The notes beneath the pieces were generated by a model, which ran no database searches, was not told the DNA's origin, and worked only from the letters and a program-made list of their open reading frames with translations. 64,000 nucleotides of DNA from Candidatus Latescibacterota bacterium (lineage in GTDB: Bacteria > Latescibacterota > UBA2968): positions 6,048,001 to 6,112,000 of the forward strand of contig OZ244960.1 of the NCBI GenBank assembly GCA_965222605.1. Reading direction: 5' to 3'. The position numbers and the translations under genes are program-made. How positions within the stretch are numbered: the first letter of the stretch is position 1; every line of letters begins with the position of its first letter. This document shows, one piece after another, positions 1 through 64,000 of this stretch.

Positions 1-59
1 CGTAGATAAAACCGATGAATCGAATGTCGGCAAAGAGCCATGTGATAGGAGGCGAAATT

Positions 60-1445
60 ATGGCGCCCAATATTGTTTTGTTGCTTACGGATCAGTTGAG
101 ACGCGATGCGTTGGGGTGTTATGGCAATGAGATATGTCAGACGCCCAATTTGGACCGACTTGCAGAGGAGGGCATACGGTTTGATCAGGCTTATACCACA
201 AGCCCTGTTTGTTCACCAGCGCGCGCTTCGTTGATGAGCGGTCTTTATCCGCACAATCACGGGGTGATGCTCAATACGCATATCGCGCCTGCGTGGAGTA
301 GGGGATTGTCAACAGATGTGCCGACGTTTAGCCGTTTGCTCAAAGAGGCGGGGTATGTGCTGGATTATGCGGGTAAGTGGCATGTCCATCAAGATATTGG
401 ACCTGGGGAATACGGCTTTGATCGACATGAGATGGGTAGAGCTGGACACGGGAAAATAGTCCCCGGTACAGAATTGACGATTGAATTTCCCGGAGGTTCT
501 TTTCCGGTGGCAGGAACATGCGAGATGCCGCCAGAGGAGAACAAAACGTGGAAGGTGACGGATTGTGGGATCGAGATGTTGCGCGAAAGAGCGGGAGGAG
601 ACAAGCCGTTTTTTTTGCGGATTGATGCAACAGCACCTCATTTTGCCAATATTGTGCCAGAGCCGTATGCGTCAATGTACGATCCCAAAGCCATTCCGCC
701 ATGGCCAAATTTTGACGAATCCTTTGAAGGCAAACCCGCCACCCATTTGCGCAAACATCGAGAATGGAATCTCGAAAATAAAGATTGGGCCTGGTGGCGA
801 CAGGTGGTTGCCAAATATTATGGCGATGTGTCTCTGATTGATACATGCGTGGGACGCGTGCTGGATGAGATACGGGAATGTGGGATTGAGGACAATACGA
901 TATTTCTTTTTAGTACAGATCACGGAGATGCCACGGGCAGTCACAAGCATTTTGAAAAATCCGGGACAATGTACGATGAGGTATTTCGGATTCCGCTGTT
1001 GATGAAAGTGCCAGGAGGTGTAAGTCGCAGTGTCTCGCAATTTGTTCGGCTGATGGATTTGATGCCTACATTTGTCGAATGGGGTGGTGGGAAATTGCCC
1101 GAAGGATTGGATGCGAGAAGTTTGGTGCCGCTTGTAAATGGCGATGATCCCGACGATTGGGCAGATAGCGTGTATTGCGAAAGCCACGGTGAGGTATGGG
1201 GCTATAGCTCACAGCGAATGGTGCGCACGGAGAAATGGAAATACGTATATACACCTCACGACCTGGATGAATTATACGATCTCGAAAACGATCCTGCGGA
1301 GATGAATAATCGGATTGATGACCCGATGTGTGCCAATGTGTTAGAGAATATGAAAGGTCGCCTGTTGGGGTGGAATGATGCGACCAATGATATGTTTCAA
1401 TGGCGTTGGGTGAGATGGAATTTTCCCGAGCCGATTGCGCCATAA
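60..1445 (+). CDS. Sulfatase (choline-sulfatase-like)
   Basis: PNIVLLLTDQ N-terminus, CSPARAS formylglycine motif, GKWH, SDHG-like STDHG; AGGAGG RBS before ATG at 60. Confidence 0.9.
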   Translation: MAPNIVLLLTDQLRRDALGCYGNEICQTPNLDRLAEEGIRFDQAYTTSPVCSPARASLMSGLYPHNHGVMLNTHIAPAWSRGLSTDVPTFSRLLKEAGYVLDYAGKWHVHQDIGPGEYGFDRHEMGRAGHGKIVPGTELTIEFPGGSFPVAGTCEMPPEENKTWKVTDCGIEMLRERAGGDKPFFLRIDATAPHFANIVPEPYASMYDPKAIPPWPNFDESFEGKPATHLRKHREWNLENKDWAWWRQVVAKYYGDVSLIDTCVGRVLDEIRECGIEDNTIFLFSTDHGDATGSHKHFEKSGTMYDEVFRIPLLMKVPGGVSRSVSQFVRLMDLMPTFVEWGGGKLPEGLDARSLVPLVNGDDPDDWADSVYCESHGEVWGYSSQRMVRTEKWKYVYTPHDLDELYDLENDPAEMNNRIDDPMCANVLENMKGRLLGWNDATNDMFQWRWVRWNFPEPIAP

Positions 1446-1471
1446 ATAATGGAAAACAAAGGTAAGGCATG

Positions 1472-1513
1472 TTGCATCTCGAACGACTGAAAGATAAGAG
1501 GAGGACAAAATGA
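1472..1513 (+). pseudogene. Probable 3' remnant of a RelE/HigB-type toxin gene
   Basis: Reads LHLERLKDKRRTK* with stop overlapping the ATG of the XRE gene; resembles the C-termini of toxins that precede this antitoxin type. Confidence 0.35.
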
Positions 1514-1848
1514 CGACTCTATCAGAGAGATTGGACCGGCTCCCCCCAGCGCGTCGGAAGAAAGTGGAGGAGCGGGCCAGGGCGTTGATCGCTGAAGAGA
1601 TGTCTCTACGAGACCTGCGCAAGGCGCTGAAACAGACGCAGGTGCGCGTGGCAAAGGAACTCGGGATCAATCAGGAAAACGTATCCCGTATTGAAAAGCG
1701 TAGCGACTTGCTGCTATCCACGCTCAGTGGCTATGTCGAAGCGATGGGTGGAACATTGCGCCTGGTAGCGGAATTCCCCGACCGTCCGCCCGTTGCACTG
1801 ACGGGCATTGCGGCTCTGGATAAGGAAGACACGCCGGCAAAGCCATAG
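1510..1848 (+). CDS. XRE-family HTH protein, HigA-like antitoxin
   Basis: LRDLRKALKQTQVRVAKELGINQENVSRIEKRSDLLLSTL...YVEAMGG pattern. Confidence 0.8.
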   Translation: MTTLSERLDRLPPARRKKVEERARALIAEEMSLRDLRKALKQTQVRVAKELGINQENVSRIEKRSDLLLSTLSGYVEAMGGTLRLVAEFPDRPPVALTGIAALDKEDTPAKP

Positions 1849-1868
1849 TGGCGCACATAAGGTAAGAC

Positions 1869-2073
1869 ATGGAATATCGCGAGTTGGGAAAAAGTGGGGT
1901 GTCCGATTTTTCAGTTAGACGAATTGTGGAAAGTATGGATGAAAGTCTTATGCGATTGGGGTTGGATTATGTGAATATTTTCCAGTGTCACGATATTGCT
2001 TACCGAGGTACTTGAGATCCTGAAGCCGATACGGAACACTACCTGGGTGCGTGGACTGCCTGAGAACAATTGA
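1869..2073 (+). pseudogene. Internally deleted aldo/keto reductase relic
   Basis: Three fused pieces: MEYRELGKSGVS, DESLMRLGLDYVNIFQCHDI, LEILKPIRNTTWVRGLPENN*. Confidence 0.65.
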
Positions 2074-2086
2074 AATACAAGTTGAT

Positions 2087-3184
2087 CTATACTGCGTATT
2101 GCTCCACCGCCTCGGGGTCCAGTTCCAGGCCCAGACCCGGTTTGTCGGGATTGGGTGACCAGACGCCATTGACCGGCTCGGAAAATTCTGTGTAGGTTAT
2201 CTGGTCGGCTTCTTCTACTATGCCGAGGTATTCCACAATTCGTAGATTCGGGGTCGCGCAAGCCAGGTGCAGGTGGATGAGTTGGTAGGCATGAGGAGCA
2301 ACGGGCAAGTTGAAGGCGTGGGCCAGGTGCGCCACTTTCATCCATTCGGTGATGCCGCCGACCCGGCCCACATCGGGTTGGACGATATCCGCTCCGCCCC
2401 GGGCGATGAGGTCTTTAAAGCCGTATTTGGTGTACTCGTGTTCGCCGGTTGCGATGGGAATCGTGGTGGCACGGGCAATAGCGGCCAGGCCTTCGATGTC
2501 ATCGGCCAGCACGGGTTCTTCAAACCATCCGATGTTGTATTCCTCAAACGCCTGGGCCATGCGAATGGCTTGCTTGGCGTAGTACCCATTGTTTGCGTCA
2601 ACGAGAATCTCCACGTCATCGCCCAGTGCTTTCCGCACCGCAGATAGTCGCGCCACATCTTCCCCCTCACTTCGGCCAAAATCTTTGCCGACCTTCATTT
2701 TGACGGACTTCATGCCGCGTTCTACATAGCCGGCCTGTTCGGCAATTAATTCATCTATGCTGAAGTGGGTCCAACCGCCGCTACCGTAAACCGGGACGGT
2801 GTCAGTATAAGGACCGAGCAATTTGTAGAGGGGAGTTTGATAATACTTGGCCTTCAAGTCCCACAGGGCAATATCGACTGCCGAAAGGGCACAAAAGGCC
2901 AGGCCCTTGCGGCCCACACCGCGTATGCGCCAGAACATGTTGTCCCACAACTGTTCGATGTTAAGTGGGTCCTGACCCACCAGAATGGGTTTGAGCGACC
3001 CTTCAATGATCTCACGGGCGGCCCGTGCGCCCCCTCCTGTGCCCAGCCCTTCCAATCCCTCATCGGTGACGATGTGGACAAAGCACTGTGTTCTGCCCTG
3101 TTCAAGGTGACGAATGGTGGCGTCCTGGATGCCTCCCAGATGAGGCATCGACAGGACGGTTGTTTTTACATCTGTAATTTGCAC
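2087..3184 (-). CDS. Mandelate racemase / muconate lactonizing enzyme family protein
   Basis: SAVDIALWDL, KMKVG, VDAN, WFEEP, TGEHE enolase-superfamily motifs. Confidence 0.9.
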   Translation of the reverse strand: MQITDVKTTVLSMPHLGGIQDATIRHLEQGRTQCFVHIVTDEGLEGLGTGGGARAAREIIEGSLKPILVGQDPLNIEQLWDNMFWRIRGVGRKGLAFCALSAVDIALWDLKAKYYQTPLYKLLGPYTDTVPVYGSGGWTHFSIDELIAEQAGYVERGMKSVKMKVGKDFGRSEGEDVARLSAVRKALGDDVEILVDANNGYYAKQAIRMAQAFEEYNIGWFEEPVLADDIEGLAAIARATTIPIATGEHEYTKYGFKDLIARGGADIVQPDVGRVGGITEWMKVAHLAHAFNLPVAPHAYQLIHLHLACATPNLRIVEYLGIVEEADQITYTEFSEPVNGVWSPNPDKPGLGLELDPEAVEQYAV

Positions 3185-3352
3185 GGTGACTCTCTCCTGA
3201 GGGGGTTATGATATCTGGAAAGATTGCGTAGCGATATAAATTACGACGACATCATTTAAAAGTCTATCGATATGTGCTCGATCAGACGGATGTGGGCTGC
3301 CTGAGAACAATTGATATGTCGGATACGCCCCTTACTACATTGGAGGTATGAC

Positions 3353-5398
3353 ATGGAGAAAGTTGGTTTATGGATCATGAGTTTATTGACGGTGTCTGTG
3401 CTGTATTCAAATGTAGAAGCACGGGGAACGTACCCATCTCAGCCGATGCTCGATGCACGGGGTGTGGGCATTTTGCATTTAGATGGTTTGCAGTTCAAAG
3501 ACTTGAATAAGAATGGCAAAGTTGATGTGTATGAAGATTGGCGTCAGCCCGTTGACAAGCGCGTGGCGAATCTGCTTTCGCACATGACATTGGAAGAAAA
3601 GGCTGGTATGCTGCTCATCAATACGTTAAACGCTGAGTCTGGCGGTCGGTTCTCTGATCGCGCTGTGCAATTTGTTGAGACGGAAAAGATGACCCGTTTT
3701 ATCTTTCGCAACACTGTTACTGCGACGCCTGGCTCTGACAAGGGATCGCGGAGGCGTGGCGCTGAAATTACTCCTTATGAAGCCGCGCAGTTTATGAATG
3801 CGATGCAGGAACTTGCTGAGGCGACCCGTCTGGGTATTCCCGCGCTATTCAAATCCAATGCCAGAAACCACTACGAACACGATGCAAGAGCAGGCATCAG
3901 CGTTTCGGCAGGCTCGTTTTCGGAATGGCCAAAAGAAGCAGGGCTGGCGGCAACGCGAGATATGGAACTGATTGCAGAGTTTGCCCAGATTATGGCCCAG
4001 GAGTGGACATCGATTGGTTTGCGATCGATGTATGGCTATATGGCCGATCTTGCGACAGAACCGCGCTGGTATCGGGCTCATGAGACATTTACAGAAGATG
4101 CAGATCTGGCCGCCAATATCATGACTGTTCTGGTGAAGAATCTACAGGGTGAGCAACTGAATTCAAAAAGTGTTGCGCTGACAATGAAACACTTTCCCGG
4201 CGGCGGTCCTCAGGAAGGCGGTGGTGATCCGCACTACGATTTTGGTAAGAATCAGGTTTATCCTGCGAAAAACTTTGATTATCATGTAAGGCCATTTAAA
4301 GCTGCCATCGATGCAGGGGTGTCATCAATTATGCCTTATTATGGCGTTCCAATCGGTCAGCAGTATTTGCCCAATGATGTGGGAATGGCTTTCTCGAAGG
4401 GAATTTTGACCGAGTTGCTGCGAAACAACCTTGGGTTTAAGGGGTATGTCAATTCTGATACAGGCATTATTGGTGGTCGAGCATGGGGTTTGGAAGACAA
4501 GAGCATTGATGAACAGATTGTCATTGCTGTAGAGGCTGGAACCGATGTATTGTCTGGTTTTAACAATAACAAACAGATTTTGAATCTTGTGACTGGCGGA
4601 AAGCTTTCTGAAGAACGGGTTGATCTGTCTGTGCGCAGGCTCTTAAGAGAACAATTTCAGTTGGGTCTTTTTGAAAATCCTTATGTGGATCCCAATCGGG
4701 CAGGTTATCTGGTGGGCAACCGGGCATTTCAGAAGAAAGCGGAGATTGCGCAGCGCAAATCTATTGTTTTGCTGCAAAACAACGCTGGTATATTGCCCCT
4801 GAAGGCCCAAAGTGAGACAGATTCTATTCAGATTTATACAATGGGTGTGAACCCAGAAGTGGTAAGAGATCCATCGTGGTCTGGTTATGTTGTGGTGGCA
4901 GGAGACTATGATTCGAGCAAGGGTGAGACGCGGCCAGTTGTGCCAAAAGGGACGGATTATGCGATTTTGCGAGTTGTTGTCTCTAACCCGCGTTCGCAGG
5001 AAAGACGCTTTGGTGGAGCCAACCCGGATGAACTGGATTTGCTGGCGTTTTCTGATATGGCAAAGGCCAAATCCTGGTCCATTTCACCTTCTCTCACGGA
5101 TATTCAGGGTATTATGAAGGAAGTGGGGGCCAATAAGACTATTCTCGCCATTCGGTTTCGGCAACCCTATGTTCTGGATCAGCACAGTGGGTTGAGAAAG
5201 GCTGGCGCGATTTTGGCGACTTTTGGCGTGAGCGATGCAGCTATTTTAGATATTCTGACTGGAAAATTCAAACCTTCGGGGAAACTTCCTTTTGCTCTGG
5301 CTAAAAATGCAAAGGCGATTGCGAAACAGGATCCAGACGCACCGGGATACGACAAAGCAGACACGCTGTTTCCGTTTGGTCATGGTTTGAGTTATTAG
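3353..5398 (+). CDS. Glycoside hydrolase family 3 (beta-glucosidase-like), secreted
   Basis: Signal-peptide-like N-terminus, FKDLNKNG, MTLEEKAG, KHFPG, VNSDTG nucleophile region, PSGKLPF, LFPFGHGLSY. Confidence 0.9.
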   Translation: MEKVGLWIMSLLTVSVLYSNVEARGTYPSQPMLDARGVGILHLDGLQFKDLNKNGKVDVYEDWRQPVDKRVANLLSHMTLEEKAGMLLINTLNAESGGRFSDRAVQFVETEKMTRFIFRNTVTATPGSDKGSRRRGAEITPYEAAQFMNAMQELAEATRLGIPALFKSNARNHYEHDARAGISVSAGSFSEWPKEAGLAATRDMELIAEFAQIMAQEWTSIGLRSMYGYMADLATEPRWYRAHETFTEDADLAANIMTVLVKNLQGEQLNSKSVALTMKHFPGGGPQEGGGDPHYDFGKNQVYPAKNFDYHVRPFKAAIDAGVSSIMPYYGVPIGQQYLPNDVGMAFSKGILTELLRNNLGFKGYVNSDTGIIGGRAWGLEDKSIDEQIVIAVEAGTDVLSGFNNNKQILNLVTGGKLSEERVDLSVRRLLREQFQLGLFENPYVDPNRAGYLVGNRAFQKKAEIAQRKSIVLLQNNAGILPLKAQSETDSIQIYTMGVNPEVVRDPSWSGYVVVAGDYDSSKGETRPVVPKGTDYAILRVVVSNPRSQERRFGGANPDELDLLAFSDMAKAKSWSISPSLTDIQGIMKEVGANKTILAIRFRQPYVLDQHSGLRKAGAILATFGVSDAAILDILTGKFKPSGKLPFALAKNAKAIAKQDPDAPGYDKADTLFPFGHGLSY

Positions 5399-5427
5399 AT
5401 TAACATAAATCCTGACAGGAGGCGAAA

Positions 5428-5516
5428 ATGCCTGATCGGCCGAATATCCTGTTTATCAACTTCGGGAATATTGGGATGCACATCCTGAATTAGGAGAAAT
5501 GCGGATACAGTTTTAG
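5428..5516 (+). pseudogene. Sulfatase start stub fused to a gene end
   Basis: AGGAGG RBS then MPDRPNILFIN, immediately followed by an unrelated-frame tail LREYWDAHPELGEMRIQF*. Confidence 0.5.
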
Positions 5517-5554
5517 TTGGCGCAACCACAGATGCAAAAAGAAAGGTTTAGCAG

Positions 5555-6847
5555 ATGAGTAAGACGACAGATGATGATCTCAAAGAACGTTCCAATATTC
5601 TGATTATTTTTACTGATGATCAGGGATATGCGGATCTTGGCTGTTTTGAAAACAAAAAGAACAAGACGCCACGGCTGGATCAGTTGGCGAAGGAGGGCAC
5701 GCGCTTCACCAGCTTTTACGCCCAGCCAGTGTGCGGTCCGTCTCGTTCGGCATTGCTCACTGGTCGCTATCCGGTCCGCAGCAAAGGCTGGGGGATGCCT
5801 GCCAGTGAGATCACCTTTGCCGAGTTGATGAAACCCGCAGGATACCAGACAGCCTGTATCGGTAAGTGGGATGTCTCGAACAGGAAGGAAATTATCGAGC
5901 GCATGCCGAACGCACAGGGGTTTGATTATTATTACGGTACTCTCGGAGCAAACGACAACGGATTTATAAAGTTCCACGAGAATAACAGAGCGGTTGGTGA
6001 AACGGAAGACATGAGCTGTACGATTCGTCTGTACACCGATAAAGCGATTGATTTTCTGGAGAATCGCCGAGATCCGAACAAGCCGTTTGTGCTCTATCTG
6101 GCGCATACGATGTTGCACACGATCATCGATGCATCTCCTGAGTTTAAAGGAAAATCGGCTGGCGGGCTATATGGGGATGTGGTTGAAGAGTTAGACCATG
6201 AGACCGGGCGTTTGCTCGACAAGCTGGACGCGCTGGGGCTGCACGATGACACACTGGTGATCTATACTACCGATAACGGACCGTGGTGCCAACCCAGGTA
6301 CTATGAAAACAAGAAAGGCCATCCAGAGGGTTCCATCTTTTGGGGTGATCCCGGACCGTTGCGTGCCGGTAAGGGATCAGCTTATGAAGCTGGATCTCGT
6401 GTGCCCTGTATTGTCCGTTGGCCGGGTAAAGTCCCGGCTGGGCGTACCTCTGATGCGCTCTGGGCCACGATTGATTTAATGCCGACTTTTACCGCATTAG
6501 CAGGTGTCAAACCGCCGATGGATCGTGTGATTGATGGCATTGATCAGGCCGCATTGCTTTTGGGGCAGACCGAAGAAGGCCGAGAAACCTTTATCTATGA
6601 TCAAGTGGGAGATGGCGATGCCAATATGGGCGTCGGTATTAGAAAAGGGAAGTGGAAGCTGCTGCTCCCTGGGCGCAAACCGGAACAAGACCATCGATTT
6701 CTGATGGATTTTGGAACCAATGGTCTGGAGTTATACGATCTGGATAGCGACATTGGCGAAAAGAACAACGTCGCAGACGATCATCCTGAAGTTGTGAAAG
6801 AACTCCGTGAAACCTTAGACAGTTTTAAAAAAGGTGTAAAGGAATGA
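5555..6847 (+). CDS. Arylsulfatase family protein
   Basis: DDQGYADLGCF, CGPSRSALLTGRYP, TDNGP, YEAGSRVP. Confidence 0.92.
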   Translation: MSKTTDDDLKERSNILIIFTDDQGYADLGCFENKKNKTPRLDQLAKEGTRFTSFYAQPVCGPSRSALLTGRYPVRSKGWGMPASEITFAELMKPAGYQTACIGKWDVSNRKEIIERMPNAQGFDYYYGTLGANDNGFIKFHENNRAVGETEDMSCTIRLYTDKAIDFLENRRDPNKPFVLYLAHTMLHTIIDASPEFKGKSAGGLYGDVVEELDHETGRLLDKLDALGLHDDTLVIYTTDNGPWCQPRYYENKKGHPEGSIFWGDPGPLRAGKGSAYEAGSRVPCIVRWPGKVPAGRTSDALWATIDLMPTFTALAGVKPPMDRVIDGIDQAALLLGQTEEGRETFIYDQVGDGDANMGVGIRKGKWKLLLPGRKPEQDHRFLMDFGTNGLELYDLDSDIGEKNNVADDHPEVVKELRETLDSFKKGVKE

Positions 6848-6991
6848 TGGAAAGGTCGTTTCTGACACACCTGTTTCTTGTCATACCAACCTACTTGGAG
6901 TGAAGCATGTCAAAAAAGAATCCGAATGCGTAATGGGCAAGCGTGTCCGTATCCTGGACCCGTTCGTCGATCAGGAAGGGAGGAGTAGCAC

Positions 6992-7783
6992 ATGGGTGAG
7001 TTTTATATGCCCGAAGATGCAGAGGCTCAATTAGAAGACCGTGGTTTTTTTGTGGCTCGCAACCTGCTTACAGCCCAAGCAGTTGAGGCCGTGCGAAGTG
7101 AACTTGAACGGGTCATCGCAGAAGAGCCGGAAGGATTCAGATTGACCACTGATCGCGCAGATGACACAGGTGTTGACGGTGATGCGGCGGTATGGGCTGT
7201 GGGCGATCGGGACCTTTATAGCCGGGTGCTTTGGGAGGAGTGGCTGACGGCAGAGAATGTGATTGCAATGAACCAACGCTTTCTGGGTGAGAATGTTCGC
7301 GTGCAAGGCACGCGTTTTTTTACGAAGCAGGCTCGAATCGGCGAATCGGTTCCCTGGCATCAGGACATTTGGTTGTGGGAGCGCGATGCCTCGCGTGGCA
7401 TCAGGCCACACAAGCGCGAACATTTTAATTGTTGGGTGGCTCTGGAGGCTGTCGATCTGGAGAATGGGTGTTTGCATGTGATGCCGGGCACCCACAAAGG
7501 CGACGTGATCGAACACGTGCAGTATGATGGCTTGCACCCAGAGATTCCGCGTGAGCTGGTCACGGAGAGAACGCCTGAACCTGTGCCATTGGGGCCGGGC
7601 GATGCGGTGGTCTGGCATGCACATATGTGGCATATGAGCCCACCAAATACGAGCGATCGCACGCGATGGGGCGGTGTGATGATTACTTTTCCTGAAGAGA
7701 TGGCTGAAAAGGCGAATCAGGCCGATCGGGGTGTCCTGATCCGTGATGGGATGGCGTGTTCTTATCCAGGACCGATTCGTTGA
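6992..7783 (+). CDS. Phytanoyl-CoA dioxygenase (PhyH) family Fe(II)/2OG dioxygenase
   Basis: WHQD HxD motif, ENGCLHVMPGTH, distal His in WHMSPPN, R of DRTR. Confidence 0.9.
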   Translation: MGEFYMPEDAEAQLEDRGFFVARNLLTAQAVEAVRSELERVIAEEPEGFRLTTDRADDTGVDGDAAVWAVGDRDLYSRVLWEEWLTAENVIAMNQRFLGENVRVQGTRFFTKQARIGESVPWHQDIWLWERDASRGIRPHKREHFNCWVALEAVDLENGCLHVMPGTHKGDVIEHVQYDGLHPEIPRELVTERTPEPVPLGPGDAVVWHAHMWHMSPPNTSDRTRWGGVMITFPEEMAEKANQADRGVLIRDGMACSYPGPIR

Positions 7784-7824
7784 GTCACATCTCCAGTTTT
7801 TCATTTTTAACCAAAGGGCACAAT

Positions 7825-8293
7825 ATGGCCGAACAAGAGGATTATACATCACTGGTGCCGTTTCATACTTTTCCATATGCATTGGAAGAACAGATTGAAG
7901 CACTTAAGACCAATCCGTTGTTACAACGGATGAAAGCGTATCGAGAATCGTATGACGGTGATCCTCACAGACCGGTTTATCACTATGTGAATCCTGAGCA
8001 CACACTGAACGATCCCAATGGGCTGTGTTTTTGGCAGGGTAAATGGCATCTGTTTTATCAAGCCTATCCGCCCGAAGATACCAGACAGCACTGGGGGCAC
8101 GCGATCAGCGATGATTTGATTCATTGGGAAGATTTGCCTTATGCCATTTATCCCAATCCCGAACGATGCTGTTTTTCTGGTGCGACCTTGGTGGAAGATG
8201 ACCGTGTGATTGCGATATATCACGGGACAGAAGTGGGCAACATGGTGGCGGTGTCAAATGACCCTTTGCTTTTGAACTGGGAGAAATTGACAG
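7825..8293 (+). pseudogene. GH32 glycoside hydrolase, 5' part (interrupted by 6.8 kb insertion)
   Basis: HRPVYHY, LNDPNG, WHLFYQ, HWGHAISDDLIHW, FSG motifs; frame continues at ~15134. Confidence 0.88.
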
Positions 8294-8517
8294 GGTCAAG
8301 TCCTATTTTTAGTTCATTTTGAAAACCCACGTCCTTTGGGCGTGGCTTTTTACCCTCAGAAACTGTTTAAGCGACTCCAAACAAAGATCCCTGGTTTCAC
8401 AAGGATCGGAGGTTACGATACCTATTCCCCTCCTCCTGCCTTGCGCTTGCCAAAACCACATCCGACTTATGCTGTCAAACTGAATATTAACGCGATATAT
8501 TTGTTCATCCTTATTAA

Positions 8518-8712
8518 CAATACTTCGGACAGTTTTTGGCTGTAGAAGGTTCTTTGAAATCAACAAGTTAGATGAGGCCAGATGTTTTATTTTCAACTTA
8601 GGTCTGCACCCTGAGTTTGATAAAAAAACAGGTCATTCTATAAACCTTTGTTTTATAGAAACTTAGAGTTTTTGGCTGGTTAAAAATCTATCGAAAAGTG
8701 TCCGAACCATTG
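8518..8712. mobile_element. MITE (195 bp)
   Basis: IRs CAATACTTCGGACAGTTTT / CAATGGTTCGGACACTTTT, flanked by TATTAA duplication (8512-8517, 8713-8718). Confidence 0.7.
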
Positions 8713-8881
8713 TATTAAAAGGAGGTAACTATTTAGGTCATTTGAATGATTAGCCACAAAATGCACAAAAATCACAAAAGTATGCTGTGGGAGCGGCATC
8801 CCTGCCGCGATTAAGGTCGGGAAAAGGATTTCCCTCCTACGCGGCCACAAGAACCTAAATAATTACAAAAGGAGTATTATT

Positions 8882-9475
8882 ATGGCAAGGCACTGTTTTC
8901 TGTTCGGATTCGTGTTGTCTTTGTTTTTTGGCTCAGTGAATGCAGAGGATTTGAATAAGCACACAATTCGAGGCACTCATTGGGGAATGACACTGGCCGA
9001 AGTAAAGGCTATTGAGAAGTGGGAATATATGGGTATGGTTGGAAATTTCGCGGCGTATGCTGGAGAATTGGTAAAAGGAACAAAGACGAATCTGTTGTAT
9101 GAGTTTGACGGCGATTTGCTTGTCAGTCTCGCCTATATTATAGAATCTGCGAATAAGAACACATACCTTTTATTTCAGGAACTATTGGTGAAGAAATACG
9201 GCTCTTTCATAAGGGAGATAACGGAACAAGACTTAAAAACACAGGCGAAGATGTTGAAGGAATATAATTTAGATGTAGAAGGATATAAGCCTGTGAATGT
9301 TACTTTTACCGAGTGGGTTATCTTCAAAAAGACCACCCGCGTAAAATTGATATACTCCTCGAAAAAAAAGGCTCTTACCATCCAATATGGGCATAAAGAA
9401 TATCAGGACAAGAAAGCACAATTAAAAGAACAAAGAAAAAAGGATCACTCATCGGTTGATAGTAATGATCTCTAA
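8882..9475 (+). CDS. Hypothetical secreted protein
   Basis: AGGAG RBS, signal-peptide-like N-terminus, RGTHWGMTLAEVK motif, AT-rich. Confidence 0.65.
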   Translation: MARHCFLFGFVLSLFFGSVNAEDLNKHTIRGTHWGMTLAEVKAIEKWEYMGMVGNFAAYAGELVKGTKTNLLYEFDGDLLVSLAYIIESANKNTYLLFQELLVKKYGSFIREITEQDLKTQAKMLKEYNLDVEGYKPVNVTFTEWVIFKKTTRVKLIYSSKKKALTIQYGHKEYQDKKAQLKEQRKKDHSSVDSNDL

Positions 9476-9928
9476 TTTTAATGGGCTATGCTATCAATTT
9501 TTGGTAGCATTGTTTTTTTCTCCTTTCTGTTAGCTTCGGCACTATTCTACATATAAGGAAGGGGACTCAATTGCCCTTCGTAAAGATGGGGAACCCATCT
9601 TTGTCAGGCGCGAGAAGGTTGAGTACGGCTGGATATTAGACATTGTTCCGTTGAAAGGGTTGAAGTATCGCTACGAATTGCCCGACCCCCCGGCTACATC
9701 TGAACGACTGATGATCGGAAAGCGTGTCTTTAATCGAACCGCAAAATTTTATTGAACCACAATTTAAATTCGCTGATGATTTTCATTCAACCGAACCTTT
9801 AACAACGCTCGATTGACGGGCTTTATCCTGGGCCACACACACCGCATGTTTAGGAGCCAGGTGAAGGCGTACCTGTTCTCGCTGAATTGACAGGGCGGGC
9901 AATGTCAAGATGTGGAATTATATACTAA

Positions 9929-9971
9929 AGTGTCAAAAATAATTGACACTATTTTTATATTTCTATATATT
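9929..9971 (+). promoter_or_regulatory. Sigma70-like promoter with overlapping palindromic operator
   Basis: TTGACA (9943) -17 bp- TATATT (9966); AGTGTCAA-N6-TTGACACT palindrome over the -35. Confidence 0.65.
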
Positions 9972-9984
9972 TTGAGCATTGCCC

Positions 9985-10109
9985 CTTCAGACATTCAGTG
10001 CTGAAGCCCCCGGACTTGTTAGTGGGTCCGGGTTGAATTTGTAAATAATTAACCACCCCTGTTGCTTCGGGAGCAGGGCGCGAAGCCGTATAGAACTCTA
10101 TACGGCTTC
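9985..10109 (+). ncRNA. Candidate structured leader or small RNA upstream of the NYN gene
   Basis: Four consecutive hairpins including a C(UUCG)G loop and a perfect 12 bp stem. Confidence 0.45.
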
Positions 10110-10388
10110 TGCATTTTGGAGATTTAATGAAAACAAATGTCTATATTGACGGGCTTAATCTATATTACAGAGCCGTGCGAGGAACGCAGTATAAATGGCT
10201 GGATATAGATGCATTACTCAAAAAAATGTATTCCCAAAATACCATTTGCAAAATCAAGTATTTCACTTCGATTGTGAGTTCGCGTCCTAATGATCCCGGA
10301 CAATCAACGCGCCAACAAATCTATCTACGGGCTTTACGTACTTTTCCGAACATTGAGATTATTGAAGGTCACTTTTTGACCAGCAAAG

Positions 10389-11607
10389 GGCTTTGTTGCA
10401 TAGAAAAGGGTAAGGTAGGGACTTTGGTTTCAAAGGTCATAAATTACCTGCTCGCGCTGTTGTCTATGCAGGCGGGCGTGAGCCTGTCAACTTTAACCGT
10501 ATCGAGTGTGACCCAAGAGCCAAACACATTAAGTATCAAACACCCAATTTGCGCCTCCACTTTCTGTCGTTTTAACGTGCGTGCTGCCAAGGTGCTCCCG
10601 ATAACCCGTTTATAGCGTGCCATGGCGGTTTCTGAAATGGATCGCCTGTGATACCTGCTTTGTTCTTTCCACTTTTTGCGTCCGATGCGTTTTATGGCGC
10701 GGATGGCTTCATCGCGGGGTAAGGGGGGCACGTTCTCATTTTCTTCTTCCTTGATCTTGGCATTGTGCTGCGGTGGGATGATGGGTTCAATCGCCTCTTT
10801 TTGATTCGGGGGGTCTTGCAAGGTCTCATAGACACCCCATTTGTCATAGGCACCATCGGCTGCAAGGGATGTGATCTTTCGCGGTATCTCTTTGATTAAA
10901 GGCGCGACCTGGTGGGCATCCGTCTCGCTGTTTTTCGTCACCTTCGCCGATAGGATTTCCCCTGTTTCTTCATCAACGGCGAGATGTAACTTTCGCCATG
11001 TGCGATGCTTGCTGTATCCGTGTTGGCGCACTTTCCACTGTCCTTCACCAAAGACCTTTAAGCCTGTACTATCCACGACCACATAAACCGGCGCATCACG
11101 CTTTCGCGTAGGCAGAGTAACCTTCAGGGTTTTATTGCGCCGGCAAAAGGTCGAATAATCAGGCACCGGTAAAGACACCCCAAGGATGGAGACTAACGAC
11201 GCGACAAAACCTTCGGTTTGACGAAGGGGCAACCCAAACAGGTTGCGAAACACCAACCCGGTTTGGATGGCTAAATCCGAATAGACATATTGTCCTCCGC
11301 GTTTTTGGGGGCCTTCGTAGTGCCAGGCTTTGATGACTTTTTCATCAAACCAGAACGTAAGACTGCCCCGTTGTTTGAGCGATTGGTTGTATTCGGACCA
11401 GTTACGGACGCGATAGACCGGCTTTGAGGGCTGTTTTGGACCTGTTTTTGGCTTGCTTTTTTTTGGCTTGCTTTTTACCGAGCCACAATCTACTTTGGAC
11501 ATGACAGGCTCCTGAGGGGTTGGATATCTTTTTTGATACTTCCAGTGTGAATCCAATTTACTTAGGAGCCTTGTTTTTTACAATCATTTCTTTCGTGCAA
11601 CAAAGCC
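10389..11607 (-). mobile_element. IS5 family (IS903-like) insertion sequence
   Basis: TIR GGCTTTGTTGCA at both ends, 9 bp TSD CCAGCAAAG (10380-10388, 11608-11616). Confidence 0.95.
10444..11556 (-). CDS. IS5 family transposase
   Basis: YRVRNWSEYNQSLKQRGSLTFW, VDSTGLKVFGEG, WRKLHLAVD, ADGAYD, YHRRSISET; true start may be 11502. Confidence 0.95.
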   Translation of the reverse strand: MDSHWKYQKRYPTPQEPVMSKVDCGSVKSKPKKSKPKTGPKQPSKPVYRVRNWSEYNQSLKQRGSLTFWFDEKVIKAWHYEGPQKRGGQYVYSDLAIQTGLVFRNLFGLPLRQTEGFVASLVSILGVSLPVPDYSTFCRRNKTLKVTLPTRKRDAPVYVVVDSTGLKVFGEGQWKVRQHGYSKHRTWRKLHLAVDEETGEILSAKVTKNSETDAHQVAPLIKEIPRKITSLAADGAYDKWGVYETLQDPPNQKEAIEPIIPPQHNAKIKEEENENVPPLPRDEAIRAIKRIGRKKWKEQSRYHRRSISETAMARYKRVIGSTLAARTLKRQKVEAQIGCLILNVFGSWVTLDTVKVDRLTPACIDNSASR

Positions 11608-12387
11608 CCAGCAAAGTCAGAATGCCACTGGTGACGCCTTCCCCCAAAGGATCAAATACTGCGGAAGTTTGGAGAACAGAAGAAAAAGGATCAGATGTCA
11701 ACCTTGCTGTTCACCTATTAAACGATGCTCATAACAAGGATTATGAGGTTGCTATTGTGGTATCAAACGACTCCGACTTGGGGGAGGCTATCCGCATTGT
11801 GACTCAAGATATAAACTTGAAAGTAGGTGTTGTATTCCCTGCGGGTGCGATTGATCCGCGTACTGGCACTCGATATAAACTCCGAAAATCACAAACGCTT
11901 CTAAAATATGCCTCGTTTATACGTCAAATTAGACCTGGTGTTCTCTCACTTAGTCAACTGCCTAATACATTGACTGATGCGAGTGGCACTTTTCACAAAC
12001 CACCAGAATGGCAATAAAGAAGTCCAATACAATGACAAGAGCATTATGACGTAATGATATGGCGCATCAAGATGTTGTGTTACCGCGGCCAACTGCATCC
12101 ACAATCCCTTGTGGTTGTGGTGCTCGACCAGGCATAAAAAAAAGCCCGTTGATCAAATGAGATTGACGGACTTTTTCTTTTCTTCCAGACCTTGACAGAT
12201 GGGACAACTGGCGCGTATTTTTACAGGAAAGGACAGGGCATTATTGGGGGCGGATCCAGAGAAAGGAGAGCGTCATGATTGAGCAAGGCCAATGTGAGAG
12301 GTGCGCGGCTCTGGAACGCGAGGTTGAGGCATTCAAAACTGAGAGGACAACTTACGGAACACTTACACTTTCGAGGGAGACTTTACA

Positions 12388-12795
12388 ATGGCCGAGACAA
12401 ACGGGGATGTAAAGGAATGCCCACGTTGCCACATCTTGGAAAATAAACTGTGGGAATGTAGCGAGGCTTTGAGAGTTGAACGGATCGACCGAGGGAAGCG
12501 GGACGCCTTTGGAGATTATGACGAACTGCTCAATAAAGGGCACGGCGCACCAAAGGGCAACCAGAATGCCAGAGGCAAAGGCGCACCAGCGCGGAATATC
12601 AACGCAGTTAAGCACGGCATTTATCTGAGATGGGAAAGGGGCGAAGGGCCGGAAGATCGGTTGCCACCAGGGGCGGGCGCCGAGGTGTTAGACTTACTGA
12701 TCGAGGCAAAGAAATTGCAGGATTTTTGGGCGCGGGCGTCATTGCTGGTCGCACAGGTCGGCGTGAGGATGGCCCAACGTCCTTACTGGAAATAG
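12388..12795 (+). CDS. Phage-like hypothetical protein with terminase-small-subunit-like GAPxGNxNA motifs
   Basis: GAPKGNQNARGKGAPARNINAVKHGIY; N-terminal CPRC. Confidence 0.55.
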   Translation: MAETNGDVKECPRCHILENKLWECSEALRVERIDRGKRDAFGDYDELLNKGHGAPKGNQNARGKGAPARNINAVKHGIYLRWERGEGPEDRLPPGAGAEVLDLLIEAKKLQDFWARASLLVAQVGVRMAQRPYWK

Positions 12796-12933
12796 CCGTC
12801 TGACTGACGGGCTTTCTTTTGTACTCGAGGTTTTTTACAGCATTCTTCCATCGCCTACCCCGCGCCGATGGCTTACGAAAAGCTGTATCAATCACAGGCT
12901 TGAAACCCAAGCCCTAAATACTCCACCAAAGCG

Positions 12934-13061
12934 ATGCTGTTGCCGAATTGGTGGAGAGGGAGCCTGCGGTTGGAAAAACGGCTATTTGTGACCTGAATTT
13001 AGGCTCTGTAACCCCTATGTTTAGTTGCTCTGGGACAGAATTCGGAATTCGGCAACAGCAG
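12934..13061. mobile_element. MITE (128 bp)
   Basis: Perfect 15 bp IR TGCTGTTGCCGAATT (12935-12949 / 13046-13060), 8 bp duplication CCAAAGCG (12926, 13062). Confidence 0.75.
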
Positions 13062-13600
13062 CCAAAGCGGGGCAACTCCATTTCTAACCGAAGAAAGGAG
13101 GTGAATTAAAGATGCTGGAAGAAATGGAACGAACCCCTACTGGGACTCGCGTCGTATTTGTAGAAAAAGAACCAAATAGACCTGTGGGCGTAAGATGTGA
13201 AATTTTCATACCCTTTCCCCACAAAGAGATGTGTCTCTATTCCTTTTCTGAAGTCTATTTGCCAGCAATAAACCTATGAAATTTTACCATATCATCAAAA
13301 TCATCGAATTTCTGCTTTCGTTAAAGTATAGATGGAAAAGTACATTATTGGGCTTTTGTGTGGGGTTTGTGGACGGCTTTTTGAGAAGTCGGAAAAGAAA
13401 GTAAGCTATGAAACGATATGACCAGAGAGTATAAAATTTCTGTTTGCTCATGAATTGTTGCGGGTTATGGAAGGTGATAAAGCGCAATTCCGTTTTCGAG
13501 AAACAGGGCGACAGACGTTACACTTTGATTTGCACGGTGGCGCACCGTTTGTGCGTGCCGTTTTGGACAAGTGTGACGCACTGCCCGAGAAAGAAGAAGA

Positions 13601-14086
13601 ATGATCGAGTTTATCGGTATTTTGATCATTATCTGTTGTATTAGTTATTTTATTTACAAAGAGGTGTCTATAAATTCAGAAGAGGCTATGAGTTCGGAAG
13701 ATTGGACACCGCTTACAAATATTAGAGGTGTGGATAAGTATAGTCGGAGACCAAAGCGCATCAGATTCCCTGATGGTCACACTATATGGATTTCTTATTG
13801 GATAGACGTGCTAAGAGCAACCGCGATATGGCTTGTAGATAATGGGAGGCTGACCCCTGAAAACGCTCGGCTACGACATCCAAACGTTCGAGACCTTTAT
13901 GTGTCTTTCAGCAGAGAGCAACAACATCCGTCAGGCAGACAGTTCAAAAATCCCGAAGAAATTGATGTTGGCGTGTACATTGAAAATAATTGGACTGCTC
14001 AAGACTCGATAGATGGGGCAAAGGGACTTCTTGAACACTGCGAAGAGGATACGAGCACGATCCAAGTCAGCTTTGATAGGGAATGA
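13601..14086 (+). CDS. Hypothetical membrane-anchored protein
   Basis: 161 aa ORF with hydrophobic N-terminus; no recognised family. Confidence 0.5.
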   Translation: MIEFIGILIIICCISYFIYKEVSINSEEAMSSEDWTPLTNIRGVDKYSRRPKRIRFPDGHTIWISYWIDVLRATAIWLVDNGRLTPENARLRHPNVRDLYVSFSREQQHPSGRQFKNPEEIDVGVYIENNWTAQDSIDGAKGLLEHCEEDTSTIQVSFDRE

Positions 14087-14382
14087 TCAAACAGGAGCAC
14101 GAGGTGAATACTCGGATAAAAACCCGTGACCAGGCAAAGAACTTGCCCGGATACATTCTCATAAACACATTGAAAGTTTAGAGTCTGGCTGAAAAAGTAA
14201 AATAGGAGAAGCTCCAATGGATCATCACGTTTCGGATACACAACGCCAGTAGCAGGATCGAGCCGCCCTTGAAATTTGACGTTCAACTGGTGGGAAGTCC
14301 ACAACGACTTTCAAAGCATGATATACTCTATCTCTTGCCTTGACTCTTGCCTTAAACACAAAATACCGTGTAAGGAGTTTAT

Positions 14383-14988
14383 ATGTTCAAGAATATATTG
14401 ATTTGTTTAATCTGTTGTTCGACGTATGTGGACGCCATAGGTGCAGATATTTTTGGACTCAAGAAGGGGATGACTATTGAGGAAATTCGCGCTTTGGGCT
14501 TTGGCACTATTTGGGAGGACGACAATCTTGATATTTTTGGGCTTGCTTCTTTTTATGTTCGAAGTCCCAAAATGCCAAAGGATGCCAAGTACATGACTTT
14601 TAAAATTTTGCCAAAGAATGGACTTCTGTGCGTCCATTTGGAATGGGAGATTGATAACGCAAGATTGAAGTATTGGGAAATACACAGCATTCTAAGAAGG
14701 AAGTACGGTAACGCGGGGTTCGGGCTGAAGAAGATACCGGGTCAACTACTGTTTGATCTCAATAGACAGGCACGCGCGGCGATCGATCCCGACTTAGAAC
14801 TTTGGAGAAAATCCGATTTTGATGCGGATAACAAATGGCAACTTGAAGAAATTCGCCTCTCCTTTAACAAAAGAATAAACCAATTAACACTTAAATACCG
14901 TTTTCAAGGCTATTGGCAGCATCGTAGTTCACAAAGCGAAAAAGGGGAAGCTGAAAGAACCAAAGAAGCAGAAGCATCACCGTTTTGA
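14383..14988 (+). CDS. Hypothetical secreted protein
   Basis: AAGGAG RBS, signal-like N-terminus, FGLKKGMTIEEI motif. Confidence 0.6.
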   Translation: MFKNILICLICCSTYVDAIGADIFGLKKGMTIEEIRALGFGTIWEDDNLDIFGLASFYVRSPKMPKDAKYMTFKILPKNGLLCVHLEWEIDNARLKYWEIHSILRRKYGNAGFGLKKIPGQLLFDLNRQARAAIDPDLELWRKSDFDADNKWQLEEIRLSFNKRINQLTLKYRFQGYWQHRSSQSEKGEAERTKEAEASPF

Positions 14989-15133
14989 TTATTGGCTAAC
15001 ATTGTATATAATTCCCATACTTTTTTCATCACGGGCTCCTTTGGTTGAGGACACAGCGTTTTCACGGTTTGAATCTGCTGTATCCAATTTACATTGGAGC
15101 CTCTACTATTTCAACTAAGATAGGCACAATACC

Positions 15134-16250
15134 ATTGACAGGGCAGGCTGTGATACCGATTGCTAAGCCCGATGGTTCTCCGTGGCCTTATCGCGTGTTT
15201 GATCCGTGTATTTGGAAGAAGGGCGATTATTATTATTCGCTTTCGGGTGGTACTTTGCCTGGGCCGGGCAAAAAGTTTAAGCGAGCCAACTTTTTGTTGC
15301 GTTCACCTGATCTCGTGAATTGGGAATTTATGCATCCGTTTGTTGAAGACGATTTGTTTACGCTGATGGGCGATGATGGGGCTTGTCCCTATTTTTGGCC
15401 GATTGGGGATCGCCATATGTTGCTCTTTTTCAGTCATATGAGTGGTGGACAGTATTTGCTGGGTGATTACGATGAAGAACGCGATAAATTTGTGGTTACT
15501 GCGCATGATAAGTTTAATTTTGGGCCATCTGTTCCGTCTGGCGTCCACGCGCCGTCGGCAACCCCCGATGGCGAAGGTAATATCATTGTGATTTTCAATA
15601 TGAACCCGGGTAAGCCGACGGATCGCTGGAATCAAATTATGACCTTGCCGCGCAAATTGACTTTGATCGGTGAGGAAGACGTGCGTGTCGAACCCGCTGG
15701 TGATGTCGAATCGCTACGGGGTGACCATGTTCATGTAGATGGCATGACTTTACCTGCCAATGAGGAGATCGTGCTTGAGGGTGTTCGTGGCAATGCGATT
15801 GAAATCGTGGCTGAGATTGATGCTAAAAACGCGTCGATGTTTGAGATGGATGTGTTGCGCTCGCCCAATAAAGAAGAAGTGACGCGTATTATGTTTTACA
15901 AGGAACGAGGTCTGCGCAAAAGGTCGTTGCCTCCGGGTCATCGAAAAGGGGTGAAGACAAACTTCCACAGCGTGCTTACGATTGATTCCTCTCTTTCTTC
16001 GAGCTTACCTGATGTGAGGATGCGTGCACCAGAAACTGGATCTTTTGTGCTCGATGAGGACGAAAAATCGCAGTTGCGTGTGTTTGTGGATAAGAGCGTG
16101 GTTGAAGTTTTTGTCAATGGCAAGCAGTATGTAGCTGTGCGCGTTTATCCTGGCCGAGAAGACAGTGTGGGTGTCTCGCTACGCTCACAGGGGCAGGATA
16201 GTGAGTTGATTTCGTTGGATGCTTATCAGATGGAAAATATCTACGAATAG
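15134..16250 (+). pseudogene. GH32 glycoside hydrolase, 3' part
   Basis: FDP motif, LRSPDLVNW, ACPYFWP, MTLPRKL, C-terminal LRVFVDKSVVEVFVNG beta-sandwich. Confidence 0.88.
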
Positions 16251-16412
16251 GAACTCTATGAGTGTGCGACGTAAGCATGCTGATTTGCTGCTGTCATTGT
16301 GGAACACATTGAGTTGGCGCTTTGTGGCGTCGACCAACCTAAGCGAATCGAACGGCTTGAACCATTGCCACAGCCATAGCTTTTTTTAACCCTTAAACCA
16401 GTTGAGTTGATT

Positions 16413-17594
16413 ATGTCAAAACACTTAAATCTAGATGAGCGGCTGCGCGTCCCCTACTCCATCGGCACGGGCATTCCCAACGATGCAGAGATTGAGGGGT
16501 ATGTGCAATCGCTGCGAACCCAAGGTTTCTGCGTCATCGAGCGGGTGATTCCCAAAGATCAGGTCGACGCGGTGCGCGAGAGTGTGCACCGGGGTCGCGA
16601 GCTGTTGCAACAGGACCGCGAGGCGGAGCGCCGCAAGCGCATAGAGCTAGAGCGTCAGAGAGACCCCGATGCCGAGATCGACGACAGCCCTGAGCGCTTC
16701 GAAAGATGGCACCAGGACCCGGTGCGGCCACCGATGGCACCGCACGCCGAGCTGTGCGATATCGCGCGGTGCGAGACCCTCGCCGAGTACCTTGCGGAGC
16801 CTCGCGTACTGCGGGTTGCCAGAGCCATGCTCGATACGCACATCCGTATTTTGCAGACGGAGGTCAGCAAGTCGTCGCAACCGGCGAAGAAACCGCTATC
16901 CGAGCAGCAGCTTAAGCACCGCGGCTGGCATTCTGACTGGCCACACGATCTGAGCGCGTATGGGCCAAACAGCGAACATCCATGGAAGCACTGCGGCGCA
17001 GTCGCCCAGCCCTTCCCCGACGTCTGTATGGCACTATCCACGGTCTGGTACCTCGGTCCGGAAGACGTGACCCCGTTCAACGGCGGCACGTGGATCGTGC
17101 CGGGGTCGCACAAAGACCCGCGTAACCCGCGAGGTCCCGACGACGGCATCGACGCGCGCGCGCCAATTCCAGGAGAATTCCAGGTCTCTGCTCCGGCGGG
17201 CTCGGTTTTTATGCAGGACACAAGGAGCTGGCACTCGACCGGGCTTAACCAGAGCGAACACGAGCGCACGGCGGTGGTGTGCCGATATGCGCCATGGTGG
17301 CTGTCTGGGAATGAGTTTGGCAACTTGCACTCGGGCGGCCACACACTAAGGACCTACGTGCCGCGAGAGGTTTTCGCCAAGTTCTCCCCGGAGCTGAAGC
17401 TGCTGTATCGGCACATCGCCGAGAGCGAGGAGGATGTGCTACAGCCCGAGAACCAGCACAAGGCGTTGCGCGCCAGGTTTGACGACCAACCGGAACTGCG
17501 CCATCCGGACCGCATCGGCGATAACAGCCACATCGTCGCCGGGGACATGAGGGTTGAGGAATGGGAACGCAGCCGCGTCCAAAACGAGCATTGA
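16413..17594 (+). CDS. PhyH family dioxygenase
   Basis: GFCVIERVI, GWHSDWPHD, NGGTWIVPGSH, DTRSWHS. Confidence 0.85.
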   Translation: MSKHLNLDERLRVPYSIGTGIPNDAEIEGYVQSLRTQGFCVIERVIPKDQVDAVRESVHRGRELLQQDREAERRKRIELERQRDPDAEIDDSPERFERWHQDPVRPPMAPHAELCDIARCETLAEYLAEPRVLRVARAMLDTHIRILQTEVSKSSQPAKKPLSEQQLKHRGWHSDWPHDLSAYGPNSEHPWKHCGAVAQPFPDVCMALSTVWYLGPEDVTPFNGGTWIVPGSHKDPRNPRGPDDGIDARAPIPGEFQVSAPAGSVFMQDTRSWHSTGLNQSEHERTAVVCRYAPWWLSGNEFGNLHSGGHTLRTYVPREVFAKFSPELKLLYRHIAESEEDVLQPENQHKALRARFDDQPELRHPDRIGDNSHIVAGDMRVEEWERSRVQNEH

Positions 17595-17726
17595 GCTTTC
17601 TAAACGCAGAATAAATCCGTTTGGTGGCCTGTTGATACAGTGTTTGGAAGATGAGTCCAGGCGGTTTATTCTGTTTTGTCAGCTCGAAGATCATGCATTT
17701 GTCTGTTCTGCGTATAAGGAGGGAAG

Positions 17727-17855
17727 ATGGCAAACCAAAAGCCCAATGTGATTTTGATTTTTTGTGATGATTTGGGATATGGCGATTTAGGTTGTTTTGG
17801 TTCGGAAGTAAATGCAACGCCCAGGCTGGATCAGATGGCTGAGGGAGGGATGTAG
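17727..17855 (+). pseudogene. Arylsulfatase N-terminal stub
   Basis: RBS then [42 protein letters not shown]. Confidence 0.75.
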
Positions 17856-17858
17856 AGA

Positions 17859-18275
17859 ATGGGTGCGTTTTATATACCCGAAGATGCGGAGGAGCAGTTT
17901 GAAGAGCGCGGTTATTTTGTGGTTCGAAATCTGATTTCAGCCCGAGCCGTTGAGGCGGTGCGAAGCGAACTTGAACGGGTTATTAAAGAAAAACCTGAAG
18001 GGTTTAAACTAACCACTGATAGATCAGACAGCGCAGATTTGGAAGGTGATGAGGCCGTATGGGCTGTTGGGGATCGCGATCTGCACAGCCCGGTTCTTTG
18101 GGAGGAGTGGCTGACCGCAGAAAACGTGATTGCAATGAACCGACGCTTTCTGGGTGAAAATGTTCGCGTTCAGGGCACGCGTTTTTTTACCAAACAGGCC
18201 CGAATGGGTGAATCTGTGCCCTGGCATCAGGACATTTGGTTGTGGGAGCGCGATGCGTCACGTGGCATCAGACCG
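17859..18275 (+). pseudogene. Truncated PhyH paralog of 6992-7783
   Basis: Highly similar to 6992-7783 up to RDASRGIRP, then diverges; lacks the distal His. Confidence 0.8.
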
Positions 18276-18279
18276 CCGA

Positions 18280-18549
18280 GGGGGTGGGGTGGCTTATGGT
18301 CGTGATCACAACCCAACGGCGATGCCAATGTGGTTTGCAGGTGGGGGCGTGAATGCGGGACATGTGATTGGGGCAACCGATGAGATTGGCGAAAAAGCAG
18401 TCGATGTGGTGCATCCCATCCAGGACGTTCATGTGACGATTCTGAGACTTTTGGGGTTGGATGATAATAAGCTCACGTATTTTTACGCTGGACGATATAT
18501 GCAACTGTCGCAGACGGGTGGCAGCGTGATTGAAGAATTGATCGGGTGA
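18280..18549 (+). pseudogene. DUF1501-like protein C-terminal remnant
   Basis: GRDHNP...WFAGGG...GHVIGATDEIG...DVHVTILRLLGLD..KLTY pattern without a 5' part. Confidence 0.75.
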
Positions 18550-18625
18550 ATATACATGAAAAATCTACAGGGAAAAGCATTGACATGATTGTTTGATTTG
18601 GCATAATAGGTTGAGCTTAAGATCC

Positions 18626-18659
18626 AAAAAAGGCTGCGAAATAATTTCGCAGCCTTTTT
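18626..18659. terminator. Bidirectional intrinsic terminator
   Basis: AAAAAGGCTGCGAAAT-A-ATTTCGCAGCCTTTTT between convergent genes. Confidence 0.8.
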
Positions 18660-18689
18660 AATTTTTTAAAACAGTATGTTATGCTTTGA

Positions 18690-18720
18690 GGTTCCGGTGG
18701 CGGGACTTGAATCTGCGACC
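18690..18720 (-). other. Degenerate tRNA 3'-end-like fragment
   Basis: Minus strand GGTCGCAGATTCAAGTCCCGCCACCGGAACC resembles a T-arm plus acceptor strand. Confidence 0.35.
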
Positions 18721-18725
18721 CTATT

Positions 18726-19565
18726 CTACCAACGCCTCTTCAGCGAATCGTGGACACTGACCTCCAGGTGGGGACCGAATCCCTCGACCTCCAACTGGAC
18801 CTTGAAGCCATCCTGAATCGGTGACAGGGCTTCGTGATGGGTGCCGGTTGCAACGACATCCCCTGGCTCAAGGGTGATAACCCTGGTGATTTCCTCCAGC
18901 AACTCGGGAATGTGGCGGGCCATTTCGCCTGTAGAAAAATCGTGTTTGAGGGTGTTGTTGACCCATAGCTTCACTGAAAGGTCATTTGGATTTGATACCT
19001 CATCGGCCGTCACCAAAGCTGGTCCCAGGGGAGCAAATGTGTGCCAGCTTTTTCCCAGGAAGAAGCCACCGGGCAATCCTCGAGCCGAAACATCTATGAA
19101 CTGTGTGTAACCAAAGACGTAGTCCAGCGCGTCGGCCTGTGAGAGGTGGCTGGCTCTCTTGCCGATTACCAGAGCCAATTCTGGCTCAAAATGGAAAACA
19201 CTCGCTTCGGCGGCCGGGAGTTCAACCATACTGCCAGTAGGCATCACGCTGGTGTTGGCCTTGAGAAATCCATTGAACAGACCTCGCTCCGGCTGCCCCG
19301 GCTCGATATAATTACCGGCCGTACACATGAGCTGGCCGGGCCGGGGCAGGGGCGATTGCAAAGTCACCATATCGAGGGCGACACCATTTCCACCTTCTAT
19401 GGCACTCTCGATCCTGGACTGCATGGCATCCCAATTGTTAATAATCATCTGCATCATTTCTTGAGCGTTGTGATGGCCCAGGTCTGCGACTGAATCACCA
19501 ACTGGAACAACCGTATCGCCCTGCAAAACACCCAGTTGGAAATCATTATAGAGTACGAGTTTCAT
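18726..19565 (-). CDS. Fumarylacetoacetate hydrolase family protein
   Basis: FEPELALVIGK, DVSAR, GKSWHTFAPLGP, LEPGDVVATGT. Confidence 0.9.
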   Translation of the reverse strand: MKLVLYNDFQLGVLQGDTVVPVGDSVADLGHHNAQEMMQMIINNWDAMQSRIESAIEGGNGVALDMVTLQSPLPRPGQLMCTAGNYIEPGQPERGLFNGFLKANTSVMPTGSMVELPAAEASVFHFEPELALVIGKRASHLSQADALDYVFGYTQFIDVSARGLPGGFFLGKSWHTFAPLGPALVTADEVSNPNDLSVKLWVNNTLKHDFSTGEMARHIPELLEEITRVITLEPGDVVATGTHHEALSPIQDGFKVQLEVEGFGPHLEVSVHDSLKRRW

Positions 19566-19843
19566 GAGAATCTCCTTCAAAAGAATGATATTAATCCGAA
19601 TTTAGAGGTCGGATGGGCTATGCCTGACTGATCACCAATGCATTTACAGAGTGCGGAGAGAGCGATATCTTAAAGTTGGATGATGTCAGTTGCATTCGAG
19701 TCCAGTAAGCAGAGCCAATATAAGACATTTTCCCGGGTATTGAAAATCTGAATTTTCATAAAAAAGAGGATGGCTTGCGATTTCTTTCACAGGTACTATA
19801 TTGAGAGGTCATTATTTATATATACATGCTGATTTCCCTTATT

Positions 19844-19891
19844 AAAGAAACGATCGATTCATAGAGGTCTTGGCAAAGAAACGATCGTTTC
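19844..19891. promoter_or_regulatory. Tandem palindromic operator sites
   Basis: AAAGAAACGATCGATTC and AAAGAAACGATCGTTTC, 31 bp apart, upstream of the GMC gene. Confidence 0.55.
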
Positions 19892-19925
19892 CTTAATTCT
19901 GACTCATGAAAGGCTATATAGCGAT

Positions 19926-21494
19926 ATGAACTACGACTACATCATAATTGGCGCGGGATCGGCAGGGTGTGCTGTTGCTGATCGTTTGAGTGAAAGTAGG
20001 CAGTATCGCGTTTTATTGCTGGAAGCCGGTGGACCAGACGATCGGGACGCGATTCACATTCCTGCGCGATTTCCAGATCTGTTTCATACAGATAAAGATT
20101 GGGATTACGAAACCACACCGCAAGCCGGGTTTAATGGGCGGCAGGATTACGTGCCGCGCGGGAAAATGTATGGCGGTTCAAGTTCTATCAATGCGATGGT
20201 CTATCAGCGAGGTCATCCGAGCAATTACGATCAGTGGGCTGCGATGGGGAATGACGGCTGGGCGTATATTGATGTATTGCCCTATTTCAAGAAGATGCAG
20301 CACCAGACGCGGGGTGGCTCTGAACATCACGGGATAGAAGGCCCGATCCATGTGTCAGATCCTCGGGATCCAAATCCACTGAGTGTGGCGTTTGTCGAAG
20401 CGGCTCAGCAGGTGGGGTTTTGTTTGAATCGAGACTTTAATGACGGGGATCAGGAAGGATTTGGCCTGTATCAGGTTACACAGAAGGAAGGCCAGAGGTG
20501 CAGCGCAGCGGTGGGGTATTTGCATCCGGCATTGGAACGAGACAACTTCACCGCGATTCCATACGCCCACGTTACACGCCTTGAATTTGACGGAAACAGG
20601 TGTGTTGGTGTTCATTATGTGCGCGAAGGGAAGGCGCAGGAGGTTGAGGCTGGTAGAGAAGTGGTACTTTGTGGCGGGGCAATCAATTCGCCTCAGTTGC
20701 TGATGCTGTCGGGCATTGGTCCGCCAGAACACCTCAACGCGCTGAGTATTCCGGTTGTAAAGGCATTGCCAGGCGTGGGACAAAATTTGATGGAGCACGT
20801 TCAGGTAGGGGTTGCGTATGCCTGTAATGAGGAGATTACGCAGGCTGGTAAAGACAACCCTGAGCAAGCGATCAGATATCAGAACGAAAGAATGGGGTTG
20901 CTCACTTCCAATTTGGGTGAAGCTGGCGGGTTTGTGAAATTGTCTGCCGATGCGTCTGCGCCAGAATTGCAATTTCATTTTGGACCTGATTGGTTTGTTT
21001 TGCACGGGTTTCAAGAGATGGAAGGACACGGATTCACAATTCTTCCAGGACTGGTGGGCACAAAAAGCGTGGGAGACCTTAAGCTGCGTTCGGCAGATCC
21101 GTTTGAAGCACCATTGATCAATCCCCAATTCCTGGTTGACGAGGCAGATGTGCGTGTGATGCTGAAAGGTGTTAAATTGGCGCGCAAAATTGCACGGGCA
21201 TCAGCTTTTGACCGATACCGCGGGCAAGAGTTTTTGCCGGGGGATGATGTGCAGGATGATCATGCACTGGTTGACTTTATTCGCAATTATTCAACGAGCA
21301 TTTATCATCCGGTGGGTACGTGTAAGATGGGCAACGATGATATGGCCGTGGTGAACAACCGACTTCAGGTACACGGAATTGAGGGGTTGCGCATAGCAGA
21401 TGCTTCGATTATGCCATTCATTGTCAATGCAAATACCAACGCGCCCTGTATGATGATCGGGGAGAAAGCCGCAGATATGATTCTGGGTGACTAA
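19926..21494 (+). CDS. GMC oxidoreductase (choline dehydrogenase-like)
   Basis: GAGSAG, RGKMYGGSSSINAM, GAINSPQLLMLSGIG, YHPVGTCKMG, NTNAP. Confidence 0.92.
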   Translation: MNYDYIIIGAGSAGCAVADRLSESRQYRVLLLEAGGPDDRDAIHIPARFPDLFHTDKDWDYETTPQAGFNGRQDYVPRGKMYGGSSSINAMVYQRGHPSNYDQWAAMGNDGWAYIDVLPYFKKMQHQTRGGSEHHGIEGPIHVSDPRDPNPLSVAFVEAAQQVGFCLNRDFNDGDQEGFGLYQVTQKEGQRCSAAVGYLHPALERDNFTAIPYAHVTRLEFDGNRCVGVHYVREGKAQEVEAGREVVLCGGAINSPQLLMLSGIGPPEHLNALSIPVVKALPGVGQNLMEHVQVGVAYACNEEITQAGKDNPEQAIRYQNERMGLLTSNLGEAGGFVKLSADASAPELQFHFGPDWFVLHGFQEMEGHGFTILPGLVGTKSVGDLKLRSADPFEAPLINPQFLVDEADVRVMLKGVKLARKIARASAFDRYRGQEFLPGDDVQDDHALVDFIRNYSTSIYHPVGTCKMGNDDMAVVNNRLQVHGIEGLRIADASIMPFIVNANTNAPCMMIGEKAADMILGD

Positions 21495-21537
21495 ATTCAC
21501 TCGAAGGCATTGCTGGGTAAATAAGAAAGGATCCTGT

Positions 21538-23025
21538 ATGGCAGAGAAACCCAATGTGATCGTAATTTTTACAGATGATCAGGGATATGGTGACGCGAGT
21601 TGCTTGAATCCAGATGCGAAGTTTCAAACGCCAAATCTGGATCGGTTAGCAGCAGAAGGGATCGCTTTTACCAATGGGCATTGCTCAGATACGGTTTGCA
21701 CACCTTCACGTTATGGATTGCTGACTGGACGCTATTCCTGGCGGACGTTGAAGAAACAGGGCGTTTTTCCCGCCGAAGTGCCGTGTCTGATTACAGACGA
21801 ACGCATGACGCTGGCTTCAATGTTTGGGGCAATTGGATATGATACGGCGATGGTGGGCAAGTGGCATCTGGGTATGAATTTTCCTGGCGAGGTGGGCAAT
21901 CGCGATTGGAGTCAGCCTGTTACCGATATGCCGTTGGATAAGAGTTTTGATTATTTCTATGGCATACCCGCTTCGCTCAATTACGGAATTCTCGCCTGGT
22001 TTGAAGGGCGATATGCCAAAGTACCGCCGACAGTTTATACGGCTAAGAAACCCAATAACCGGCATGTGGATTATCGCATCATGCCGCCGTATGAGAACAC
22101 ACCTGAAGAAACGCTTGAAGCATTGGGCACAATGGGGATGGAGGTTGCGCCTGATTTTATTGACAATGAGTGTTTGACACGGTTTACCGATAAGGCGATT
22201 GAGTGGATGCAGGGCAAAGAAGCAAGCGTCAAAAGTGGTAAGCCGTTTTTTTTGTACCTGCCATTTACATCGCCGCACTATCCCGTATGCCCGCGTGAGG
22301 AATTTTGGAATCAGGGCGATTGTGGTGGCTATGGGGAGTTTGTGATTGAGACAGATCACCATGTAGGGCGCGTGCTGAATTATCTGGAACAGTCGGGATT
22401 GGATGACAATACTATTGTTGCATACGCCAGTGATAATGGCCCTGAGAATTCGTGGCGTGGACGGATTGAAGAATTTGGTCATCATAGCAATGGTATTTAT
22501 CGCGGAGGTAAAAGGGATATTTACGAAGGTGGACATCGTGTGCCATTTTTTATGCGGTGGCCCAAAGGCATTCAGAATCCCGGGCGCAAATGTGATGATC
22601 TGGTAGGCCTGGTCGATTTGATGGCGACTTTTGTTGAGGTTGTGGGTGCCGAGTTGCCTGCTGATGCGGGCGAAGATAGCCAGAGTTTTGCGAAGATACT
22701 CAGTGATTCTGACACACCCCATGAACGATTGCCTTTGATTAACCATGGTGCTGGGGGACGGTTTGCGATTACAGAAGGCACGTGGAAGCTGATTATGGCG
22801 CACAAGGATGAGCCGTTGGAGCTTTATGATCTCGCGAATGATCATAGTGAGGCAAAAAACGTGATTGGTGATCACCCTGAGATTGTAGCAGACCTGACCG
22901 ATAAAATTACAAGCATTGTGTGCAATGGGCGTACGACCCCTGGAGAGAATCAGGCGAACGATACCGATTACTGGGATGATTTGACGTGGATTTCATCTGA
23001 GGATTATCGGGCAAGGCAACATTAA
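21538..23025 (+). CDS. Arylsulfatase family protein
   Basis: DDQGYGD, CTPSRYGLLTGRY, GKWHLG, SDNGP, YEGGHRVP. Confidence 0.92.
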   Translation: MAEKPNVIVIFTDDQGYGDASCLNPDAKFQTPNLDRLAAEGIAFTNGHCSDTVCTPSRYGLLTGRYSWRTLKKQGVFPAEVPCLITDERMTLASMFGAIGYDTAMVGKWHLGMNFPGEVGNRDWSQPVTDMPLDKSFDYFYGIPASLNYGILAWFEGRYAKVPPTVYTAKKPNNRHVDYRIMPPYENTPEETLEALGTMGMEVAPDFIDNECLTRFTDKAIEWMQGKEASVKSGKPFFLYLPFTSPHYPVCPREEFWNQGDCGGYGEFVIETDHHVGRVLNYLEQSGLDDNTIVAYASDNGPENSWRGRIEEFGHHSNGIYRGGKRDIYEGGHRVPFFMRWPKGIQNPGRKCDDLVGLVDLMATFVEVVGAELPADAGEDSQSFAKILSDSDTPHERLPLINHGAGGRFAITEGTWKLIMAHKDEPLELYDLANDHSEAKNVIGDHPEIVADLTDKITSIVCNGRTTPGENQANDTDYWDDLTWISSEDYRARQH

Positions 23026-23040
23026 AGAAAGGATTAAGAC

Positions 23041-23385
23041 ATGAATCAACCCCTGGAGTTGAAGAGATATTTTTGGGACGCAGTTGTTGCAACCATGTTT
23101 TGCTCGTTGGTTACCACATCAGAAACAGGTGCACAACCTGGCGTAAGTGAAGATGCAGGTACAAAGGATGCAGAAGACTGGGTTGAACGTTACGAATCTC
23201 ACGTTTTCAACGAGATGCCATATCGGCTGTTGAAGCCCATAGATTTTGATTCGGACAAGCGCTACCCTGTTATCGTTTCATTGCATGGTGGAGGTGGCCG
23301 AGGGACAGATAATCGAAAACAATTGCGTGCCTGGAATAAACCTCTTGCAGACGAGCAGATGCGAACAGATTATCCCTCGCTGTGA
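23041..23385 (+). pseudogene. Truncated predicted peptidase/esterase (alpha/beta fold)
   Basis: MPYRLLKP...YPVIVSLHGGGGRGTDN..QL, then stop before any GxSxG. Confidence 0.6.
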
Positions 23386-23581
23386 GTAGATTTTTTCGCA
23401 CTTGATGAAGAACAGCATGTTCATATCTCGGAATGTAAATTGAACATTGTGTTGCAAATGACGGTTTATTTTTTTGTCATTTAATTCATAAATATATATA
23501 AATAAAAGATTTGAAAAATCTCTCGATCAACGGCACCGATTTTGCCTGATGTCGTGGAAAACAATATCAGGGAGATGGGAT

Positions 23582-24274
23582 ATGAATGGCTTGGTGAAAA
23601 ACAGAGGAGGTATCGCAGGCGTGGCGGATGTGGATATGCCACGAGAAAAACTCGAGCGTTTGGGACCAGAGGGATTGCGCGATGATGAGTTGCTGGCGAT
23701 TTTGCTGCGAACGGGATACGAAGGCCGAAATGTGCTGGAATTTTCGCGTGCGATATTCAATCGCTTTTCAGTTAAAGAACTCGTGGATATGGATGTGAAA
23801 AAGCTCACGACAATCAAGGGAATCGGCCGGGCAAAAGCCGCGGGTTTGGTTGCGGGATTTGAACTGGCAAAACGGGGGCTTAACCAGGGGATGGGGATTG
23901 AGCCTACTATTACCAGCCCAGCCGATGTTTTGGGGCTGCTGACAGATATCAAAGATCTGCGCAAGGAATATTTTGTGGCGCTTTTTCTCAATGCGCGAAA
24001 TCAGGTGATTTGCCGCGAAAATGTGTCGGTTGGCTCGCTCAACGCCTCACTCGTGCATCCGCGAGAGGTGTTTGTCCCTGCCGTGGGGTCGTCTGCTGCA
24101 AGTGTGATTTTGGCACACAACCACCCCAGCGGCGATGTGACACCGAGCCGAGAAGATATTGAACTCACGCGCCGTATGGTGCAGGCCGGTGAGATTATGG
24201 GGATCGAGGTGTTGGACCATCTGATCGTCGGGTCAGAGCGGTTCTTGAGTATGAAAGAGGCGAATGTTTTTTAG
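23582..24274 (+). CDS. radC: RadC family JAB-domain protein
   Basis: PREKL, ELLAILLRTG, VHPREVF, AHNHPSGD, LDHLIVG. Confidence 0.93.
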   Translation: MNGLVKNRGGIAGVADVDMPREKLERLGPEGLRDDELLAILLRTGYEGRNVLEFSRAIFNRFSVKELVDMDVKKLTTIKGIGRAKAAGLVAGFELAKRGLNQGMGIEPTITSPADVLGLLTDIKDLRKEYFVALFLNARNQVICRENVSVGSLNASLVHPREVFVPAVGSSAASVILAHNHPSGDVTPSREDIELTRRMVQAGEIMGIEVLDHLIVGSERFLSMKEANVF

Positions 24275-24282
24275 GTGGTGAT

Positions 24283-25092
24283 ATGAGGCGAATATTAACA
24301 CTGACGACAGATTTTGGCATTTCTGATGGCTATGTCGCTGCGATGAAGGGCGTGGTGCTTAGCTGTATGCCAGAAGCTCGAATCGTAGATATAACACATC
24401 AAGTGCCGCCTCAGGATATTGCTGCTGGTGCTTTTGCTATGTATTGCGCGTGCCCTTTTTTTCCTGAGGGTAGCGTGCATGTTGGAGTGGTTGACCCGGG
24501 GGTGGGGAGTGATCGCCGGGGCATTGTCGTTGAAACGGAGCAATTTGTATATGTCGGACCGGATAATGGTCTGTTCTCTCCTGTTTATGAGCGAGAAATA
24601 GTACGGCGCATTGTAGCAATTGAAAATACGGCATTGATGCGCCCGCAAGTCAGTTCGACATTTCACGGACGAGATGTATTTGCCCTGGTGGGGGCGCATT
24701 TACTCAGGGGGGTGTCATGTGGGGAGGTGGGGACGGAAATTGAGGATCCGGTTACATGCGATTTGTGGGGCGTTGAAGAACGCGCCGATGCACTCGTTGG
24801 GCGGGTGGTGTGTATTGACCATTTTGGCAATGCGATTTCAATGATTGCGCGGTCGCAAATTGATGCAAAATATCCCGGTGGAGATTTTGAGATTATCATT
24901 GGCAAGACACGGTTTGATCGAATATACCAGACGTATAGTCAGGTCAAAGAGGGAGAAGCTCTGGCACTTTACGGCAGTTTGGATACGCTGGAGATCGCGG
25001 TTTGCGGGGGTAGTGCAGGCAGGATGCTCGGTGTAAAACGAGGGGATGAGATTTATGTTTGTAGAGGTCAGGAGAGGAGAGATAGCAGTTGA
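24283..25092 (+). CDS. DUF62 / SAM hydroxide adenosyltransferase family protein
   Basis: TLTTDFG, VVDPGVGSDRR, GPDNG, STFHGRDVFA, IDHFGN. Confidence 0.9.
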   Translation: MRRILTLTTDFGISDGYVAAMKGVVLSCMPEARIVDITHQVPPQDIAAGAFAMYCACPFFPEGSVHVGVVDPGVGSDRRGIVVETEQFVYVGPDNGLFSPVYEREIVRRIVAIENTALMRPQVSSTFHGRDVFALVGAHLLRGVSCGEVGTEIEDPVTCDLWGVEERADALVGRVVCIDHFGNAISMIARSQIDAKYPGGDFEIIIGKTRFDRIYQTYSQVKEGEALALYGSLDTLEIAVCGGSAGRMLGVKRGDEIYVCRGQERRDSS

Positions 25093-25757
25093 GAAATGCG
25101 GTCTATTTCAATATCGGGCTGTTCTGTTGGGGTTTGAGGCTTTCTGTTTTTTTGTCGCCCATGGCGCATGTGTACAGTGGTCATACCCAGGGTTTTTGCC
25201 GTGGCGATCTCATCGGTGAGTTTGTCGCCCACGCATAGAATTTGGGCGTGGGGCAGGGATAGTGCTCTCGCTGCTTGCGTGAGAGATGGTGCTTTATCAC
25301 TGCTTTTTTGGTCGTCGTGTAGAATGAGGGTATTGTCGGCTTCTCTAAAATAATCGCACAAGCCGAGAAGGCGAATTTTTTCGCGCTGGCGATCGGGATT
25401 GCCAGAGGTGACAAGGGCGAGTTGATAACCCCGTTGAACAAGGGTAGTGAGGGTGGGAAGTACATCGGGGAAAGGCGCGATGGCTTCCACGTTGCGGGGA
25501 TTGTAGGCGTTGAGTGCTTTTTCTATGATGTTGGGCGGGATATTGTATTGCGTGCCGAGTGCGCGAATGGCCTCTGAAGACCCATGCGTTTGGGAAAGCA
25601 ATACCTGTTGCCGATAGCCAGTCTCAATTGAGAGATCGGGATGTGCTGAAGCGAGGATTTGAGCAGCTCTGCGGCGCGCCGGTTGGGTGAGTTGCCCCGT
25701 GCAGTCAAAGAGGGTGTCGTCGAGGTCAAAAATAATGCCTCTAATTTTTGCCGTCAT
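25068..25757 (-). CDS. HAD family hydrolase
   Basis: IIFDLDDTL, LVTSG, VGDKLTDEI. Confidence 0.85.
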   Translation of the reverse strand: MTAKIRGIIFDLDDTLFDCTGQLTQPARRRAAQILASAHPDLSIETGYRQQVLLSQTHGSSEAIRALGTQYNIPPNIIEKALNAYNPRNVEAIAPFPDVLPTLTTLVQRGYQLALVTSGNPDRQREKIRLLGLCDYFREADNTLILHDDQKSSDKAPSLTQAARALSLPHAQILCVGDKLTDEIATAKTLGMTTVHMRHGRQKNRKPQTPTEQPDIEIDRISQLLSLLS

Positions 25758-27712
25758 TCGTCCAGGCCCCAATAGTCGGGCACGCTCAGGCCGCAGAAAA
25801 TGCGACAGATCGCATCGGCGACTTTGGCCGGGTCGTGGCTGATAAAATCTCCCGCGCCGCGCTCTATGGCATCGGGATGAAATTCTTCTAAAAAGTCTGC
25901 GCGGGTCCAGGGACCGAGTGCGTCGAGCGTTTCTGAATCGCATTCAACGAGGACTTTGCCATCTTTTTTGTACTTCTTGAGCAATGGGTGCCAGTCCTTG
26001 CCTTTAGATGTTTGGAATATACGGGGGTTCTGTACGAGCATGTGATCGATGATGCCATCGCGCTGATTTTTGGGAAGGTGATTGAGGATGGCTTTGAGAT
26101 GGTCAGAAGCTCTAAAAACATCGGTTTGCCCGGGTTGTGTGACGATGTTGCAAACATAGATGGTTTTGCCCTGGGTGCGTTTGATCAGTGCTCCTTGGAT
26201 GTCGGGCACGAGGAGGTTGGTGATGACACTTGTGTACAAGCTGCCCGGTCCAATGACGACGACATCTGCATCGGCAATGGCTTGCAAAGCCCCACGCGGT
26301 GCTCTGATCTGATTTTGTTCCAGACGCACTTTGTGCCCCTGGCGCACGCGGATCTCTACCTGCTCGGTTTCGGGGTCTATGACGCGCTCAAGTGCGCTGT
26401 TTTTGCGATTGAGTTCGCGCAAGAGTGCGTCATTGGTGACGAGATACGCCCGCTCAATTGGTGGTTTGTCGGGTTTTCTGACCATCCATTCGGTATATCG
26501 ATGTTCGCCGTTTGTCAGTTTGGTGCAAATATCGACATTGTCGATGCTGGCCGGGAAAACTGTACCCTGCACATGCAACATGTCGCTGGCTGTTTTTATG
26601 GCCGCGTGAAAATCGCCGAGTTGCTGAGTGAGTGCGGCTACGAGAAAATTGCCAATATGGTCGTTTTTAAAAATACCGGATTCTTGTTCGCTGTTGGGAA
26701 AGCGGTGCTGGAAAACGTTGAAAAGCCCCTGAGATATCTGTTCGGGATCGGCGAGTGCTGTGAGAGCATTGCGAATGTCACCGGGGGGCTGTACTCCCAA
26801 ATTCCAGCGGATGCGCCCCGAGGAAGCTCCGCTATCGGTCACGGCAACGACGGCTGTTGGATGTCGAGTATAGGGTCGTAGCCCGCGCAAAACAGTGGGC
26901 AGACCGGTGCCGCCGCCGATAACGGCAATTCTGAATCGGTCGGGTGATTTGCCGATCCGCGAGAGATGCAATAATGTGGATAGTTGGGCGAGGTATTTGA
27001 TTTCGTAGTCGGGGCGGTCGCCTATCGCGGGTGTTTCGCGGGAGAATCTTCCGCGCCGCAACCAGACTGTGGTGAGGCCCTGGCGATTGCCCGCGCGGAT
27101 TTCGTCATGGGTGCGGTCGCCAACGACGACGAGTTGGTCGGCAGAAAGGTTGTGGCTTTCCATGAGTTCTGAAAACCAGTAGGCGTGTGCAGGGGGACCT
27201 TCGTTGATGATGCGATCAAAATAAGGGGCAATGCCCAGGCGATCTATTTTGTTGCGCTGACGGCGCGCCCTGCCCAGTGTGACGAGAAATAGTTTATAGC
27301 CCGCGTGGCGCAATTCCCGAAGGGTATGTAAGGCGTCGGGGTAGGGGCGAATGTCTTCTACATCTTCGGCATTGTAAACGCGCTCCATTTCAGCTACAAG
27401 GACTTCGACCGGCTCGGCTTCCGGGTCGGTATTTTGTTTGTCAAGAAAACGGCGTACCTGATCAGGTTTGTCTTTGAAGACGGCTTTGGCGATATCAAAA
27501 AAAGCGAAATAATAAGGCGAGGATGAATAATAAGGACCGTGTTTGCGTTCGAGCGTATTGATGCGCTGGAGTGCATAGGCGCGGGTAGAAAAAAAACCGT
27601 TTGAAAACAGAAAGGTGGCAACGCGTTGACGCGCGGCATGTACGACGGGTGTCAGGTCAAAGAGGGTTCCGTCGAGGTCGAATACGATTGCGCGGGCATT
27701 TTCCAGGGACAC
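25754..27712 (-). CDS. HAD hydrolase fused to a YvcK/GlmR (CofD/UPF0052) domain
   Basis: N-terminal FDLDGTL...VGDRTHDEI; C-terminal IGGGTGL, VAVTDSGASSG, PPGDIRN, IGPGSLYTS, TQPGQTD, HDP. Confidence 0.85.
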   Translation of the reverse strand: MSLENARAIVFDLDGTLFDLTPVVHAARQRVATFLFSNGFFSTRAYALQRINTLERKHGPYYSSSPYYFAFFDIAKAVFKDKPDQVRRFLDKQNTDPEAEPVEVLVAEMERVYNAEDVEDIRPYPDALHTLRELRHAGYKLFLVTLGRARRQRNKIDRLGIAPYFDRIINEGPPAHAYWFSELMESHNLSADQLVVVGDRTHDEIRAGNRQGLTTVWLRRGRFSRETPAIGDRPDYEIKYLAQLSTLLHLSRIGKSPDRFRIAVIGGGTGLPTVLRGLRPYTRHPTAVVAVTDSGASSGRIRWNLGVQPPGDIRNALTALADPEQISQGLFNVFQHRFPNSEQESGIFKNDHIGNFLVAALTQQLGDFHAAIKTASDMLHVQGTVFPASIDNVDICTKLTNGEHRYTEWMVRKPDKPPIERAYLVTNDALLRELNRKNSALERVIDPETEQVEIRVRQGHKVRLEQNQIRAPRGALQAIADADVVVIGPGSLYTSVITNLLVPDIQGALIKRTQGKTIYVCNIVTQPGQTDVFRASDHLKAILNHLPKNQRDGIIDHMLVQNPRIFQTSKGKDWHPLLKKYKKDGKVLVECDSETLDALGPWTRADFLEEFHPDAIERGAGDFISHDPAKVADAICRIFCGLSVPDYWGLDE

Positions 27713-27813
27713 GGCACATCTCCGCGATTGAGTTGTGGGTTCAAAGGGGAAGATAAGACTTTTTAGGTTAAGAAAAAAAATAAAAGTGGGGAAGAAGAAA
27801 GATTGTGCAGATA

Positions 27814-28512
27814 ATGTGGAAAATTTGGAAGGCGGCACTCAATTTTGTTTATCCGTCATCTTGTATGATTTGCAAAACATCGCTGCCGGATTCGCCGGGG
27901 CTGTGTGATTCGTGTTGGGATGATATCGATATTTGGGATTCGGGATTACGCGAGGTGGGGTTTGAGCACGAATTTGATCAGATAGTTATTTTGTATCAAT
28001 TTAATGATTGTGTTCGATCTCTAATTCACGCGCTCAAATACCGGGGAAAAACACTTCCTGGACAGATATTTGGGAAGGCTTTGGGGCAGCGCATTGCGGA
28101 CCTCTTCGCACCCGATACGGTGATTGTCCCGGTGCCACTTCACGCTGCAAAAAAAAGAGCACGCGGATACAATCAAAGTGAGATTATTGCACGGGCTACG
28201 GGACGGGTGTCGGGTTTGCAAGTGATGTCAAACGCGCTGAAAAGAGTGCGGCCAACTCCTACGCAGACGCAACTGGGCGTTTTGGAACGTCAATACAATG
28301 TACAGGGCGCATTTCACGTGCGCCGTCCCGCGTCTATTGAGGGACGAAAGATATTTCTGATTGACGATGTCATCACAACGGGCGCGACGCTAAATGCATG
28401 TGTTCTGGCACTTAGATCTGCGGGGGCGCAATGCGTGTCTGTTGGTGCTGTTGCCAGTCCCCCATTGGGAGAAGATGATCTGTCTCAAGACGTAGAAAAA
28501 TCGAGGTCTTGA
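27814..28512 (+). CDS. comF: ComF family amidophosphoribosyltransferase-like protein
   Basis: CxxC-CxxC, VPVPLH, RGYNQS, LIDDVITTGAT. Confidence 0.85.
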   Translation: MWKIWKAALNFVYPSSCMICKTSLPDSPGLCDSCWDDIDIWDSGLREVGFEHEFDQIVILYQFNDCVRSLIHALKYRGKTLPGQIFGKALGQRIADLFAPDTVIVPVPLHAAKKRARGYNQSEIIARATGRVSGLQVMSNALKRVRPTPTQTQLGVLERQYNVQGAFHVRRPASIEGRKIFLIDDVITTGATLNACVLALRSAGAQCVSVGAVASPPLGEDDLSQDVEKSRS

Positions 28513-28561
28513 CTCTATCTTTAATATTTTAGTGAGCGCTCCTGCGATAAATACAACGGGC

Positions 28562-28590
28562 TTGACAGGTATGTTGCAATATCTTAAACT
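28562..28590 (+). promoter_or_regulatory. Sigma70-like promoter of the glycolytic operon
   Basis: TTGACA -17 bp- TAAACT upstream of pfkA. Confidence 0.55.
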
Positions 28591-28661
28591 TCAGATCTTT
28601 GAAAATCTTAAAGGGCTCAGGCGATTATGCCCCTGATCGTGATTTTGCAAGAGGAGATATT

Positions 28662-29702
28662 ATGTCTGTAAAACGCGTTGGCATACTTACAGGTGGCGGC
28701 GATTGCCCAGGCCTTAATGCGGTGATCCGCGCGATTGTACGCAAGGGCATTATGGTTTACAATTGCGACATGACGGGTGTACAGGAGGGATGGCGAGGGA
28801 TGCTTGAGGGGTTGTCAGTGCCTCTGGATTTGAACGCTGTTTCGGGAATTTTGCCGCGCGGGGGTACAATTTTGGGATCGTCGCGGACAAATCCGTATCA
28901 AGATGGTGCAGATGGCGGTGCGCTCGTGCGAGCGGGGATGGAGAAAATGGGTCTGGACGCGCTAATTGCTATTGGGGGCGATGATACGCTCGGTGTGGCC
29001 CATCGTCTTACAGATCAGGGCATCAAAGTAGTAGGCGTGCCCAAAACCATTGATAATGATCTGGATGGCACAGACCAAACCTTTGGTTTTGATACGGCTA
29101 TCAATATCGTGATGGAGGCGATTGACCGCCTGCACACAACAGCCGAATCTCACAACCGCGTGATGGTCGTCGAGGTTATGGGCCGCCATGCGGGTTGGAT
29201 TGCCGTGGAAGCCGGTATTGCAGGGGGAGCGGATGTGATCCTGATTCCTGAAGTCCCGTTTGATCTGGATGATGTGTGCAATACGATCAGAAAACGCCAT
29301 GCCCGCGGCAAGACATTCAGTATTGTCGTGGCTGCTGAAGGCGCCAAGCTCGATGATGACAGTATGGTTTTGCAATCTCAGGAAAAAGATGCATTTGGGC
29401 ATGTTCGTCTGGGTGGCATTGGCAATTTGCTGAGTGATGAGATTGAGCGGCGCACTGGATACGAAAGTCGCGCAACTGTGCTGGGTCATATTCAACGCGG
29501 GGGCAGTCCCTCTGCTTATGATCGGGTGCTGGGGACGCGATTTGGAATTGCTGCAATTGATCTGGTACACGAAGACAATTTTGGCAAAATGGTGGCGCTG
29601 CGCGGGCAAAATATTATTGCGATTGATTTGAAAGAGGCCGTGTCGAAATTGCGCACCGTGGATATGGGGCTTTACGATATTGCCAAAGTATTTTTTGGAT
29701 AA
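28662..29702 (+). CDS. pfkA: 6-phosphofructokinase
   Basis: [51 protein letters not shown]. Confidence 0.95.
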
Positions 29703-29719
29703 AGAGTTTGGAGGAAATT

Positions 29720-30751
29720 ATGGTGGGACTAAGAGTAGGGATCAATGGGTTTGGGCGGATTGGGCGGCTGGTATTTCGCGCGGCTATGGCGCGTGGTCTC
29801 AATGTGGTGGCTGTAAACGATTTGACCGATGCTGCAAGTCTGGCGCATTTGCTCAAATACGATTCGACACACGGGCGGTATCCCGGATGTGTTAAACATC
29901 GGGAAAACGGCGTGCAAGTTGAGAAGTCATCGGTTGACGCGCTTGTAGTAGATGGCAAAAGGGTAGCTGTTTTGTCCAAACGCGACCCCTCACAATTGCC
30001 ATGGAGGTCATTGGGTGTGGATGTGGTGGTTGAATCGACGGGCTTTTTTACTGATAAAGAGTCCGCGAGTGCCCATTTGGGAGAAAATGGTGCGAAAAAG
30101 GTGATTATTTCTGCGCCCGCCAAGGGGGATTTGCCCACTGTGGTGATGGGAATTAACGATGATGTCTTGCAAGAAGATGATACGGTCATTTCCAATGCCT
30201 CGTGTACGACCAATTGTTTGGCACCTATGGTGAGTGTGTTGCACGCTTCTTTTGGCGTTGTACACGGGCTTATGACCACTATCCATTCTTATACGGGCGA
30301 TCAACGCCTCATCGATGCGCCCCATTCGGATATGCGCCGGGCGCGGTCTGCTGCCCTGTCGATGATTCCGACGACTACGGGCGCGGCGAGCGCGGTGGGT
30401 CTGGTTATTCCCGAACTCAATGGCAAACTCGATGGCATGGCCGTGCGCGTGCCCACGCCAGATGGTTCATTTACCGATTTTGTCGCAGTGCTAAAAAAAG
30501 AGGTAACTGCAGAAGAGGTGAACAATGCCTTCAAGTGTGCAGCGCATGGGCGTTTGAAAGGGATTTTGGAATATACCGATGATCCCATTGTTTCTGCTGA
30601 CATCCTGGGGAATGCTCATTCTTGTATTTTCGATTCGATGATTACCACGGTGATGGCCGGCAACATGGTGAAGGTGTGTGGGTGGTACGACAATGAGTGG
30701 GGGTATTCCAATCGGTGCGTGGATTTGATCGCGAAGTTGGCGGGGATGTAG
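29720..30751 (+). CDS. gap: Glyceraldehyde-3-phosphate dehydrogenase
   Basis: [31 protein letters not shown]. Confidence 0.97.
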
Positions 30752-30789
30752 AAATAGTCGCGGCTTTTGACTTTCTGAGAGGCGATGGC

Positions 30790-31998
30790 GTGTCGAAATT
30801 GTCGATCACAGACCTGGATTTGAGAGGCAAACGCGTTCTGGTGCGCGTTGATTTTAATGTGCCCATTGAAAATGGGCAGGTCGCAGATGACACGCGCTTG
30901 CGGGCTTCTTTACCGACGATCCGACACATTTTGGATGCGGGGGGGCAGCCCATACTGATGTCTCATTTGGGTCGTCCAGAGGGCGAGGTAGTGCCCGAGT
31001 TATCGCTTAAACCCGTGGCCGAAGTCCTTCAAATGCTGTTGGGACGCGAAGTGCTTCTATCGCCAGACTGCGTGGGTGAGGCAACAGCCGCAGTGGTGAA
31101 ACGCGCGCCCGATGGGGCGGTTGTGTTGCTCGAAAATTTGCGATTTCACGCTGACGAGGAAGCCAATGCGCCGGGTTTTGCCACACAACTATCGGAATTG
31201 GGCGATGTGTATGTCAACGATGCCTTTGGCAGTGCCCATCGCGCGCATGCCTCTACTGAAGGTATTACCCATTATTTTGTTGACTGTGCTACAGGTTTGT
31301 TGATGCAGAAAGAATTGGATTATCTGGGCACGGCATTGGCCGATCCAGGACGGCCTTATGTTGCGATTATGGGTGGGGCAAAAATTTCTGGTAAAATTGA
31401 TGTGATTGAAAATTTATTTTCAAAAGTGGATACCTTGCTCATTGGCGGTGGCATGGCGTTTACGTTTTTTAAGGCGATGGGCCTGGAGATTGGCAAGTCG
31501 TTATTGGAGGAAGACCGCGTTGGAGTCGCTACCCATTTGCTCAAGCGCGCAGAGGCAGAAGATGTCGATCTGATATTGCCAACCGATACGGTTGTGGCGG
31601 CAGAGATGGCCGAAGGCATACCTGCTCAGGTTGTGCCACGAGATCAAATTTCAGCAGATTTGGAAGGGTTTGATATCGGGATTGAGACGCGGAAACGATT
31701 TTCCGATGTGGTTTTAAGTGCCAAAACAGTCGTCTGGAATGGCCCTTTGGGCGTGTGCGAGATTTACTCATTTTCAAAGGGGTCGCGTGCAGTTGCCAAC
31801 GCACTGGTTACGGCGACTGAGCGCGGTGCAACGACGATTGTTGGCGGGGGGGAAACTGCTGCTGCGATGGCAGATTTTGGCGTGGCGAAAAAATTGAGCC
31901 ATGTCTCGACCGGGGGTGGGGCTTCGCTGGAGTTTTTAGAAGGCCAAACACTGCCCGGCGTGGCGGCTCTTCCAGATAGGGAAGAGGATGCAGGATAG
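30790..31998 (+). CDS. pgk: Phosphoglycerate kinase
   Basis: RVDFNVP, SHLGRP, LLENLRF, NDAFG, STGGGASLE. Confidence 0.96.
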   Translation: MSKLSITDLDLRGKRVLVRVDFNVPIENGQVADDTRLRASLPTIRHILDAGGQPILMSHLGRPEGEVVPELSLKPVAEVLQMLLGREVLLSPDCVGEATAAVVKRAPDGAVVLLENLRFHADEEANAPGFATQLSELGDVYVNDAFGSAHRAHASTEGITHYFVDCATGLLMQKELDYLGTALADPGRPYVAIMGGAKISGKIDVIENLFSKVDTLLIGGGMAFTFFKAMGLEIGKSLLEEDRVGVATHLLKRAEAEDVDLILPTDTVVAAEMAEGIPAQVVPRDQISADLEGFDIGIETRKRFSDVVLSAKTVVWNGPLGVCEIYSFSKGSRAVANALVTATERGATTIVGGGETAAAMADFGVAKKLSHVSTGGGASLEFLEGQTLPGVAALPDREEDAG

Positions 31999-32029
31999 GT
32001 GCTTGTTCATGTTTTGAAAGGGATCTGTG

Positions 32030-32785
32030 ATGAGAACGCCATTTGTGGCGGGAAATTGGAAGTTAAATAAAACATCTGATGAGGCGGAAACACTTGCGCG
32101 ATACGTGGTGGATGCGGTATCGGGTGTGACAGGTGTAGATGTGGCAATATGTCCACCTTTTACGGCGTTGGAACGAGTTTCGAATGTGGTGTGCTGTACT
32201 GGCGTAGGGCTGGGTGCTCAGAATATGTACTGGGAGGCTGAGGGGGCTTTTACAGGTGAGGTGTCAGCCCCCATGCTGTTGACTTGCGGTTGTGAATACG
32301 TTATATTAGGACACTCTGAAAGACGGCAGTTTTTTGGCGAAACAGACGAGACTGTCAACCGCCGATTAAAAGCTGCCTTGAGTGCTGGTTTGAAGCCTAT
32401 TGTATGTATTGGCGAGTCTTTTGACGAGCGTCAGAGCGATGTGACTGAGCAGGTGGTTGAGACGCAAACGCGGGGTGCTTTGGATGGCATATCCGCTGAT
32501 GATGCACAGGGCATTACCCTGGCTTATGAGCCTGTTTGGGCCATTGGCACGGGGCTGACGGCGACGCCAGAACAGGCAGAGGCTGTCCATGCGTTTCTCC
32601 GGCAGGTATTGGCGCAAATTTATGACGACGATGTCGCGCAGGCGGTTCGCATACAATACGGTGGGTCTGTGAAGCCCGATAATGCGGCGGAGTTGTTTGA
32701 GCAGGACAATATCGACGGTGGATTGATCGGTGGGGCTTCGCTGGAAGCTGATGACTTTGCCGCTATTGTGAAAGCGGCTATATAG
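32030..32785 (+). CDS. tpiA: Triosephosphate isomerase
   Basis: AGNWK, GHSERR, AYEPVWAIGTG, YGGSVKP. Confidence 0.97.
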   Translation: MRTPFVAGNWKLNKTSDEAETLARYVVDAVSGVTGVDVAICPPFTALERVSNVVCCTGVGLGAQNMYWEAEGAFTGEVSAPMLLTCGCEYVILGHSERRQFFGETDETVNRRLKAALSAGLKPIVCIGESFDERQSDVTEQVVETQTRGALDGISADDAQGITLAYEPVWAIGTGLTATPEQAEAVHAFLRQVLAQIYDDDVAQAVRIQYGGSVKPDNAAELFEQDNIDGGLIGGASLEADDFAAIVKAAI

Positions 32786-32793
32786 AGGGTGAT

Positions 32794-33183
32794 ATGGAAA
32801 TTTTTCTTTTGATTGTTCATGTGATAGTTTGTGCGGTGCTCATTTTGGTTATTTTGATGCAGCCCGGCAGAAGTGGTGGGCTGTCCGGCGGTGCTTTTGG
32901 CGGTATGGGTGGTGGCACATCGATGTTTGGCGGTGGTGGTGCCGTGCCTATGTTGGCGAAAGTGACGACGTATGTGGGGATTATTTTTGCGATGACATGT
33001 ATCGGGCTTTGGTACGCGGGGCGTTCGACGGACGTGACACCCTCAACGGCTGCTGAGCGGTTAATGGAAGAAGGGCAGATGCCCATGCAGCAAATTCCTC
33101 AACCTTTGACCTTTCCGGAAACCACTCCCACCGAAGGAACAACCCAGACAGCACCGGCCGATACCGGCAGTACCACGCCGTAG
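32794..33183 (+). CDS. secG: Preprotein translocase subunit SecG
   Basis: Two hydrophobic helices around a Gly-rich loop; canonical tpiA-secG-tRNA-Leu synteny. Confidence 0.88.
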   Translation: MEIFLLIVHVIVCAVLILVILMQPGRSGGLSGGAFGGMGGGTSMFGGGGAVPMLAKVTTYVGIIFAMTCIGLWYAGRSTDVTPSTAAERLMEEGQMPMQQIPQPLTFPETTPTEGTTQTAPADTGSTTP

Positions 33184-33190
33184 ATATTGT

Positions 33191-33277
33191 GCCGAAGTGG
33201 TGGAATTGGTAGACACGCTGTCTTGAGGGGGCAGTACTCGAAAGGGTGTAGGGGTTCGAATCCCCTCTTCGGCACCA
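33191..33277 (+). tRNA. tRNA-Leu(GAG)
   Basis: GCCGAAG acceptor stem, anticodon loop TTGAGGG, long variable arm, GGTTCGAATCC, CCA end. Confidence 0.95.
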
Positions 33278-33618
33278 CAATAAAAGCAAGGGCTTGTGAT
33301 ATGAATCGCAAGCCCTTTTTCTGTCGATAGGAGTAAAATGCCATGTGTTGGCATATCCTCGCCTTGCTATCCATCGCGCTTCTGATCCAACCACTTCGGG
33401 CCAGTGTCGCGTTACAACAAGACCCCAATCCAGATTTTGATAATAGTGGCGTGGTTGATTTTCCCGACTTTTTGCTATTTGCCGCCAGGTTTGGGGCGCG
33501 CCAGGGCGATGTTAGCTGCAAGCAACGCAAGGTTTCCCAACCACACCACCCCGGCATATAGCGCACAAAAAACAAAGCAACAACTGCCTCATCTACTAAG
33601 GTTGCATACTTTCAGGGG

Positions 33619-33823
33619 ATGACAACTATGCAGAACGCACATCGACAACAGGAAGTCGTATACCAGTTGACACAGTGGGCAGAACATCAAGACTCGGTTC
33701 GGGCAATGCTCTTAACCAGTACACGCGCCAGTCCTCACGCTCAGGTAGATGTTTTCTCGGACTATGATGCCATTCTGGTGGTTCGAGACATCCGCCCGTT
33801 CTTCGAGAATAGAGCTTGGTTGA
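33619..33823 (+). pseudogene. Aminoglycoside 6-adenylyltransferase (AadK/ANT(6))-like N-terminal fragment
   Basis: QWAEHQDSVRAMLLTSTRASP...DVFSDYDAILVV...FFENRAWL; rest of gene absent. Confidence 0.65.
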
Positions 33824-33941
33824 GTGCGCTCTACTTTTGCCCCTTTATAGCTCCGCTTTATTGGGGCGCGTTGCCAGCAGCTAACACAGTGTGCCCGATC
33901 CCTTCCGAACCACCACATCCCCACAAATGCAGTTTGATACA

Positions 33942-33975
33942 TTGACATAGCATGGATTCCGTGTTATTATGCTAT
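33942..33975 (+). promoter_or_regulatory. higBA promoter/operator, probably giving a leaderless transcript
   Basis: TTGACA -17 bp- TATTAT ending 6 nt before the ATG; ATAGCAT/ATGCTAT inverted repeat. Confidence 0.6.
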
Positions 33976-33976
33976 C

Positions 33977-34270
33977 ATGATTCAATCGTTTCGGCGTGCC
34001 GGCGCAGAGGATATTTTTAATGGACGGGACACACGGGCCGCACGTGGTACTTGTCCATCGCAATTGTGGACTGTAGCTGCGCGAAAGCTCGAACAACTGG
34101 ACTCGGCCGATGAGCTGCGCGACCTACGCAGTCCACCTGGCAATCATCTCGAGGTCTTGCGGGGCAGGCGGTCTGGACAACACAGTATTCGGATCAATGA
34201 CCAATATCGTATTTGCTTTGTATGGTCGGATGCTGGTCCTCAGGATATCGAGATCGTCGACTATCACTAA
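33977..34270 (+). CDS. higB: HigB-family (RelE/ParE) toxin
   Basis: MIQSF, ARKLEQL, DLRSPPGNHLE, HSIRINDQYRICFVW, IVDYH. Confidence 0.92.
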   Translation: MIQSFRRAGAEDIFNGRDTRAARGTCPSQLWTVAARKLEQLDSADELRDLRSPPGNHLEVLRGRRSGQHSIRINDQYRICFVWSDAGPQDIEIVDYH

Positions 34271-34292
34271 CGACTAACGAGAGGTGTCGATC

Positions 34293-34607
34293 ATGGTGCG
34301 TATTCCAACAGATCGTGTTCCAACTCATCCCGGTGAGATGCTATTGGAGGAATTTCTGAATCCTTTGAATTTAACGCAGCGCGAATTGGCTTCCGCCATT
34401 CACGTTTCCTATCAAAGGGTCAACGAACTGGTGAACGGTCGACGTGGTATTACTCCGAGCACAGCCCTGCGCCTGGCGAGATATTTCGATGTGTCGCCCG
34501 CGTTTTGGCTGAATCTCCAACTTCGCTGGGATCTATATCATGCCATCCGATCTGATGCCGAGGAACTCGAGGCGATTGAGCCACGTGACATAGGACTTAA
34601 AGTATAA
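34293..34607 (+). CDS. higA: HigA-family antitoxin
   Basis: PTHPGEMLLEEFL, RRGITPSTALRLA, FWLNLQ. Confidence 0.92.
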   Translation: MVRIPTDRVPTHPGEMLLEEFLNPLNLTQRELASAIHVSYQRVNELVNGRRGITPSTALRLARYFDVSPAFWLNLQLRWDLYHAIRSDAEELEAIEPRDIGLKV

Positions 34608-34931
34608 GGACAAGGCCCCCTCAACCGCCCGCAGGCCACAGCTCCAGGTAACAACACCGTTCATGCATTCTTTATAGGTCTATGCTCTCCAATCTAGTGA
34701 ATGTGAATCGGACAACGCAAGGCGAGCCTCTGTCCAATTATTTTCAGTTAAGTCCTTGTTTTATAGGTAAATATATTAAAAATATAAGGTTGTGAAAACC
34801 TTGTGATGGTTTTGGGGGAGCAGTACTCGAAAGGGTGTAGGGGTTCGAATCCCCTCTTCGGCACCAAAATAAAAACAAGGGCTTGTGATATGAATCGCAA
34901 GCCCTTTTTCTGTCGATAGGAGTAAAATGCC

Positions 34932-36521
34932 ATGTGCAGGCATATCCTCGCCTTGCTATCCATCGCGCTTCTGATCCAACCACTTCGAGCCGATGTCGCA
35001 TTAGAACAGGTCCCCAATCCAGATTTTGATAATAGTGGCGTGGTTGATTTTCCCGACTTTTTGCTATTTGTCGCCAGGTTTGGGGCGCGCCAGGGCGATG
35101 AAAAGTATGATGATCGTTTTGATCTGGATGGCGATGGCGAGATTGGATTTGGCGATTTTGTGAATTTTGTCGCAAACTTCGGCAAAACGATCACGCCAAA
35201 TGGGGGGGCGAATCCGACAGTGGGTGATATAAAGATTCTGGGTTCGTTATTTGTCTCATCGGTCTGGGCTGGGCATCCCGTGGGGTTTGACCTGTTGACT
35301 TATGGTGATGTACAATTTGTCGCGTTTTACGATGCCGACCGCAAAATGACGGTGGGGATGCGAAATTTAGATGGCGAAACGTGGACATTTGCACAGCCCA
35401 AAGGTGTATGGTTGGAATATCGAGGCCGCCTGTCGTCGGAAATCGGGTGGGACACTCACAATTATCTAACTATGGCCATTGACGCCGACAATCACATTCA
35501 TTTGAGCGGGAATATGCATGTGGATCCGCTGATTTACTTTCGCACAACGCGGCCACTCGATGTGACGAGTTTTGAGCGCATCGCTTCTATGGTCGGCAAA
35601 AATGAAAATCGCTGTACCTATCCCGTGTTTATGCGCGGTCCGAATAATGAATTGATTTTCCGATATCGAGACGGCAGTAGTGGCAATGCTGTTGAATTTT
35701 ACAATATCTATGATGTCGAGACCAGAACATGGCGGCGGTTGCACGATACCCCGTTATTAGACGGATTGGGTCGGATGAATGCGTACGCGCGCGGGCCTCA
35801 GAAAGGTCCCGATGGGATGTACCACATGGTCTGGATGTGGCGCGATACACCCGATGCTGCAACCAATCACAGTATCTCATATGCCCGCAGCCGCGACCTG
35901 GTCGCCTGGGAAACGGGTGGCGGCGATGCGTTGGATTTACCGATTACAATAGAAAGCGGTGCCATCGTCGATCCCGTGCCGTCGAGGGGAGGGATGATCA
36001 ATATGACGCAGTCATTGGGTTTTGACCACCAGAAACGCCCGGTGATTAGTTATCACAAGCACGATGAGAGTGGATACACGCAAGCCTATTGTGCGCGGTT
36101 GGAATACGGCGAATGGGTCGTGTACAAGGTGAGCGATTGGACCTATCGGTGGGAATTTGGAGGGGGCGGATCAATTGTCGCAGAGATTCGGTTGGGCAGC
36201 GTAAAGGTGGCATCCGATGGGGGCCTGAGTATGAGTTATGTGCATGTAAAAGAAGGACGGGGAATCTGGAGGTTGGATCCCCAAACCCTGCAAGTGATCG
36301 GAACTTATCCGCCGCCTCAGAGTACGGTACCCAGGGAATTGGGGCGGGTGACTTCTCAGTATCCGGGCATGCAGGTCAACACGCGTGGAGCGCGGGGGTC
36401 GGGCACAAGGCCCGGCGAGCGATATATCTTGCGCTGGGAAACGCTGGGTCGCAATCGGGACCTGCCCCGAGAGGAGATCCCACCGCCGAGTGATTTGAGA
36501 CTTTATATTCTCGAGAGATGA
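34932..36521 (+). CDS. Secreted protein with EF-hand/dockerin-like pair and BNR-repeat beta-propeller
   Basis: Signal peptide; DFDNSGVVDFPDF and DLDGDGEIGFGDF; DTHN, IHLSGNMH, TYP.F, YRDGSSGN, SYARSRDL..W. Confidence 0.8.
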   Translation: MCRHILALLSIALLIQPLRADVALEQVPNPDFDNSGVVDFPDFLLFVARFGARQGDEKYDDRFDLDGDGEIGFGDFVNFVANFGKTITPNGGANPTVGDIKILGSLFVSSVWAGHPVGFDLLTYGDVQFVAFYDADRKMTVGMRNLDGETWTFAQPKGVWLEYRGRLSSEIGWDTHNYLTMAIDADNHIHLSGNMHVDPLIYFRTTRPLDVTSFERIASMVGKNENRCTYPVFMRGPNNELIFRYRDGSSGNAVEFYNIYDVETRTWRRLHDTPLLDGLGRMNAYARGPQKGPDGMYHMVWMWRDTPDAATNHSISYARSRDLVAWETGGGDALDLPITIESGAIVDPVPSRGGMINMTQSLGFDHQKRPVISYHKHDESGYTQAYCARLEYGEWVVYKVSDWTYRWEFGGGGSIVAEIRLGSVKVASDGGLSMSYVHVKEGRGIWRLDPQTLQVIGTYPPPQSTVPRELGRVTSQYPGMQVNTRGARGSGTRPGERYILRWETLGRNRDLPREEIPPPSDLRLYILER

Positions 36522-36626
36522 ATATGCCCTTGTTGATGTCTTTCTAAAACAAGTTGTAAAAGCCCGTTTGTTGCGTATATTTTAATGTGCGTAAAATTTC
36601 ATAGGACCCTGAATGGAGAATGCTTT

Positions 36627-37115
36627 ATGAAACGGCTCTATCTCGTGCGGCACGCGAAGTCGGATTGGAGTTATGTCGGGTTGGCTGATTTTGATCGGCC
36701 CCTGAACAAGCGCGGAAGAAGGGACGCAAAGCGCATGGGCAAATATCTGAAGCAGGCATGGAAGATCGAGCCAGATTACGTGTTGTGCAGCACGGCCAAG
36801 CGCGTGCGATCTACGGTCAAGCGATTGCGCAAATCACTCAATTTTTCCAAAAAACGGATTGTATGGCACGAGCGCATTTATTCGGGACATAGTGGGGATG
36901 TGTTGGATTTGATTCGACAGGTCGATAATCGGTATCGAGAGGTTATGGTGATAGGACACAACCCGGATATGACCGTATTGGTCAATAAATTGACGGGATC
37001 TACTATTGCTAATGTGCCGACTTGTGGTGTTGCGGGCATTGATCTGCCGATTGATGATTGGTCAGATGCGGTGTCGGGAGATCTGGTGTTTTTTGAGGTT
37101 CCCAAGTCGATTTGA
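36627..37115 (+). CDS. SixA-like histidine phosphatase
   Basis: LVRHAKS, DRPLNKRG, STAKR, IGHNP. Confidence 0.88.
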   Translation: MKRLYLVRHAKSDWSYVGLADFDRPLNKRGRRDAKRMGKYLKQAWKIEPDYVLCSTAKRVRSTVKRLRKSLNFSKKRIVWHERIYSGHSGDVLDLIRQVDNRYREVMVIGHNPDMTVLVNKLTGSTIANVPTCGVAGIDLPIDDWSDAVSGDLVFFEVPKSI

Positions 37116-37272
37116 CTTGTCCGTAACTTATCCGAAACTTGATTGTCACAGAATGCGGGTATCTTCGCATCAGTCAGCTTCCGCGTGGGGTCGGTTCTTT
37201 ACTTGAGGATCGGCCCTCGATTTTTTTAGTGGTCAGCAGTCAGTTTTTGCACACAAAAAAGCCGAAATATCC

Positions 37273-38412
37273 TTACATCCCGATCCTGTTTTTTTCGATA
37301 TAATCCCAGTTGATATTCATGCCCAATCCCGGGTGCTGAGGGACGTGCACAAATCCCTGGTCATCCATGGGTTCGCCGTGTTCGTGAAGCCAGGGGGCGT
37401 GTTCGTCGAAGTCTATGAAGGGGTGGAGAAGGCCGCGTTCGTAAAATTCGCCATTGGACATGGCGCACAGGGCGTGCAGGTTGCCTGGTCCGCCCCCGTG
37501 GATTTCGCAGCGCATGCCAAAAGATTCGCACAGGTGAACGGTTTTCATGAGGGGGGTCAGACCGCCCACATCGCCGACGCCGCAGCGGGAAATATCGCAA
37601 GCACCGGCTTTGATCCATTCGGCGCGCACATACATTTTGCCTTCGCAGGTTTCGGGACCACATATCGGTAAGTGCGTTTGCTCACAGAGCCAGATGTATG
37701 ACGACATGCTGTGTTCGTCCATGGGTTCTTCCATCCAGTAATAGTCGAGTTTTTCAAGTCCTTTTGCCAGGGCGAGCGCGGCTTCGCGGTCGTAATAATG
37801 ATAGGGGTCGAGCATGAGGGGTACGTCGGGACCGACGGCTTCGCGCACGGCAGCGCAGGCTTCGAGGTCGCGTTTGACACTGGGAGCACCTTCGTAGGGC
37901 GGCTGCCAGGTGTGGAGTTTGAAGGCGGGATAGCCGCGTTTCATACACCATTCGGCAAAACGGACATAGTCTTCGGGCGTGGCCAAACCGCCTTCGAGGT
38001 CGTCGCCACACATGGTAGAGGCATAGGTGGGTACTTTGTCTCGGTAGCCGCCGAGCAATTTGTAAACGGGTTGGTTGAGGGCACGCCCGGCCAGGTCCCA
38101 GAGGGCGAGGTCAACGGACATGATGACTTTGTCGGTTATCGTGTCTGTGTTGATACGCTGGCGGTGGTTGAGGTCACGCCAGATTTGTTCTCGCATAAAG
38201 GGGTCTTTGCCGATGAGTTCTGGCTTGACCATGTTGTTGATCACCTGAGCATTTGCACCAAACCAGTATCCGGATATGTCTTCGTCGGTTGAAATTTTGA
38301 GCAGGGTTTGAACGGCTTCGCGGTCGGGACCCGGATGCCCGTGTCCATCGCTGTCCTGTTCGGTGTTGGCGATATATTTGAATTGAATAGTTTCGACATC
38401 GGTGATTTTCAA
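37273..38412 (-). CDS. Mandelate racemase / muconate lactonizing enzyme family protein
   Basis: VDLALWDLAG, FKLH, LMLD, WMEEP, GPE, PGLG. Confidence 0.88.
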   Translation of the reverse strand: MKITDVETIQFKYIANTEQDSDGHGHPGPDREAVQTLLKISTDEDISGYWFGANAQVINNMVKPELIGKDPFMREQIWRDLNHRQRINTDTITDKVIMSVDLALWDLAGRALNQPVYKLLGGYRDKVPTYASTMCGDDLEGGLATPEDYVRFAEWCMKRGYPAFKLHTWQPPYEGAPSVKRDLEACAAVREAVGPDVPLMLDPYHYYDREAALALAKGLEKLDYYWMEEPMDEHSMSSYIWLCEQTHLPICGPETCEGKMYVRAEWIKAGACDISRCGVGDVGGLTPLMKTVHLCESFGMRCEIHGGGPGNLHALCAMSNGEFYERGLLHPFIDFDEHAPWLHEHGEPMDDQGFVHVPQHPGLGMNINWDYIEKNRIGM

Positions 38413-38424
38413 GGGATGCTCCTT

Positions 38425-39876
38425 TCAATACAGCGGCCTGTAACGCAGGTTGCCGCCTTCTTCCTGTTGTTTTTTGTAATCGGCTTCAAGCGCCTCTCGC
38501 ACCCAGTATTGCGGTGCAGAGACGTAGTTCGATTGGTGTTCCTGGTTGTCGAGCCAGTGTCCGAGCAAGCGGGATTTGAGGTCGTGTTCAACATGGGAGA
38601 GATCCGCGTCGCCCGCGCGGTTGACAAGTTCGTCGGGATCGTTTTCGAGGTCGTAAAGTTCGGCAGATCCATCGGCGTAGTGCGCGTATTTGTAGCGTTC
38701 GGTTCGCACCATAACGCGACCGCCAATTTCGCAAAATGCAGCCTGTCGAATGGTCGCGGTGGGGTCTTTGAATAGTGGGCGAATGTCTTCGCCTTGAAGT
38801 GTACCGGGTGGTTTGGCATCGCAGGCGTGATAAAAAAGCGGGACGAGATCAATGATGCTGACAAGACCCGATGCGCGCTGATGGGCAGGGATATCGGGAC
38901 CGCGAATGATGAGGGGGACGCGAGACATGCAGTCGTAAAAGAAGCCTTTGAAGGGCATACCGTGATCGCCCAGTGCGTCGCCGTGATCGCTGGTGAAGAT
39001 GATGAGGGTATCGTCGAGTACGCGATGGGCTTCGAGTGCGGAGATGATTTTGCCAATGCCTTCGTCAATCAGGCTGATGTTGGCGTAGTAGTGCTCGCGC
39101 CATTTGCGGTAGTGCTCTGGCGTGGCCTGTGAATAGTCCAGGCGAAACATGGAGTTGGACAGGCTGCCGCTACCTCGGTCCCTTTGTGCGGGTGGTTTGT
39201 CGGCGAGTTCTTCTGCGGAGCCGACGGGTTCTGGAATGGGTGCGTCGGCATACATAAGGGCCATGTCTTCTGGGGGATCGTAGGGGTCGTGTGGTCCGGG
39301 AAAGCTGACCCAGGCGGCAAAGGGATCGCTCCCATTTTTTTGGAGCCATTCGGCTGCCTGGTCACCGACAAAGCCATCGACGTGGAATTTGCGGTCACGC
39401 GGTGTGATGGATGCGCCCAGATTTTCGTAATAACCCGGCAATGTGGTGGGGTGCGGCCGGTCGAGGCCGTGTGCAGCGAGAAATTGTACGTGGTGGTCGG
39501 GCAGGTATATGTGCCGTTTGTCTTCGGCCATGATGCGTTCGTCAAAGCCCTGAAGCGAATCCCAGGGATGAAAGTGCATTTTGCCAATGGCTGCGGTGCG
39601 TCGTCCAGTTTGTGCTATGACACGCGGCCATGTCGGCACATGATCGGGCAACCAGTTGCCATTGCCTGTCACGCCTGTCACGCTGGGGTATTGACCGCTC
39701 ATGATGGACGCGCGGCAAGGTACGCATACAGGGGATGGGACAATGCAATGGTCAAATACCATGCCTTCGCGTGCAAGACGGTCGAGGTTGGGGGTTTGCA
39801 TAAAGTCGAGGCCGTAACAGGGCAGGCTGTCCCAGCGCTGTTGATCGGTGGTAATTAAAAGGAGATTGCGAGCCAT
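38425..39876 (-). CDS. Sulfatase
   Basis: ITTDQQRWD, CVPCRAS, GKMH, PHDPYDPP, TSDHGD. Confidence 0.9.
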   Translation of the reverse strand: MARNLLLITTDQQRWDSLPCYGLDFMQTPNLDRLAREGMVFDHCIVPSPVCVPCRASIMSGQYPSVTGVTGNGNWLPDHVPTWPRVIAQTGRRTAAIGKMHFHPWDSLQGFDERIMAEDKRHIYLPDHHVQFLAAHGLDRPHPTTLPGYYENLGASITPRDRKFHVDGFVGDQAAEWLQKNGSDPFAAWVSFPGPHDPYDPPEDMALMYADAPIPEPVGSAEELADKPPAQRDRGSGSLSNSMFRLDYSQATPEHYRKWREHYYANISLIDEGIGKIISALEAHRVLDDTLIIFTSDHGDALGDHGMPFKGFFYDCMSRVPLIIRGPDIPAHQRASGLVSIIDLVPLFYHACDAKPPGTLQGEDIRPLFKDPTATIRQAAFCEIGGRVMVRTERYKYAHYADGSAELYDLENDPDELVNRAGDADLSHVEHDLKSRLLGHWLDNQEHQSNYVSAPQYWVREALEADYKKQQEEGGNLRYRPLY

Positions 39877-40062
39877 AAAGTGCTCCAGAATAAAGGTGAG
39901 TTCAGGTGGATCAAAAGGACGGGACAAGATAGGATGGAGAAATAGGTATGGCAAAGTATTTCTGTTGGTCAGGTCAAAGGAATTGACGTTGACGCCAATA
40001 AGTTTTATGTTCAGGAATTGAACCCCACCCAATTTAGCGTCTGTTTGTCCAGGAGGCTTGCA

Positions 40063-40128
40063 ATGTTACAGGAATTTCGTGTCGATAATTTTAAGTCTTT
40101 GATTAATTTGGACGGGATTTTTGTATAG
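40063..40128 (+). pseudogene. ABC/AAA ATPase N-terminal stub
   Basis: AGGAGG RBS then MLQEFRVDNFKSLIN and an early stop. Confidence 0.5.
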
Positions 40129-40142
40129 GTAATGCTAGGTTT

Positions 40143-40355
40143 GTGAACCAGATTGCCATTGAGGCAACAGCGGACAATGTTGGCCCATTCTCCGATAGCG
40201 GTGATAGCGGAAGCGGTGTGTTGAACGACCGCCATGAACTCGTGGGCCTATTATTCGCCGGAAGTCCGGGGCGCACGTTGGTGAACCCGATTGCGGACGT
40301 GATTAATGAATTGCGCAATGCAACAGGTTTAAACCTGGATGTGGTTACTGGTTGA
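40143..40355 (+). pseudogene. Trypsin-like serine protease C-terminal fragment
   Basis: FSDSGDSGS..LVGLLFAG..NPI; no His/Asp-bearing 5' part. Confidence 0.6.
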
Positions 40356-40367
40356 AGGAGGTACATA

Positions 40368-40658
40368 ATGAGACGAGCGACATTTAGCGAACTCCAAAAT
40401 TTACTGACGGCGAGACCAGCAAGAATTTTGGCCGAAATCGACAGTGCGGATGCACAGTTATCGATCCCCCTTGATGGACAAGGGGTGCGAGTCCTGGTGG
40501 AGACACGAACGGACAGCGAAGCTGAGCGTGTTCCTTCCTCGCTGCGCGTGTCGATTGGTGGCGAGCTAGTAGATGTTCCCCTGGAAGCGCGGGCAACGGC
40601 GCAAGACTACGAATTGTTGGATACCGTACAATCGCTAAACCTGACCTCGATGCAGTGA
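40368..40658 (+). CDS. Hypothetical protein
   Basis: AGGAGG RBS, 96 aa ORF. Confidence 0.5.
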   Translation: MRRATFSELQNLLTARPARILAEIDSADAQLSIPLDGQGVRVLVETRTDSEAERVPSSLRVSIGGELVDVPLEARATAQDYELLDTVQSLNLTSMQ

Positions 40659-40731
40659 GGTGGCTGACATCATGATGAAATGCTCATTGGACAAATTCTG
40701 AAAAATTCTCCTGTAAGCACAGAGGAAGAAA

Positions 40732-41001
40732 ATGGATCAAAATGAACGAGGAACGATAAAGGATATTGTTAAAGTGATCTATCACTCCAGGGGTGACTGG
40801 CGCACGCCAGGGGGCATAGCGAGAGATCTCGAAATTCCTTCTGAAACAGTAACCCAAATCATCAAAGACCATCGAGAATTTTTTATTTTACCAGATGACG
40901 AGCCTGCGAAATTTGCTTTTCTTCCCAGCGGTTTCGATGCTGTGTCACTCACTGATCGTGCGCGAGATTTATATCTCCAGGAGCTAACGCTGAGTTCATA
41001 G
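40732..41001 (+). CDS. Hypothetical protein (possible winged helix)
   Basis: WRTPGGIARDLEIP; 89 aa. Confidence 0.45.
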   Translation: MDQNERGTIKDIVKVIYHSRGDWRTPGGIARDLEIPSETVTQIIKDHREFFILPDDEPAKFAFLPSGFDAVSLTDRARDLYLQELTLSS

Positions 41002-41143
41002 CAAACGATGTATCCCAGAGTGTTGTGGCCCTTATACCACATAACCACCCCTCAAAAAAAAATCGTAACCCCCCCGGGAAAACCCAAAACCCCCACCCCT
41101 CTCCCACTTCTACACAAGAGGTAAAGATGTAAGGAGACAAGAG

Positions 41144-41266
41144 TTAAAAACGCCGGATAACTCGAAAACCGAAGCTGCCGTCCCGGAGAACGGTGGTAAA
41201 CCCGCTGCGATTCGCCGAACGCAAGTCCCCCGGTTCGCCGTACCACGAACCACCACGCAACACGCG
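41144..41266 (-). repeat. DGR variable repeat VR2
   Basis: 41159-41203 aligns to TR 44360-44404 with 14 mismatches, 13 at TR adenines. Confidence 0.9.
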
Positions 41267-43154
41267 ATAACCGCAGGCCCCAGACTCCCACTCACTCCCG
41301 TCTGTAGGAGCACCCACATAGCTATCATTCCAACAATCTTCCACCCACTCCCACACATTACCGTGCATGTCGTGAACACCCCAACCATTCGCGCTGAAGC
41401 TACCCACTGGTGCCGTCTCATCATTATCCCACCGACTGCCGCAACCATCGCAATTGGAACGGTTGCGACCTATCTCGTTACCCCAGCTATACCGCGTATC
41501 CGTCCCTGCCCGTGCCACATACTCCCATTCTGACTCGCTCAGTAAACCATACCTGTGACCCGTCCTTGCTGACAACCAACGCACATAAGACTCTGCATCG
41601 TCCCAACTCACATTGATCACTGGCCGATTACCTCAACCCCAGCCTCTATCCTCAGGACGATGCCCACCGCATCCTCCTGCATTTACACATGCATCCCACT
41701 CAGAAAACGTCACTTCATACACACCCACGGCCAGAGGATACCCTATATTCACGCGATGACGAGGTCCCTCATCATCATGACGGCCATCCTCGCCACTGGA
41801 TGACCCCATCGTGAATGATCCCGACGGCACTACCACCATCTCTGGGCATTCCGCACAGTCCTTACGTCCAATAATGCTATCCAGACCCGCGCTCGCTTTC
41901 TTATGTCCAGGCTCCAATGCCAATACCGCCTGATACTTCTCCCACGCATTCGCACCAGCAGGACTCGTCAGACGATCTCGTGCAAGATCTTCCTCTGCAC
42001 CTGATAACAGCGCAGACACCCTCGCTGCGTGTTCTCCTTCCTGCGCTTTAAGACGCTGATTGGGCACATATTCATATTGATAATATGAGACACCCCCTAT
42101 CAACACTGCAAGCAGACAGGCAATCGTAGCAAATAATTTCCCTTTAGATTTTTTGGGAGATTCTGATCGGTCATCGGTGCGCTGATGCACGGGGGACATC
42201 GACTTTCTGGCGATCCTGTCGTTCCGGTGGGGGAGTGGGTGGAGGCTCTGTCGGAGGAATACTCACGCCGCTTCCTGTTTCTTCTCCCAGCGCAACACGC
42301 CATTCAGCGATACTTTGTGGACGATTCGCCTTATGTACCTGCAACGACCTATCTATCGCTGAAAGAAATTCGTCACTCGCTCGACCCGCACATTGCTCAA
42401 CCACTGGCATCAGCGCGTCTTGGACTACTCTTTCTGTCGCATCCTCCGGCACTTGACCGGTCAACGCATGGTAGCACACGGCTCCCAATGCATAGATGCC
42501 TGTCCAGGGTCCTTGATCACCTCGACTTGAATACTGCTCTATTGGCGCGTAGCCCGGTGTGATGATGGACGTAATCGAACGGCTCTTCGTACTTATCGCT
42601 TGCCGCGCTGCGCCAAAGTCCAGCAACACAGGCGAATGGTCCGCATCCCGTATGATGATATTGCCCGGCTTGATGTCCCGGTGCAAGAAATCAGCCCCAT
42701 GCACCACCTCCAAACCTTCGAGGATCGGATACAAAATGGTTTTGAGTTCTTCTTCCCTCAGTGTCCCTCTGCTTTGAAGAAACTTCGATAAGGTGTCACC
42801 CTCGGCATATTCCATCACAATATACGCCGTGCCATGTGCCTGAAAAAAATGATGCACTTTAATAATGTGGCGATGGTCAAACCGGGCTAAGGTGCGCGCT
42901 TCGTCCCAAAAGCGATCCAATCCCCACGCAAAATCCGAGGCGGCCTGGGAGGACAGCGGTACGACCGACATATCGTGATCACGAACCGCAAGACCTTCGG
43001 GCAAATACTCTTTGATTGCCACGGGAATATCCAGTGTCATATTCCAGCCGAGATAGGTAATGCCAAAGCCGCCTTGACCTAAGATGCGGTGAAATTCAAA
43101 ATCCTGTATGCGCGTGCCCTGTGGCAGTGCCAATCGGTGGTGTGATTCGTTCAT
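41144..43154 (-). pseudogene. Ser/Thr kinase-TM-FGE-sulfatase/CLec protein, DGR target 2 (frameshift plus nonsense codon)
   Basis: Kinase motifs LGQGGFG, VAIK, HRDIKPGN, DFG; frameshift at ~42193 relative to the paralog; in-frame TGA at 41633-41635 in GWG*GNRPV; C-terminal RVLRGGSW..GFRV. Confidence 0.88.
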
Positions 43155-44170
43155 CTCGTTCCTTTCGATTGGGTTGTGGTGTCGGGGGCTGTTAATGAAT
43201 TCGCGGGGGTGTCCTCAGTCTTTTCCTTTGACGATTCCTCGCTCACTTTGCCTGTATCGGTCTGCTTTGATTGCTGAACGGGAGACCCTGTGAGCTTTTC
43301 TTTAAAGGCAGACCAAAGTCCCGACAAGCCTGTTTCTTGTTTTGATTCTTGCGTCTCTTCGCGCGGACTGGATTCCTCATCGGGAAGCATGCCCTCCCCG
43401 CAATCGGCTTCTGGGCGGTAGAGCAATACCGTGGTATTGTCCTGATTGGGCCGTCCGACCTCTTCCACAGCATGGATGAGTGCCTCGGCGACTTCTTCAA
43501 GCGGCGCGTCATGCTTGTTCTCTATAATACGCGCGATCTCTTCATCCTCAAGGGTCATTACACCATCACTGGCCAATAACAGGCGGTCGCTTTTCCGTAT
43601 CGCAATCGGTTGGGATGAGACATCTATCAGGTGAATCTCATCGCCCATGACCGCTGACCGCAGGGCATGGCGGTTGGAATCCGTCGCCGCTTCTTCCTCT
43701 GTCATGCGCCCGACCGCCACCAGGTTTGCAAGCACGGGTGCCATGGAGTGATCGGCATTGAGGCGGTGCAATTTGCCGTCGCGAAACAGCCACAAGGGAG
43801 AATCGCCCACGCTGATCCAGTCGAGTCCATGTTGTGAAATGACTGCTGCGACCACGGTTGACCCCATGCCCTTCAGTTCGGGATTTTCGTCCGTTGCTTC
43901 GGCAAGGGCGTCATTGGCTGCGGTGAGACAGGCGCGCAGACAATCCGGTATTGGCCCCTCTGTGCTGTGATAGGTCTCCACAAAGGTCTTGACCACCATT
44001 CTGCTGGCCGTATCGCCGCTGACGTGTCCCCCCATCCCATCGGCGAGCAATAACACTTCGCCTCCGTCAGTGTCGGGATCGCCGCGCTCAATCAGGCCGT
44101 AATCGTCCTCCTGATATTCACGTCCGCCGGGAATTTGTTGTGCGGCAAATCGGCCTTTTAGTCGATTCAT
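43151..44170 (-). CDS. PP2C-family Ser/Thr phosphatase
   Basis: GREYQED, LADGMGGH, MGST, VGDS, DHS, LASDG, QDNTT. Confidence 0.92.
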   Translation of the reverse strand: MNRLKGRFAAQQIPGGREYQEDDYGLIERGDPDTDGGEVLLLADGMGGHVSGDTASRMVVKTFVETYHSTEGPIPDCLRACLTAANDALAEATDENPELKGMGSTVVAAVISQHGLDWISVGDSPLWLFRDGKLHRLNADHSMAPVLANLVAVGRMTEEEAATDSNRHALRSAVMGDEIHLIDVSSQPIAIRKSDRLLLASDGVMTLEDEEIARIIENKHDAPLEEVAEALIHAVEEVGRPNQDNTTVLLYRPEADCGEGMLPDEESSPREETQESKQETGLSGLWSAFKEKLTGSPVQQSKQTDTGKVSEESSKEKTEDTPANSLTAPDTTTQSKGTR

Positions 44171-44227
44171 GGTGTTCCTCCATAACGGCGCAAGACCGCT
44201 GCTGTTTCGTAAGCATCGTAAAATATA

Positions 44228-44405
44228 GTGGTGTCCCTTCCTCACAGGTGCGAGGCAAAAGGAACACCACTCCTACCTCATCATGACCGCCCCTGGACGC
44301 CCCGTTGCACTCCCGGCAACATCCTGGTGTTATCGGTTCTGGCTAACGAGCGTGCGGACAACTCGAAAACCGTTATTGTTGTTCCGGTTTTCGGTGGTAT
44401 TCCTG
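44228..44405 (-). ncRNA. DGR template repeat (3' remnant, 44355-44405) and downstream structured flank
   Basis: AGG AAT ACC ACC GAA AAC CGG AAC AAC AAT AAC GGT TTT CGA GTT: AAY-rich copy of both VRs; long hairpin at 44228-44270. Confidence 0.88.
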
Positions 44406-44748
44406 TGTGCGGGCACAGGCGATGCGCCGCCGCAGGTCACGCTTGAGGATTTCGTGGTCAATAGCAGGGAAGTAGCGATAGAGGTCGCAGCGCAATACAT
44501 GGCGAAAACGGTCTCGGAATGTTTCGTAGCGGGCTATGGCGCGATGGGTTCCCTTGCCCTTGCGATTGGCATAGGTATCATAAATAAAGCCGCGTTCAAA
44601 AATCGGCTCGCATACCGCGCAAAAAGCGTGATGCACCACCCGATCTCGAAAGGGCGCAGCCGAGACGATGCGGTGCTTGGGGTCGAATATCTCGATCTCG
44701 GTGTATCGCCCCGGACGGTATTGACCTGTTTTGAGTTCCCGCTCTAAG
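44406..44748 (-). pseudogene. DGR reverse transcriptase, internal fragment
   Basis: YRPGRY..IFDPKHRIVSAAPFRDRVVHHA, YANRKGKGTHRA, LRCDLYRYFPAIDH; no start and no YxDD region. Confidence 0.9.
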
Positions 44749-44912
44749 GGATTCCAACACGTTGAGGGCAGTACTTTGTATGCGGTCGCCCAGTAGGAAC
44801 TTCTGATTGCGGGGAAATCGCTCCAGTGTAGGCACGAGCCACAGGATGAACTGGTAATGTGCCTCCAGTGCCGGCCCAGTTTGACGTGCGTTGATCCTTG
44901 ACAGATCATTCA
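44747..44912 (-). pseudogene. avd: DGR accessory variability determinant, N-terminal half
   Basis: AGGAG RBS; ALEAHYQFILWLVPTLERFPRNQKFLLGDRIQSTALNVLESL four-helix-bundle Avd pattern, fused out of frame to RT. Confidence 0.82.
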
Positions 44913-45043
44913 AAAGATGGACTCCTGATAAAACACCCCTCAAAAAAAATCGTAAAACCCCCGGGAAAACCCAAAATCAACCCCCTCAAAATCCAAAACT
45001 CTCCCTCCCCCAAAAAAGAGGTAAAGAGGTAAGGATAAAAGAG

Positions 45044-45166
45044 TTAAAAACGCCGGGCAACTCGAAAACCGTAATCGTCGTACCGGTATACGGTGGGATT
45101 CCAGAAGCGATTCGCCGAACGCAAGAGCCTCGGATAGTAGTACCACGAACCACCACGCAACACGCG
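45044..45166 (-). repeat. DGR variable repeat VR1
   Basis: 45059-45103 aligns to TR 44360-44404 with 8 mismatches, all at TR adenines. Confidence 0.92.
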
Positions 45167-46978
45167 TCTATCGCAATTACCAGACTCCCACGCAGACCCA
45201 TCTATAGGTGCCCCCACATAGCTGTCATTCCAACAGTCTTCCACCCATTCCCACCCATTCCCGTGCATATCGTGAACACCCCAACCATTCGCCCTGAAAC
45301 TTCCCACAGATACGGTATTCCCTCTATACACACCTTTCCGACCAGTACCGTAGGTATAATTACCATTGTAATTCGCTTGATCCGTCGATATTGTTGTACC
45401 AAAATGAAAGGGCGTCTCCGTACCCGCTCGCGCCACATACTCCCATTCCGATTCACTCAGTAAACCATACCGGTGACCTGTCTTTTGAGATAACCAACGC
45501 ACATAAGACTGTGCATCGTCCCAACTCATGCACACCACAGGATGGCTATCCGCCTGAGAATAATTAGGATTACGCCAACTTATCCCTCTTCGATTCTCCC
45601 ATTTAATGGAGGAACTATTCCAAACATAACAAGAATTTCCCGCATTGTACCCCGTATCTGACACAAAACTGGAAAACTCTCTTCGCGTCACTTCATACAC
45701 ACCCACGGCCAGAGGATACCCTATATTCACGCGATGACGAGGGCCCTCATCGTCATAACGATCTTCCTCGCTACTGGGAGAACCCATCGTGAACGATCCC
45801 GACGGCACTACCACCATCTCTGGGCATTCCGCACAGTCCTTGAATTTCCTGCCTGCGCGATGAAGCTCTGCCTCGCGCGCTGCTGACAACCGATCTTCCA
45901 GTTCCGATTGGTAATAATAGACACCCCCTATCAGCACGGTAAGCAGGCAGGCTACTGTTGCAATTAATTTCCCTTTAGGTTTCTTGGAAGATTCTGAGCG
46001 GTCATCGGTGCGCTGATGCACGGAGGGAACAGCGACTTCCTCTCGATCCTGTTTTTTTGATGGGGGAGTGGTTGGAGGCTTTCTCGGGCCGCTTCCTGTT
46101 TCTTCTCCCAGCGCAACACGCCATTCAGCGATACTTTGCGGACGATTCTCCTTATGCACCTGCAACGCCCAATCTATTGCCGATAGAAATTCGACACGCG
46201 CTTGACCCGCGCATTGCTCAGACGCTGGAATGAGCGGATCAAGGGCTACTCTGTCTGGTGCCTCATCAGGACCCTCACCGGCCAAGGCGCGATAGCACAC
46301 CGCACCCAATGCATAAATGTCTGTACCCGGTCCTTGTTCTCCCCGACTCGAATACTGCTCTATTGGCGAGTAAGGTGGTGAGATAATCGCATCAATAGAC
46401 TGGCTCCTAATACCGATCGCCTGACGCGCTGCGCCAAAGTCCAACAGCACAGGCGAATTGTCCGCATCCCGTATGATGATGTTGAGAGGCTTGATGTCAC
46501 GGTGCAAGAAATCAACCCCATGCACCTCCTCCAAACCATCCAGTATCGGATACAAAATGGCTTTGAGTTCGGCTTCACTCAGCGGCCCTCTGCTTTGCAG
46601 AAACTTCGATAAGGTCTCGCCCTCGGCATATTCCATCACGATATACGCCGTGCCATGGGTTTGAAAAAAGCGATGCACTTTAATGATGTGGCGATGATCG
46701 AACCGGGCTAAGGTGCGCGCTTCGTCCAAAAAACGATCCAATCCCCACTCAAAATCATCTCGAAACTGACTCGCTTGTGGAGCTACGCTGTTGTCGCCTG
46801 TGCGCGTGGCTATATCCGATGGCAGGTATTCCTTAATCGCAACGGCTTTGTCCAGGTTGTGGTCAAAGCCGAGGTAGGTCATGCCGAAGCCGCCAAATCC
46901 GAGCACGCGCACCAGTTCGTATTCCTGGAGCCGATGCCCCTGGGGCAGGGCATTGAGGGGGTGGTGTGCGTCGTTCAT
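45044..46978 (-). CDS. Ser/Thr kinase-TM-FGE-sulfatase/CLec protein, DGR target 1 (intact)
   Basis: LGFGGFG, VAIK, HRDIKPLN, DFG; TM LIATVACLLTVLIGGVYYY; [45 protein letters not shown]. Confidence 0.93.
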   Translation of the reverse strand: MNDAHHPLNALPQGHRLQEYELVRVLGFGGFGMTYLGFDHNLDKAVAIKEYLPSDIATRTGDNSVAPQASQFRDDFEWGLDRFLDEARTLARFDHRHIIKVHRFFQTHGTAYIVMEYAEGETLSKFLQSRGPLSEAELKAILYPILDGLEEVHGVDFLHRDIKPLNIIIRDADNSPVLLDFGAARQAIGIRSQSIDAIISPPYSPIEQYSSRGEQGPGTDIYALGAVCYRALAGEGPDEAPDRVALDPLIPASEQCAGQARVEFLSAIDWALQVHKENRPQSIAEWRVALGEETGSGPRKPPTTPPSKKQDREEVAVPSVHQRTDDRSESSKKPKGKLIATVACLLTVLIGGVYYYQSELEDRLSAAREAELHRAGRKFKDCAECPEMVVVPSGSFTMGSPSSEEDRYDDEGPRHRVNIGYPLAVGVYEVTRREFSSFVSDTGYNAGNSCYVWNSSSIKWENRRGISWRNPNYSQADSHPVVCMSWDDAQSYVRWLSQKTGHRYGLLSESEWEYVARAGTETPFHFGTTISTDQANYNGNYTYGTGRKGVYRGNTVSVGSFRANGWGVHDMHGNGWEWVEDCWNDSYVGAPIDGSAWESGNCDRRVLRGGSWYYYPRLLRSANRFWNPTVYRYDDYGFRVARRF

Positions 46979-47013
46979 AGTATTTCCCTTGATGGTGTGT
47001 TCTTATTCCCGGG

Positions 47014-47718
47014 TTATTGTCCAGCACTTTCTTCTGTATCCTGCCAGTCAAACGCATCGCCGCACAGGGGCACAAAGCGAAGAATCGTATTGCCGATGCT
47101 AATATGACTCAGTGCGGGCAGTTCAGTCGGAATGAGCACAGGTTCGTCGTTGAGGTAGGTCAGGTTGGTGCCGCCGCCATGCTGTACGTAAAATTTCTTG
47201 CCCCGGGGATCGTAGGTGACAACCGCATGTCCACCGCGCGAAATTTGATCATCACCAAAATTGAGTTTGACGCGTGCGGTTTCTCCGCGCCCAATGGGAT
47301 TGGAGCCATAGCCCAATTGCATGGCCCTGCCTTTGCCCGGTCCTTCGACAATGGCCAACCATCCCACAACGGGATCATCCATGCCATCGGCTTTCTCTGC
47401 GCTTTCTTCCGACGATTGCGGACCTTTCTGCCTGGTACGACCACCTGTGTTTATGCGCGTGCGTTCTTCTTCATCCGAACGTCCCGCGTCGGTGGCTCGA
47501 CCACCGCCTTTCGGTACTGTTGGCCGTTGTTGCATTGGCTTTGTGGGATCCTCTAAACGTCCCCCACCGGGGGCTTGACCACCGCCCGGTGGCACTGACG
47601 GCCTGTTTGCGCCATCAGGTTGTGGCAGGGTATTCTCATCACGCCTGACATTCGGTGATGGAGTCGGCTTGCTTTTTTCTTCAACGATATTGCCATCGGG
47701 ATCGCGATAAACAGGCAT
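47014..47718 (-). CDS. FHA domain protein with disordered N-terminus
   Basis: VVGWLAIVEGPGKG, IGRG, ISRGGHA, TNLTYLN. Confidence 0.85.
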   Translation of the reverse strand: MPVYRDPDGNIVEEKSKPTPSPNVRRDENTLPQPDGANRPSVPPGGGQAPGGGRLEDPTKPMQQRPTVPKGGGRATDAGRSDEEERTRINTGGRTRQKGPQSSEESAEKADGMDDPVVGWLAIVEGPGKGRAMQLGYGSNPIGRGETARVKLNFGDDQISRGGHAVVTYDPRGKKFYVQHGGGTNLTYLNDEPVLIPTELPALSHISIGNTILRFVPLCGDAFDWQDTEESAGQ

Positions 47719-47730
47719 AACACTATCCTC

Positions 47731-48515
47731 CTATTTTTCATAGAGTCGGTTGATTAAATTATCCAAACAGTACTGCCCCGATTGATTCAGGGCCATTTCT
47801 TCTTTTTGTTGCACGATATGCAGGGCAAAAACCAACAGAGCCGATTGGATCAGGGCGAGTAAGGTCGTGTAAAAGGCCACGCTTAGTCGCCCGGTGATCT
47901 CCGCCAGTAGCGTTGGATCCTGGGGCTTTTCATTGCTTCCCGCATAATCCAGGGCAAAGGCGATCCCCACAACCGTGCCAATAAAGCCCAACGTGGGGAT
48001 CAGCCAGACGAGGTACCGCAACATGGTATATTTGAGTTCAAGCTCGTGCTGAAATAACTCCAGGGAGGAATTTAATAGGGAATTGGTCTGATTGACCGAT
48101 CTGCTCCCTTGAAATTGCAAAATGCAGCGCATGGTTAAGCGCTGTAAAAAGAATGTCCGTTCTCCCACCACTGGGCGCATCCTGTTGTAGAGAGAACCCA
48201 GGTCTTGCGCCCGCAACATGGTTGTTTCGTCTTCCGGCAGGTATCGCTTTGATAGTTGCGCCAATTCCAAATTAGATTGATTAAATTGCCCCCAAATCTC
48301 GCCACAGCCAATAAAAAACATAATCCACATGACATTTTGGATCGTAAACGGATAGAGGAAACTTTTCGTATGCCGGTCGAGCAAAAAAGCACCGGCTTGT
48401 GAATCCTTGCAGACAAAAAAATGCTCATTAACGCAATGGCGATAATGCCAATAACCGTACTAACCCCAAGTGCGATGAGGCGTTGATTTGTCTCTGCATT
48501 TTGACCCTGTGTCAT
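47731..48515 (-). pseudogene. MotA/TolQ/ExbB proton-channel family protein, frameshifted near 48407
   Basis: IPTLGFIGTVVGI and LSVAFYTTLLAL helices; N-terminal TM lies in a different frame. Confidence 0.75.
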
Positions 48516-48516
48516 G

Positions 48517-48909
48517 TTAGTCCTCGTTTTGAATGATTTCACCTGTTTCTATTTTGCGACGCACCGCCCCCTCGGGTAAGTCATTCGTCGGCGATTTCTC
48601 TTCGCTCGAATGCTCATCCCCTTTATTATCACCAGCACCTCGAGCGACCATAGCGATAAGTTGTGGTGCGGTCGTCTGATAGCGACCAAGCAAAATAACG
48701 TCCGTCGGACGAATAAAATCCTGCCTGATGGGGATCCATTCGCCATTTCGCGCAACATAACTTCCGCCGCTACTGCCGCAATCGGTCAGATAGAACGTCC
48801 CTTTTGCAGTCATGACCAACTCGGCGTGGATGCGCGAGACTGTGATGTCGTCAAGGCGAATATCCATGTCCGAATTGCGACCAATTTTATACGTGGAAAA
48901 GTTGGACAT
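48517..48909 (-). CDS. FHA domain protein
   Basis: IGRNSDMDI, VSRIHAEL, DCGSSGGSYV. Confidence 0.85.
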   Translation of the reverse strand: MSNFSTYKIGRNSDMDIRLDDITVSRIHAELVMTAKGTFYLTDCGSSGGSYVARNGEWIPIRQDFIRPTDVILLGRYQTTAPQLIAMVARGAGDNKGDEHSSEEKSPTNDLPEGAVRRKIETGEIIQNED

Positions 48910-48925
48910 TTCGAATCCTTTCTGT

Positions 48926-49306
48926 TCAACCGAGTTTAGCACCTACAAGGTACCCGACGTTCTGCTCTGTCAACTGTATTAAAAAATCGATACTGCCAGA
49001 CATATCTACTACGATTACAAACTTTTTTGCTATGGTCTTGATACCCAGTAAAACAGATGTACTATCTTTCTGTACCGCTTTGCCTCCGCCTCCTGCAAGC
49101 TTGTCTTTCTCTCCTATGAGTTTATCTTTCTCTCCCATGAGTTTGTCTCTCTCTTGGATGAGTTTGGCTATTTCTTCAGCATCGCCGGTATTTGGAAAGT
49201 ATGGAAACAGGACAAAGGCAATGAGTATGAACGCGCCCATTGCCGAAGCGAAGAGATCGAGCGCAGACATGCTGAAGATGTTCAGTTCTCGGTTGCGGGA
49301 TTTCAT
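48926..49306 (-). pseudogene. Membrane-anchored coiled-coil/VWA-like protein, apparently truncated
   Basis: FSMSALDLFASAMGAFILI anchor, EKDKL repeats, VIVVDMSGS MIDAS-like motif followed by a rapid stop. Confidence 0.55.
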
Positions 49307-49321
49307 TACGAGGCACTCCTG

Positions 49322-50719
49322 TTAAAATTTTGAAACCATGACCTCCAGACCACCCAGCGCAACGGTAGCGCCATAGTCTAACTGCGCTAGGCGAAATGGA
49401 GACAAGCGATGACCATTCAAGAACGTTCCATTACTCGAGTACAGATCTTCGATATAAAATTGGTCATCCTGAACTGTAATTCTCAAATGGCGCCGGGATA
49501 CCTGTTCATCATGGATAACTTCATCTACCAGATCGGGATGCCTGCCCAGTGAAAGTCCCGGGCGTTGCTCTGCAAATTTTTCTGGCGATAGCGCGATGTG
49601 AATGCGGTTGCCCTGACCGTCAAATCCGGCCAGCACCAGTCCACGTGTTGGGCGTTGTTTTTCTGGTTGTTGTTTTTCTACTTGTTGTTGAACCGCGCCA
49701 TCGCGTTCTCGCCTTCTGATAGGGCGGCTCATCTGATCTATGACTTGAATGATCTGTTGCCGGGGTCTTCTTAAGCCAAGTAACAGGGCTGCCAATGTCA
49801 AACTGCCCAATAATATGCCCCAGACAAGAGTTTGCTGGCTCGCTTCTTCTGCACGACGCTTTGCTTCATCTGCCTTTTGTTGCGCCTTTTCCATTTCCCG
49901 GTTTGCTTCTTCTGATCGGCGTTTGGCTTCTTCTGCCTGACGCTTGGTCTCTTCCGCCTCTTGAAGTGCCTCTTCCGATCTTCCAGAATCTCCATTACCG
50001 ACATTTGACAAACACGGACTGTTCTCTGATTGGAAGGGAATAGTGTGATATTGCAAGAGCCTTACCAATTCCTGAATATGAGAGGCATAGAAAGCACCTG
50101 GTTTCTCTCCTTCGATTCCCTGAGTATTCACGCCAACCGCTCTGCCACAGTCATCCAACAAAGGCCCACCGCTGTTGCCGGGATTGATTTGTGCACTATG
50201 GTGAAGAATGCGTAATTGTTGATTTCTACCCTCAAGTCCCCAGGGAGCCGTATAATCTCGGCTAATGTCGCCACTTCGCGCTGTTGTATCTTTGGCTTTC
50301 TCGTGTATATCGCCAACACTGGGATAGCCGAGAGAATACACCTTTTGTAATTTTTTGATTGGCGCGAGCGAAAGAGTAATCGGCGAAAGATTTATATTTG
50401 GGACATGCAGGATTGCCAGGTCGCGTTGAAAGTCTCTGACGACCACTTTCGCATCATACGATGTACTGGAATTTGTTGGCACTACCACGATTTTAAGGCC
50501 ATTCTCAATCACATGGTAGTTTGTCGCAATATAACCACTACAGTTTATCACAAATCCAGAACCTGTACCGGTCCCTTGACTTGTCTCTGTTACAATACGC
50601 ACGACACTCTTCTCAATTACATCAATAGTATCGACCAGCGCGGCGGCTGCATCGTGCCCGTGAAGTAGAAATGCGAGAACAAGACCGGCAAGACGCCAAT
50701 ATTTGAGTTTGTTTGGCAT
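49322..50719 (-). CDS. Signal peptide-trypsin-like protease-coiled coil-TM-FHA protein
   Basis: GSGF, TNYHV, DLAIL, NPGNSGGPL catalytic triad; TM; LGRHP, VSRRH, SSNGTFLNG. Confidence 0.9.
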   Translation of the reverse strand: MPNKLKYWRLAGLVLAFLLHGHDAAAALVDTIDVIEKSVVRIVTETSQGTGTGSGFVINCSGYIATNYHVIENGLKIVVVPTNSSTSYDAKVVVRDFQRDLAILHVPNINLSPITLSLAPIKKLQKVYSLGYPSVGDIHEKAKDTTARSGDISRDYTAPWGLEGRNQQLRILHHSAQINPGNSGGPLLDDCGRAVGVNTQGIEGEKPGAFYASHIQELVRLLQYHTIPFQSENSPCLSNVGNGDSGRSEEALQEAEETKRQAEEAKRRSEEANREMEKAQQKADEAKRRAEEASQQTLVWGILLGSLTLAALLLGLRRPRQQIIQVIDQMSRPIRRRERDGAVQQQVEKQQPEKQRPTRGLVLAGFDGQGNRIHIALSPEKFAEQRPGLSLGRHPDLVDEVIHDEQVSRRHLRITVQDDQFYIEDLYSSNGTFLNGHRLSPFRLAQLDYGATVALGGLEVMVSKF

Positions 50720-52075
50720 TTTTTATTCTCTGATCAAACGCACCTGAAAAACAACAGGCCCCAACTCGAGTTGATCGTTGTTTTGCAATACCACTGGTTC
50801 GCGCGGGTTGAGCGGGCTTCCATTGATCCGGGTGCCATTCAGGGCGTTCAGATCTTCTGCATATAGAGCCTCGGCGGTATAGACAAGCCTGACGTGCTCG
50901 CGGGATACGGCTTCGTGGTCGATAATATATTCGGCGTTGGCAGGGCTTCTTCCAAGCGTGACACCTGAAGACAGGGCCAATGCCGAGATATTCAACACAA
51001 AGGATTGGCCCGCGTTGTCCCGACCTTCTAATAGACATCTGTAAGGCGCGGGCTGTGGTGTCTGCGCGGCGGCTTGTTGCGCGGCTTCAGCCTTTTGTTC
51101 TGCTTCGCTCAAGCGAGAAGAACTCGTCTGCAATTGCGCCTTTTTCCTGCGCGCAAACATGAACCAGCCGAGAAGCACAAGGAGTATCAGGGCAGCCCCG
51201 GACACAATGGCCCATTTCAAATGTTGCGATGTTTCCTCAAGCGCCTGTATGATACTATCCTGTACTACTTTTCGTCTGGCGATACTATCCTGTATTGCTT
51301 TTTCCAGGGAATCGGTCCTTGCCTGTGCTCTTTTGAGGCGATCTTGTTCGGCTTGGAGACGGTCTTTTTCTGCCTGGAGACGATCTTCTGCCGCCCTTGC
51401 CGTCTTTTTTATAGAATCTTCTCGCGCTCGTGTTAAAGAATCGGTCTTTGCCTGTGCCCGTCTTAAACTGTCTTCTCGCGCTTCTGCGCGTTCAATAGCA
51501 CTCAAGCAGGCTTCTTCTTCTACTGTATGTGCAATTTCCCGGTCTTTGAGCACGGTAATGATATCGCCGCTGCGCAAGGCAAAAATTATTCCTCTGGGTT
51601 CCGCATCTCTCCGAAAGGGCCAGCGTGCGCTTTCCGGGTCCGGGAGGTTGATGGCGATGACATCCCCACATTCATTGAACAGGGGCATGCCGAATGCACT
51701 GGAAGTGATCAGGGCATTGTGCTGTAGCAGATGCACTACGGGATCGTCCGGGTTTTTGCCCGGCACATCCTGGTATGCACCAATGGTACCGCGAGCAATC
51801 TGGACACTATCCTGGGGAATAAACTTCAAAGTTTCCACACTCCGGCCCACATCAGCCCCTTGTTCGGACAAGTTGAGAGGCGGTAAATCCAGACCCTGCG
51901 CTTGCAATAAGGCGAGGTTCATTTCCCGGCTGGTAAAGATCTGCTGCGACGATAGTTCGGCACCGGTTTTCAGGGCCAGTACAGATAGTCTGTTTGCGTC
52001 CGATAGAAGGTGTGCATTTGTCAGCACATATCCCTCTGCATTAACGACAAAGCCGCTTCCTTCAGCTATTATTCT

Positions 52076-53123
52076 ACGTGATGTGTGACTTTAAATAGCG
52101 AAAAAGAGGTTCCTCGGCTATCTTGAATTGTTCACTAAACAAGAAGCCATTCAACGAAAGGAACCTCCGATGTATAATTTAGACCTTTTTGTCATTGCAA
52201 TCTACTGTTTTATTGAAGACGAACTCTATCCGGCTTTCTGTAAGGTGCATGGCAAGCCCCGTCGGGCAGGCTTTGACCCCGGTTTAAGTGATGCCGAATG
52301 CCTCACCATAGAAATCGTGGGTCACTTTTTGGGATATTCAAGCCAGAAAAAACTTTATGAGCAGATGAAAGAACACTTCATAGATTGGTTTCCCACTTTG
52401 AAAGACCGTCCTGCCTTTGTGCGTCAATGTGCCAATTTGTGGGTTGTCAAGATGTGGATGCAACAGCGGATTGTTGCCAGCTTGGAAGGGCATCAGGCAT
52501 CCTGCCAGATCATAGATACGCTACCCTTACCGATCTGTAAACTGGCAAGGCGACATTATCGCAAGATATTTACAAGAGAGCCAGTCTTTGAGTTCCCTCC
52601 CCCCTCAAAAGGCTTTTGTGCCGCCAAAAGTGAAGCATATTTTGGCTTTAAGGGTGGCCTTAGGATCACGGATTATGGTCTTATTGTCCACGCGCCGATC
52701 CTGCAAGCGTATGGACACGACAAGAACTGCCGAGACGCACTCCTGAATGGTACGATGGGAGAGACAACCGTCTTGGCAGATGCGGCATTTATGGACTTGG
52801 ACTGGCAAAAAAGGTGTTTTGATACCTACCGCATACGCATAAAGACACCCTTAAAGTCCAATATGAAAGAAAATCCTGAACGCACCCCTTTCATTTTGCC
52901 CAAAGCGAAGAAAGCCACAAGGCGATTAGTCGAAACCGTTTATGCACAATTGACAGAACGTTTACATATTGCCCGCATGAAAGTGCGAGATGCATGGCAC
53001 TTATTGAACCTGTGGCATACCAAAATCTTAACCCATACCATGTGTGTCTTTCTCAATATTATCAATTACAGAGACCCGCTGGATTTTGACGGTCTCGTAA
53101 AATTTTGAAGTCACACATCGCGT
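52076..53123 (+). mobile_element. IS982 family insertion sequence
   Basis: TIR ACGTGATGTGTGACTT / ACGCGATGTGTGACTT, 8 bp TSD ATTATTCT (52068, 53124). Confidence 0.92.
52170..53108 (+). CDS. IS982 family transposase
   Basis: LSDAECLT, IIDTLPLPIC, YFGFKG, LADAAF, RRLVETV. Confidence 0.9.
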   Translation: MYNLDLFVIAIYCFIEDELYPAFCKVHGKPRRAGFDPGLSDAECLTIEIVGHFLGYSSQKKLYEQMKEHFIDWFPTLKDRPAFVRQCANLWVVKMWMQQRIVASLEGHQASCQIIDTLPLPICKLARRHYRKIFTREPVFEFPPPSKGFCAAKSEAYFGFKGGLRITDYGLIVHAPILQAYGHDKNCRDALLNGTMGETTVLADAAFMDLDWQKRCFDTYRIRIKTPLKSNMKENPERTPFILPKAKKATRRLVETVYAQLTERLHIARMKVRDAWHLLNLWHTKILTHTMCVFLNIINYRDPLDFDGLVKF

Positions 53124-53546
53124 ATTATTCTGTTATTTTTGTACGCACGCACCCGCACAATGCTTTCAGATACGACATCGACATCTATTTCTGCAAACAC
53201 AGGACTGAGGAAAAGGAATACCACGAGATGCACAAACAGAGAAACACGCATGGCAATCTCCTATACCAGGGGGCGAACACAGGGGTTCGTCCCTGCGATG
53301 TCTGCCCCTATAATTGACAACTGACGTTACGCAATACCCAGGTATGGCGCGGCAAACAATTATCCACATACGATGTGGTTTACGTTGTGCATTTGGGTCA
53401 ACGAGGTTTATCTGGCAGAACCTGTACCCGTTTAGCTATTATTTTTTACTATATCGGTTTTAGACATACGTTTGTATTGATTTCGAAAATAATAATAATT
53501 TCTTCTTATAAGCCAATACCTGCTTTTAGCAAAATAATATGACTAA

Positions 53547-53840
53547 CTGATGTTACGCATGTCTCGCGTTTCTGTCATGCTGAGGCGGGCGCAATGAATC
53601 TCCTGCGCCCAACCCCCGATAGGCTGACGAAGCATCTTTTACCTCTGAAGTAATAGATGAACTGCTATCGCAGTTGTACAGGTATAAGAAAGTAAAGTAA
53701 AAAAAGTGCCAAATTCGAGAGTCGAGCGGGTGATCCTCACAGGTATGTCTCAGGGCTTTACACAGGTATGTCACCGTTCCTTCGACTCCGCTGCGCTCAG
53801 AATGACAGGCACATTATATTGTGCTTGTGCGTAACGTCAG
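53547..53840. mobile_element. MITE (294 bp) carrying REP-like sequences
   Basis: IR CTGATGTTACGCA / TGCGTAACGTCAG, 7 bp duplication TGACTAA; extra solo end at 53321-53333. Confidence 0.75.
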
Positions 53841-54068
53841 TGACTAAAAAAATTTACAAGCTAAGTTAATAATGCAAATTCAGGGGGGCAAGCGATTAAA
53901 AAGCAAGTGGCGAGCAAGTGGCTGAGGAATGTTGTATTCTTTTTTCTGCATTGTGCTGTTGCTAATCTCGAGGTCTAACACTATCTTGTGGGGCGATTTG
54001 TTTGCCTCGTTAAACTGCTGGACTAACGTTGTGCCATTTGCCTGGCGTTCTGGTCGGAAGGATGTGCT

Positions 54069-55880
54069 ATGGATGTGTTAGTGGATGAAGTCAAATTGCC
54101 GTCGCACTTAGATCGTCTGACAGATACGGCTCTGGATCTCAGGCGCGTACAGGGTATGGTGCGCGTTGGTCCAGAGGAGTTATTTGTGATACTGAGTGGC
54201 TCCTTGTTCAAGTTGACGACAGAGAGTGCCGTCCTCGAACCCGTGGATGCATTTGATTCTGTGACGCGCTTATGGCCGGCCGATGAAAATTGCGCGTTGG
54301 TCGAATCGGAAGGCGCGCTATGGCGGGTTGATCTGGATGGTACAAAGGGGCGTTTGCTCACTATTCCCAGGGGGACAATTTCCTGTGATGTCAAGTGGAG
54401 TGTGCGGGGATTGATCGTAGGTGCTCTTGTGGATCGCCGTGCGCCTGTGGATCCCAAAGTACCTTATTTTTATCCGACACAGAGAGAAAAGGTCACGCTG
54501 TGTCGATATGCTTCAATCGAGGGTTGGCACGATCTTGCCGATGTGCCAGAAGGATGCGGTAGTTTGAGTATGTGTCGGTATGGCCGTCGAATCGCGTGGA
54601 GAGAATCCCTTAATGTGGTTCCCGAAGAAGCGCAGCGGGGGGAGTTTTACGGTTTTGATTTGAATACAAATGAGGTACGGAAGCTGACCGAGGGCGCGGG
54701 CAAAGTCGGGCGCGTGGTGGTGGCCTCGGATGGCTCTGCGTTGCTTTACGAAGCCAATCACGAGGCAGAGTATCCCATTACAACGCATACAGATTTGTGG
54801 TGGTTGTCATGGGATGGCAGCGAACGGGTGAATCTCACAGAGGGTGGGCGCTGTATTGCGCGCTTTGGTTGGGGACCCCGCGAAAAAACCGCCTGGGTAT
54901 CGTTTGTGGAGGGGGTGGAAACGCAGACGGAAGTGCTGGCTTTGGACGGCACGCCAGAAGGGACATTTGGCGACCTGGACGCGGTATCAGATATTGTGTG
55001 GATGCCCGACGGTCTGGCTATTTTTGAGACCGAAAACGCGGAGCGATTCCCCGCAATTTGGACGGGAACGCGCCGTGTGCCCTTGCCTCAGCCAGCGAAT
55101 TACGAAGATTTGCGCGTTTTAGAAATGGAATGGGAAGCTCCCGATGGCATGGAGATCGAAGGGGTGCTCTACGAAGCAGATCGCCTGATAGGCTCTGCAC
55201 CGTTGCTGGTTTCGGCACACGGCGGGCCTGCCGCGCCAGTGGAAAATGTGCGGAGTGAGGCGGTCCGATATCGCCATTTGCTGCGGGCGGGCTACCGGGT
55301 TTTTCGTCCGGCATTTCGGGGATCTCTGGGGTTTGGAGACAATTTCGCACGGAGCAATATCGGATGCCAGGGGCGGGCTGATCTCGAGGATATTATTTCG
55401 GGTGTTGATTTTTTGATTGAAGAGGGGCTTGCATTAAAAAACCGGGTGGGTATTTTCGGTGGGTCTTATGGGGGATATATGACGTTGCGGGCACTAACTG
55501 TGACGGACCGATTCCATGCCGGTGTCGCGCTTTTCGGTTTTATCGACAACCGGCGGATGACCTTAGAGACGGGTGATTTTACGTATGAGACAGAGTATTT
55601 GGAACCGCTATCGTGGCCGATTACAGAGCGTACGCGCGGGGGCGATGTGTTTCCCAATTTGGGTGCGATTCGCACACCGCTTCTGTTGTTGCACGGCGAC
55701 CAGGATCCGATTTGTCCGCTGTCGGAATCCAAAGTCACCTGTCGCGCGCTAGAAGCACTGGGGGTGCCGGTGGGCCTTGTGGTGTATCCGGGCGAGGGCC
55801 ACGGATTTCGGAAAGAAAAAAATCGCCGAGATAGTGCGCGGCGGACACTGGCCTGGTTTTTGAATTATCTGCCGCCGTGA
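54069..55880 (+). CDS. S9 (prolyl oligopeptidase) family peptidase
   Basis: HGGP, RGSLGFG, GGSYGG, HGDQD, GEGH. Confidence 0.9.
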   Translation: MDVLVDEVKLPSHLDRLTDTALDLRRVQGMVRVGPEELFVILSGSLFKLTTESAVLEPVDAFDSVTRLWPADENCALVESEGALWRVDLDGTKGRLLTIPRGTISCDVKWSVRGLIVGALVDRRAPVDPKVPYFYPTQREKVTLCRYASIEGWHDLADVPEGCGSLSMCRYGRRIAWRESLNVVPEEAQRGEFYGFDLNTNEVRKLTEGAGKVGRVVVASDGSALLYEANHEAEYPITTHTDLWWLSWDGSERVNLTEGGRCIARFGWGPREKTAWVSFVEGVETQTEVLALDGTPEGTFGDLDAVSDIVWMPDGLAIFETENAERFPAIWTGTRRVPLPQPANYEDLRVLEMEWEAPDGMEIEGVLYEADRLIGSAPLLVSAHGGPAAPVENVRSEAVRYRHLLRAGYRVFRPAFRGSLGFGDNFARSNIGCQGRADLEDIISGVDFLIEEGLALKNRVGIFGGSYGGYMTLRALTVTDRFHAGVALFGFIDNRRMTLETGDFTYETEYLEPLSWPITERTRGGDVFPNLGAIRTPLLLLHGDQDPICPLSESKVTCRALEALGVPVGLVVYPGEGHGFRKEKNRRDSARRTLAWFLNYLPP

Positions 55881-57073
55881 GGATAGTGGTCGTAGTTCGC
55901 CATGTCATAAGGCTGCGTTGAGATTGCCCAACTGCCGCCGAGTTCCGAGAAGAGTTTGCCCGTGCGAAAGCTGCGATCTAACAGGTCATCCAGACCGTTG
56001 ATGATGTGGAAGGTTGCGCCATCGCGTTCGACGACTTCAATTTCACGGCGATCAACTGCGGCGATATTGGGACAGCTTTCGTGTGCGCCATTGACACACA
56101 GGGTTTGTGCTCGCGCGACTTCTGGCGGGCACAGGGGCGTGGCGTTGTTTTGCAGTACGTCGATGGCGTTGTGAAATGGGCCGTGGTGGTCGCGCAAGTT
56201 GTGCTCTTCAAAGGATTCTGTACTGCCATCGTTATAGCGGATGATTGACCCTGGGCGGCTCCATTCGACCGTTCCACGCTCGCATTGGAGTTGCATGAGG
56301 GGGTTGAAGTTTTCGCGGGTGGAATGGGAGAGGCCGATGAGGACATCAACGCCATTTGCCAAAATGCGGAGTATGGCTGTGTCGAGTGTCTGGATATCGC
56401 GCGCGCGGTAGAGTTCGGCCTGTACGGTTTCGGGCATGGCCGATTCGTGATGGGTTGCGCCGCACAGAAACATCGCATTGTTGAGGTCGTGCGCCATGGC
56501 GTTGTTAATCGGGCTGTCGAGAACACAAGTGCCGTCGTCGAGTGTAAGCCGCCCTGCCCAGGGATTGCGGCTGTAATACAGGTTGTTGCGCGGCCATCCG
56601 CCTTTGATGCGAATGGCATGTAACTTGCCCAGCCGACCGTCCAGCAAGCGAATTTTGATGGTCTGGATGCTGGGAGCGTAGATCGATTGATACCCGATGA
56701 GCGCGATTTTGCCCGTTTTATTTTTTGTATTTATTAGATGATTAGCTTCCTGTACTGTGGCTGATAGTGGTTTTTCACATATGACATTGAATCCAGCTTC
56801 GAGTGCCGCGACGGAATAGGGTACGTGATAGTGAATGCCAATGGGCAAGGTGACGTAGTCTATGCCTCCTGCACTGAGCAGGTCGTCGAATGTATCGTAA
56901 ACGCGAACATTGCGGATTTCAAATTCGGCGAGTTTTTCGGGGTGGTTTTCCGGGTCAATGACAACGGCGGCGTCGAGGCGCGCGCGTCCCTCTCGTTCAA
57001 GTGCCTCGACAGAGCGTACGTGTGTCTGGCCAAATCCACCGATTCCAACAATGCCAAATTTTACGGGGTTCAT
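55865..57073 (-). CDS. Gfo/Idh/MocA oxidoreductase
   Basis: GIVGIGGFG, CEKP, AHDL. Confidence 0.87.
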   Translation of the reverse strand: MNPVKFGIVGIGGFGQTHVRSVEALEREGRARLDAAVVIDPENHPEKLAEFEIRNVRVYDTFDDLLSAGGIDYVTLPIGIHYHVPYSVAALEAGFNVICEKPLSATVQEANHLINTKNKTGKIALIGYQSIYAPSIQTIKIRLLDGRLGKLHAIRIKGGWPRNNLYYSRNPWAGRLTLDDGTCVLDSPINNAMAHDLNNAMFLCGATHHESAMPETVQAELYRARDIQTLDTAILRILANGVDVLIGLSHSTRENFNPLMQLQCERGTVEWSRPGSIIRYNDGSTESFEEHNLRDHHGPFHNAIDVLQNNATPLCPPEVARAQTLCVNGAHESCPNIAAVDRREIEVVERDGATFHIINGLDDLLDRSFRTGKLFSELGGSWAISTQPYDMANYDHYPHGGR

Positions 57074-57164
57074 AAATTGCTCCTTTGTATATTGAGAGAA
57101 TAATAAAGAAAACAAAAGCCATTACACGAGCAACTGAAATTAGCGGCACAAATCGCAGGAGGAC

Positions 57165-58154
57165 ATGATGAAAGACGTTTTATCTGTTGGACTGATTGGC
57201 GCAGGCTCGAATGCGGGGGGACATGCGCGCAGTATTAAAAACAATGACAATATCCGTCTGGCGGCGGTTATGGATATCGACCGCAGTCGGGCAGAGGCTC
57301 TTGCCGATCAGCACAACGCCCGCGCTTATGGGGTGTTGGACGATTTATTGAATGATCCCGAAGTGGATGCCGTGCATGTGTGTTCGATCCACAAAGCACA
57401 TGCCGAGCAGGTAGTTGCCGCAGCGCGTGCTGGGAAACATGTGCTGGTTGAAAAACCAATGGCGCTGTCTGTGGCTGAATGCGATCGCATGATTGCTGCG
57501 TGTGAAGATGCCGGTGTGGTGCTGATGGTGGGACAGGTGATGCGGCATTTTCCCGTAAATTTAAAGGCAAGGGCACTGATTCGAGAGGGTGCGATTGGCG
57601 AGGTTGGGCACATGATCCGCAGGCGATACGGCAATTTTGATCCGCCAGACCGATCATGGTATCTCGATTTGGAATTGGGCGGTGTTTGTGTTTTGTATTG
57701 TTTTGGTCCGCACGAGTACGATATTTTACCCTGGTATATCGATTCCCCGGTCGTAAAGGTATATTCACAGGGCAGCGAAAGCGCGGAGCGATACGCGGGA
57801 CAAAAGGATTCGTATTCGACGATTATGAATCACAAAAATGGCACAGTGAGTGTGCTGACACAAACTGTGGTGACGCATACTGGTGCGCACGATACGTATA
57901 TTATGGGTAGTGAAGGTTCTATTTGGATGACCAATCAAAAATTGATGGTCAATGGCAAAGAAGTGTCCATAGATGAGACAACGCGGGTGGGGATGCCCAA
58001 TCAGATTGGCGAATTTGTAGATTGTTGTCTCAATGGAAAAATGCCCGATGCCAATGGAAGATCTGCGCGGCATACGATGGCTGTGATTGAGGCGGCGAAG
58101 CTCAGTGCTGAGTCCGGTGAATCGGTGATAATAGCTAATGGAGAAGATAAATGA
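57165..58154 (+). CDS. Gfo/Idh/MocA oxidoreductase
   Basis: GLIGAG, GKHVLVEKPMA, HEYD. Confidence 0.9.
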   Translation: MMKDVLSVGLIGAGSNAGGHARSIKNNDNIRLAAVMDIDRSRAEALADQHNARAYGVLDDLLNDPEVDAVHVCSIHKAHAEQVVAAARAGKHVLVEKPMALSVAECDRMIAACEDAGVVLMVGQVMRHFPVNLKARALIREGAIGEVGHMIRRRYGNFDPPDRSWYLDLELGGVCVLYCFGPHEYDILPWYIDSPVVKVYSQGSESAERYAGQKDSYSTIMNHKNGTVSVLTQTVVTHTGAHDTYIMGSEGSIWMTNQKLMVNGKEVSIDETTRVGMPNQIGEFVDCCLNGKMPDANGRSARHTMAVIEAAKLSAESGESVIIANGEDK

Positions 58155-59611
58155 GTCAACCCAATGTGATTATTATCATGAGCGATCAGATGAAGGCAAC
58201 GGCGAGCCATTTATACGGTAGTGCGTTTTGTCAGACGCCGTCGTTAGAGCGGATGGCAAATGAGGGCGTGTTGTTCAAACACGCGGTCACACCGCATCCG
58301 CTGTGTGTGCCGTGTCGCATTTCATTTTGGACGTCACAGTTTCCGCATTCGCACGGTGGGCGGCGAAATCAGACGCTGATGCCGGGGGATGCCACGCATG
58401 CGTTTAAGCTGTGGAAAGCAGCGGGATACCGGTGCGGGTTGATTGGGAAAAATCACTGTTTTGAGCAACAAAGCGATCTCGATTTGTTCGATGTGTGGTG
58501 TGAGATTGCACACGGGGGATTGCCCAGAGATCCCGCGACAAAGGGGATGGATTGGTTTCGGTCTCTTGGGTCGATCGGGGCAGCACATGCGGTGAGGAAG
58601 AATATGCCGGATACCAGCCCGCAGTTTTCCTATGCGGTTAGCGATTTTCCTCTGGAGGATTATTCGACCGGGTTGGTGGCGGGGCAGACTGTGCGATTTT
58701 TAGAGCAATTTGGCAATGAGCCGTTCGCGCTGTGGGTTTCCATTCCCGATCCGCATACGCCTTATGAATGTCCCGAGCGATATGCGATTGCACCCGATGA
58801 TGTGGAGATGCCGCCCTGGCGAGCGGATGAGTATAGCGATGGTACAGCGCCCGAACGCAACCGGGTATTGCATGCGATGATTGGGGTGGAAGAGGATCCG
58901 ATTGAAGACGTAAAGGGTTGCGTGGGGGTGTATCACGGGATGGTGCGTTTTTTAGACGACGGCGTGGGGCAGATTTTAGATGCGCTGGATCGGCTCAATT
59001 TGCGCGAGAATACGATTGTGATTTTCTGCGCGGATCACGGTGATTTTTCGGGTGAACACGCGCAGATCGCCAAGGGGGGCGCGTTTTACGATTGTCTGAC
59101 GCGCGTGCCGCTTATTTTATCGTGGCCAGGGCAGGCTCCGCAGGGCGTGGTGGACGAGAGTTGTGTCAATTTGATCGATATTGTGCCGACGGTTTTGCAA
59201 TTGCAGGGGCACGATGTGCCGCGTTCTATGCACGGGGAGGGGTTGCCCACGGTTACGGATGCTGCACCGAGAGATGCGGCGTTTTCAGAATACGGCGCAG
59301 GAGGACCGGCATTTACAATGGCGGATTTGGAACAGCTTGAGAAACCCTGGGGGCGGCGGGCTATTGGACGGTCTCTGCAATGGCGCGAGGCCGAGGGCCG
59401 CCGCAAGATGGTGCGTACAGTCGAATGGAAGTATGTGCATGATCCTATGGGGGATCGGGATGAGTTGTATGATCTGGTGAATGATCCGTGGGAATTGTAC
59501 AATGTGATAGATAATGCCGATCACCGCGATGTCGTGACAGATTTGCAATTAAAATTGGCGGATTGGAGTATTCGCACAGAGGATGCGAGACCCGTTCCAA
59601 TACCGGCGTGA
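58151..59611 (+). CDS. Sulfatase
   Basis: PNVIIIMSDQ, CVPCR, GKNH, DPHTPY, ADHGD. Confidence 0.9.
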   Translation: MSQPNVIIIMSDQMKATASHLYGSAFCQTPSLERMANEGVLFKHAVTPHPLCVPCRISFWTSQFPHSHGGRRNQTLMPGDATHAFKLWKAAGYRCGLIGKNHCFEQQSDLDLFDVWCEIAHGGLPRDPATKGMDWFRSLGSIGAAHAVRKNMPDTSPQFSYAVSDFPLEDYSTGLVAGQTVRFLEQFGNEPFALWVSIPDPHTPYECPERYAIAPDDVEMPPWRADEYSDGTAPERNRVLHAMIGVEEDPIEDVKGCVGVYHGMVRFLDDGVGQILDALDRLNLRENTIVIFCADHGDFSGEHAQIAKGGAFYDCLTRVPLILSWPGQAPQGVVDESCVNLIDIVPTVLQLQGHDVPRSMHGEGLPTVTDAAPRDAAFSEYGAGGPAFTMADLEQLEKPWGRRAIGRSLQWREAEGRRKMVRTVEWKYVHDPMGDRDELYDLVNDPWELYNVIDNADHRDVVTDLQLKLADWSIRTEDARPVPIPA

Positions 59612-59622
59612 GGGATATAACT

Positions 59623-60588
59623 ATGGGCCAACCACATCCGGAAATACAAAAATTCGTACAGACATTTGAAAATGCGATGCGCGGAGATGGGTTGACGGAT
59701 TTGCACAGCAGAGGGGTGGAGGCTGCAAGGGATTTTAACGATTCGCGCAAAATGCCAGATGATATGCTGCCGCCTATTTACCATGTAGAAGATAGCGCAA
59801 TCCCGGGTGCAGCGGGGGAGATCCCCATTCGCATTTATCGCCCCAATGATGACCGCGGGTTGCCGCTTCTCATGTGGTTTCACGGCGGTGGGTGGGTGCT
59901 GGGCGATCTGGATACGGGGGAGTTCAAGTGCAGAAAGCTCGCGCACGATGTCGGCTGTGTTGTCGTTTCAGTTGACTATCGCCGCGCGCCAGAAACGCCT
60001 TTTCCCGGTGCGATTGACGATTGTTTTGCCGCCACGTTATGGGCGGCGTCTTCAGCGGATGAATTGGGGACTGATCCCACCCGCATTGCCGTGGCTGGCG
60101 ATAGTGCCGGGGGCAATCTGGCCGCCTGTGTCGCCCTTCGCGCCCGCGATGCAGGACTAAATCTCGTTTTTCAATTGCTCGTGTATCCCGTTATCGAGGC
60201 AAATTTTGATCGTGCCTCTTATTCTGAAAATGCCGAAGGGTATTTGCTCACGGCCAGCGCGATGAAGTGGTTTTGGGATTGTTATATTCCCAATAGCGCA
60301 GACCGCACTCATCCCGATGTTGCGCCCATTCGCGCGTCTGATCTGTCTGGCCTTCCGCCCGCGCTGGTTATGACTGCTGAATTTGATCCTCTCCGCGACG
60401 AGGCTGAAGATTACGGCCATGCCTTAAAAGCCGCAGGTGTTGACGCTGTCACACGGCGTTATATGGGCATGACGCATGCGTTTTACATGCTGCCAACTGA
60501 AAATCCCGTTGATGAAATTGCCTCGGCGACGAATGAATCCACTGAGGCATTGCGTTGGGCTTTTACACGGGTATCGACATCGCATTGA
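59623..60588 (+). CDS. Alpha/beta hydrolase (HSL-family esterase)
   Basis: HGGGW, GDSAGG, DPLRDE, HAF. Confidence 0.92.
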   Translation: MGQPHPEIQKFVQTFENAMRGDGLTDLHSRGVEAARDFNDSRKMPDDMLPPIYHVEDSAIPGAAGEIPIRIYRPNDDRGLPLLMWFHGGGWVLGDLDTGEFKCRKLAHDVGCVVVSVDYRRAPETPFPGAIDDCFAATLWAASSADELGTDPTRIAVAGDSAGGNLAACVALRARDAGLNLVFQLLVYPVIEANFDRASYSENAEGYLLTASAMKWFWDCYIPNSADRTHPDVAPIRASDLSGLPPALVMTAEFDPLRDEAEDYGHALKAAGVDAVTRRYMGMTHAFYMLPTENPVDEIASATNESTEALRWAFTRVSTSH

Positions 60589-60630
60589 TGAACACAATAC
60601 AAATTACCGCCAAATACAGGAGGCCCTTAT

Positions 60631-61695
60631 ATGTCTTCTTTAAAAGAACAGTTCTGTGAAGAGGGATACGTCATTGTCAAAGATGTGCTCAATCCCGAGC
60701 AGGACATTTATCCCTTGCAAAAAGCCTATTCTGCGCTCTTAGACGCGCTGGCGCGGATTTATCTGGTTGAAACCAATGCCGAGGCGCTGGACAGATTTGA
60801 TGAGATGTCTTTTTCCGAGCGATTTGCGATGTCGCTCGGTGCCAGTCGGGGAACGGTTTTACACCATCTCGATCCCGTGCTGAATATTTTTGTTCCGACC
60901 TTTCAATGGCGCAAAGACCTACCCGATGCGCGCATTCCCGAAATGTTTGATCTTATGCGCCATCCAAAAGTCCTGGATGTTTTGGAAGTTCTTATCGGGC
61001 CGGAGATCGCCGCGTCGCCGATTTATCATTTCAATCTCAAACTCGCGCCCGATCATCTCAAGCTGGCAGATCAAGTGGCTGAGTCTGTGGGCGCGGATCT
61101 TTCAGAGGAAGGATTTTATACATTTCAGGTGGGCAAAACCGGATGGCATATGGACGCTGTTTCAGGGATAAAAGATTCTCATGAGAGCGAGATTGTCAAT
61201 GCGTGGATTCCGATTACCCATGCGACTGAAGAAAACGGCTGTTTGGTGGTCATTCCCGGGAGTCACAAAGAAGGCGTTAAATATCGTCCCTATCCAGAAG
61301 ATCTCGACACACAGGGGGTTGCACTGCCCGTTGATCCTGGAGATATTGTTTTTTTAGATAATAAAGTAATGCACAGCTCTGTTCCCAACACGAGTCGGGA
61401 AGATTATCGCTGGGCTTATAATTTCCGTTATCTGCCGATTGGGCAACCCCCTGGCCGTCCCTTTATACCGGGTTTTGTTGCGCGCAGCCGCTCGGCTCCA
61501 GAAACAGAATTGCACAATGCGTATTTGTGGAGCGCGATGTGGGTTCGCTGTCTGGATTATCTCACGGAAAGGGGCGCGCCAACATCTTATGAGGGCGTGA
61601 GCAAAATGGGTCTTGAAGAAGCACGGGCGATTACCAGCCATTGGCGCGAACTCGCACCCGATGTAGATGGCTGGTTGCGCCTGGGAAAGGATTGA
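60631..61695 (+). CDS. PhyH family dioxygenase
   Basis: WHMD, NAWIP, ENGCLVVIPGSH, MHSS.PN. Confidence 0.87.
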   Translation: MSSLKEQFCEEGYVIVKDVLNPEQDIYPLQKAYSALLDALARIYLVETNAEALDRFDEMSFSERFAMSLGASRGTVLHHLDPVLNIFVPTFQWRKDLPDARIPEMFDLMRHPKVLDVLEVLIGPEIAASPIYHFNLKLAPDHLKLADQVAESVGADLSEEGFYTFQVGKTGWHMDAVSGIKDSHESEIVNAWIPITHATEENGCLVVIPGSHKEGVKYRPYPEDLDTQGVALPVDPGDIVFLDNKVMHSSVPNTSREDYRWAYNFRYLPIGQPPGRPFIPGFVARSRSAPETELHNAYLWSAMWVRCLDYLTERGAPTSYEGVSKMGLEEARAITSHWRELAPDVDGWLRLGKD

Positions 61696-61696
61696 T

Positions 61697-62656
61697 ATGG
61701 AAAAAGTAAAAATCGGTATTATCGGCCTCGGATCTTTTTGCTCGGCCTATCACATTCCGAATTTGCTCAACAGGTCAGATGTGGAAGTCACGGCGGTTTG
61801 CGATAATACTCAGGAATGTCTGGATAAACGCGATAGGAGATTGCTCGACAGCCAGGAATTTACCGATTACCGCGATATGCTCGACCCCGATTTGATCGAT
61901 GGCGTTTTTGTCAGTACGCCCAATCGGGTGCATTTTGATCCCTGCAAGTTGGCTCTTGAGCGCGGTATTCCGGCGATTGTCGATAAACCGATTACGGTGA
62001 CAGTGGATGATGCCGAAGAACTCGTCGCGTTGAGCAAGTCGCAAAATTGCATTTTGATGACGGCTTTTACGCGCCATTTTATGCCCAGTACCGAGTATGT
62101 GCGCAGGCAAATCGCATCGGGGGCTGTCACGCCACAAATGTTCACGGCTGTCCAGCGGCGCAGTCCCGTAAAGCGCGGTACGGAAGACGGGGGCATGTTG
62201 CATCGGCGCACGATTCACATTACAGATGTTTTGCCGTGGATCACGGGCAGGCGCGTGGTCAGAGTGGAGGGCAAAATTCAATATGAGACCGGGCACATAG
62301 AGGAAACGCTGGTGGATATGCGTCTCGAATTTGAAGGGAGATTGTGCGCCAGTCTGCTCTGTATCAAGGCCTGCGACGAATATCAGGATGAGGTCACTGT
62401 GTATGCGGACACACAGAGTTATCGCCTGGAACGCGACCGCCTCTATACGATTACGCGCAGAGATGGCTGGCAGCGCGTGGAAAATCTGCCCGAGTACGGC
62501 AATTCGAGCGATCATTTTGTCGAGGCGATCAAAGGCAATCGATCCGCCTCCGATGCCCCCTTCGCCGATCCGCACAGCGAAGACGGCCTTCATGCACAGC
62601 GCGTTGTTTTTGCCATGCACAAGGCCGCACAAACAGGGCGTGTGGTGGATGTGTAG
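61697..62656 (+). CDS. Gfo/Idh/MocA oxidoreductase
   Basis: GIIGLG, STPN..H, VDKP, IHITD. Confidence 0.85.
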   Translation: MEKVKIGIIGLGSFCSAYHIPNLLNRSDVEVTAVCDNTQECLDKRDRRLLDSQEFTDYRDMLDPDLIDGVFVSTPNRVHFDPCKLALERGIPAIVDKPITVTVDDAEELVALSKSQNCILMTAFTRHFMPSTEYVRRQIASGAVTPQMFTAVQRRSPVKRGTEDGGMLHRRTIHITDVLPWITGRRVVRVEGKIQYETGHIEETLVDMRLEFEGRLCASLLCIKACDEYQDEVTVYADTQSYRLERDRLYTITRRDGWQRVENLPEYGNSSDHFVEAIKGNRSASDAPFADPHSEDGLHAQRVVFAMHKAAQTGRVVDV

Positions 62657-62725
62657 TGGGGTACAAGAAAGTGGAAGATTGAAAATCGTTTAGAGGAAGT
62701 ACACACCTATAATAGGAAACAGGAA

Positions 62726-64000
62726 ATGCCTTCTCAACCAAATATCGTTTTTATTCATGCCGAGAGCATGGATGGGCGAAAGATGGGATGTATGGGGCAT
62801 CCCGCCCTGCAAAACGCCACGCCCAATATGGATCGCCTCGCCAGCGATGGGGTCCTGTTTACCAATGCGTACACCAATTGCCCGGTGTGCAACCCGTCGC
62901 GTGCGAGTATGTGGAGCGGGAAATACCCCAATTATTACGATTGCTGGAACAACCACGAAGGGTTGCACGAGAATGTGCCCACGTATCAAAATACATTTGA
63001 GAGCGCGGGCTATCAGACCTCTGCTATCGGTCCTATCGATTTTGCTTATGGCAAACACTCCATCCGAGACCGCATTGGTTCGTGGACGCGCGCGGCCAAT
63101 ATTCGCCGCCCCTTGTGTCGCACGCCCTTGCCGCAAGTCGTAGATGATGGCAAGGCCAATGGGCGCGATTGGGACCGCACGTATCAGGCTGTTGATCAAC
63201 TGCATCAATACGCCAGGAGCGACCGGCCTTTCTGGCTCTATCTCACTACGGGATTGGTGCATCCCGCGTTCACTGCTGAGAAACGCCACATGCCGCTGAT
63301 CGATGCGGATAAAGTCGATATTCCGCCAACGTTGATGCCGCTCGAAGCTACGCACAATGAAGCGATTGTGTACCAGCGCGTGACCAAAAATTGCGATAAA
63401 CAGTTCTCTGAGAATCTCGTTCGAGAGATTCGGCACACGTACTTTGCGATGATCGCCGCGCTCGATGAGATGGTCGGTCGGGTGCTTCAGACCGTCGATG
63501 ATCTGGGGTTGCGCGACAATACGTATGTCATTTTTTCAAGCGATCACGGTGAGATGGCCGGCGATCAAAACCAAATACTCAAACGCTCGATGTACGAGGC
63601 ATCCTCTCATGTTCCCCTCATTATCCGCGGTCCCGATGTGCAAAAAGGCGTTGTCGTCGATACACCCGTTTCTCTCGTTGATCTCTATCCCACATTTATG
63701 GATATGGCCCGCATCTGCTATGACGATTATGCGACTAATGCAGCGTATCCCGATGCGCTGGACGGGGAATCCCTATTTCCGCAACTCGTCGAGGGGGCGG
63801 GGCGCGAACGCGATTGGGCCATGTGCGAATACCACGGTGATCGCTGTGCCACAGGCACGTTTATGCTGCGCCAGGGCGATTGGAAATACGTCAAGCACAC
63901 GGGTTTTGACTCTGAACTCTTTAATCTCAAAGACGATCCCGACGAAACGACCGATCTCGTCCATGACAAACCGAATATCGCCTGCGAATTGGATCGGGTG
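62726..64000 (+). CDS. Sulfatase (runs off the window end)
   Basis: MPSQPNIVFIHAES, TPNMDRLA, CNPSRAS, SSDHGE; not in the ORF track because there is no stop in the window. Confidence 0.88.
   Translation, partial: MPSQPNIVFIHAESMDGRKMGCMGHPALQNATPNMDRLASDGVLFTNAYTNCPVCNPSRASMWSGKYPNYYDCWNNHEGLHENVPTYQNTFESAGYQTSAIGPIDFAYGKHSIRDRIGSWTRAANIRRPLCRTPLPQVVDDGKANGRDWDRTYQAVDQLHQYARSDRPFWLYLTTGLVHPAFTAEKRHMPLIDADKVDIPPTLMPLEATHNEAIVYQRVTKNCDKQFSENLVREIRHTYFAMIAALDEMVGRVLQTVDDLGLRDNTYVIFSSDHGEMAGDQNQILKRSMYEASSHVPLIIRGPDVQKGVVVDTPVSLVDLYPTFMDMARICYDDYATNAAYPDALDGESLFPQLVEGAGRERDWAMCEYHGDRCATGTFMLRQGDWKYVKHTGFDSELFNLKDDPDETTDLVHDKPNIACELDRV

Follow-up and report, generated by a model that had tools for sequence, protein, structure and literature searches.

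The 64,000-nt window analysed here (positions 6,048,001 to 6,112,000 of contig OZ244960.1, from a Candidatus Latescibacterota bacterium) very probably carries an inactivated chromosomal diversity-generating retroelement (DGR) of the avd-RT-TR type, in which deletions followed diversification and the variable repeats are now frozen. The locus consists of a truncated accessory gene (avd) joined to a truncated reverse transcriptase (RT) gene, the final 45 nt of a template repeat (TR), and two kinase genes, one on each side, that end in variable repeats (VRs) differing from the template remnant almost exclusively at adenines. We regard the element as dead: residues 1-62 and 177-375 of the RT are missing, the C-terminal half of Avd and some 65 nt of the TR have gone, and the genome yielded no further RT; with the enzyme lost and no other RT detectable, the variable repeats would no longer be rewritten. 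The features of the locus, all on the minus strand, are as follows.

41144..43154 (-): target 2, a paralogous kinase-TM-FGE gene in three open pieces, 43154-42171, 42199-41633 and 41620-41144 (ORF list, Pfam)
41159..41266 (-): VR2, 3' end of target 2, with 14 mismatches to the TR remnant, 13 at A
43151..44170 (-): PP2C-type Ser/Thr phosphatase gene between the relic and target 2 (PP2C_2 50.8 bits, SpoIIE 41.3 bits)
44226..44359 (-): flank of the TR remnant (IMH*-like) and structured spacer RNA region (identity to locus L033, fold)
44360..44404 (-): TR remnant, the 3'-terminal 45 nt of the template (18 A, 27 non-A)
44406..44744 (-): RT fragment, residues 63-176 of 375 (identity to the L033 / G016 RT)
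44745..44943 (-): avd 5' fragment, Avd residues about 14-68 of 132 (tblastn, NCBIfam profile)
45044..46978 (-): target 1, an intact 644-aa Ser/Thr kinase with one hydrophobic helix and a C-terminal FGE-sulfatase (CLec-type) domain (Pfam)
45059..45166 (-): VR1, 3' end of target 1, with A-specific mismatches to the TR remnant
47014..47718 (-): protein with an FHA domain, encoded directly upstream of target 1 (Pfam FHA 29.2 bits)

Template and variable repeats

The original prediction started from an ungapped alignment of the TR remnant with the 3' ends of the two targets, and its coordinates, strand and mismatch counts were all reproduced. VR1 (45103-45059) has 8 mismatches, all 8 at adenines of the template and none at its 27 non-A positions (Fisher one-sided p=2e-4), and VR2 (41203-41159) has 14, of which 13 fall at A and 1 at non-A (p=1.4e-6). 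As a proxy for the missing 5' stretch of the template we took the full-length TR of a congener, G016, which gives 63 columns with 15 A and 48 non-A. Compared with this proxy, the 5' part of VR1 is changed in 9 A and 7 non-A columns (p=0.0011) and that of VR2 in 8 and 7 (p=0.0044); over all 108 columns of the G016 TR, VR1 shows 17 and 10 (p=5.3e-5). Mismatches therefore remain enriched at A when the full-length TR of a relative is consulted, and the upstream codons at which VR1 and VR2 had been noticed to differ from each other do face A-rich codons of that TR. Between the TR remnant and the G016 TR, all 18 A positions are identical and 3 of the 27 non-A positions are not.

Elsewhere in the genome, five more full VRs and one partial VR match the same TR family. 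The proposal that one TR served two flanking targets thus stands in that the TR matches both, and the count of two is valid for the window only. The five VRs outside the window each depart from the TR remnant at 2-8 non-A positions, so their template may have been another copy of the TR, or an older one. After a common 12 nt, one 3' flank is shared by all VRs and another by the TR remnant and the G016 TR; these are candidate IMH and IMH* elements. A Bordetella-like hairpin or cruciform downstream of the VRs was considered and rejected, as the 103 nt following each of VR1 and VR2, folded as DNA, did no better than shuffled sequences (z 0.44 and 0.79).

Target kinases and their neighbours

Pfam, and hydropathy for target 1, bear out the description of both flanking targets as Ser/Thr kinases with a transmembrane segment and an FGE-type CLec domain. 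Pkinase scores of 119.5 bits for target 1 (residues 20-238) and 126.2 bits for the first piece of target 2, against a cut-off of 31.7, identify both as predicted Hanks-type Ser/Thr protein kinases, and target 1 has the G-loop, AIK, HRD and DFG motifs at residues 27, 47, 159 and 180, located with patterns that we take to be the consensus forms. The best 19-residue hydropathy window of target 1 lies at 338-356, and it is on this one peak that we presume a receptor topology for the kinases; we also infer that they have a signalling role. At the C-terminus of target 1, an FGE-sulfatase match of 203.4 bits (residues 384-642) predicts a CLec-type fold that contains the VR. Among PDB entries this domain is far nearer to PvdO (5hha, E 1.5e-59) than to the Treponema denticola protein TvpA (2y3c), itself a DGR target with an FGE-type CLec fold, which matches the C-terminal 145 residues of target 1, VR1 included, at E 7.8e-6. 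To our knowledge, TvpA has no kinase domain.

Target 2 matches target 1 in two frames with 72% and 53% identity (tblastn), and FGE-sulfatase is recognized in both of its later pieces. Its reading frame is broken by a frameshift near 42190-42199 and by an in-frame TGA at 41635-41633, and judged by its sequence it is a pseudogene in this strain. The frameshift falls in a C homopolymer, where a sequencing error is conceivable; the TGA is not of that type. Contigs of run X1 agree with the window, and contigs of other runs have Arg (CGA) at the TGA codon and 2 extra letters at 42190. The neighbouring PP2C gene starts at an ATG at 44170, as read from the sequence. The FHA gene context is a phospho-Ser/Thr signalling neighbourhood.

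Remnants of avd and RT and the two deletions

The Avd-like and RT fragments predicted to adjoin each other are both real. The avd fragment is 85% identical to G016 Avd over residues 14-68 (tblastn) and matches positions 4-44 of the 104 in the NCBIfam profile DivGenRetAVD at 36.6 bits, a score under the cut-off of 80 because the fragment is truncated; it is a clear homologue of the accessory protein without its C-terminal half. Joined to it in a different reading frame, the RT fragment is 84% identical in nucleotides to positions 10039-10381 of the G016 locus L033 and 94% identical in amino acids to residues 63-176 of the G016 RT. The rest of the RT is absent, including the catalytic motif, which reads YVDD in the G016 translation and belongs to a part deleted in the window. 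Pfam gave no match to either fragment at E<=0.01, and no RVT_1 in the RT fragment; at E<=10, bAvd alone was found (16.7 bits).

At L033 the cassette is intact, in the order targets-avd-RT-TR. Its Avd scores 106 bits with DivGenRetAVD (cut-off 80), its RT has 375 aa and an RVT_1 match of 62 bits, and each of its four VRs is altered at 17-18 A and at 0-1 of 77 non-A positions. FHA and trypsin-like/FHA ORFs, judged by eye, flank this cassette. The TR lies directly 3' of the RT in the window, in G016 and in 25 of the 26 loci L035-L060.

Aligned with the G016 cassette, the window falls into three blocks separated by two internal deletions. The first, of about 331 bp, took the C-terminus of Avd and the N-terminus of the RT, and homology of avd to G016 stops at window position 44747. 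The second, of about 657 bp, took the catalytic half of the RT and the 5' two thirds of the TR.

RT lineage and search of the genome

As NCBIfam is without a DGR-RT model, the lineage of the RT was judged by PDB ranking and a tree. The best NCBIfam match, a group II intron model, reaches 124.5 bits, so far under its 300-bit cut-off that it is uninformative on membership. In the PDB ranking, the fragment is matched best by 8ub7_A (E 3.6e-24), and a group II intron RT follows at E 2e-8. Entry 8ub7 is listed as 'Reverse transcriptase' only, and a literature search by its code found no paper; we take it to be, probably, the DGR RT of Bordetella phage BPP-1. In the tree, the closest partner of the fragment is the G016 RT (88/85); the pair sits in a clade (100/100) of 19 DGR-context RTs, from which four group II intron RTs stand apart. 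Both approaches place the fragment with DGR-context RTs and not with those of group II introns, in agreement with the original prediction.

The genome searched is a single contig of 6,338,376 bp, with completeness of 98.68% and contamination of 5.41%. Over this whole genome Pfam RVT_1 had no match, and tblastn with the full G016 RT returned nothing beyond the fragment. An unfiltered HMM built from 18 DGR RTs and run against 85,933 six-frame ORFs recovered the fragment alone (E 2.5e-69), the next best match having an E-value of 0.22.

Improbable alternatives: activity in trans, assembly artefact and ordinary paralogy

Could the element still be active? An RT supplied in trans by another replicon, a prophage or a co-resident cell might use the TR remnant and spacer RNA to diversify the last 45 nt of the VRs, and an RT may be present on an unassembled plasmid or phage. 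Consistent with this, nothing of the spacer structure 3' of the TR remnant has been lost: the region is 84% identical in nucleotides to L033 11039-11224, its single strand folds with z=-2.13, and an alignment of 15 cassettes predicts 41 pairs, 22 of them with compensatory double changes (Rfam over 40900-47200, spacer RNA included, gave no match at E<=1). Moreover, VR1 has no non-A mismatch to the remnant, and many co-occurring lineages have the same cassette, which is also present in MAGs that bear the labels of several other phyla. However, the searches of the genome revealed no further RT of any sort, Avd is truncated as well, and the A-specific differences extend over the 5' part of the VRs, for which the template is gone. 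VR1 is also nearly identical in contigs of other runs, being unchanged in X1 and showing 1 difference in 387 nt in X3 record 13, from a further study; these are assembled contigs, which drop rare variants, and A-site polymorphism may persist at a low level. Continued activity is, on this evidence, improbable.

We consider it slightly less probable still that the deletions are artefacts of assembly, for instance a collapse between VR- and TR-like repeats, and that the true genome holds an intact cassette. Near-repeats are abundant at the locus (two paralogous genes, VR and TR), many short contigs, from paralogues and other organisms, give chimeric-looking joints, and one contig (X3 record 12) stops precisely where RT and TR meet (44405), so that the X3 sample could contain another variant, perhaps with a longer TR; gaps in contig cover are not counted as absence. 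Against this, contigs from three runs show the junctions as they are in the window: those of X1 are exact, with 0 differences, over 44176-44454 and 44578-44837, where the junctions lie, and a 4,073-nt contig of run X7 (record 20, from another study) covers 43377-46738 and bridges both with 0 gaps and 58 substitutions, some of which may fall in VR1. Unique coding sequence of avd and RT, rather than long repeats, surrounds the junctions, the flanks overlap by only 2 and 7 nt, and two other congeners have differently truncated RTs.

That no retroelement acted here, and that the gene ends and 'TR' are ordinary diverged paralogous repeats with an A bias due to chance or composition, is scarcely credible: the FGE domain family does have many paralogues in the genome and the more distant VRs carry up to 8 non-A mismatches, but the Fisher tests for VR1 and VR2, the pooled changes of seven VRs against the TR remnant (79 of 126 cells at A versus 24 of 189 at non-A), the position of the 'TR' between an RT fragment and a spacer that match the congener's intact cassette at 84%, and the 17-18 A versus 0-1 non-A changes in that congener's four VRs all speak against it.

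Discussion

The anatomy of the locus, the A-specificity, the deletions and the lack of a further RT are observed; the past mechanism of diversification we infer from the Bordetella paradigm. While the cassette was intact, a complex of RT and Avd would have reverse-transcribed the TR-spacer RNA with errors at adenines, and the cDNA would have taken the place of the 108-nt variable repeats in which genes with FGE/CLec domains end. At this locus, the genes written would be two membrane-spanning Ser/Thr kinases beside FHA and PP2C genes, so that the variation would fall on presumed extracytoplasmic ligand-binding domains. Loss of some 331 bp and some 657 bp from within the cassette then disabled it; target 1 is kept intact, with what would be its last-written variant, and target 2 is decaying.

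The DGR of Bordetella phage BPP-1 comprises Avd, an RT, a TR and VR with adenine-specific differences and a target of CLec fold with the VR at its C-terminus; its VR and TR have different 3' flanks, a structured spacer RNA follows the TR, and the order is avd-TR-RT. The window shares Avd, RT, A-specific TR/VR differences, a C-terminal VR in a predicted CLec fold, differing 3' flanks as candidate IMH and IMH*, and a predicted structured spacer RNA. Unlike BPP-1, the element here sits in a chromosome, is inactivated and has numerous FGE-subtype targets; its order is avd-RT-TR, which Wu et al. 2018 (PMC5758913) call Architecture B2.

DGR targets that join a kinase to a CLec domain have already been described, as have degraded DGRs (PMC7517822, PMC10907252), and the mechanism is not new. 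In the cyanobacterial DGRs of Vallota-Eastman et al. 2020 (PMC7517822), the variable proteins have an N-terminal Hanks-type kinase and a C-terminal CLec domain with the VR, paralogues occur both inside the DGR locus and elsewhere, and both remnant TR-VR homology without a nearby RT and degraded cassettes are reported. The locus resembles these systems in its kinases with a C-terminal CLec domain and VR, its dispersed paralogues and its degraded cassette. It differs in its Latescibacterota host, in kinases with a predicted membrane helix, in a cassette caught in mid-decay with two mapped internal deletions, and in its PP2C and FHA neighbours. The DGRs of Thiohalocapsa PB-PSB1 (Doré et al. 2024, PMC10907252) have several targets per element, with FGE/CLec sensors on signalling or conflict proteins and Pkinase among the target domains, and were acquired horizontally, their redundant components being degraded. 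Multiple targets, FGE/CLec sensors on signalling proteins and decay are common to both systems, as horizontal acquisition may be. The decay is ascribed to transposons and MITEs in Thiohalocapsa PB-PSB1 and to two clean internal deletions in the window, and the targets are STAND NTPases versus kinases. Our search of the literature on DGRs in sponge symbionts and Latescibacteria returned nothing on this element, and the supplements of PMC5758913 and PMC7517822 may list similar cassettes.

Among 20 other genomes of the genus, 14 have VR-like ends and only 1 has an intact Avd and RT. We give about even weight to a broader proposal, that DGR cassettes are transient 'write-then-lose' devices: a single lineage (RT 69-79% and TR 80-89% identical, with the same FGE-avd-RT-TR order) would circulate horizontally among at least six phyla, would have been recruited in this genus to receptor Ser/Thr kinases, and would have been repeatedly destroyed after writing, leaving frozen variable receptors (VR-like ends in 14 of 20 congeners, one intact cassette, three differently truncated RTs).

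Altogether, the locus shows a DGR during its loss, with breakpoints that can be mapped base by base against an intact congener, with the last-written variants of its targets preserved and with decay begun in one of them. It extends kinase-CLec DGR targets to the Latescibacterota. PMC7517822 puts forward, for cyanobacteria, the idea that the diversification machinery is removed once useful variants arise, and the locus, together with the counts across the genus, provides a concrete case for such removal.

Results

Anatomy of the locus

The window holds the dead relic of a diversity-generating retroelement (DGR) whose targets are frozen, and one of the two, target 2, is also dying. The features relevant to the DGR, all on the minus strand of a genome assembled as a single contig of 6,338,376 bp (completeness 98.68%, contamination 5.41%), of which the window takes up 6048001-6112000, are as follows.

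47718-47014, minus: FHA-domain gene (Pfam scan)
46978-45044, minus: target 1, intact, 644 aa
44404-44360, minus: remnant of the template repeat (TR), 45 nt (18 A, 27 non-A)
44170-43151, minus: PP2C phosphatase gene
43154-41144, minus: target 2, paralogue of target 1, in three open pieces

In the target 1 protein a Pkinase domain (119.5 bits) is followed by a single stretch of high hydrophobicity (residues 338-356), and an FGE-sulfatase domain (203.4 bits, residues 384-642) occupies the C-terminal end; 3' of the gene lie 800 nt without any intact gene. Two lesions interrupt target 2: the reading frame shifts near 42190-42199, and a TGA stands in frame at 41635-41633. The TR remnant aligns without gaps to the ends of both genes, the variable repeats VR1 and VR2. 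The original prediction of adenine-specific differences is borne out: all 8 differences in VR1 (Fisher p = 2e-4) and 13 of 14 in VR2 (p = 1.4e-6) fall at TR adenines. A 12-nt block is common to the VRs and the TR remnant, beyond which VR1 and VR2 share one flank and the TR remnant has another.

Upstream of target 1, a run of FHA-domain, MotA/ExbB-like and trypsin-like plus FHA ORFs (47014-50719, minus) looks like the set found downstream of the TR in the same-genus genome G016 (locus L033, 11359-15366); by this comparison, made by eye and with the 47014-47718 ORF alone domain-scanned, the DGR is placed in a conserved Ser/Thr phospho-signalling island.

Two deletions relative to an intact relative

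G016 holds a textbook DGR in the gene order avd-RT-TR. Its locus opens with three kinase-FGE genes, and the 132-aa Avd comes next (106 bits with DivGenRetAVD, where the cut-off is 80, and 67 bits with bAvd). The reverse transcriptase (RT; 375 aa, RVT_1 62 bits) is followed directly by an A-rich TR of 110 nt, and beyond it lie FHA genes, protease genes and additional kinase-FGE genes. In each of four of its VRs, 17-18 adenines of the TR are changed, against 0-1 of the 77 remaining positions. The order avd-RT-TR corresponds to Architecture B2 of PMC5758913. The remnant in the window aligns to L033 in three blocks.

Window 45109-44747, L033 9326-9707: target end, intergenic sequence and 5' part of avd
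Window 44748-44406, L033 10039-10381: RT, 84% nucleotide identity
Window 44412-44226, L033 11039-11224: TR 3' end and spacer, 84% nucleotide identity

Relative to G016, a first deletion of ~331 bp cost the element Avd residues 69-132 together with RT residues 1-62, and a second of ~657 bp took out RT residues 177-375 and ~65 nt from the start of the TR; in the G016 translation this part of the RT holds the YVDD motif. The junction flanks overlap by 2 and 7 nt, and what survives at the protein level is confined to Avd residues 14-68 and RT residues 63-176.

Both deletions are real and common to a further strain. In the comparison with other populations, which used Logan assembled contigs only, run X1, possibly the sample from which the genome came, gave contigs identical to 44176-44454 and 44578-44837, and these cross both junctions. 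X7, a run of another study, has a 4,073-nt contig that aligns to 43377-46738 without gaps and with 58 substitutions; therefore a strain diverged by ~1.7% has the same relic. Over VR1 (45044-45430), a contig of run X3 shows one difference. Separately, X3 record 12, a contig of another study, is identical to 44181-44405 and ends right at the RT/TR deletion junction; a variant with other sequence upstream of 44405, possibly a longer TR, may be present in that sample.

At the target 2 lesions, where some of the short contigs possibly derive from paralogues or related species, some contigs have G at 41635 (plus strand), turning the TGA into CGA (Arg), at depths of 15.8 of 19.5 in X3, 25.4 of 25.4 in run X8 and 4.08 of 32.8 in X1. 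At 42190, a contig of X8 is two letters longer, which would restore the frame. These contigs hint that the frameshift and the TGA are both recent and lineage-specific.

The RT fragment and the search for a replacement

The best solved-structure match of the RT fragment is 8ub7_A (E 3.6e-24), which we take to be the Bordetella DGR RT, against 2e-8 for a group II intron RT and 2e-4 for retron-type RTs. Placed in a phylogeny, as had been suggested, the fragment and the G016 RT, to which it is 94% identical, form a pair (88/85) within a 100/100 clade of 19 RTs in Avd/TR context, apart from four RTs with a group II maturase domain. By these sequence relationships the fragment is assigned to the DGR lineage. 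The original identification of a DGR was right.

We found no second RT in the genome. Pfam RVT_1 gave 0 matches (1 candidate scored), tblastn with the full G016 RT returned the fragment only, and so did an unfiltered HMM of 18 cassette RTs run on 85,933 ORFs defined from stop to stop with a minimum of 40 aa (E 2.5e-69; next 0.22). A replacement could still lie on an unassembled replicon. As a separate observation, a 463-aa RT ORF with RVT_1 and group II maturase domains occurs ten times over several contigs of the same-order genome G028; it marks a group II intron that is proliferating there and has no relation to the DGR.

Dispersed repeats and a conserved spacer

The original prediction also had one TR serving two targets. 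Both VRs in the window do match, but the VR scaffold and flank recur at five more full sites (anchors 1443621, 1445931, 2698619, 5843556 and 5844416) and one partial site (5845055). The five full sites differ from the TR remnant at 9-13 A and 2-8 non-A positions; in the seven VRs taken together, 79 of 126 A cells carry a change versus 24 of 189 non-A cells. Among the VR genes only the two in the window are kinase fusions, and other kinase matches in the genome are 26-29% identical. Two more avd 5' fragments (2698661-2698824 and 5844606-5844733) each lie just 3' of a VR-bearing FGE gene, which brings the cassette-derived relics of the genome to at least three. The latter fragment continues in one frame with a C-terminal FGE piece whose VR is degenerate, and neither has any trace of an RT.

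The ~100 nt past the stop codon of each VR gene are conserved among copies (pyrimidine-rich, G-rich, then a T run), so the duplicated unit reaches beyond the gene; folding this stretch gave no significant hairpin.

Window 44930-45043 and 41030-41143, minus: conserved post-stop stretch
Genome 5843582-5843700 and 5844442-5844560: conserved post-stop stretch

The spacer is preserved in the window. The 137 nt 3' of the TR remnant have a more stable fold than shuffled sequences (z -2.13), and the structured region directly downstream of the TR (44226-44362, minus), aligned with 14 other cassettes, has 41 predicted pairs, 22 of them with compensatory double changes, and two sequence blocks invariant across the window and these 14 loci. 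It matched no Rfam family. In the Bordetella DGR, spacer RNA primes cDNA synthesis, and by analogy the predicted structure would fit such a role.

Discussion

VR-like ends (E<=1e-5) occur in 14 of 20 other same-genus genomes, yet an RT of the cassette lineage is intact only in G016; those of two congeners are truncated in different ways (G008, residues 1-114 with a TAG; G014, residues 227-348), and Avd exceeds the cut-off only in G008 and G016. Other RVT_1 matches in the genus were ruled out as cassette RTs, being ORFs of 579-1282 aa of other kinds.

Outside the genus, RTs 69-79% identical are found in MAGs whose labels span six phyla or more (Binatia, Dehalococcoidia, Alpha- and Gammaproteobacteria, Acidobacteriota, Nitrospira/Nitrospirales and another Latescibacterota), many of them single-chromosome records. 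A TR-like stretch, 80-89% identical in nucleotides to the G016 TR, lies at the RT end downstream of avd in 25 of the 26 public MAG loci L035-L060, and an FGE gene lies 5' of avd in 24 of 26; the exceptions have it after the TR (L058) or an FGE match ~1.6 kb before avd (L049). One Binatia RT and one Nitrospira RT are a near-identical sister pair (97/100, branches 0.06), which argues for horizontal transfer. The sequences thus point to one cassette lineage (FGE target-avd-RT-TR) having spread horizontally across phyla. Horizontal transfer of DGRs has repeatedly been reported, and Pkinase is among DGR target domains (PMC10907252).

PMC5758913 likewise lists a kinase-containing target class. A close parallel is cyanobacterial: PMC7517822 describes kinase plus CLec variable proteins, dispersed paralogues, RT-less remnant TR-VR homology and degraded cassettes, and kinase-CLec targets, dispersed paralogues and degradation are common to those DGRs and the element in the window. 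In main texts, we found no literature on DGRs in Latescibacteria or sponge symbionts. The locus is chiefly of value as a DGR whose loss, once its targets had been written, can be mapped, and for the cross-phylum spread to which its cassette lineage points.

Follow-up and report, generated by a model that had tools for sequence, protein, structure and literature searches.

Does the minus-strand, co-oriented gene cluster at 41144-53251 of the window (the whole stretch of DNA analysed, 64,000 nucleotides) encode a working, reprogrammable surface sensor? An earlier note had read it in this way, with two competent, hypervariable receptor kinases signalling through FHA proteins to an outer protease like an adaptive-immune receptor module. 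Gene content, orientation and order were confirmed by Pfam matches and ORF reading, and the following features were located.

53117..53251, minus strand: g1 5' fragment, the first 45 codons (tblastn; L113 g1 residues 1-45, 69% identity)
52076..53122, unstranded: IS element of about 1047 bp (Pfam DDE_Tnp_1_3, inverted repeats, junctions read)
52128-53108, plus strand: DDE transposase ORF of the IS (Pfam DDE_Tnp_1_3)
50723..52090, minus strand: g1 remainder (Pfam Trypsin_2 and FHA; L113 g1 residues 36-496, 64% identity)
49322..50719, minus strand: g2, intact (Pfam Trypsin_2 and FHA)
48926..49306, minus strand: g3, vWA core deleted in frame (tblastn against L113 g3)
48517..48942, minus strand: g4, intact small stand-alone FHA protein (Pfam FHA, 52.7 bits)
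47731..48542, minus strand: g5, with a -1 frameshift (Pfam MotA_ExbB; tblastn frames -3 and -2; DNA alignment)
47014..47718, minus strand: g6, intact, low-complexity N-terminal half and C-terminal FHA (Pfam FHA, 29.2 bits)
45044..46978, minus strand: k1, intact, Hanks-type Ser/Thr kinase, TM helix and predicted periplasmic FGE/CLec domain (Pfam Pkinase, FGE-sulfatase)
~45054-45168, minus strand: VR1, in k1 (VR alignment)
44725..44889, minus strand: avd fragment, residues 14-68 of a 132-aa homologue (tblastn with L124 avd, 85% identity)
44406..44747, minus strand: RT fragment, residues 63-176 of a 375-aa homologue (tblastn with L124 RT, 94% identity)
44355..44405, minus strand: TR remnant, last 51 nt of a TR of about 115 nt (alignment with L124 TR, VR1 and VR2)
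43151..44245, minus strand: PP2C-type Ser/Thr phosphatase, intact, disordered C-terminal tail (Pfam PP2C_2, SpoIIE)
42171..43154, minus strand: k2 piece 1, kinase domain ORF, 327 aa (Pfam Pkinase; k1/k2 DNA alignment)
41633..42199, minus strand: k2 piece 2, TM helix and start of FGE, up to a TGA (Pfam FGE profile positions 1-57)
41144..41620, minus strand: k2 piece 3, rest of the FGE domain and VR2 (Pfam FGE profile positions 94-255)
~41154-41268, minus strand: VR2, in k2 piece 3 (VR alignment)

The flanks of the window are metabolic and hold sulfatase, enolase-superfamily and S9 peptidase genes.

Five of the 11 units of the cluster were damaged, namely g1, the vWA gene, the MotA/TolQ-like gene, avd-RT-TR and the second kinase-FGE gene. 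Intact were k1, g2, g4, g6 and the PP2C gene. The first gene of the operon, g1, had been described as a pseudoprotease, and this type assignment stood: the His-Asp-Ser triad was kept in none of 33 g1-type homologues and in 30 of 42 g2-type homologues, so that, judged by sequence, the g1 type is a true pseudoprotease. The gene itself is split at codon 45 by the IS, which severs a signal-peptide-like N-terminus from a remainder with an inactive trypsin-like domain (the Trypsin_2 match begins at profile position 12), a coiled coil, a TM helix and a cytoplasmic FHA domain. The terminal inverted repeats of the IS lie at 52075-52095 and 53104-53124, and its 9-bp target duplication, TATTATTCT, at 52067-52075 and 53123-53131. 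Five copies at 100% identity and one at 93% were present in the genome, and in contigs from two public runs (X5, X7) position 52066 is followed directly by 53123, with no IS between them.

The gene called anchor/VWA-like does encode a vWA protein with a TM helix, but its product has only 126 aa compared with 264 aa in the homologue at L113, the same-genus locus used as tblastn reference for g1 and g3. Only residues 1-105 and 244-264 of L113 g3 were matched by tblastn, and residues 106-243 are missing in frame. The N-terminal TM helix with an invariant Asp, a coiled coil, the DxSxS motif (VVDMSGS) and the last 21 residues were retained. A public-run contig (run X4 record 13) crosses the deletion junction unchanged. 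Likewise, the MotA/ExbB-like assignment of g5 was upheld by Pfam, but the gene is frameshifted at a T7 run near 48418-48424, with 41 codons before it and the other 228 in a different frame. The T7 run was found unchanged in public-run contigs (run X3 record 5 and, from a second study, run X7 record 27), and among 41 matches in 35 genomes a truncated g5 match occurred in G000 only. As the -1 shift lies in a T7 run, ribosomal slippage there may occur.

The second kinase, presented as a single kinase-TM-CLec(VR2) gene, was instead found as three ORFs. Alignment with k1 shows a gap of 2 nt near 42196, after which piece 1 terminates, and a second break is an in-frame TGA at 41633-41635; pieces 2 and 3 share a reading frame. 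The TGA was reproduced in a public-run contig (run X3 record 1), and the 2-nt gap was bridged by none of the listed public-run contigs. The motifs GFGGFG, VAIKEY, HRDIKP and DFG were legible by eye in both kinase domains, as claimed for the Gly loop, VAIK, HRD and DFG, but the k2 gene is broken. The complementary topologies that had been predicted agreed with a crude hydropathy scan. It placed a single TM helix at residues 338-356 of k1, with six K/R residues before and two after, so that the kinase is predicted inside and the FGE domain outside. In g2 the scan placed a TM helix (298-316) in the order trypsin-like serine protease, coiled coil, TM helix, FHA; the g2 triad H69, D100 and S183 was invariant in a 17-sequence alignment. 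The phosphatase matched NCBIfam Stp1_PP2C with 148 bits, under the equivalog cut-off of 230.

Of the avd-RT-TR that had been described, all three elements are short fragments. The proposed variability of the CLec domains was borne out, as the TR/VR differences sit on TR adenines in both regions: VR1 was changed at 8 of 18 A and 1 of 33 non-A positions, VR2 at 13 of 18 and 2 of 33. No RVT_1 match was found in the whole 6.34-Mb genome, and the sole RT found by tblastn was the fragment in the window; with no RT detectable elsewhere in the genome, VR1 and VR2 are frozen, and the sensor is not reprogrammable here. The same signature, partial in the window, was clear in the relative locus L124, where an intact avd-RT-TR adjoins the operon and each of five kinase-FGE VRs was changed at 18 to 19 of 34 TR adenines and at no more than 2 of 81 other bases. 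Three of these five L124 proteins had no predicted TM helix (crude predictor), so not all such sensors face the periplasm.

With g1, g3, g5 and k2 disabled by an IS, a deletion, a frameshift and a nonsense mutation, the locus very likely does not work as a system in this genome, in which it is single-copy (tblastn). Public-run contigs match the window gaplessly and unchanged across the T7 run, the TGA and the vWA deletion junction.

Across relatives, the genes are conserved as one unit. In a neighbourhood check the order g1 to g6 was kept in 19 of 20 fetched relative loci from three families, so the objection of non-conservation foreseen in the earlier note does not hold; a kinase was present in all 20 loci and a PP2C gene in 18. 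Of 132 genomes of the class, 28 had a g2 homologue. A g5 homologue was found in 35 of 168 phylum genomes and, within the genus, in 9 of 20 other species, a patchy pattern that resembles that of accessory genes. Intact systems in relatives comprise g5, g3, g4 and g6, the active g2 and dead g1 proteases, PP2C and one to several membrane Ser/Thr kinases, whose outer parts vary: none, polytopic, ankyrin repeats (2/2 tested), or an FGE/C-type-lectin fold.

A metagenome scan seeded on the motor protein gave 80 loci, of which 18 had at least 5 kb on both sides. In these 18 loci g3 lay beside the motor gene in all, any FHA gene was present in 16, trypsin-FHA in 12, a kinase in 11, FGE in 7 and PP2C in 6, counts that are lower bounds because they come from single-sequence tblastn at E <= 1e-6. 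The upstream neighbour of the motor gene was g4 in 59 of the 80 loci, and RT or avd was found in none of the 80. The invariant core consists of a TolQ/ExbB-like protein, FHA proteins and the vWA protein with its TM-Asp. Often added to it are kinases, PP2C and trypsin-FHA pairs; a linked DGR is rare, and the hypervariable kinase-CLec serves as an optional input. Depending on the gene, hits for kinase, PP2C or protease were lacking in one third to two thirds of the 18 loci, and the phospho-relay may not be obligatory.

A model of g5 (pLDDT 79.5) had a fold closest to TolQ, with ExbB next (top structural match 9avi_A, E 3.9e-4, TM-score 0.61 relative to target), and three hydrophobic helices like TolQ were found by the crude hydropathy scan; sequence similarity to solved stator proteins was weak (PomA, E 0.67). 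A full-length g3 homologue matched VWA_3 with 31.6 bits (cut-off 27), and the family profile matched the ITIH4 vWA domain in the PDB (E 8.8e-11). Residues D19, L20, F21, A22, G26 and F28 of the g3 N-terminus were invariant in 26 diverse sequences. The g3 family showed no profile similarity to the three ExbD/TolR proteins of this genome (hhalign probability 0.3%), and MotB_plug had no match in the genome despite the intact g3 N-terminus. Support for the 'B-subunit' role of g3 therefore comes from co-occurrence, from the invariant Asp and from a single weak PADLOC match to the MotB-type ZorB (E 1.7e-4, 19 bits).

The gene cluster is widespread and combines a TolQ-like membrane motor with proteins of phospho-threonine signalling, membrane-anchored proteases and receptor kinases; no published description of it was found in the literature searched. 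The window probably holds one partly pseudogenised copy of this conserved accessory envelope system, and from sequence we infer that the intact form is a proton-driven motor gated by Ser/Thr phosphorylation and driving periplasmic proteases. In such a scheme, g5 and g3 would form a TolQR/ExbBD-like ion-driven motor. Binding of a ligand to the outer domain would cause the kinases to phosphorylate threonines at the cytoplasmic side, the FHA domains would read these marks, and the membrane-proximal FHA of g1 and g2 would dock the protease pair onto the motor as TolA, TonB or GltG dock onto theirs; proton flow would then activate the periplasmic protease or move it. PP2C would reset the phosphorylation state. 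In some relatives a DGR diversifies the kinase FGE domain; here it formerly rewrote VR1 and VR2 and has since been destroyed.

The 5:2 motors TolQR-TolA, ExbBD-TonB and AglRQS-GltG resemble the system in the MotA_ExbB domain, three helices and TolQ-like predicted fold of g5, and in the short cytoplasmic N-terminus, single TM helix and invariant Asp of g3. The Myxococcus Agl-Glt protein GltG has an FHA domain adjoining its TM helix; it is modelled bound to a pentamer of the TolQ-like AglR and is likened by the authors to TolA (PMC11761067). In the present system g1 and g2 are similarly bitopic, with a long coiled coil and the FHA beside the TM helix. In g3, however, vWA replaces the TolR/ExbD/OmpA-type domain, and no ExbD or MotB_plug profile matches. 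The putative transducers g1 and g2 bear a trypsin-like protease rather than a TonB/TolA C-terminal domain and are oriented N-out/C-in, and kinases and PP2C are extra.

That this copy is still an active, reprogrammable immune-receptor-like sensor, with two competent kinases acting through FHA on an outer protease, is very improbable and for this genome already largely refuted. The intact k1, g2, g4, g6 and PP2C genes, the TR adenines at the sites of VR1/VR2 differences, the fitting predicted topologies and the conserved operon would suit it, but the genome is without RT, avd and TR are truncated, k2 is broken, the IS sits at codon 45 of the operon's first gene, the vWA core is gone and the motor gene is frameshifted; the public-run contigs show lesions too (T7 run, TGA, vWA junction). 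The wiring from kinase to FHA to protease, and the adaptive-immune-like function, are putative.

For the intact system, a Zorya-type anti-phage or anti-competitor role appears unlikely. The TolQ-like/TM-Asp pair would sense or cause envelope perturbation, the kinase array would recognise the invader, and depolarisation or proteolysis would abort infection. Such a role would fit the patchy occurrence in the genus (9/20 other species), the tandem kinase paralogues with varied outer domains, DGR diversification in L124, and decay by IS and deletion, which is typical for dispensable genes. A candidate CRISPR-Cas-like block also seems to adjoin the L113 locus (ORF translations, by eye). Like ZorAB, g5 and g3 are a MotAB-like pair outside motility, with weak PADLOC matches of g5 to ZorA (E 1.4e-4, 19 bits) and of g3 to ZorB, but these reach only 19 bits each, and no PADLOC model fits the system as such. 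At 270 aa and with a TolQ-like fold, g5 is without the long tail of ZorA, the cluster showed no ZorC/D-like effector gene, and FHA, kinase, PP2C and protease genes are foreign to Zorya. PADLOC relates the kinase domain to the defence kinases mad6 and PD-T4-6, but such matches are expected of any Hanks kinase. A housekeeping-type regulator built on the vWA/FHA/Ser-Thr-kinase/PP2C module, acting on a Tol-like envelope process or host interaction and not immune, is judged quite unlikely. The ankyrin repeats on some kinases (2/2 tested) and the metabolic flanks would agree with it, as would a Deinococcus operon (DRA0331-0334) of vWA, transmembrane kinase, stand-alone FHA and PP2C genes (10.64898/2026.01.23.701218) and the actinobacterial triad of kinase, PP2C and stand-alone vWA (PMC7159879). 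However, 133 of the 168 phylum genomes lack the system, as do 11 of 20 other species in the genus; this absence, together with decay here without loss of the organism, shows that it is not essential. DGR diversification and paralogue arrays would further point to a ligand that changes and not to a fixed physiological cue.

Archaeal ArnA/ArnB and the 'TerY-P triad' are also vWA, FHA, Ser/Thr kinase and PP2C modules. The present system shares with these, and with the Deinococcus and actinobacterial examples as far as their texts were available, the four domain families together, a transmembrane kinase and stand-alone FHA. Here, however, the vWA protein is anchored by an Asp-bearing TM helix, the TolQ-like gene is always present and the trypsin-TM-FHA pair usually; no mention of MotA, TolQ or a protease was found in the available parts of the literature on such modules.

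In type VI secretion, PpkA-PppA-Fha1, likewise a membrane Hanks kinase, a PP2C and an FHA protein, switches an envelope-spanning machine. The FHA domains found here, at 44.9 bits, are far under the TagH equivalog cut-off of 120.25, the cluster is without T6SS genes, and its motor, vWA and protease parts have no T6SS counterpart.

Kinase-CLec is the commonest multidomain DGR target in cyanobacteria, most targets being predicted cytosolic (PMC7517822), and a Pkinase DGR target is drawn for Thiohalocapsa PB-PSB1 (PMC10907252). As in these, an N-terminal Hanks-type kinase is joined to a C-terminal FGE/CLec domain with an adenine-specific VR in its last ~115 nt, but in k1 and k2 a TM helix is predicted to put the CLec outside, and the DGR is dead. 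In the main text of both papers, as available, the word FHA has no occurrences. The vWA-MoxR-VMAP ternary conflict systems, enriched in multicellular or aggregating bacteria (Kaur et al. 2020, PMC7159879, in the part available), likewise contain vWA, trypsin, FGE and DGR domains. The cluster has neither a MoxR AAA+ ATPase nor a VMAP gene, the vWA protein is without an effector domain, and the organising partner is the TolQ-like protein.

According to Pfam, the domain content listed in the earlier note was present. All genes of the cluster lay within 41144-53251 on the minus strand. The first two genes, g1 and g2, each encoded a Trypsin_2 domain, a transmembrane (TM) helix and a C-terminal FHA domain. 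They were followed by g3 for a small membrane protein, g4 for an FHA protein, g5 for a MotA_ExbB protein, g6 for a second FHA protein, the kinase gene k1 (Pkinase-TM-FGE-sulfatase), a PP2C gene and k2, the second Pkinase gene. The GC skew was negative across the cluster, while the plus-strand genes of the window gave a positive skew.

Features inside and beside the cluster (window positions, strand, assignment)
34932-36521, plus strand, BNR_4 repeat protein, flanking the cluster
38425-40032, minus strand, sulfatase (Pfam Sulfatase, E 1e-44), flanking the cluster
52128-53108, plus strand, DDE transposase ORF (Pfam)

Metabolic genes flanked the cluster, namely those for the sulfatase, an enolase-superfamily protein, an S9 peptidase and an oxidoreductase. 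Orientation and skew of the flanking sulfatase and BNR_4 genes were reported as opposite to those of the cluster.

Both kinases were of the Hanks Ser/Thr type, with Pkinase scores of 119.5 bits for k1 and 126.2 bits for k2 (Pfam cut-off, 31.7), and the Gly loop, the VAIK Lys and the HRD and DFG motifs were seen in their translations. The PP2C protein contained a PP2C catalytic domain (PP2C_2, 50.8 bits; cut-off, 24) with DGMGGH and DNTT motifs visible by eye, and at 148 bits it did not reach the Stp1/IreP equivalog level of 230 bits. FHA domains were found in g1 (56.6 bits), g2 (62.6 bits), g4 (52.7 bits) and g6 (29.2 bits) at a cut-off of 20.7, and Gly-Arg and Ser-x-x-His motifs were visible by eye in the translations; in the NG motif of the g4 domain, Gly took the place of the usual Asn. 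The g5 protein belonged to the MotA/TolQ/ExbB family (PF01618, 43.1 bits; cut-off, 22.9).

Judged against L113, a homologous locus of the same genus, the copy in the window was damaged at five places, i.e., in g1, g3, g5, the diversity-generating retroelement (DGR) cassette and k2. Genes g2, g4, g6, k1 and the PP2C gene were intact in this and related comparisons. Gene g1 was split, its first 45 codons lying at 53117-53251 and the remainder starting from 52090. The interrupting element, an IS at 52076-53122, was about 1047 bp long; its terminal inverted repeats measured 21 nt, and the target site was duplicated over 9 bp (TATTATTCT). In the genome this IS occurred in five copies of 100% identity and in a further one at 93%; copies were located in the genome contig C1 near 3347111, 3559632, 5375781, 5471546 and 5847333, and the identical copies suggest recent transposition in the genome. 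The g3 product had a length of 126 aa versus 264 aa in the homologue and aligned only to homologue residues 1-105 and 244-264, so that, going by this alignment, the vWA core is removed by an in-frame deletion. No vWA match was obtained with Pfam for the g3 of the window, where the MIDAS-bearing (DxSxS) vWA domain was reduced to the DxSxS strand plus 21 residues at the end of the protein. Gene g5 lay in two frames (residues 1-41 and 43-270), with one base missing from a T7 run. Gene k2 was present as three ORFs; compared with k1, it had a 2-nt gap directly after the kinase domain, near 42196, with the TM and FGE parts out of frame with the kinase domain. In addition, the FGE domain of k2 was cut by an in-frame TGA (profile positions 1-57 and 94-255), at a position that presumably is usually Arg in typical FGE sequences. 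Recoding of this TGA was considered and rejected; the other genes here all ended normally under table 11. The stretches flanking k1 (44930-44984) and k2 (41043-41097) at the 3' end were alike, G/T-rich and homopolymer-rich, with 76% identity, indicating that both genes were duplicated along with the 3' flank.

The lesions were checked by comparing the locus with Logan contigs from four public sequencing runs of two studies. Contigs of runs X3 and X4, which come from a single sample, possibly the one behind the assembly, showed zero changed letters and zero gaps at the T7 run, at the vWA deletion junction and at the TGA. The T7 run was also unchanged in a contig of run X7 from the other study. 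The 2-nt gap in k2 was bridged by none of the listed contigs. Runs X5 and X7 each had a contig that joined 52066 to 53123 and skipped 1056 bases, with 9 letters that fit either side. Thus a population closely related to this one has g1 without the IS, which makes the insertion a recent one. A reading in terms of habitat or host was rejected; a run labelled as sponge metagenome contained a fraction of 0.08 of the sampled words, which is not evidence of habitat.

Of the DGR cassette, three pieces were left in the window (avd, RT and TR). The RT piece was limited to residues 63-176, against 375 aa in the homologue. The RVT_1 profile gave zero matches at E <= 0.01 across the 6.34-Mb single-contig genome (98.7% complete), and tblastn with the intact RT of a relative detected just one fragment in this genome. 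The avd piece was a fragment matching residues 14-68 of 132. The TR, about 115 nt when complete, was reduced to its final 51 nt by deletion of the other ~64 nt. Compared with this 51-nt remnant, VR1 differed at 8 of 18 adenines and at 1 of 33 other bases, and VR2 at 13/18 adenines and 2/33 other bases, so that the TR/VR adenine differences of a DGR were still recognizable on the remnant. VR1 was located in the C-terminus of the FGE domain of k1 (FGE-sulfatase, E 6.4e-60), ending 8 nt before the stop codon.

A different state was found in L124, a locus from the same-genus genome G046. Just upstream of g1 it contained a complete TR along with avd (132 aa) and RT (375 aa), and in its five kinase-FGE VRs 18 to 19 of the 34 TR adenines were changed along with at most 2 of 81 other bases. 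Judged by these sequences, the DGR is active-looking in L124, while it is dead in the window genome. The five kinase-FGE genes of L124 were in tandem with an avd-like fragment after each, as if units of a target plus the start of avd had been duplicated. At 7393-7866 and 7892-16000 of L124 the operon was rearranged, g3 was missing and the motor protein was represented by residues 135-217 only. Outside the window, further FGE ORFs with VR-like 3' ends were seen at 2697911-2698824, 5843103-5844934 and 1442916-1445954 of contig C1; after two of the three came avd fragments (identities of 85% and 77%) and no RT, and by sequence the ORFs look like further frozen DGR targets or remnants. With high confidence, the cluster in the window is a decayed copy with a dead DGR. 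The genome carries a decaying accessory island that shows the stepwise loss of such a system and its DGR.

Of 132 genomes in the class, 28 had a g2 homologue at E <= 1e-40. The best-scoring of the 47 match rows were used to fetch 20 loci from 18 genomes. The gene set, presented in the earlier note as one system, proved to be conserved as a unit, the order g1-g2-g3-g4-g5-g6 being kept in 19 of the 20 fetched loci; the exception was L124. Kinases were encoded in all 20 and PP2C in 18. It is very probable that the genes form a conserved system. The g5 profile matched 35/168 genomes of the phylum, all from one class; these included 9 of the 20 other species in the genus. The distribution within phylum and genus is therefore patchy and of the accessory type. 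Among 41 g5-profile matches, only the copy of the window genome was truncated (positions 36-261). The system was single-copy in this genome. A scan of genome contigs with patterns from the g2 alignment, of a generic kind such as GNSGGP, gave only unrelated trypsin domains at 30-43% identity among the matches listed.

Database searches with g5 gave 3215 matches at E <= 1e-10, some of which may be general MotA/ExbB relatives; with more than 3000 such matches, the system is common enough for study. Close matches (~70% identity) carried the names of SAR86, Pseudohongiella and Gemmatimonadaceae MAGs. When metagenomes were scanned with the g5 alignment, 80 loci were obtained, many of them short contigs. 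As these loci were annotated by tblastn with single query proteins (E <= 1e-6), the following counts are lower bounds.

Gene classes in metagenome loci (all loci; loci flanked by 5 kb or more on each side)
g3: 53/80; 18/18
Any FHA: 72/80; 16/18
Trypsin-FHA: 29/80; 12/18
Kinase: 39/80; 11/18
FGE: 18/80; 7/18
PP2C: 32/80; 6/18
All five classes: 10/80; 4/18
RT or avd: 0/80; 0/18

A small FHA gene was located directly upstream of g5 in 59 of the 80 loci. Taken together, the metagenome and class counts point to a constant core of g5, g3 and FHA. Genes for kinase, PP2C and protease are frequent modules, and the linkage to a DGR is a lineage-specific addition. Some distant variants differed in their modules: L186 had an unassigned periplasmic domain instead of trypsin, with a kinase-FGE gene and no DGR, and in L166 FHA was fused to Sel1 repeats.

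The core pair g5 and g3 was compared with known ion-driven motors. The g5 protein had three hydrophobic helices, and with its AlphaFold model (pLDDT 79.5) Foldseek placed TolQ closest, followed by ExbB; a PDB profile search returned only PomA at E 0.67. A vWA domain was present in the full-length g3 homologue (VWA_3, 31.6 bits at a cut-off of 27; ITIH4 vWA, E 8.8e-11). The most conserved part of g3 was its N-terminus, NIFSMSALDLFASALGAFILI, in which D19, L20, F21, A22, G26 and F28 were invariant in 26 diverse sequences. With a single N-terminal TM helix, a conserved acidic residue and a gene encoded with that of an A subunit, g3 had the layout of a stator 'B' subunit, and it lay beside g5 in 18/18 well-flanked metagenome loci and in 19 of 20 class loci. 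Sequence support for the B-subunit role consisted of one match to ZorB at 19 bits. An hhalign comparison of the g3-family alignment with the three ExbD proteins of the genome gave a probability of 0.3%, MotB_plug had no match in the genome, and the g3 N-terminus gave no usable match when queried in the protein atlas. Complex prediction with three g5 chains and two copies of g3 residues 1-60, i.e., below the natural 5:2 stoichiometry, reached a score of 0.05 (mark, 0.32), which speaks neither for nor against the pairing. The case for g5 and g3 as a motor pair is evenly balanced. In one metagenomic variant (L162, L168, L175, L176, L181, L183, L186, L202, L205-L207 and L209), tandem g3 paralogues, each with an Asp-bearing helix, were located upstream of FHA and g5. 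Such a pair would fit a heterodimeric plug.

The catalytic residues of the g2 protease, His69, Asp100 and Ser183, were invariant in an alignment of 17 sequences, in agreement with the S1/trypsin family. The His-Asp-Ser triad was kept in 30 of 42 g2-type ORFs and in none of the 33 g1-type ORFs. Typically, then, one protease of the system is live and the other dead. The outer parts of the kinases were classified with a crude hydropathy predictor in 49 ORFs with a complete kinase domain from the 20 class loci.

Outer parts of kinase ORFs (49 ORFs with a complete kinase domain)
TM helix, then fewer than 30 residues: 22
TM helix and FGE domain: 11
TM helix and other large domain: 6 (ankyrin repeats in 2 of 2 tested)
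FGE domain, no predicted TM helix: 4
TM helix, then 30-150 residues: 3
Neither TM helix nor FGE domain: 3

Kinase paralogues with a TM helix followed by ankyrin repeats and no FGE domain were seen at 12911-15067 of locus L127 and at 10778-12901 of L115.

Several known systems share some of these modules, among them ArnA/ArnB, the TerY-P triad and the T6SS PpkA-PppA-Fha1 pathway. The cluster was not assigned to Zorya, with ZorA and ZorB at 19 bits each and no other Zor match among the eight proteins scanned. It differs from the vWA-MoxR-VMAP ternary systems in that no AAA or MoxR domain is present among its proteins. The systems of Kaur et al. (2020, 2021) were likewise rejected; the cluster is without MoxR, VMAP and STAND NTPase. 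Excerpts of two other papers describe operons with vWA, kinase, FHA and PP2C in Deinococcus (10.64898/2026.01.23.701218) and a kinase-PP2C-vWA triad in actinobacteria (PMC7159879). Kinase-CLec targets of DGRs are known in cyanobacteria, as reported in part of PMC7517822, and one is drawn for Thiohalocapsa PB-PSB1 in part of PMC10907252. The term 'FHA' is absent from the main texts of both papers, and in excerpts from them the kinases are treated without any defined partners. In the main texts of the literature searched, which included few subscription journals, no description was found of a system that adds a protease and a MotA/TolQ/ExbB gene to these modules. PADLOC and NCBIfam had no model for g3, g5 or the whole system. 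The system is read here as a putative TolQR-type motor with an STK/FHA/PP2C/vWA module and, in a subset, a DGR, and as a family-level finding it is new. The instance in the window is a relic.

From domain content, predicted topology, conservation and the DGR signature, the following mechanism may be proposed. The g5 and g3 proteins would form a TolQR-like ion-driven unit, with the Asp-bearing helices of g3 inside the g5 pore. The transducer arm of this unit, analogous to TolA, TonB or GltG, would be the bitopic g1/g2 pair. When their outer domains bind ligands, the kinases would write phospho-threonine marks, which the four FHA domains would read and PP2C would erase. A comparable arrangement appears in the Myxococcus Agl-Glt model, where, according to part of PMC11761067, the FHA domain by the GltG TM helix is bound to the pentamer of the TolQ-like AglR on its cytoplasmic face; GltG is compared with TolA there by the authors. 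The full relay is possible and should be viewed as doubtful. The earlier note had seen in the cluster a reprogrammable surface sensor that signals inward by phosphorylation and back out to an extracytoplasmic protease. The observation itself was confirmed in part. For the family the interpretation was borne out in part, by the conserved unit and the DGR signature of L124, but for the copy in the window it was not supported, given the lesions and the missing RT.

A still bolder proposal, which we consider unlikely, is a new ion-driven envelope machine. Its TolQ-like pentamer would hold a vWA-tipped, Asp-bearing plug, and a periplasmic heterodimer of a live and a dead protease would be the output arm instead of TolA/TonB. 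Coupling would be gated by docking of FHA to phospho-threonine, and the inputs would be interchangeable receptor kinases, rewritten by DGRs in some lineages, which would make it a programmable device for periplasmic recognition and proteolysis.

If the reading of the system holds, it would be a new member in the small set of TolQR/ExbBD/MotAB-type motors (Tol, Ton, flagellar stator, Agl-Glt, Gld and Zorya). What would be without precedent are its output, a membrane-tethered pair of proteases, and its control layer of Hanks kinases, PP2C and four FHA domains. DGR-diversified kinase-CLec proteins would then gain a concrete downstream pathway, so far missing.

Directly downstream of the operon in L113, at 11984-16137, ORFs were seen that by eye had a Cas1-like and Cas2-like look.
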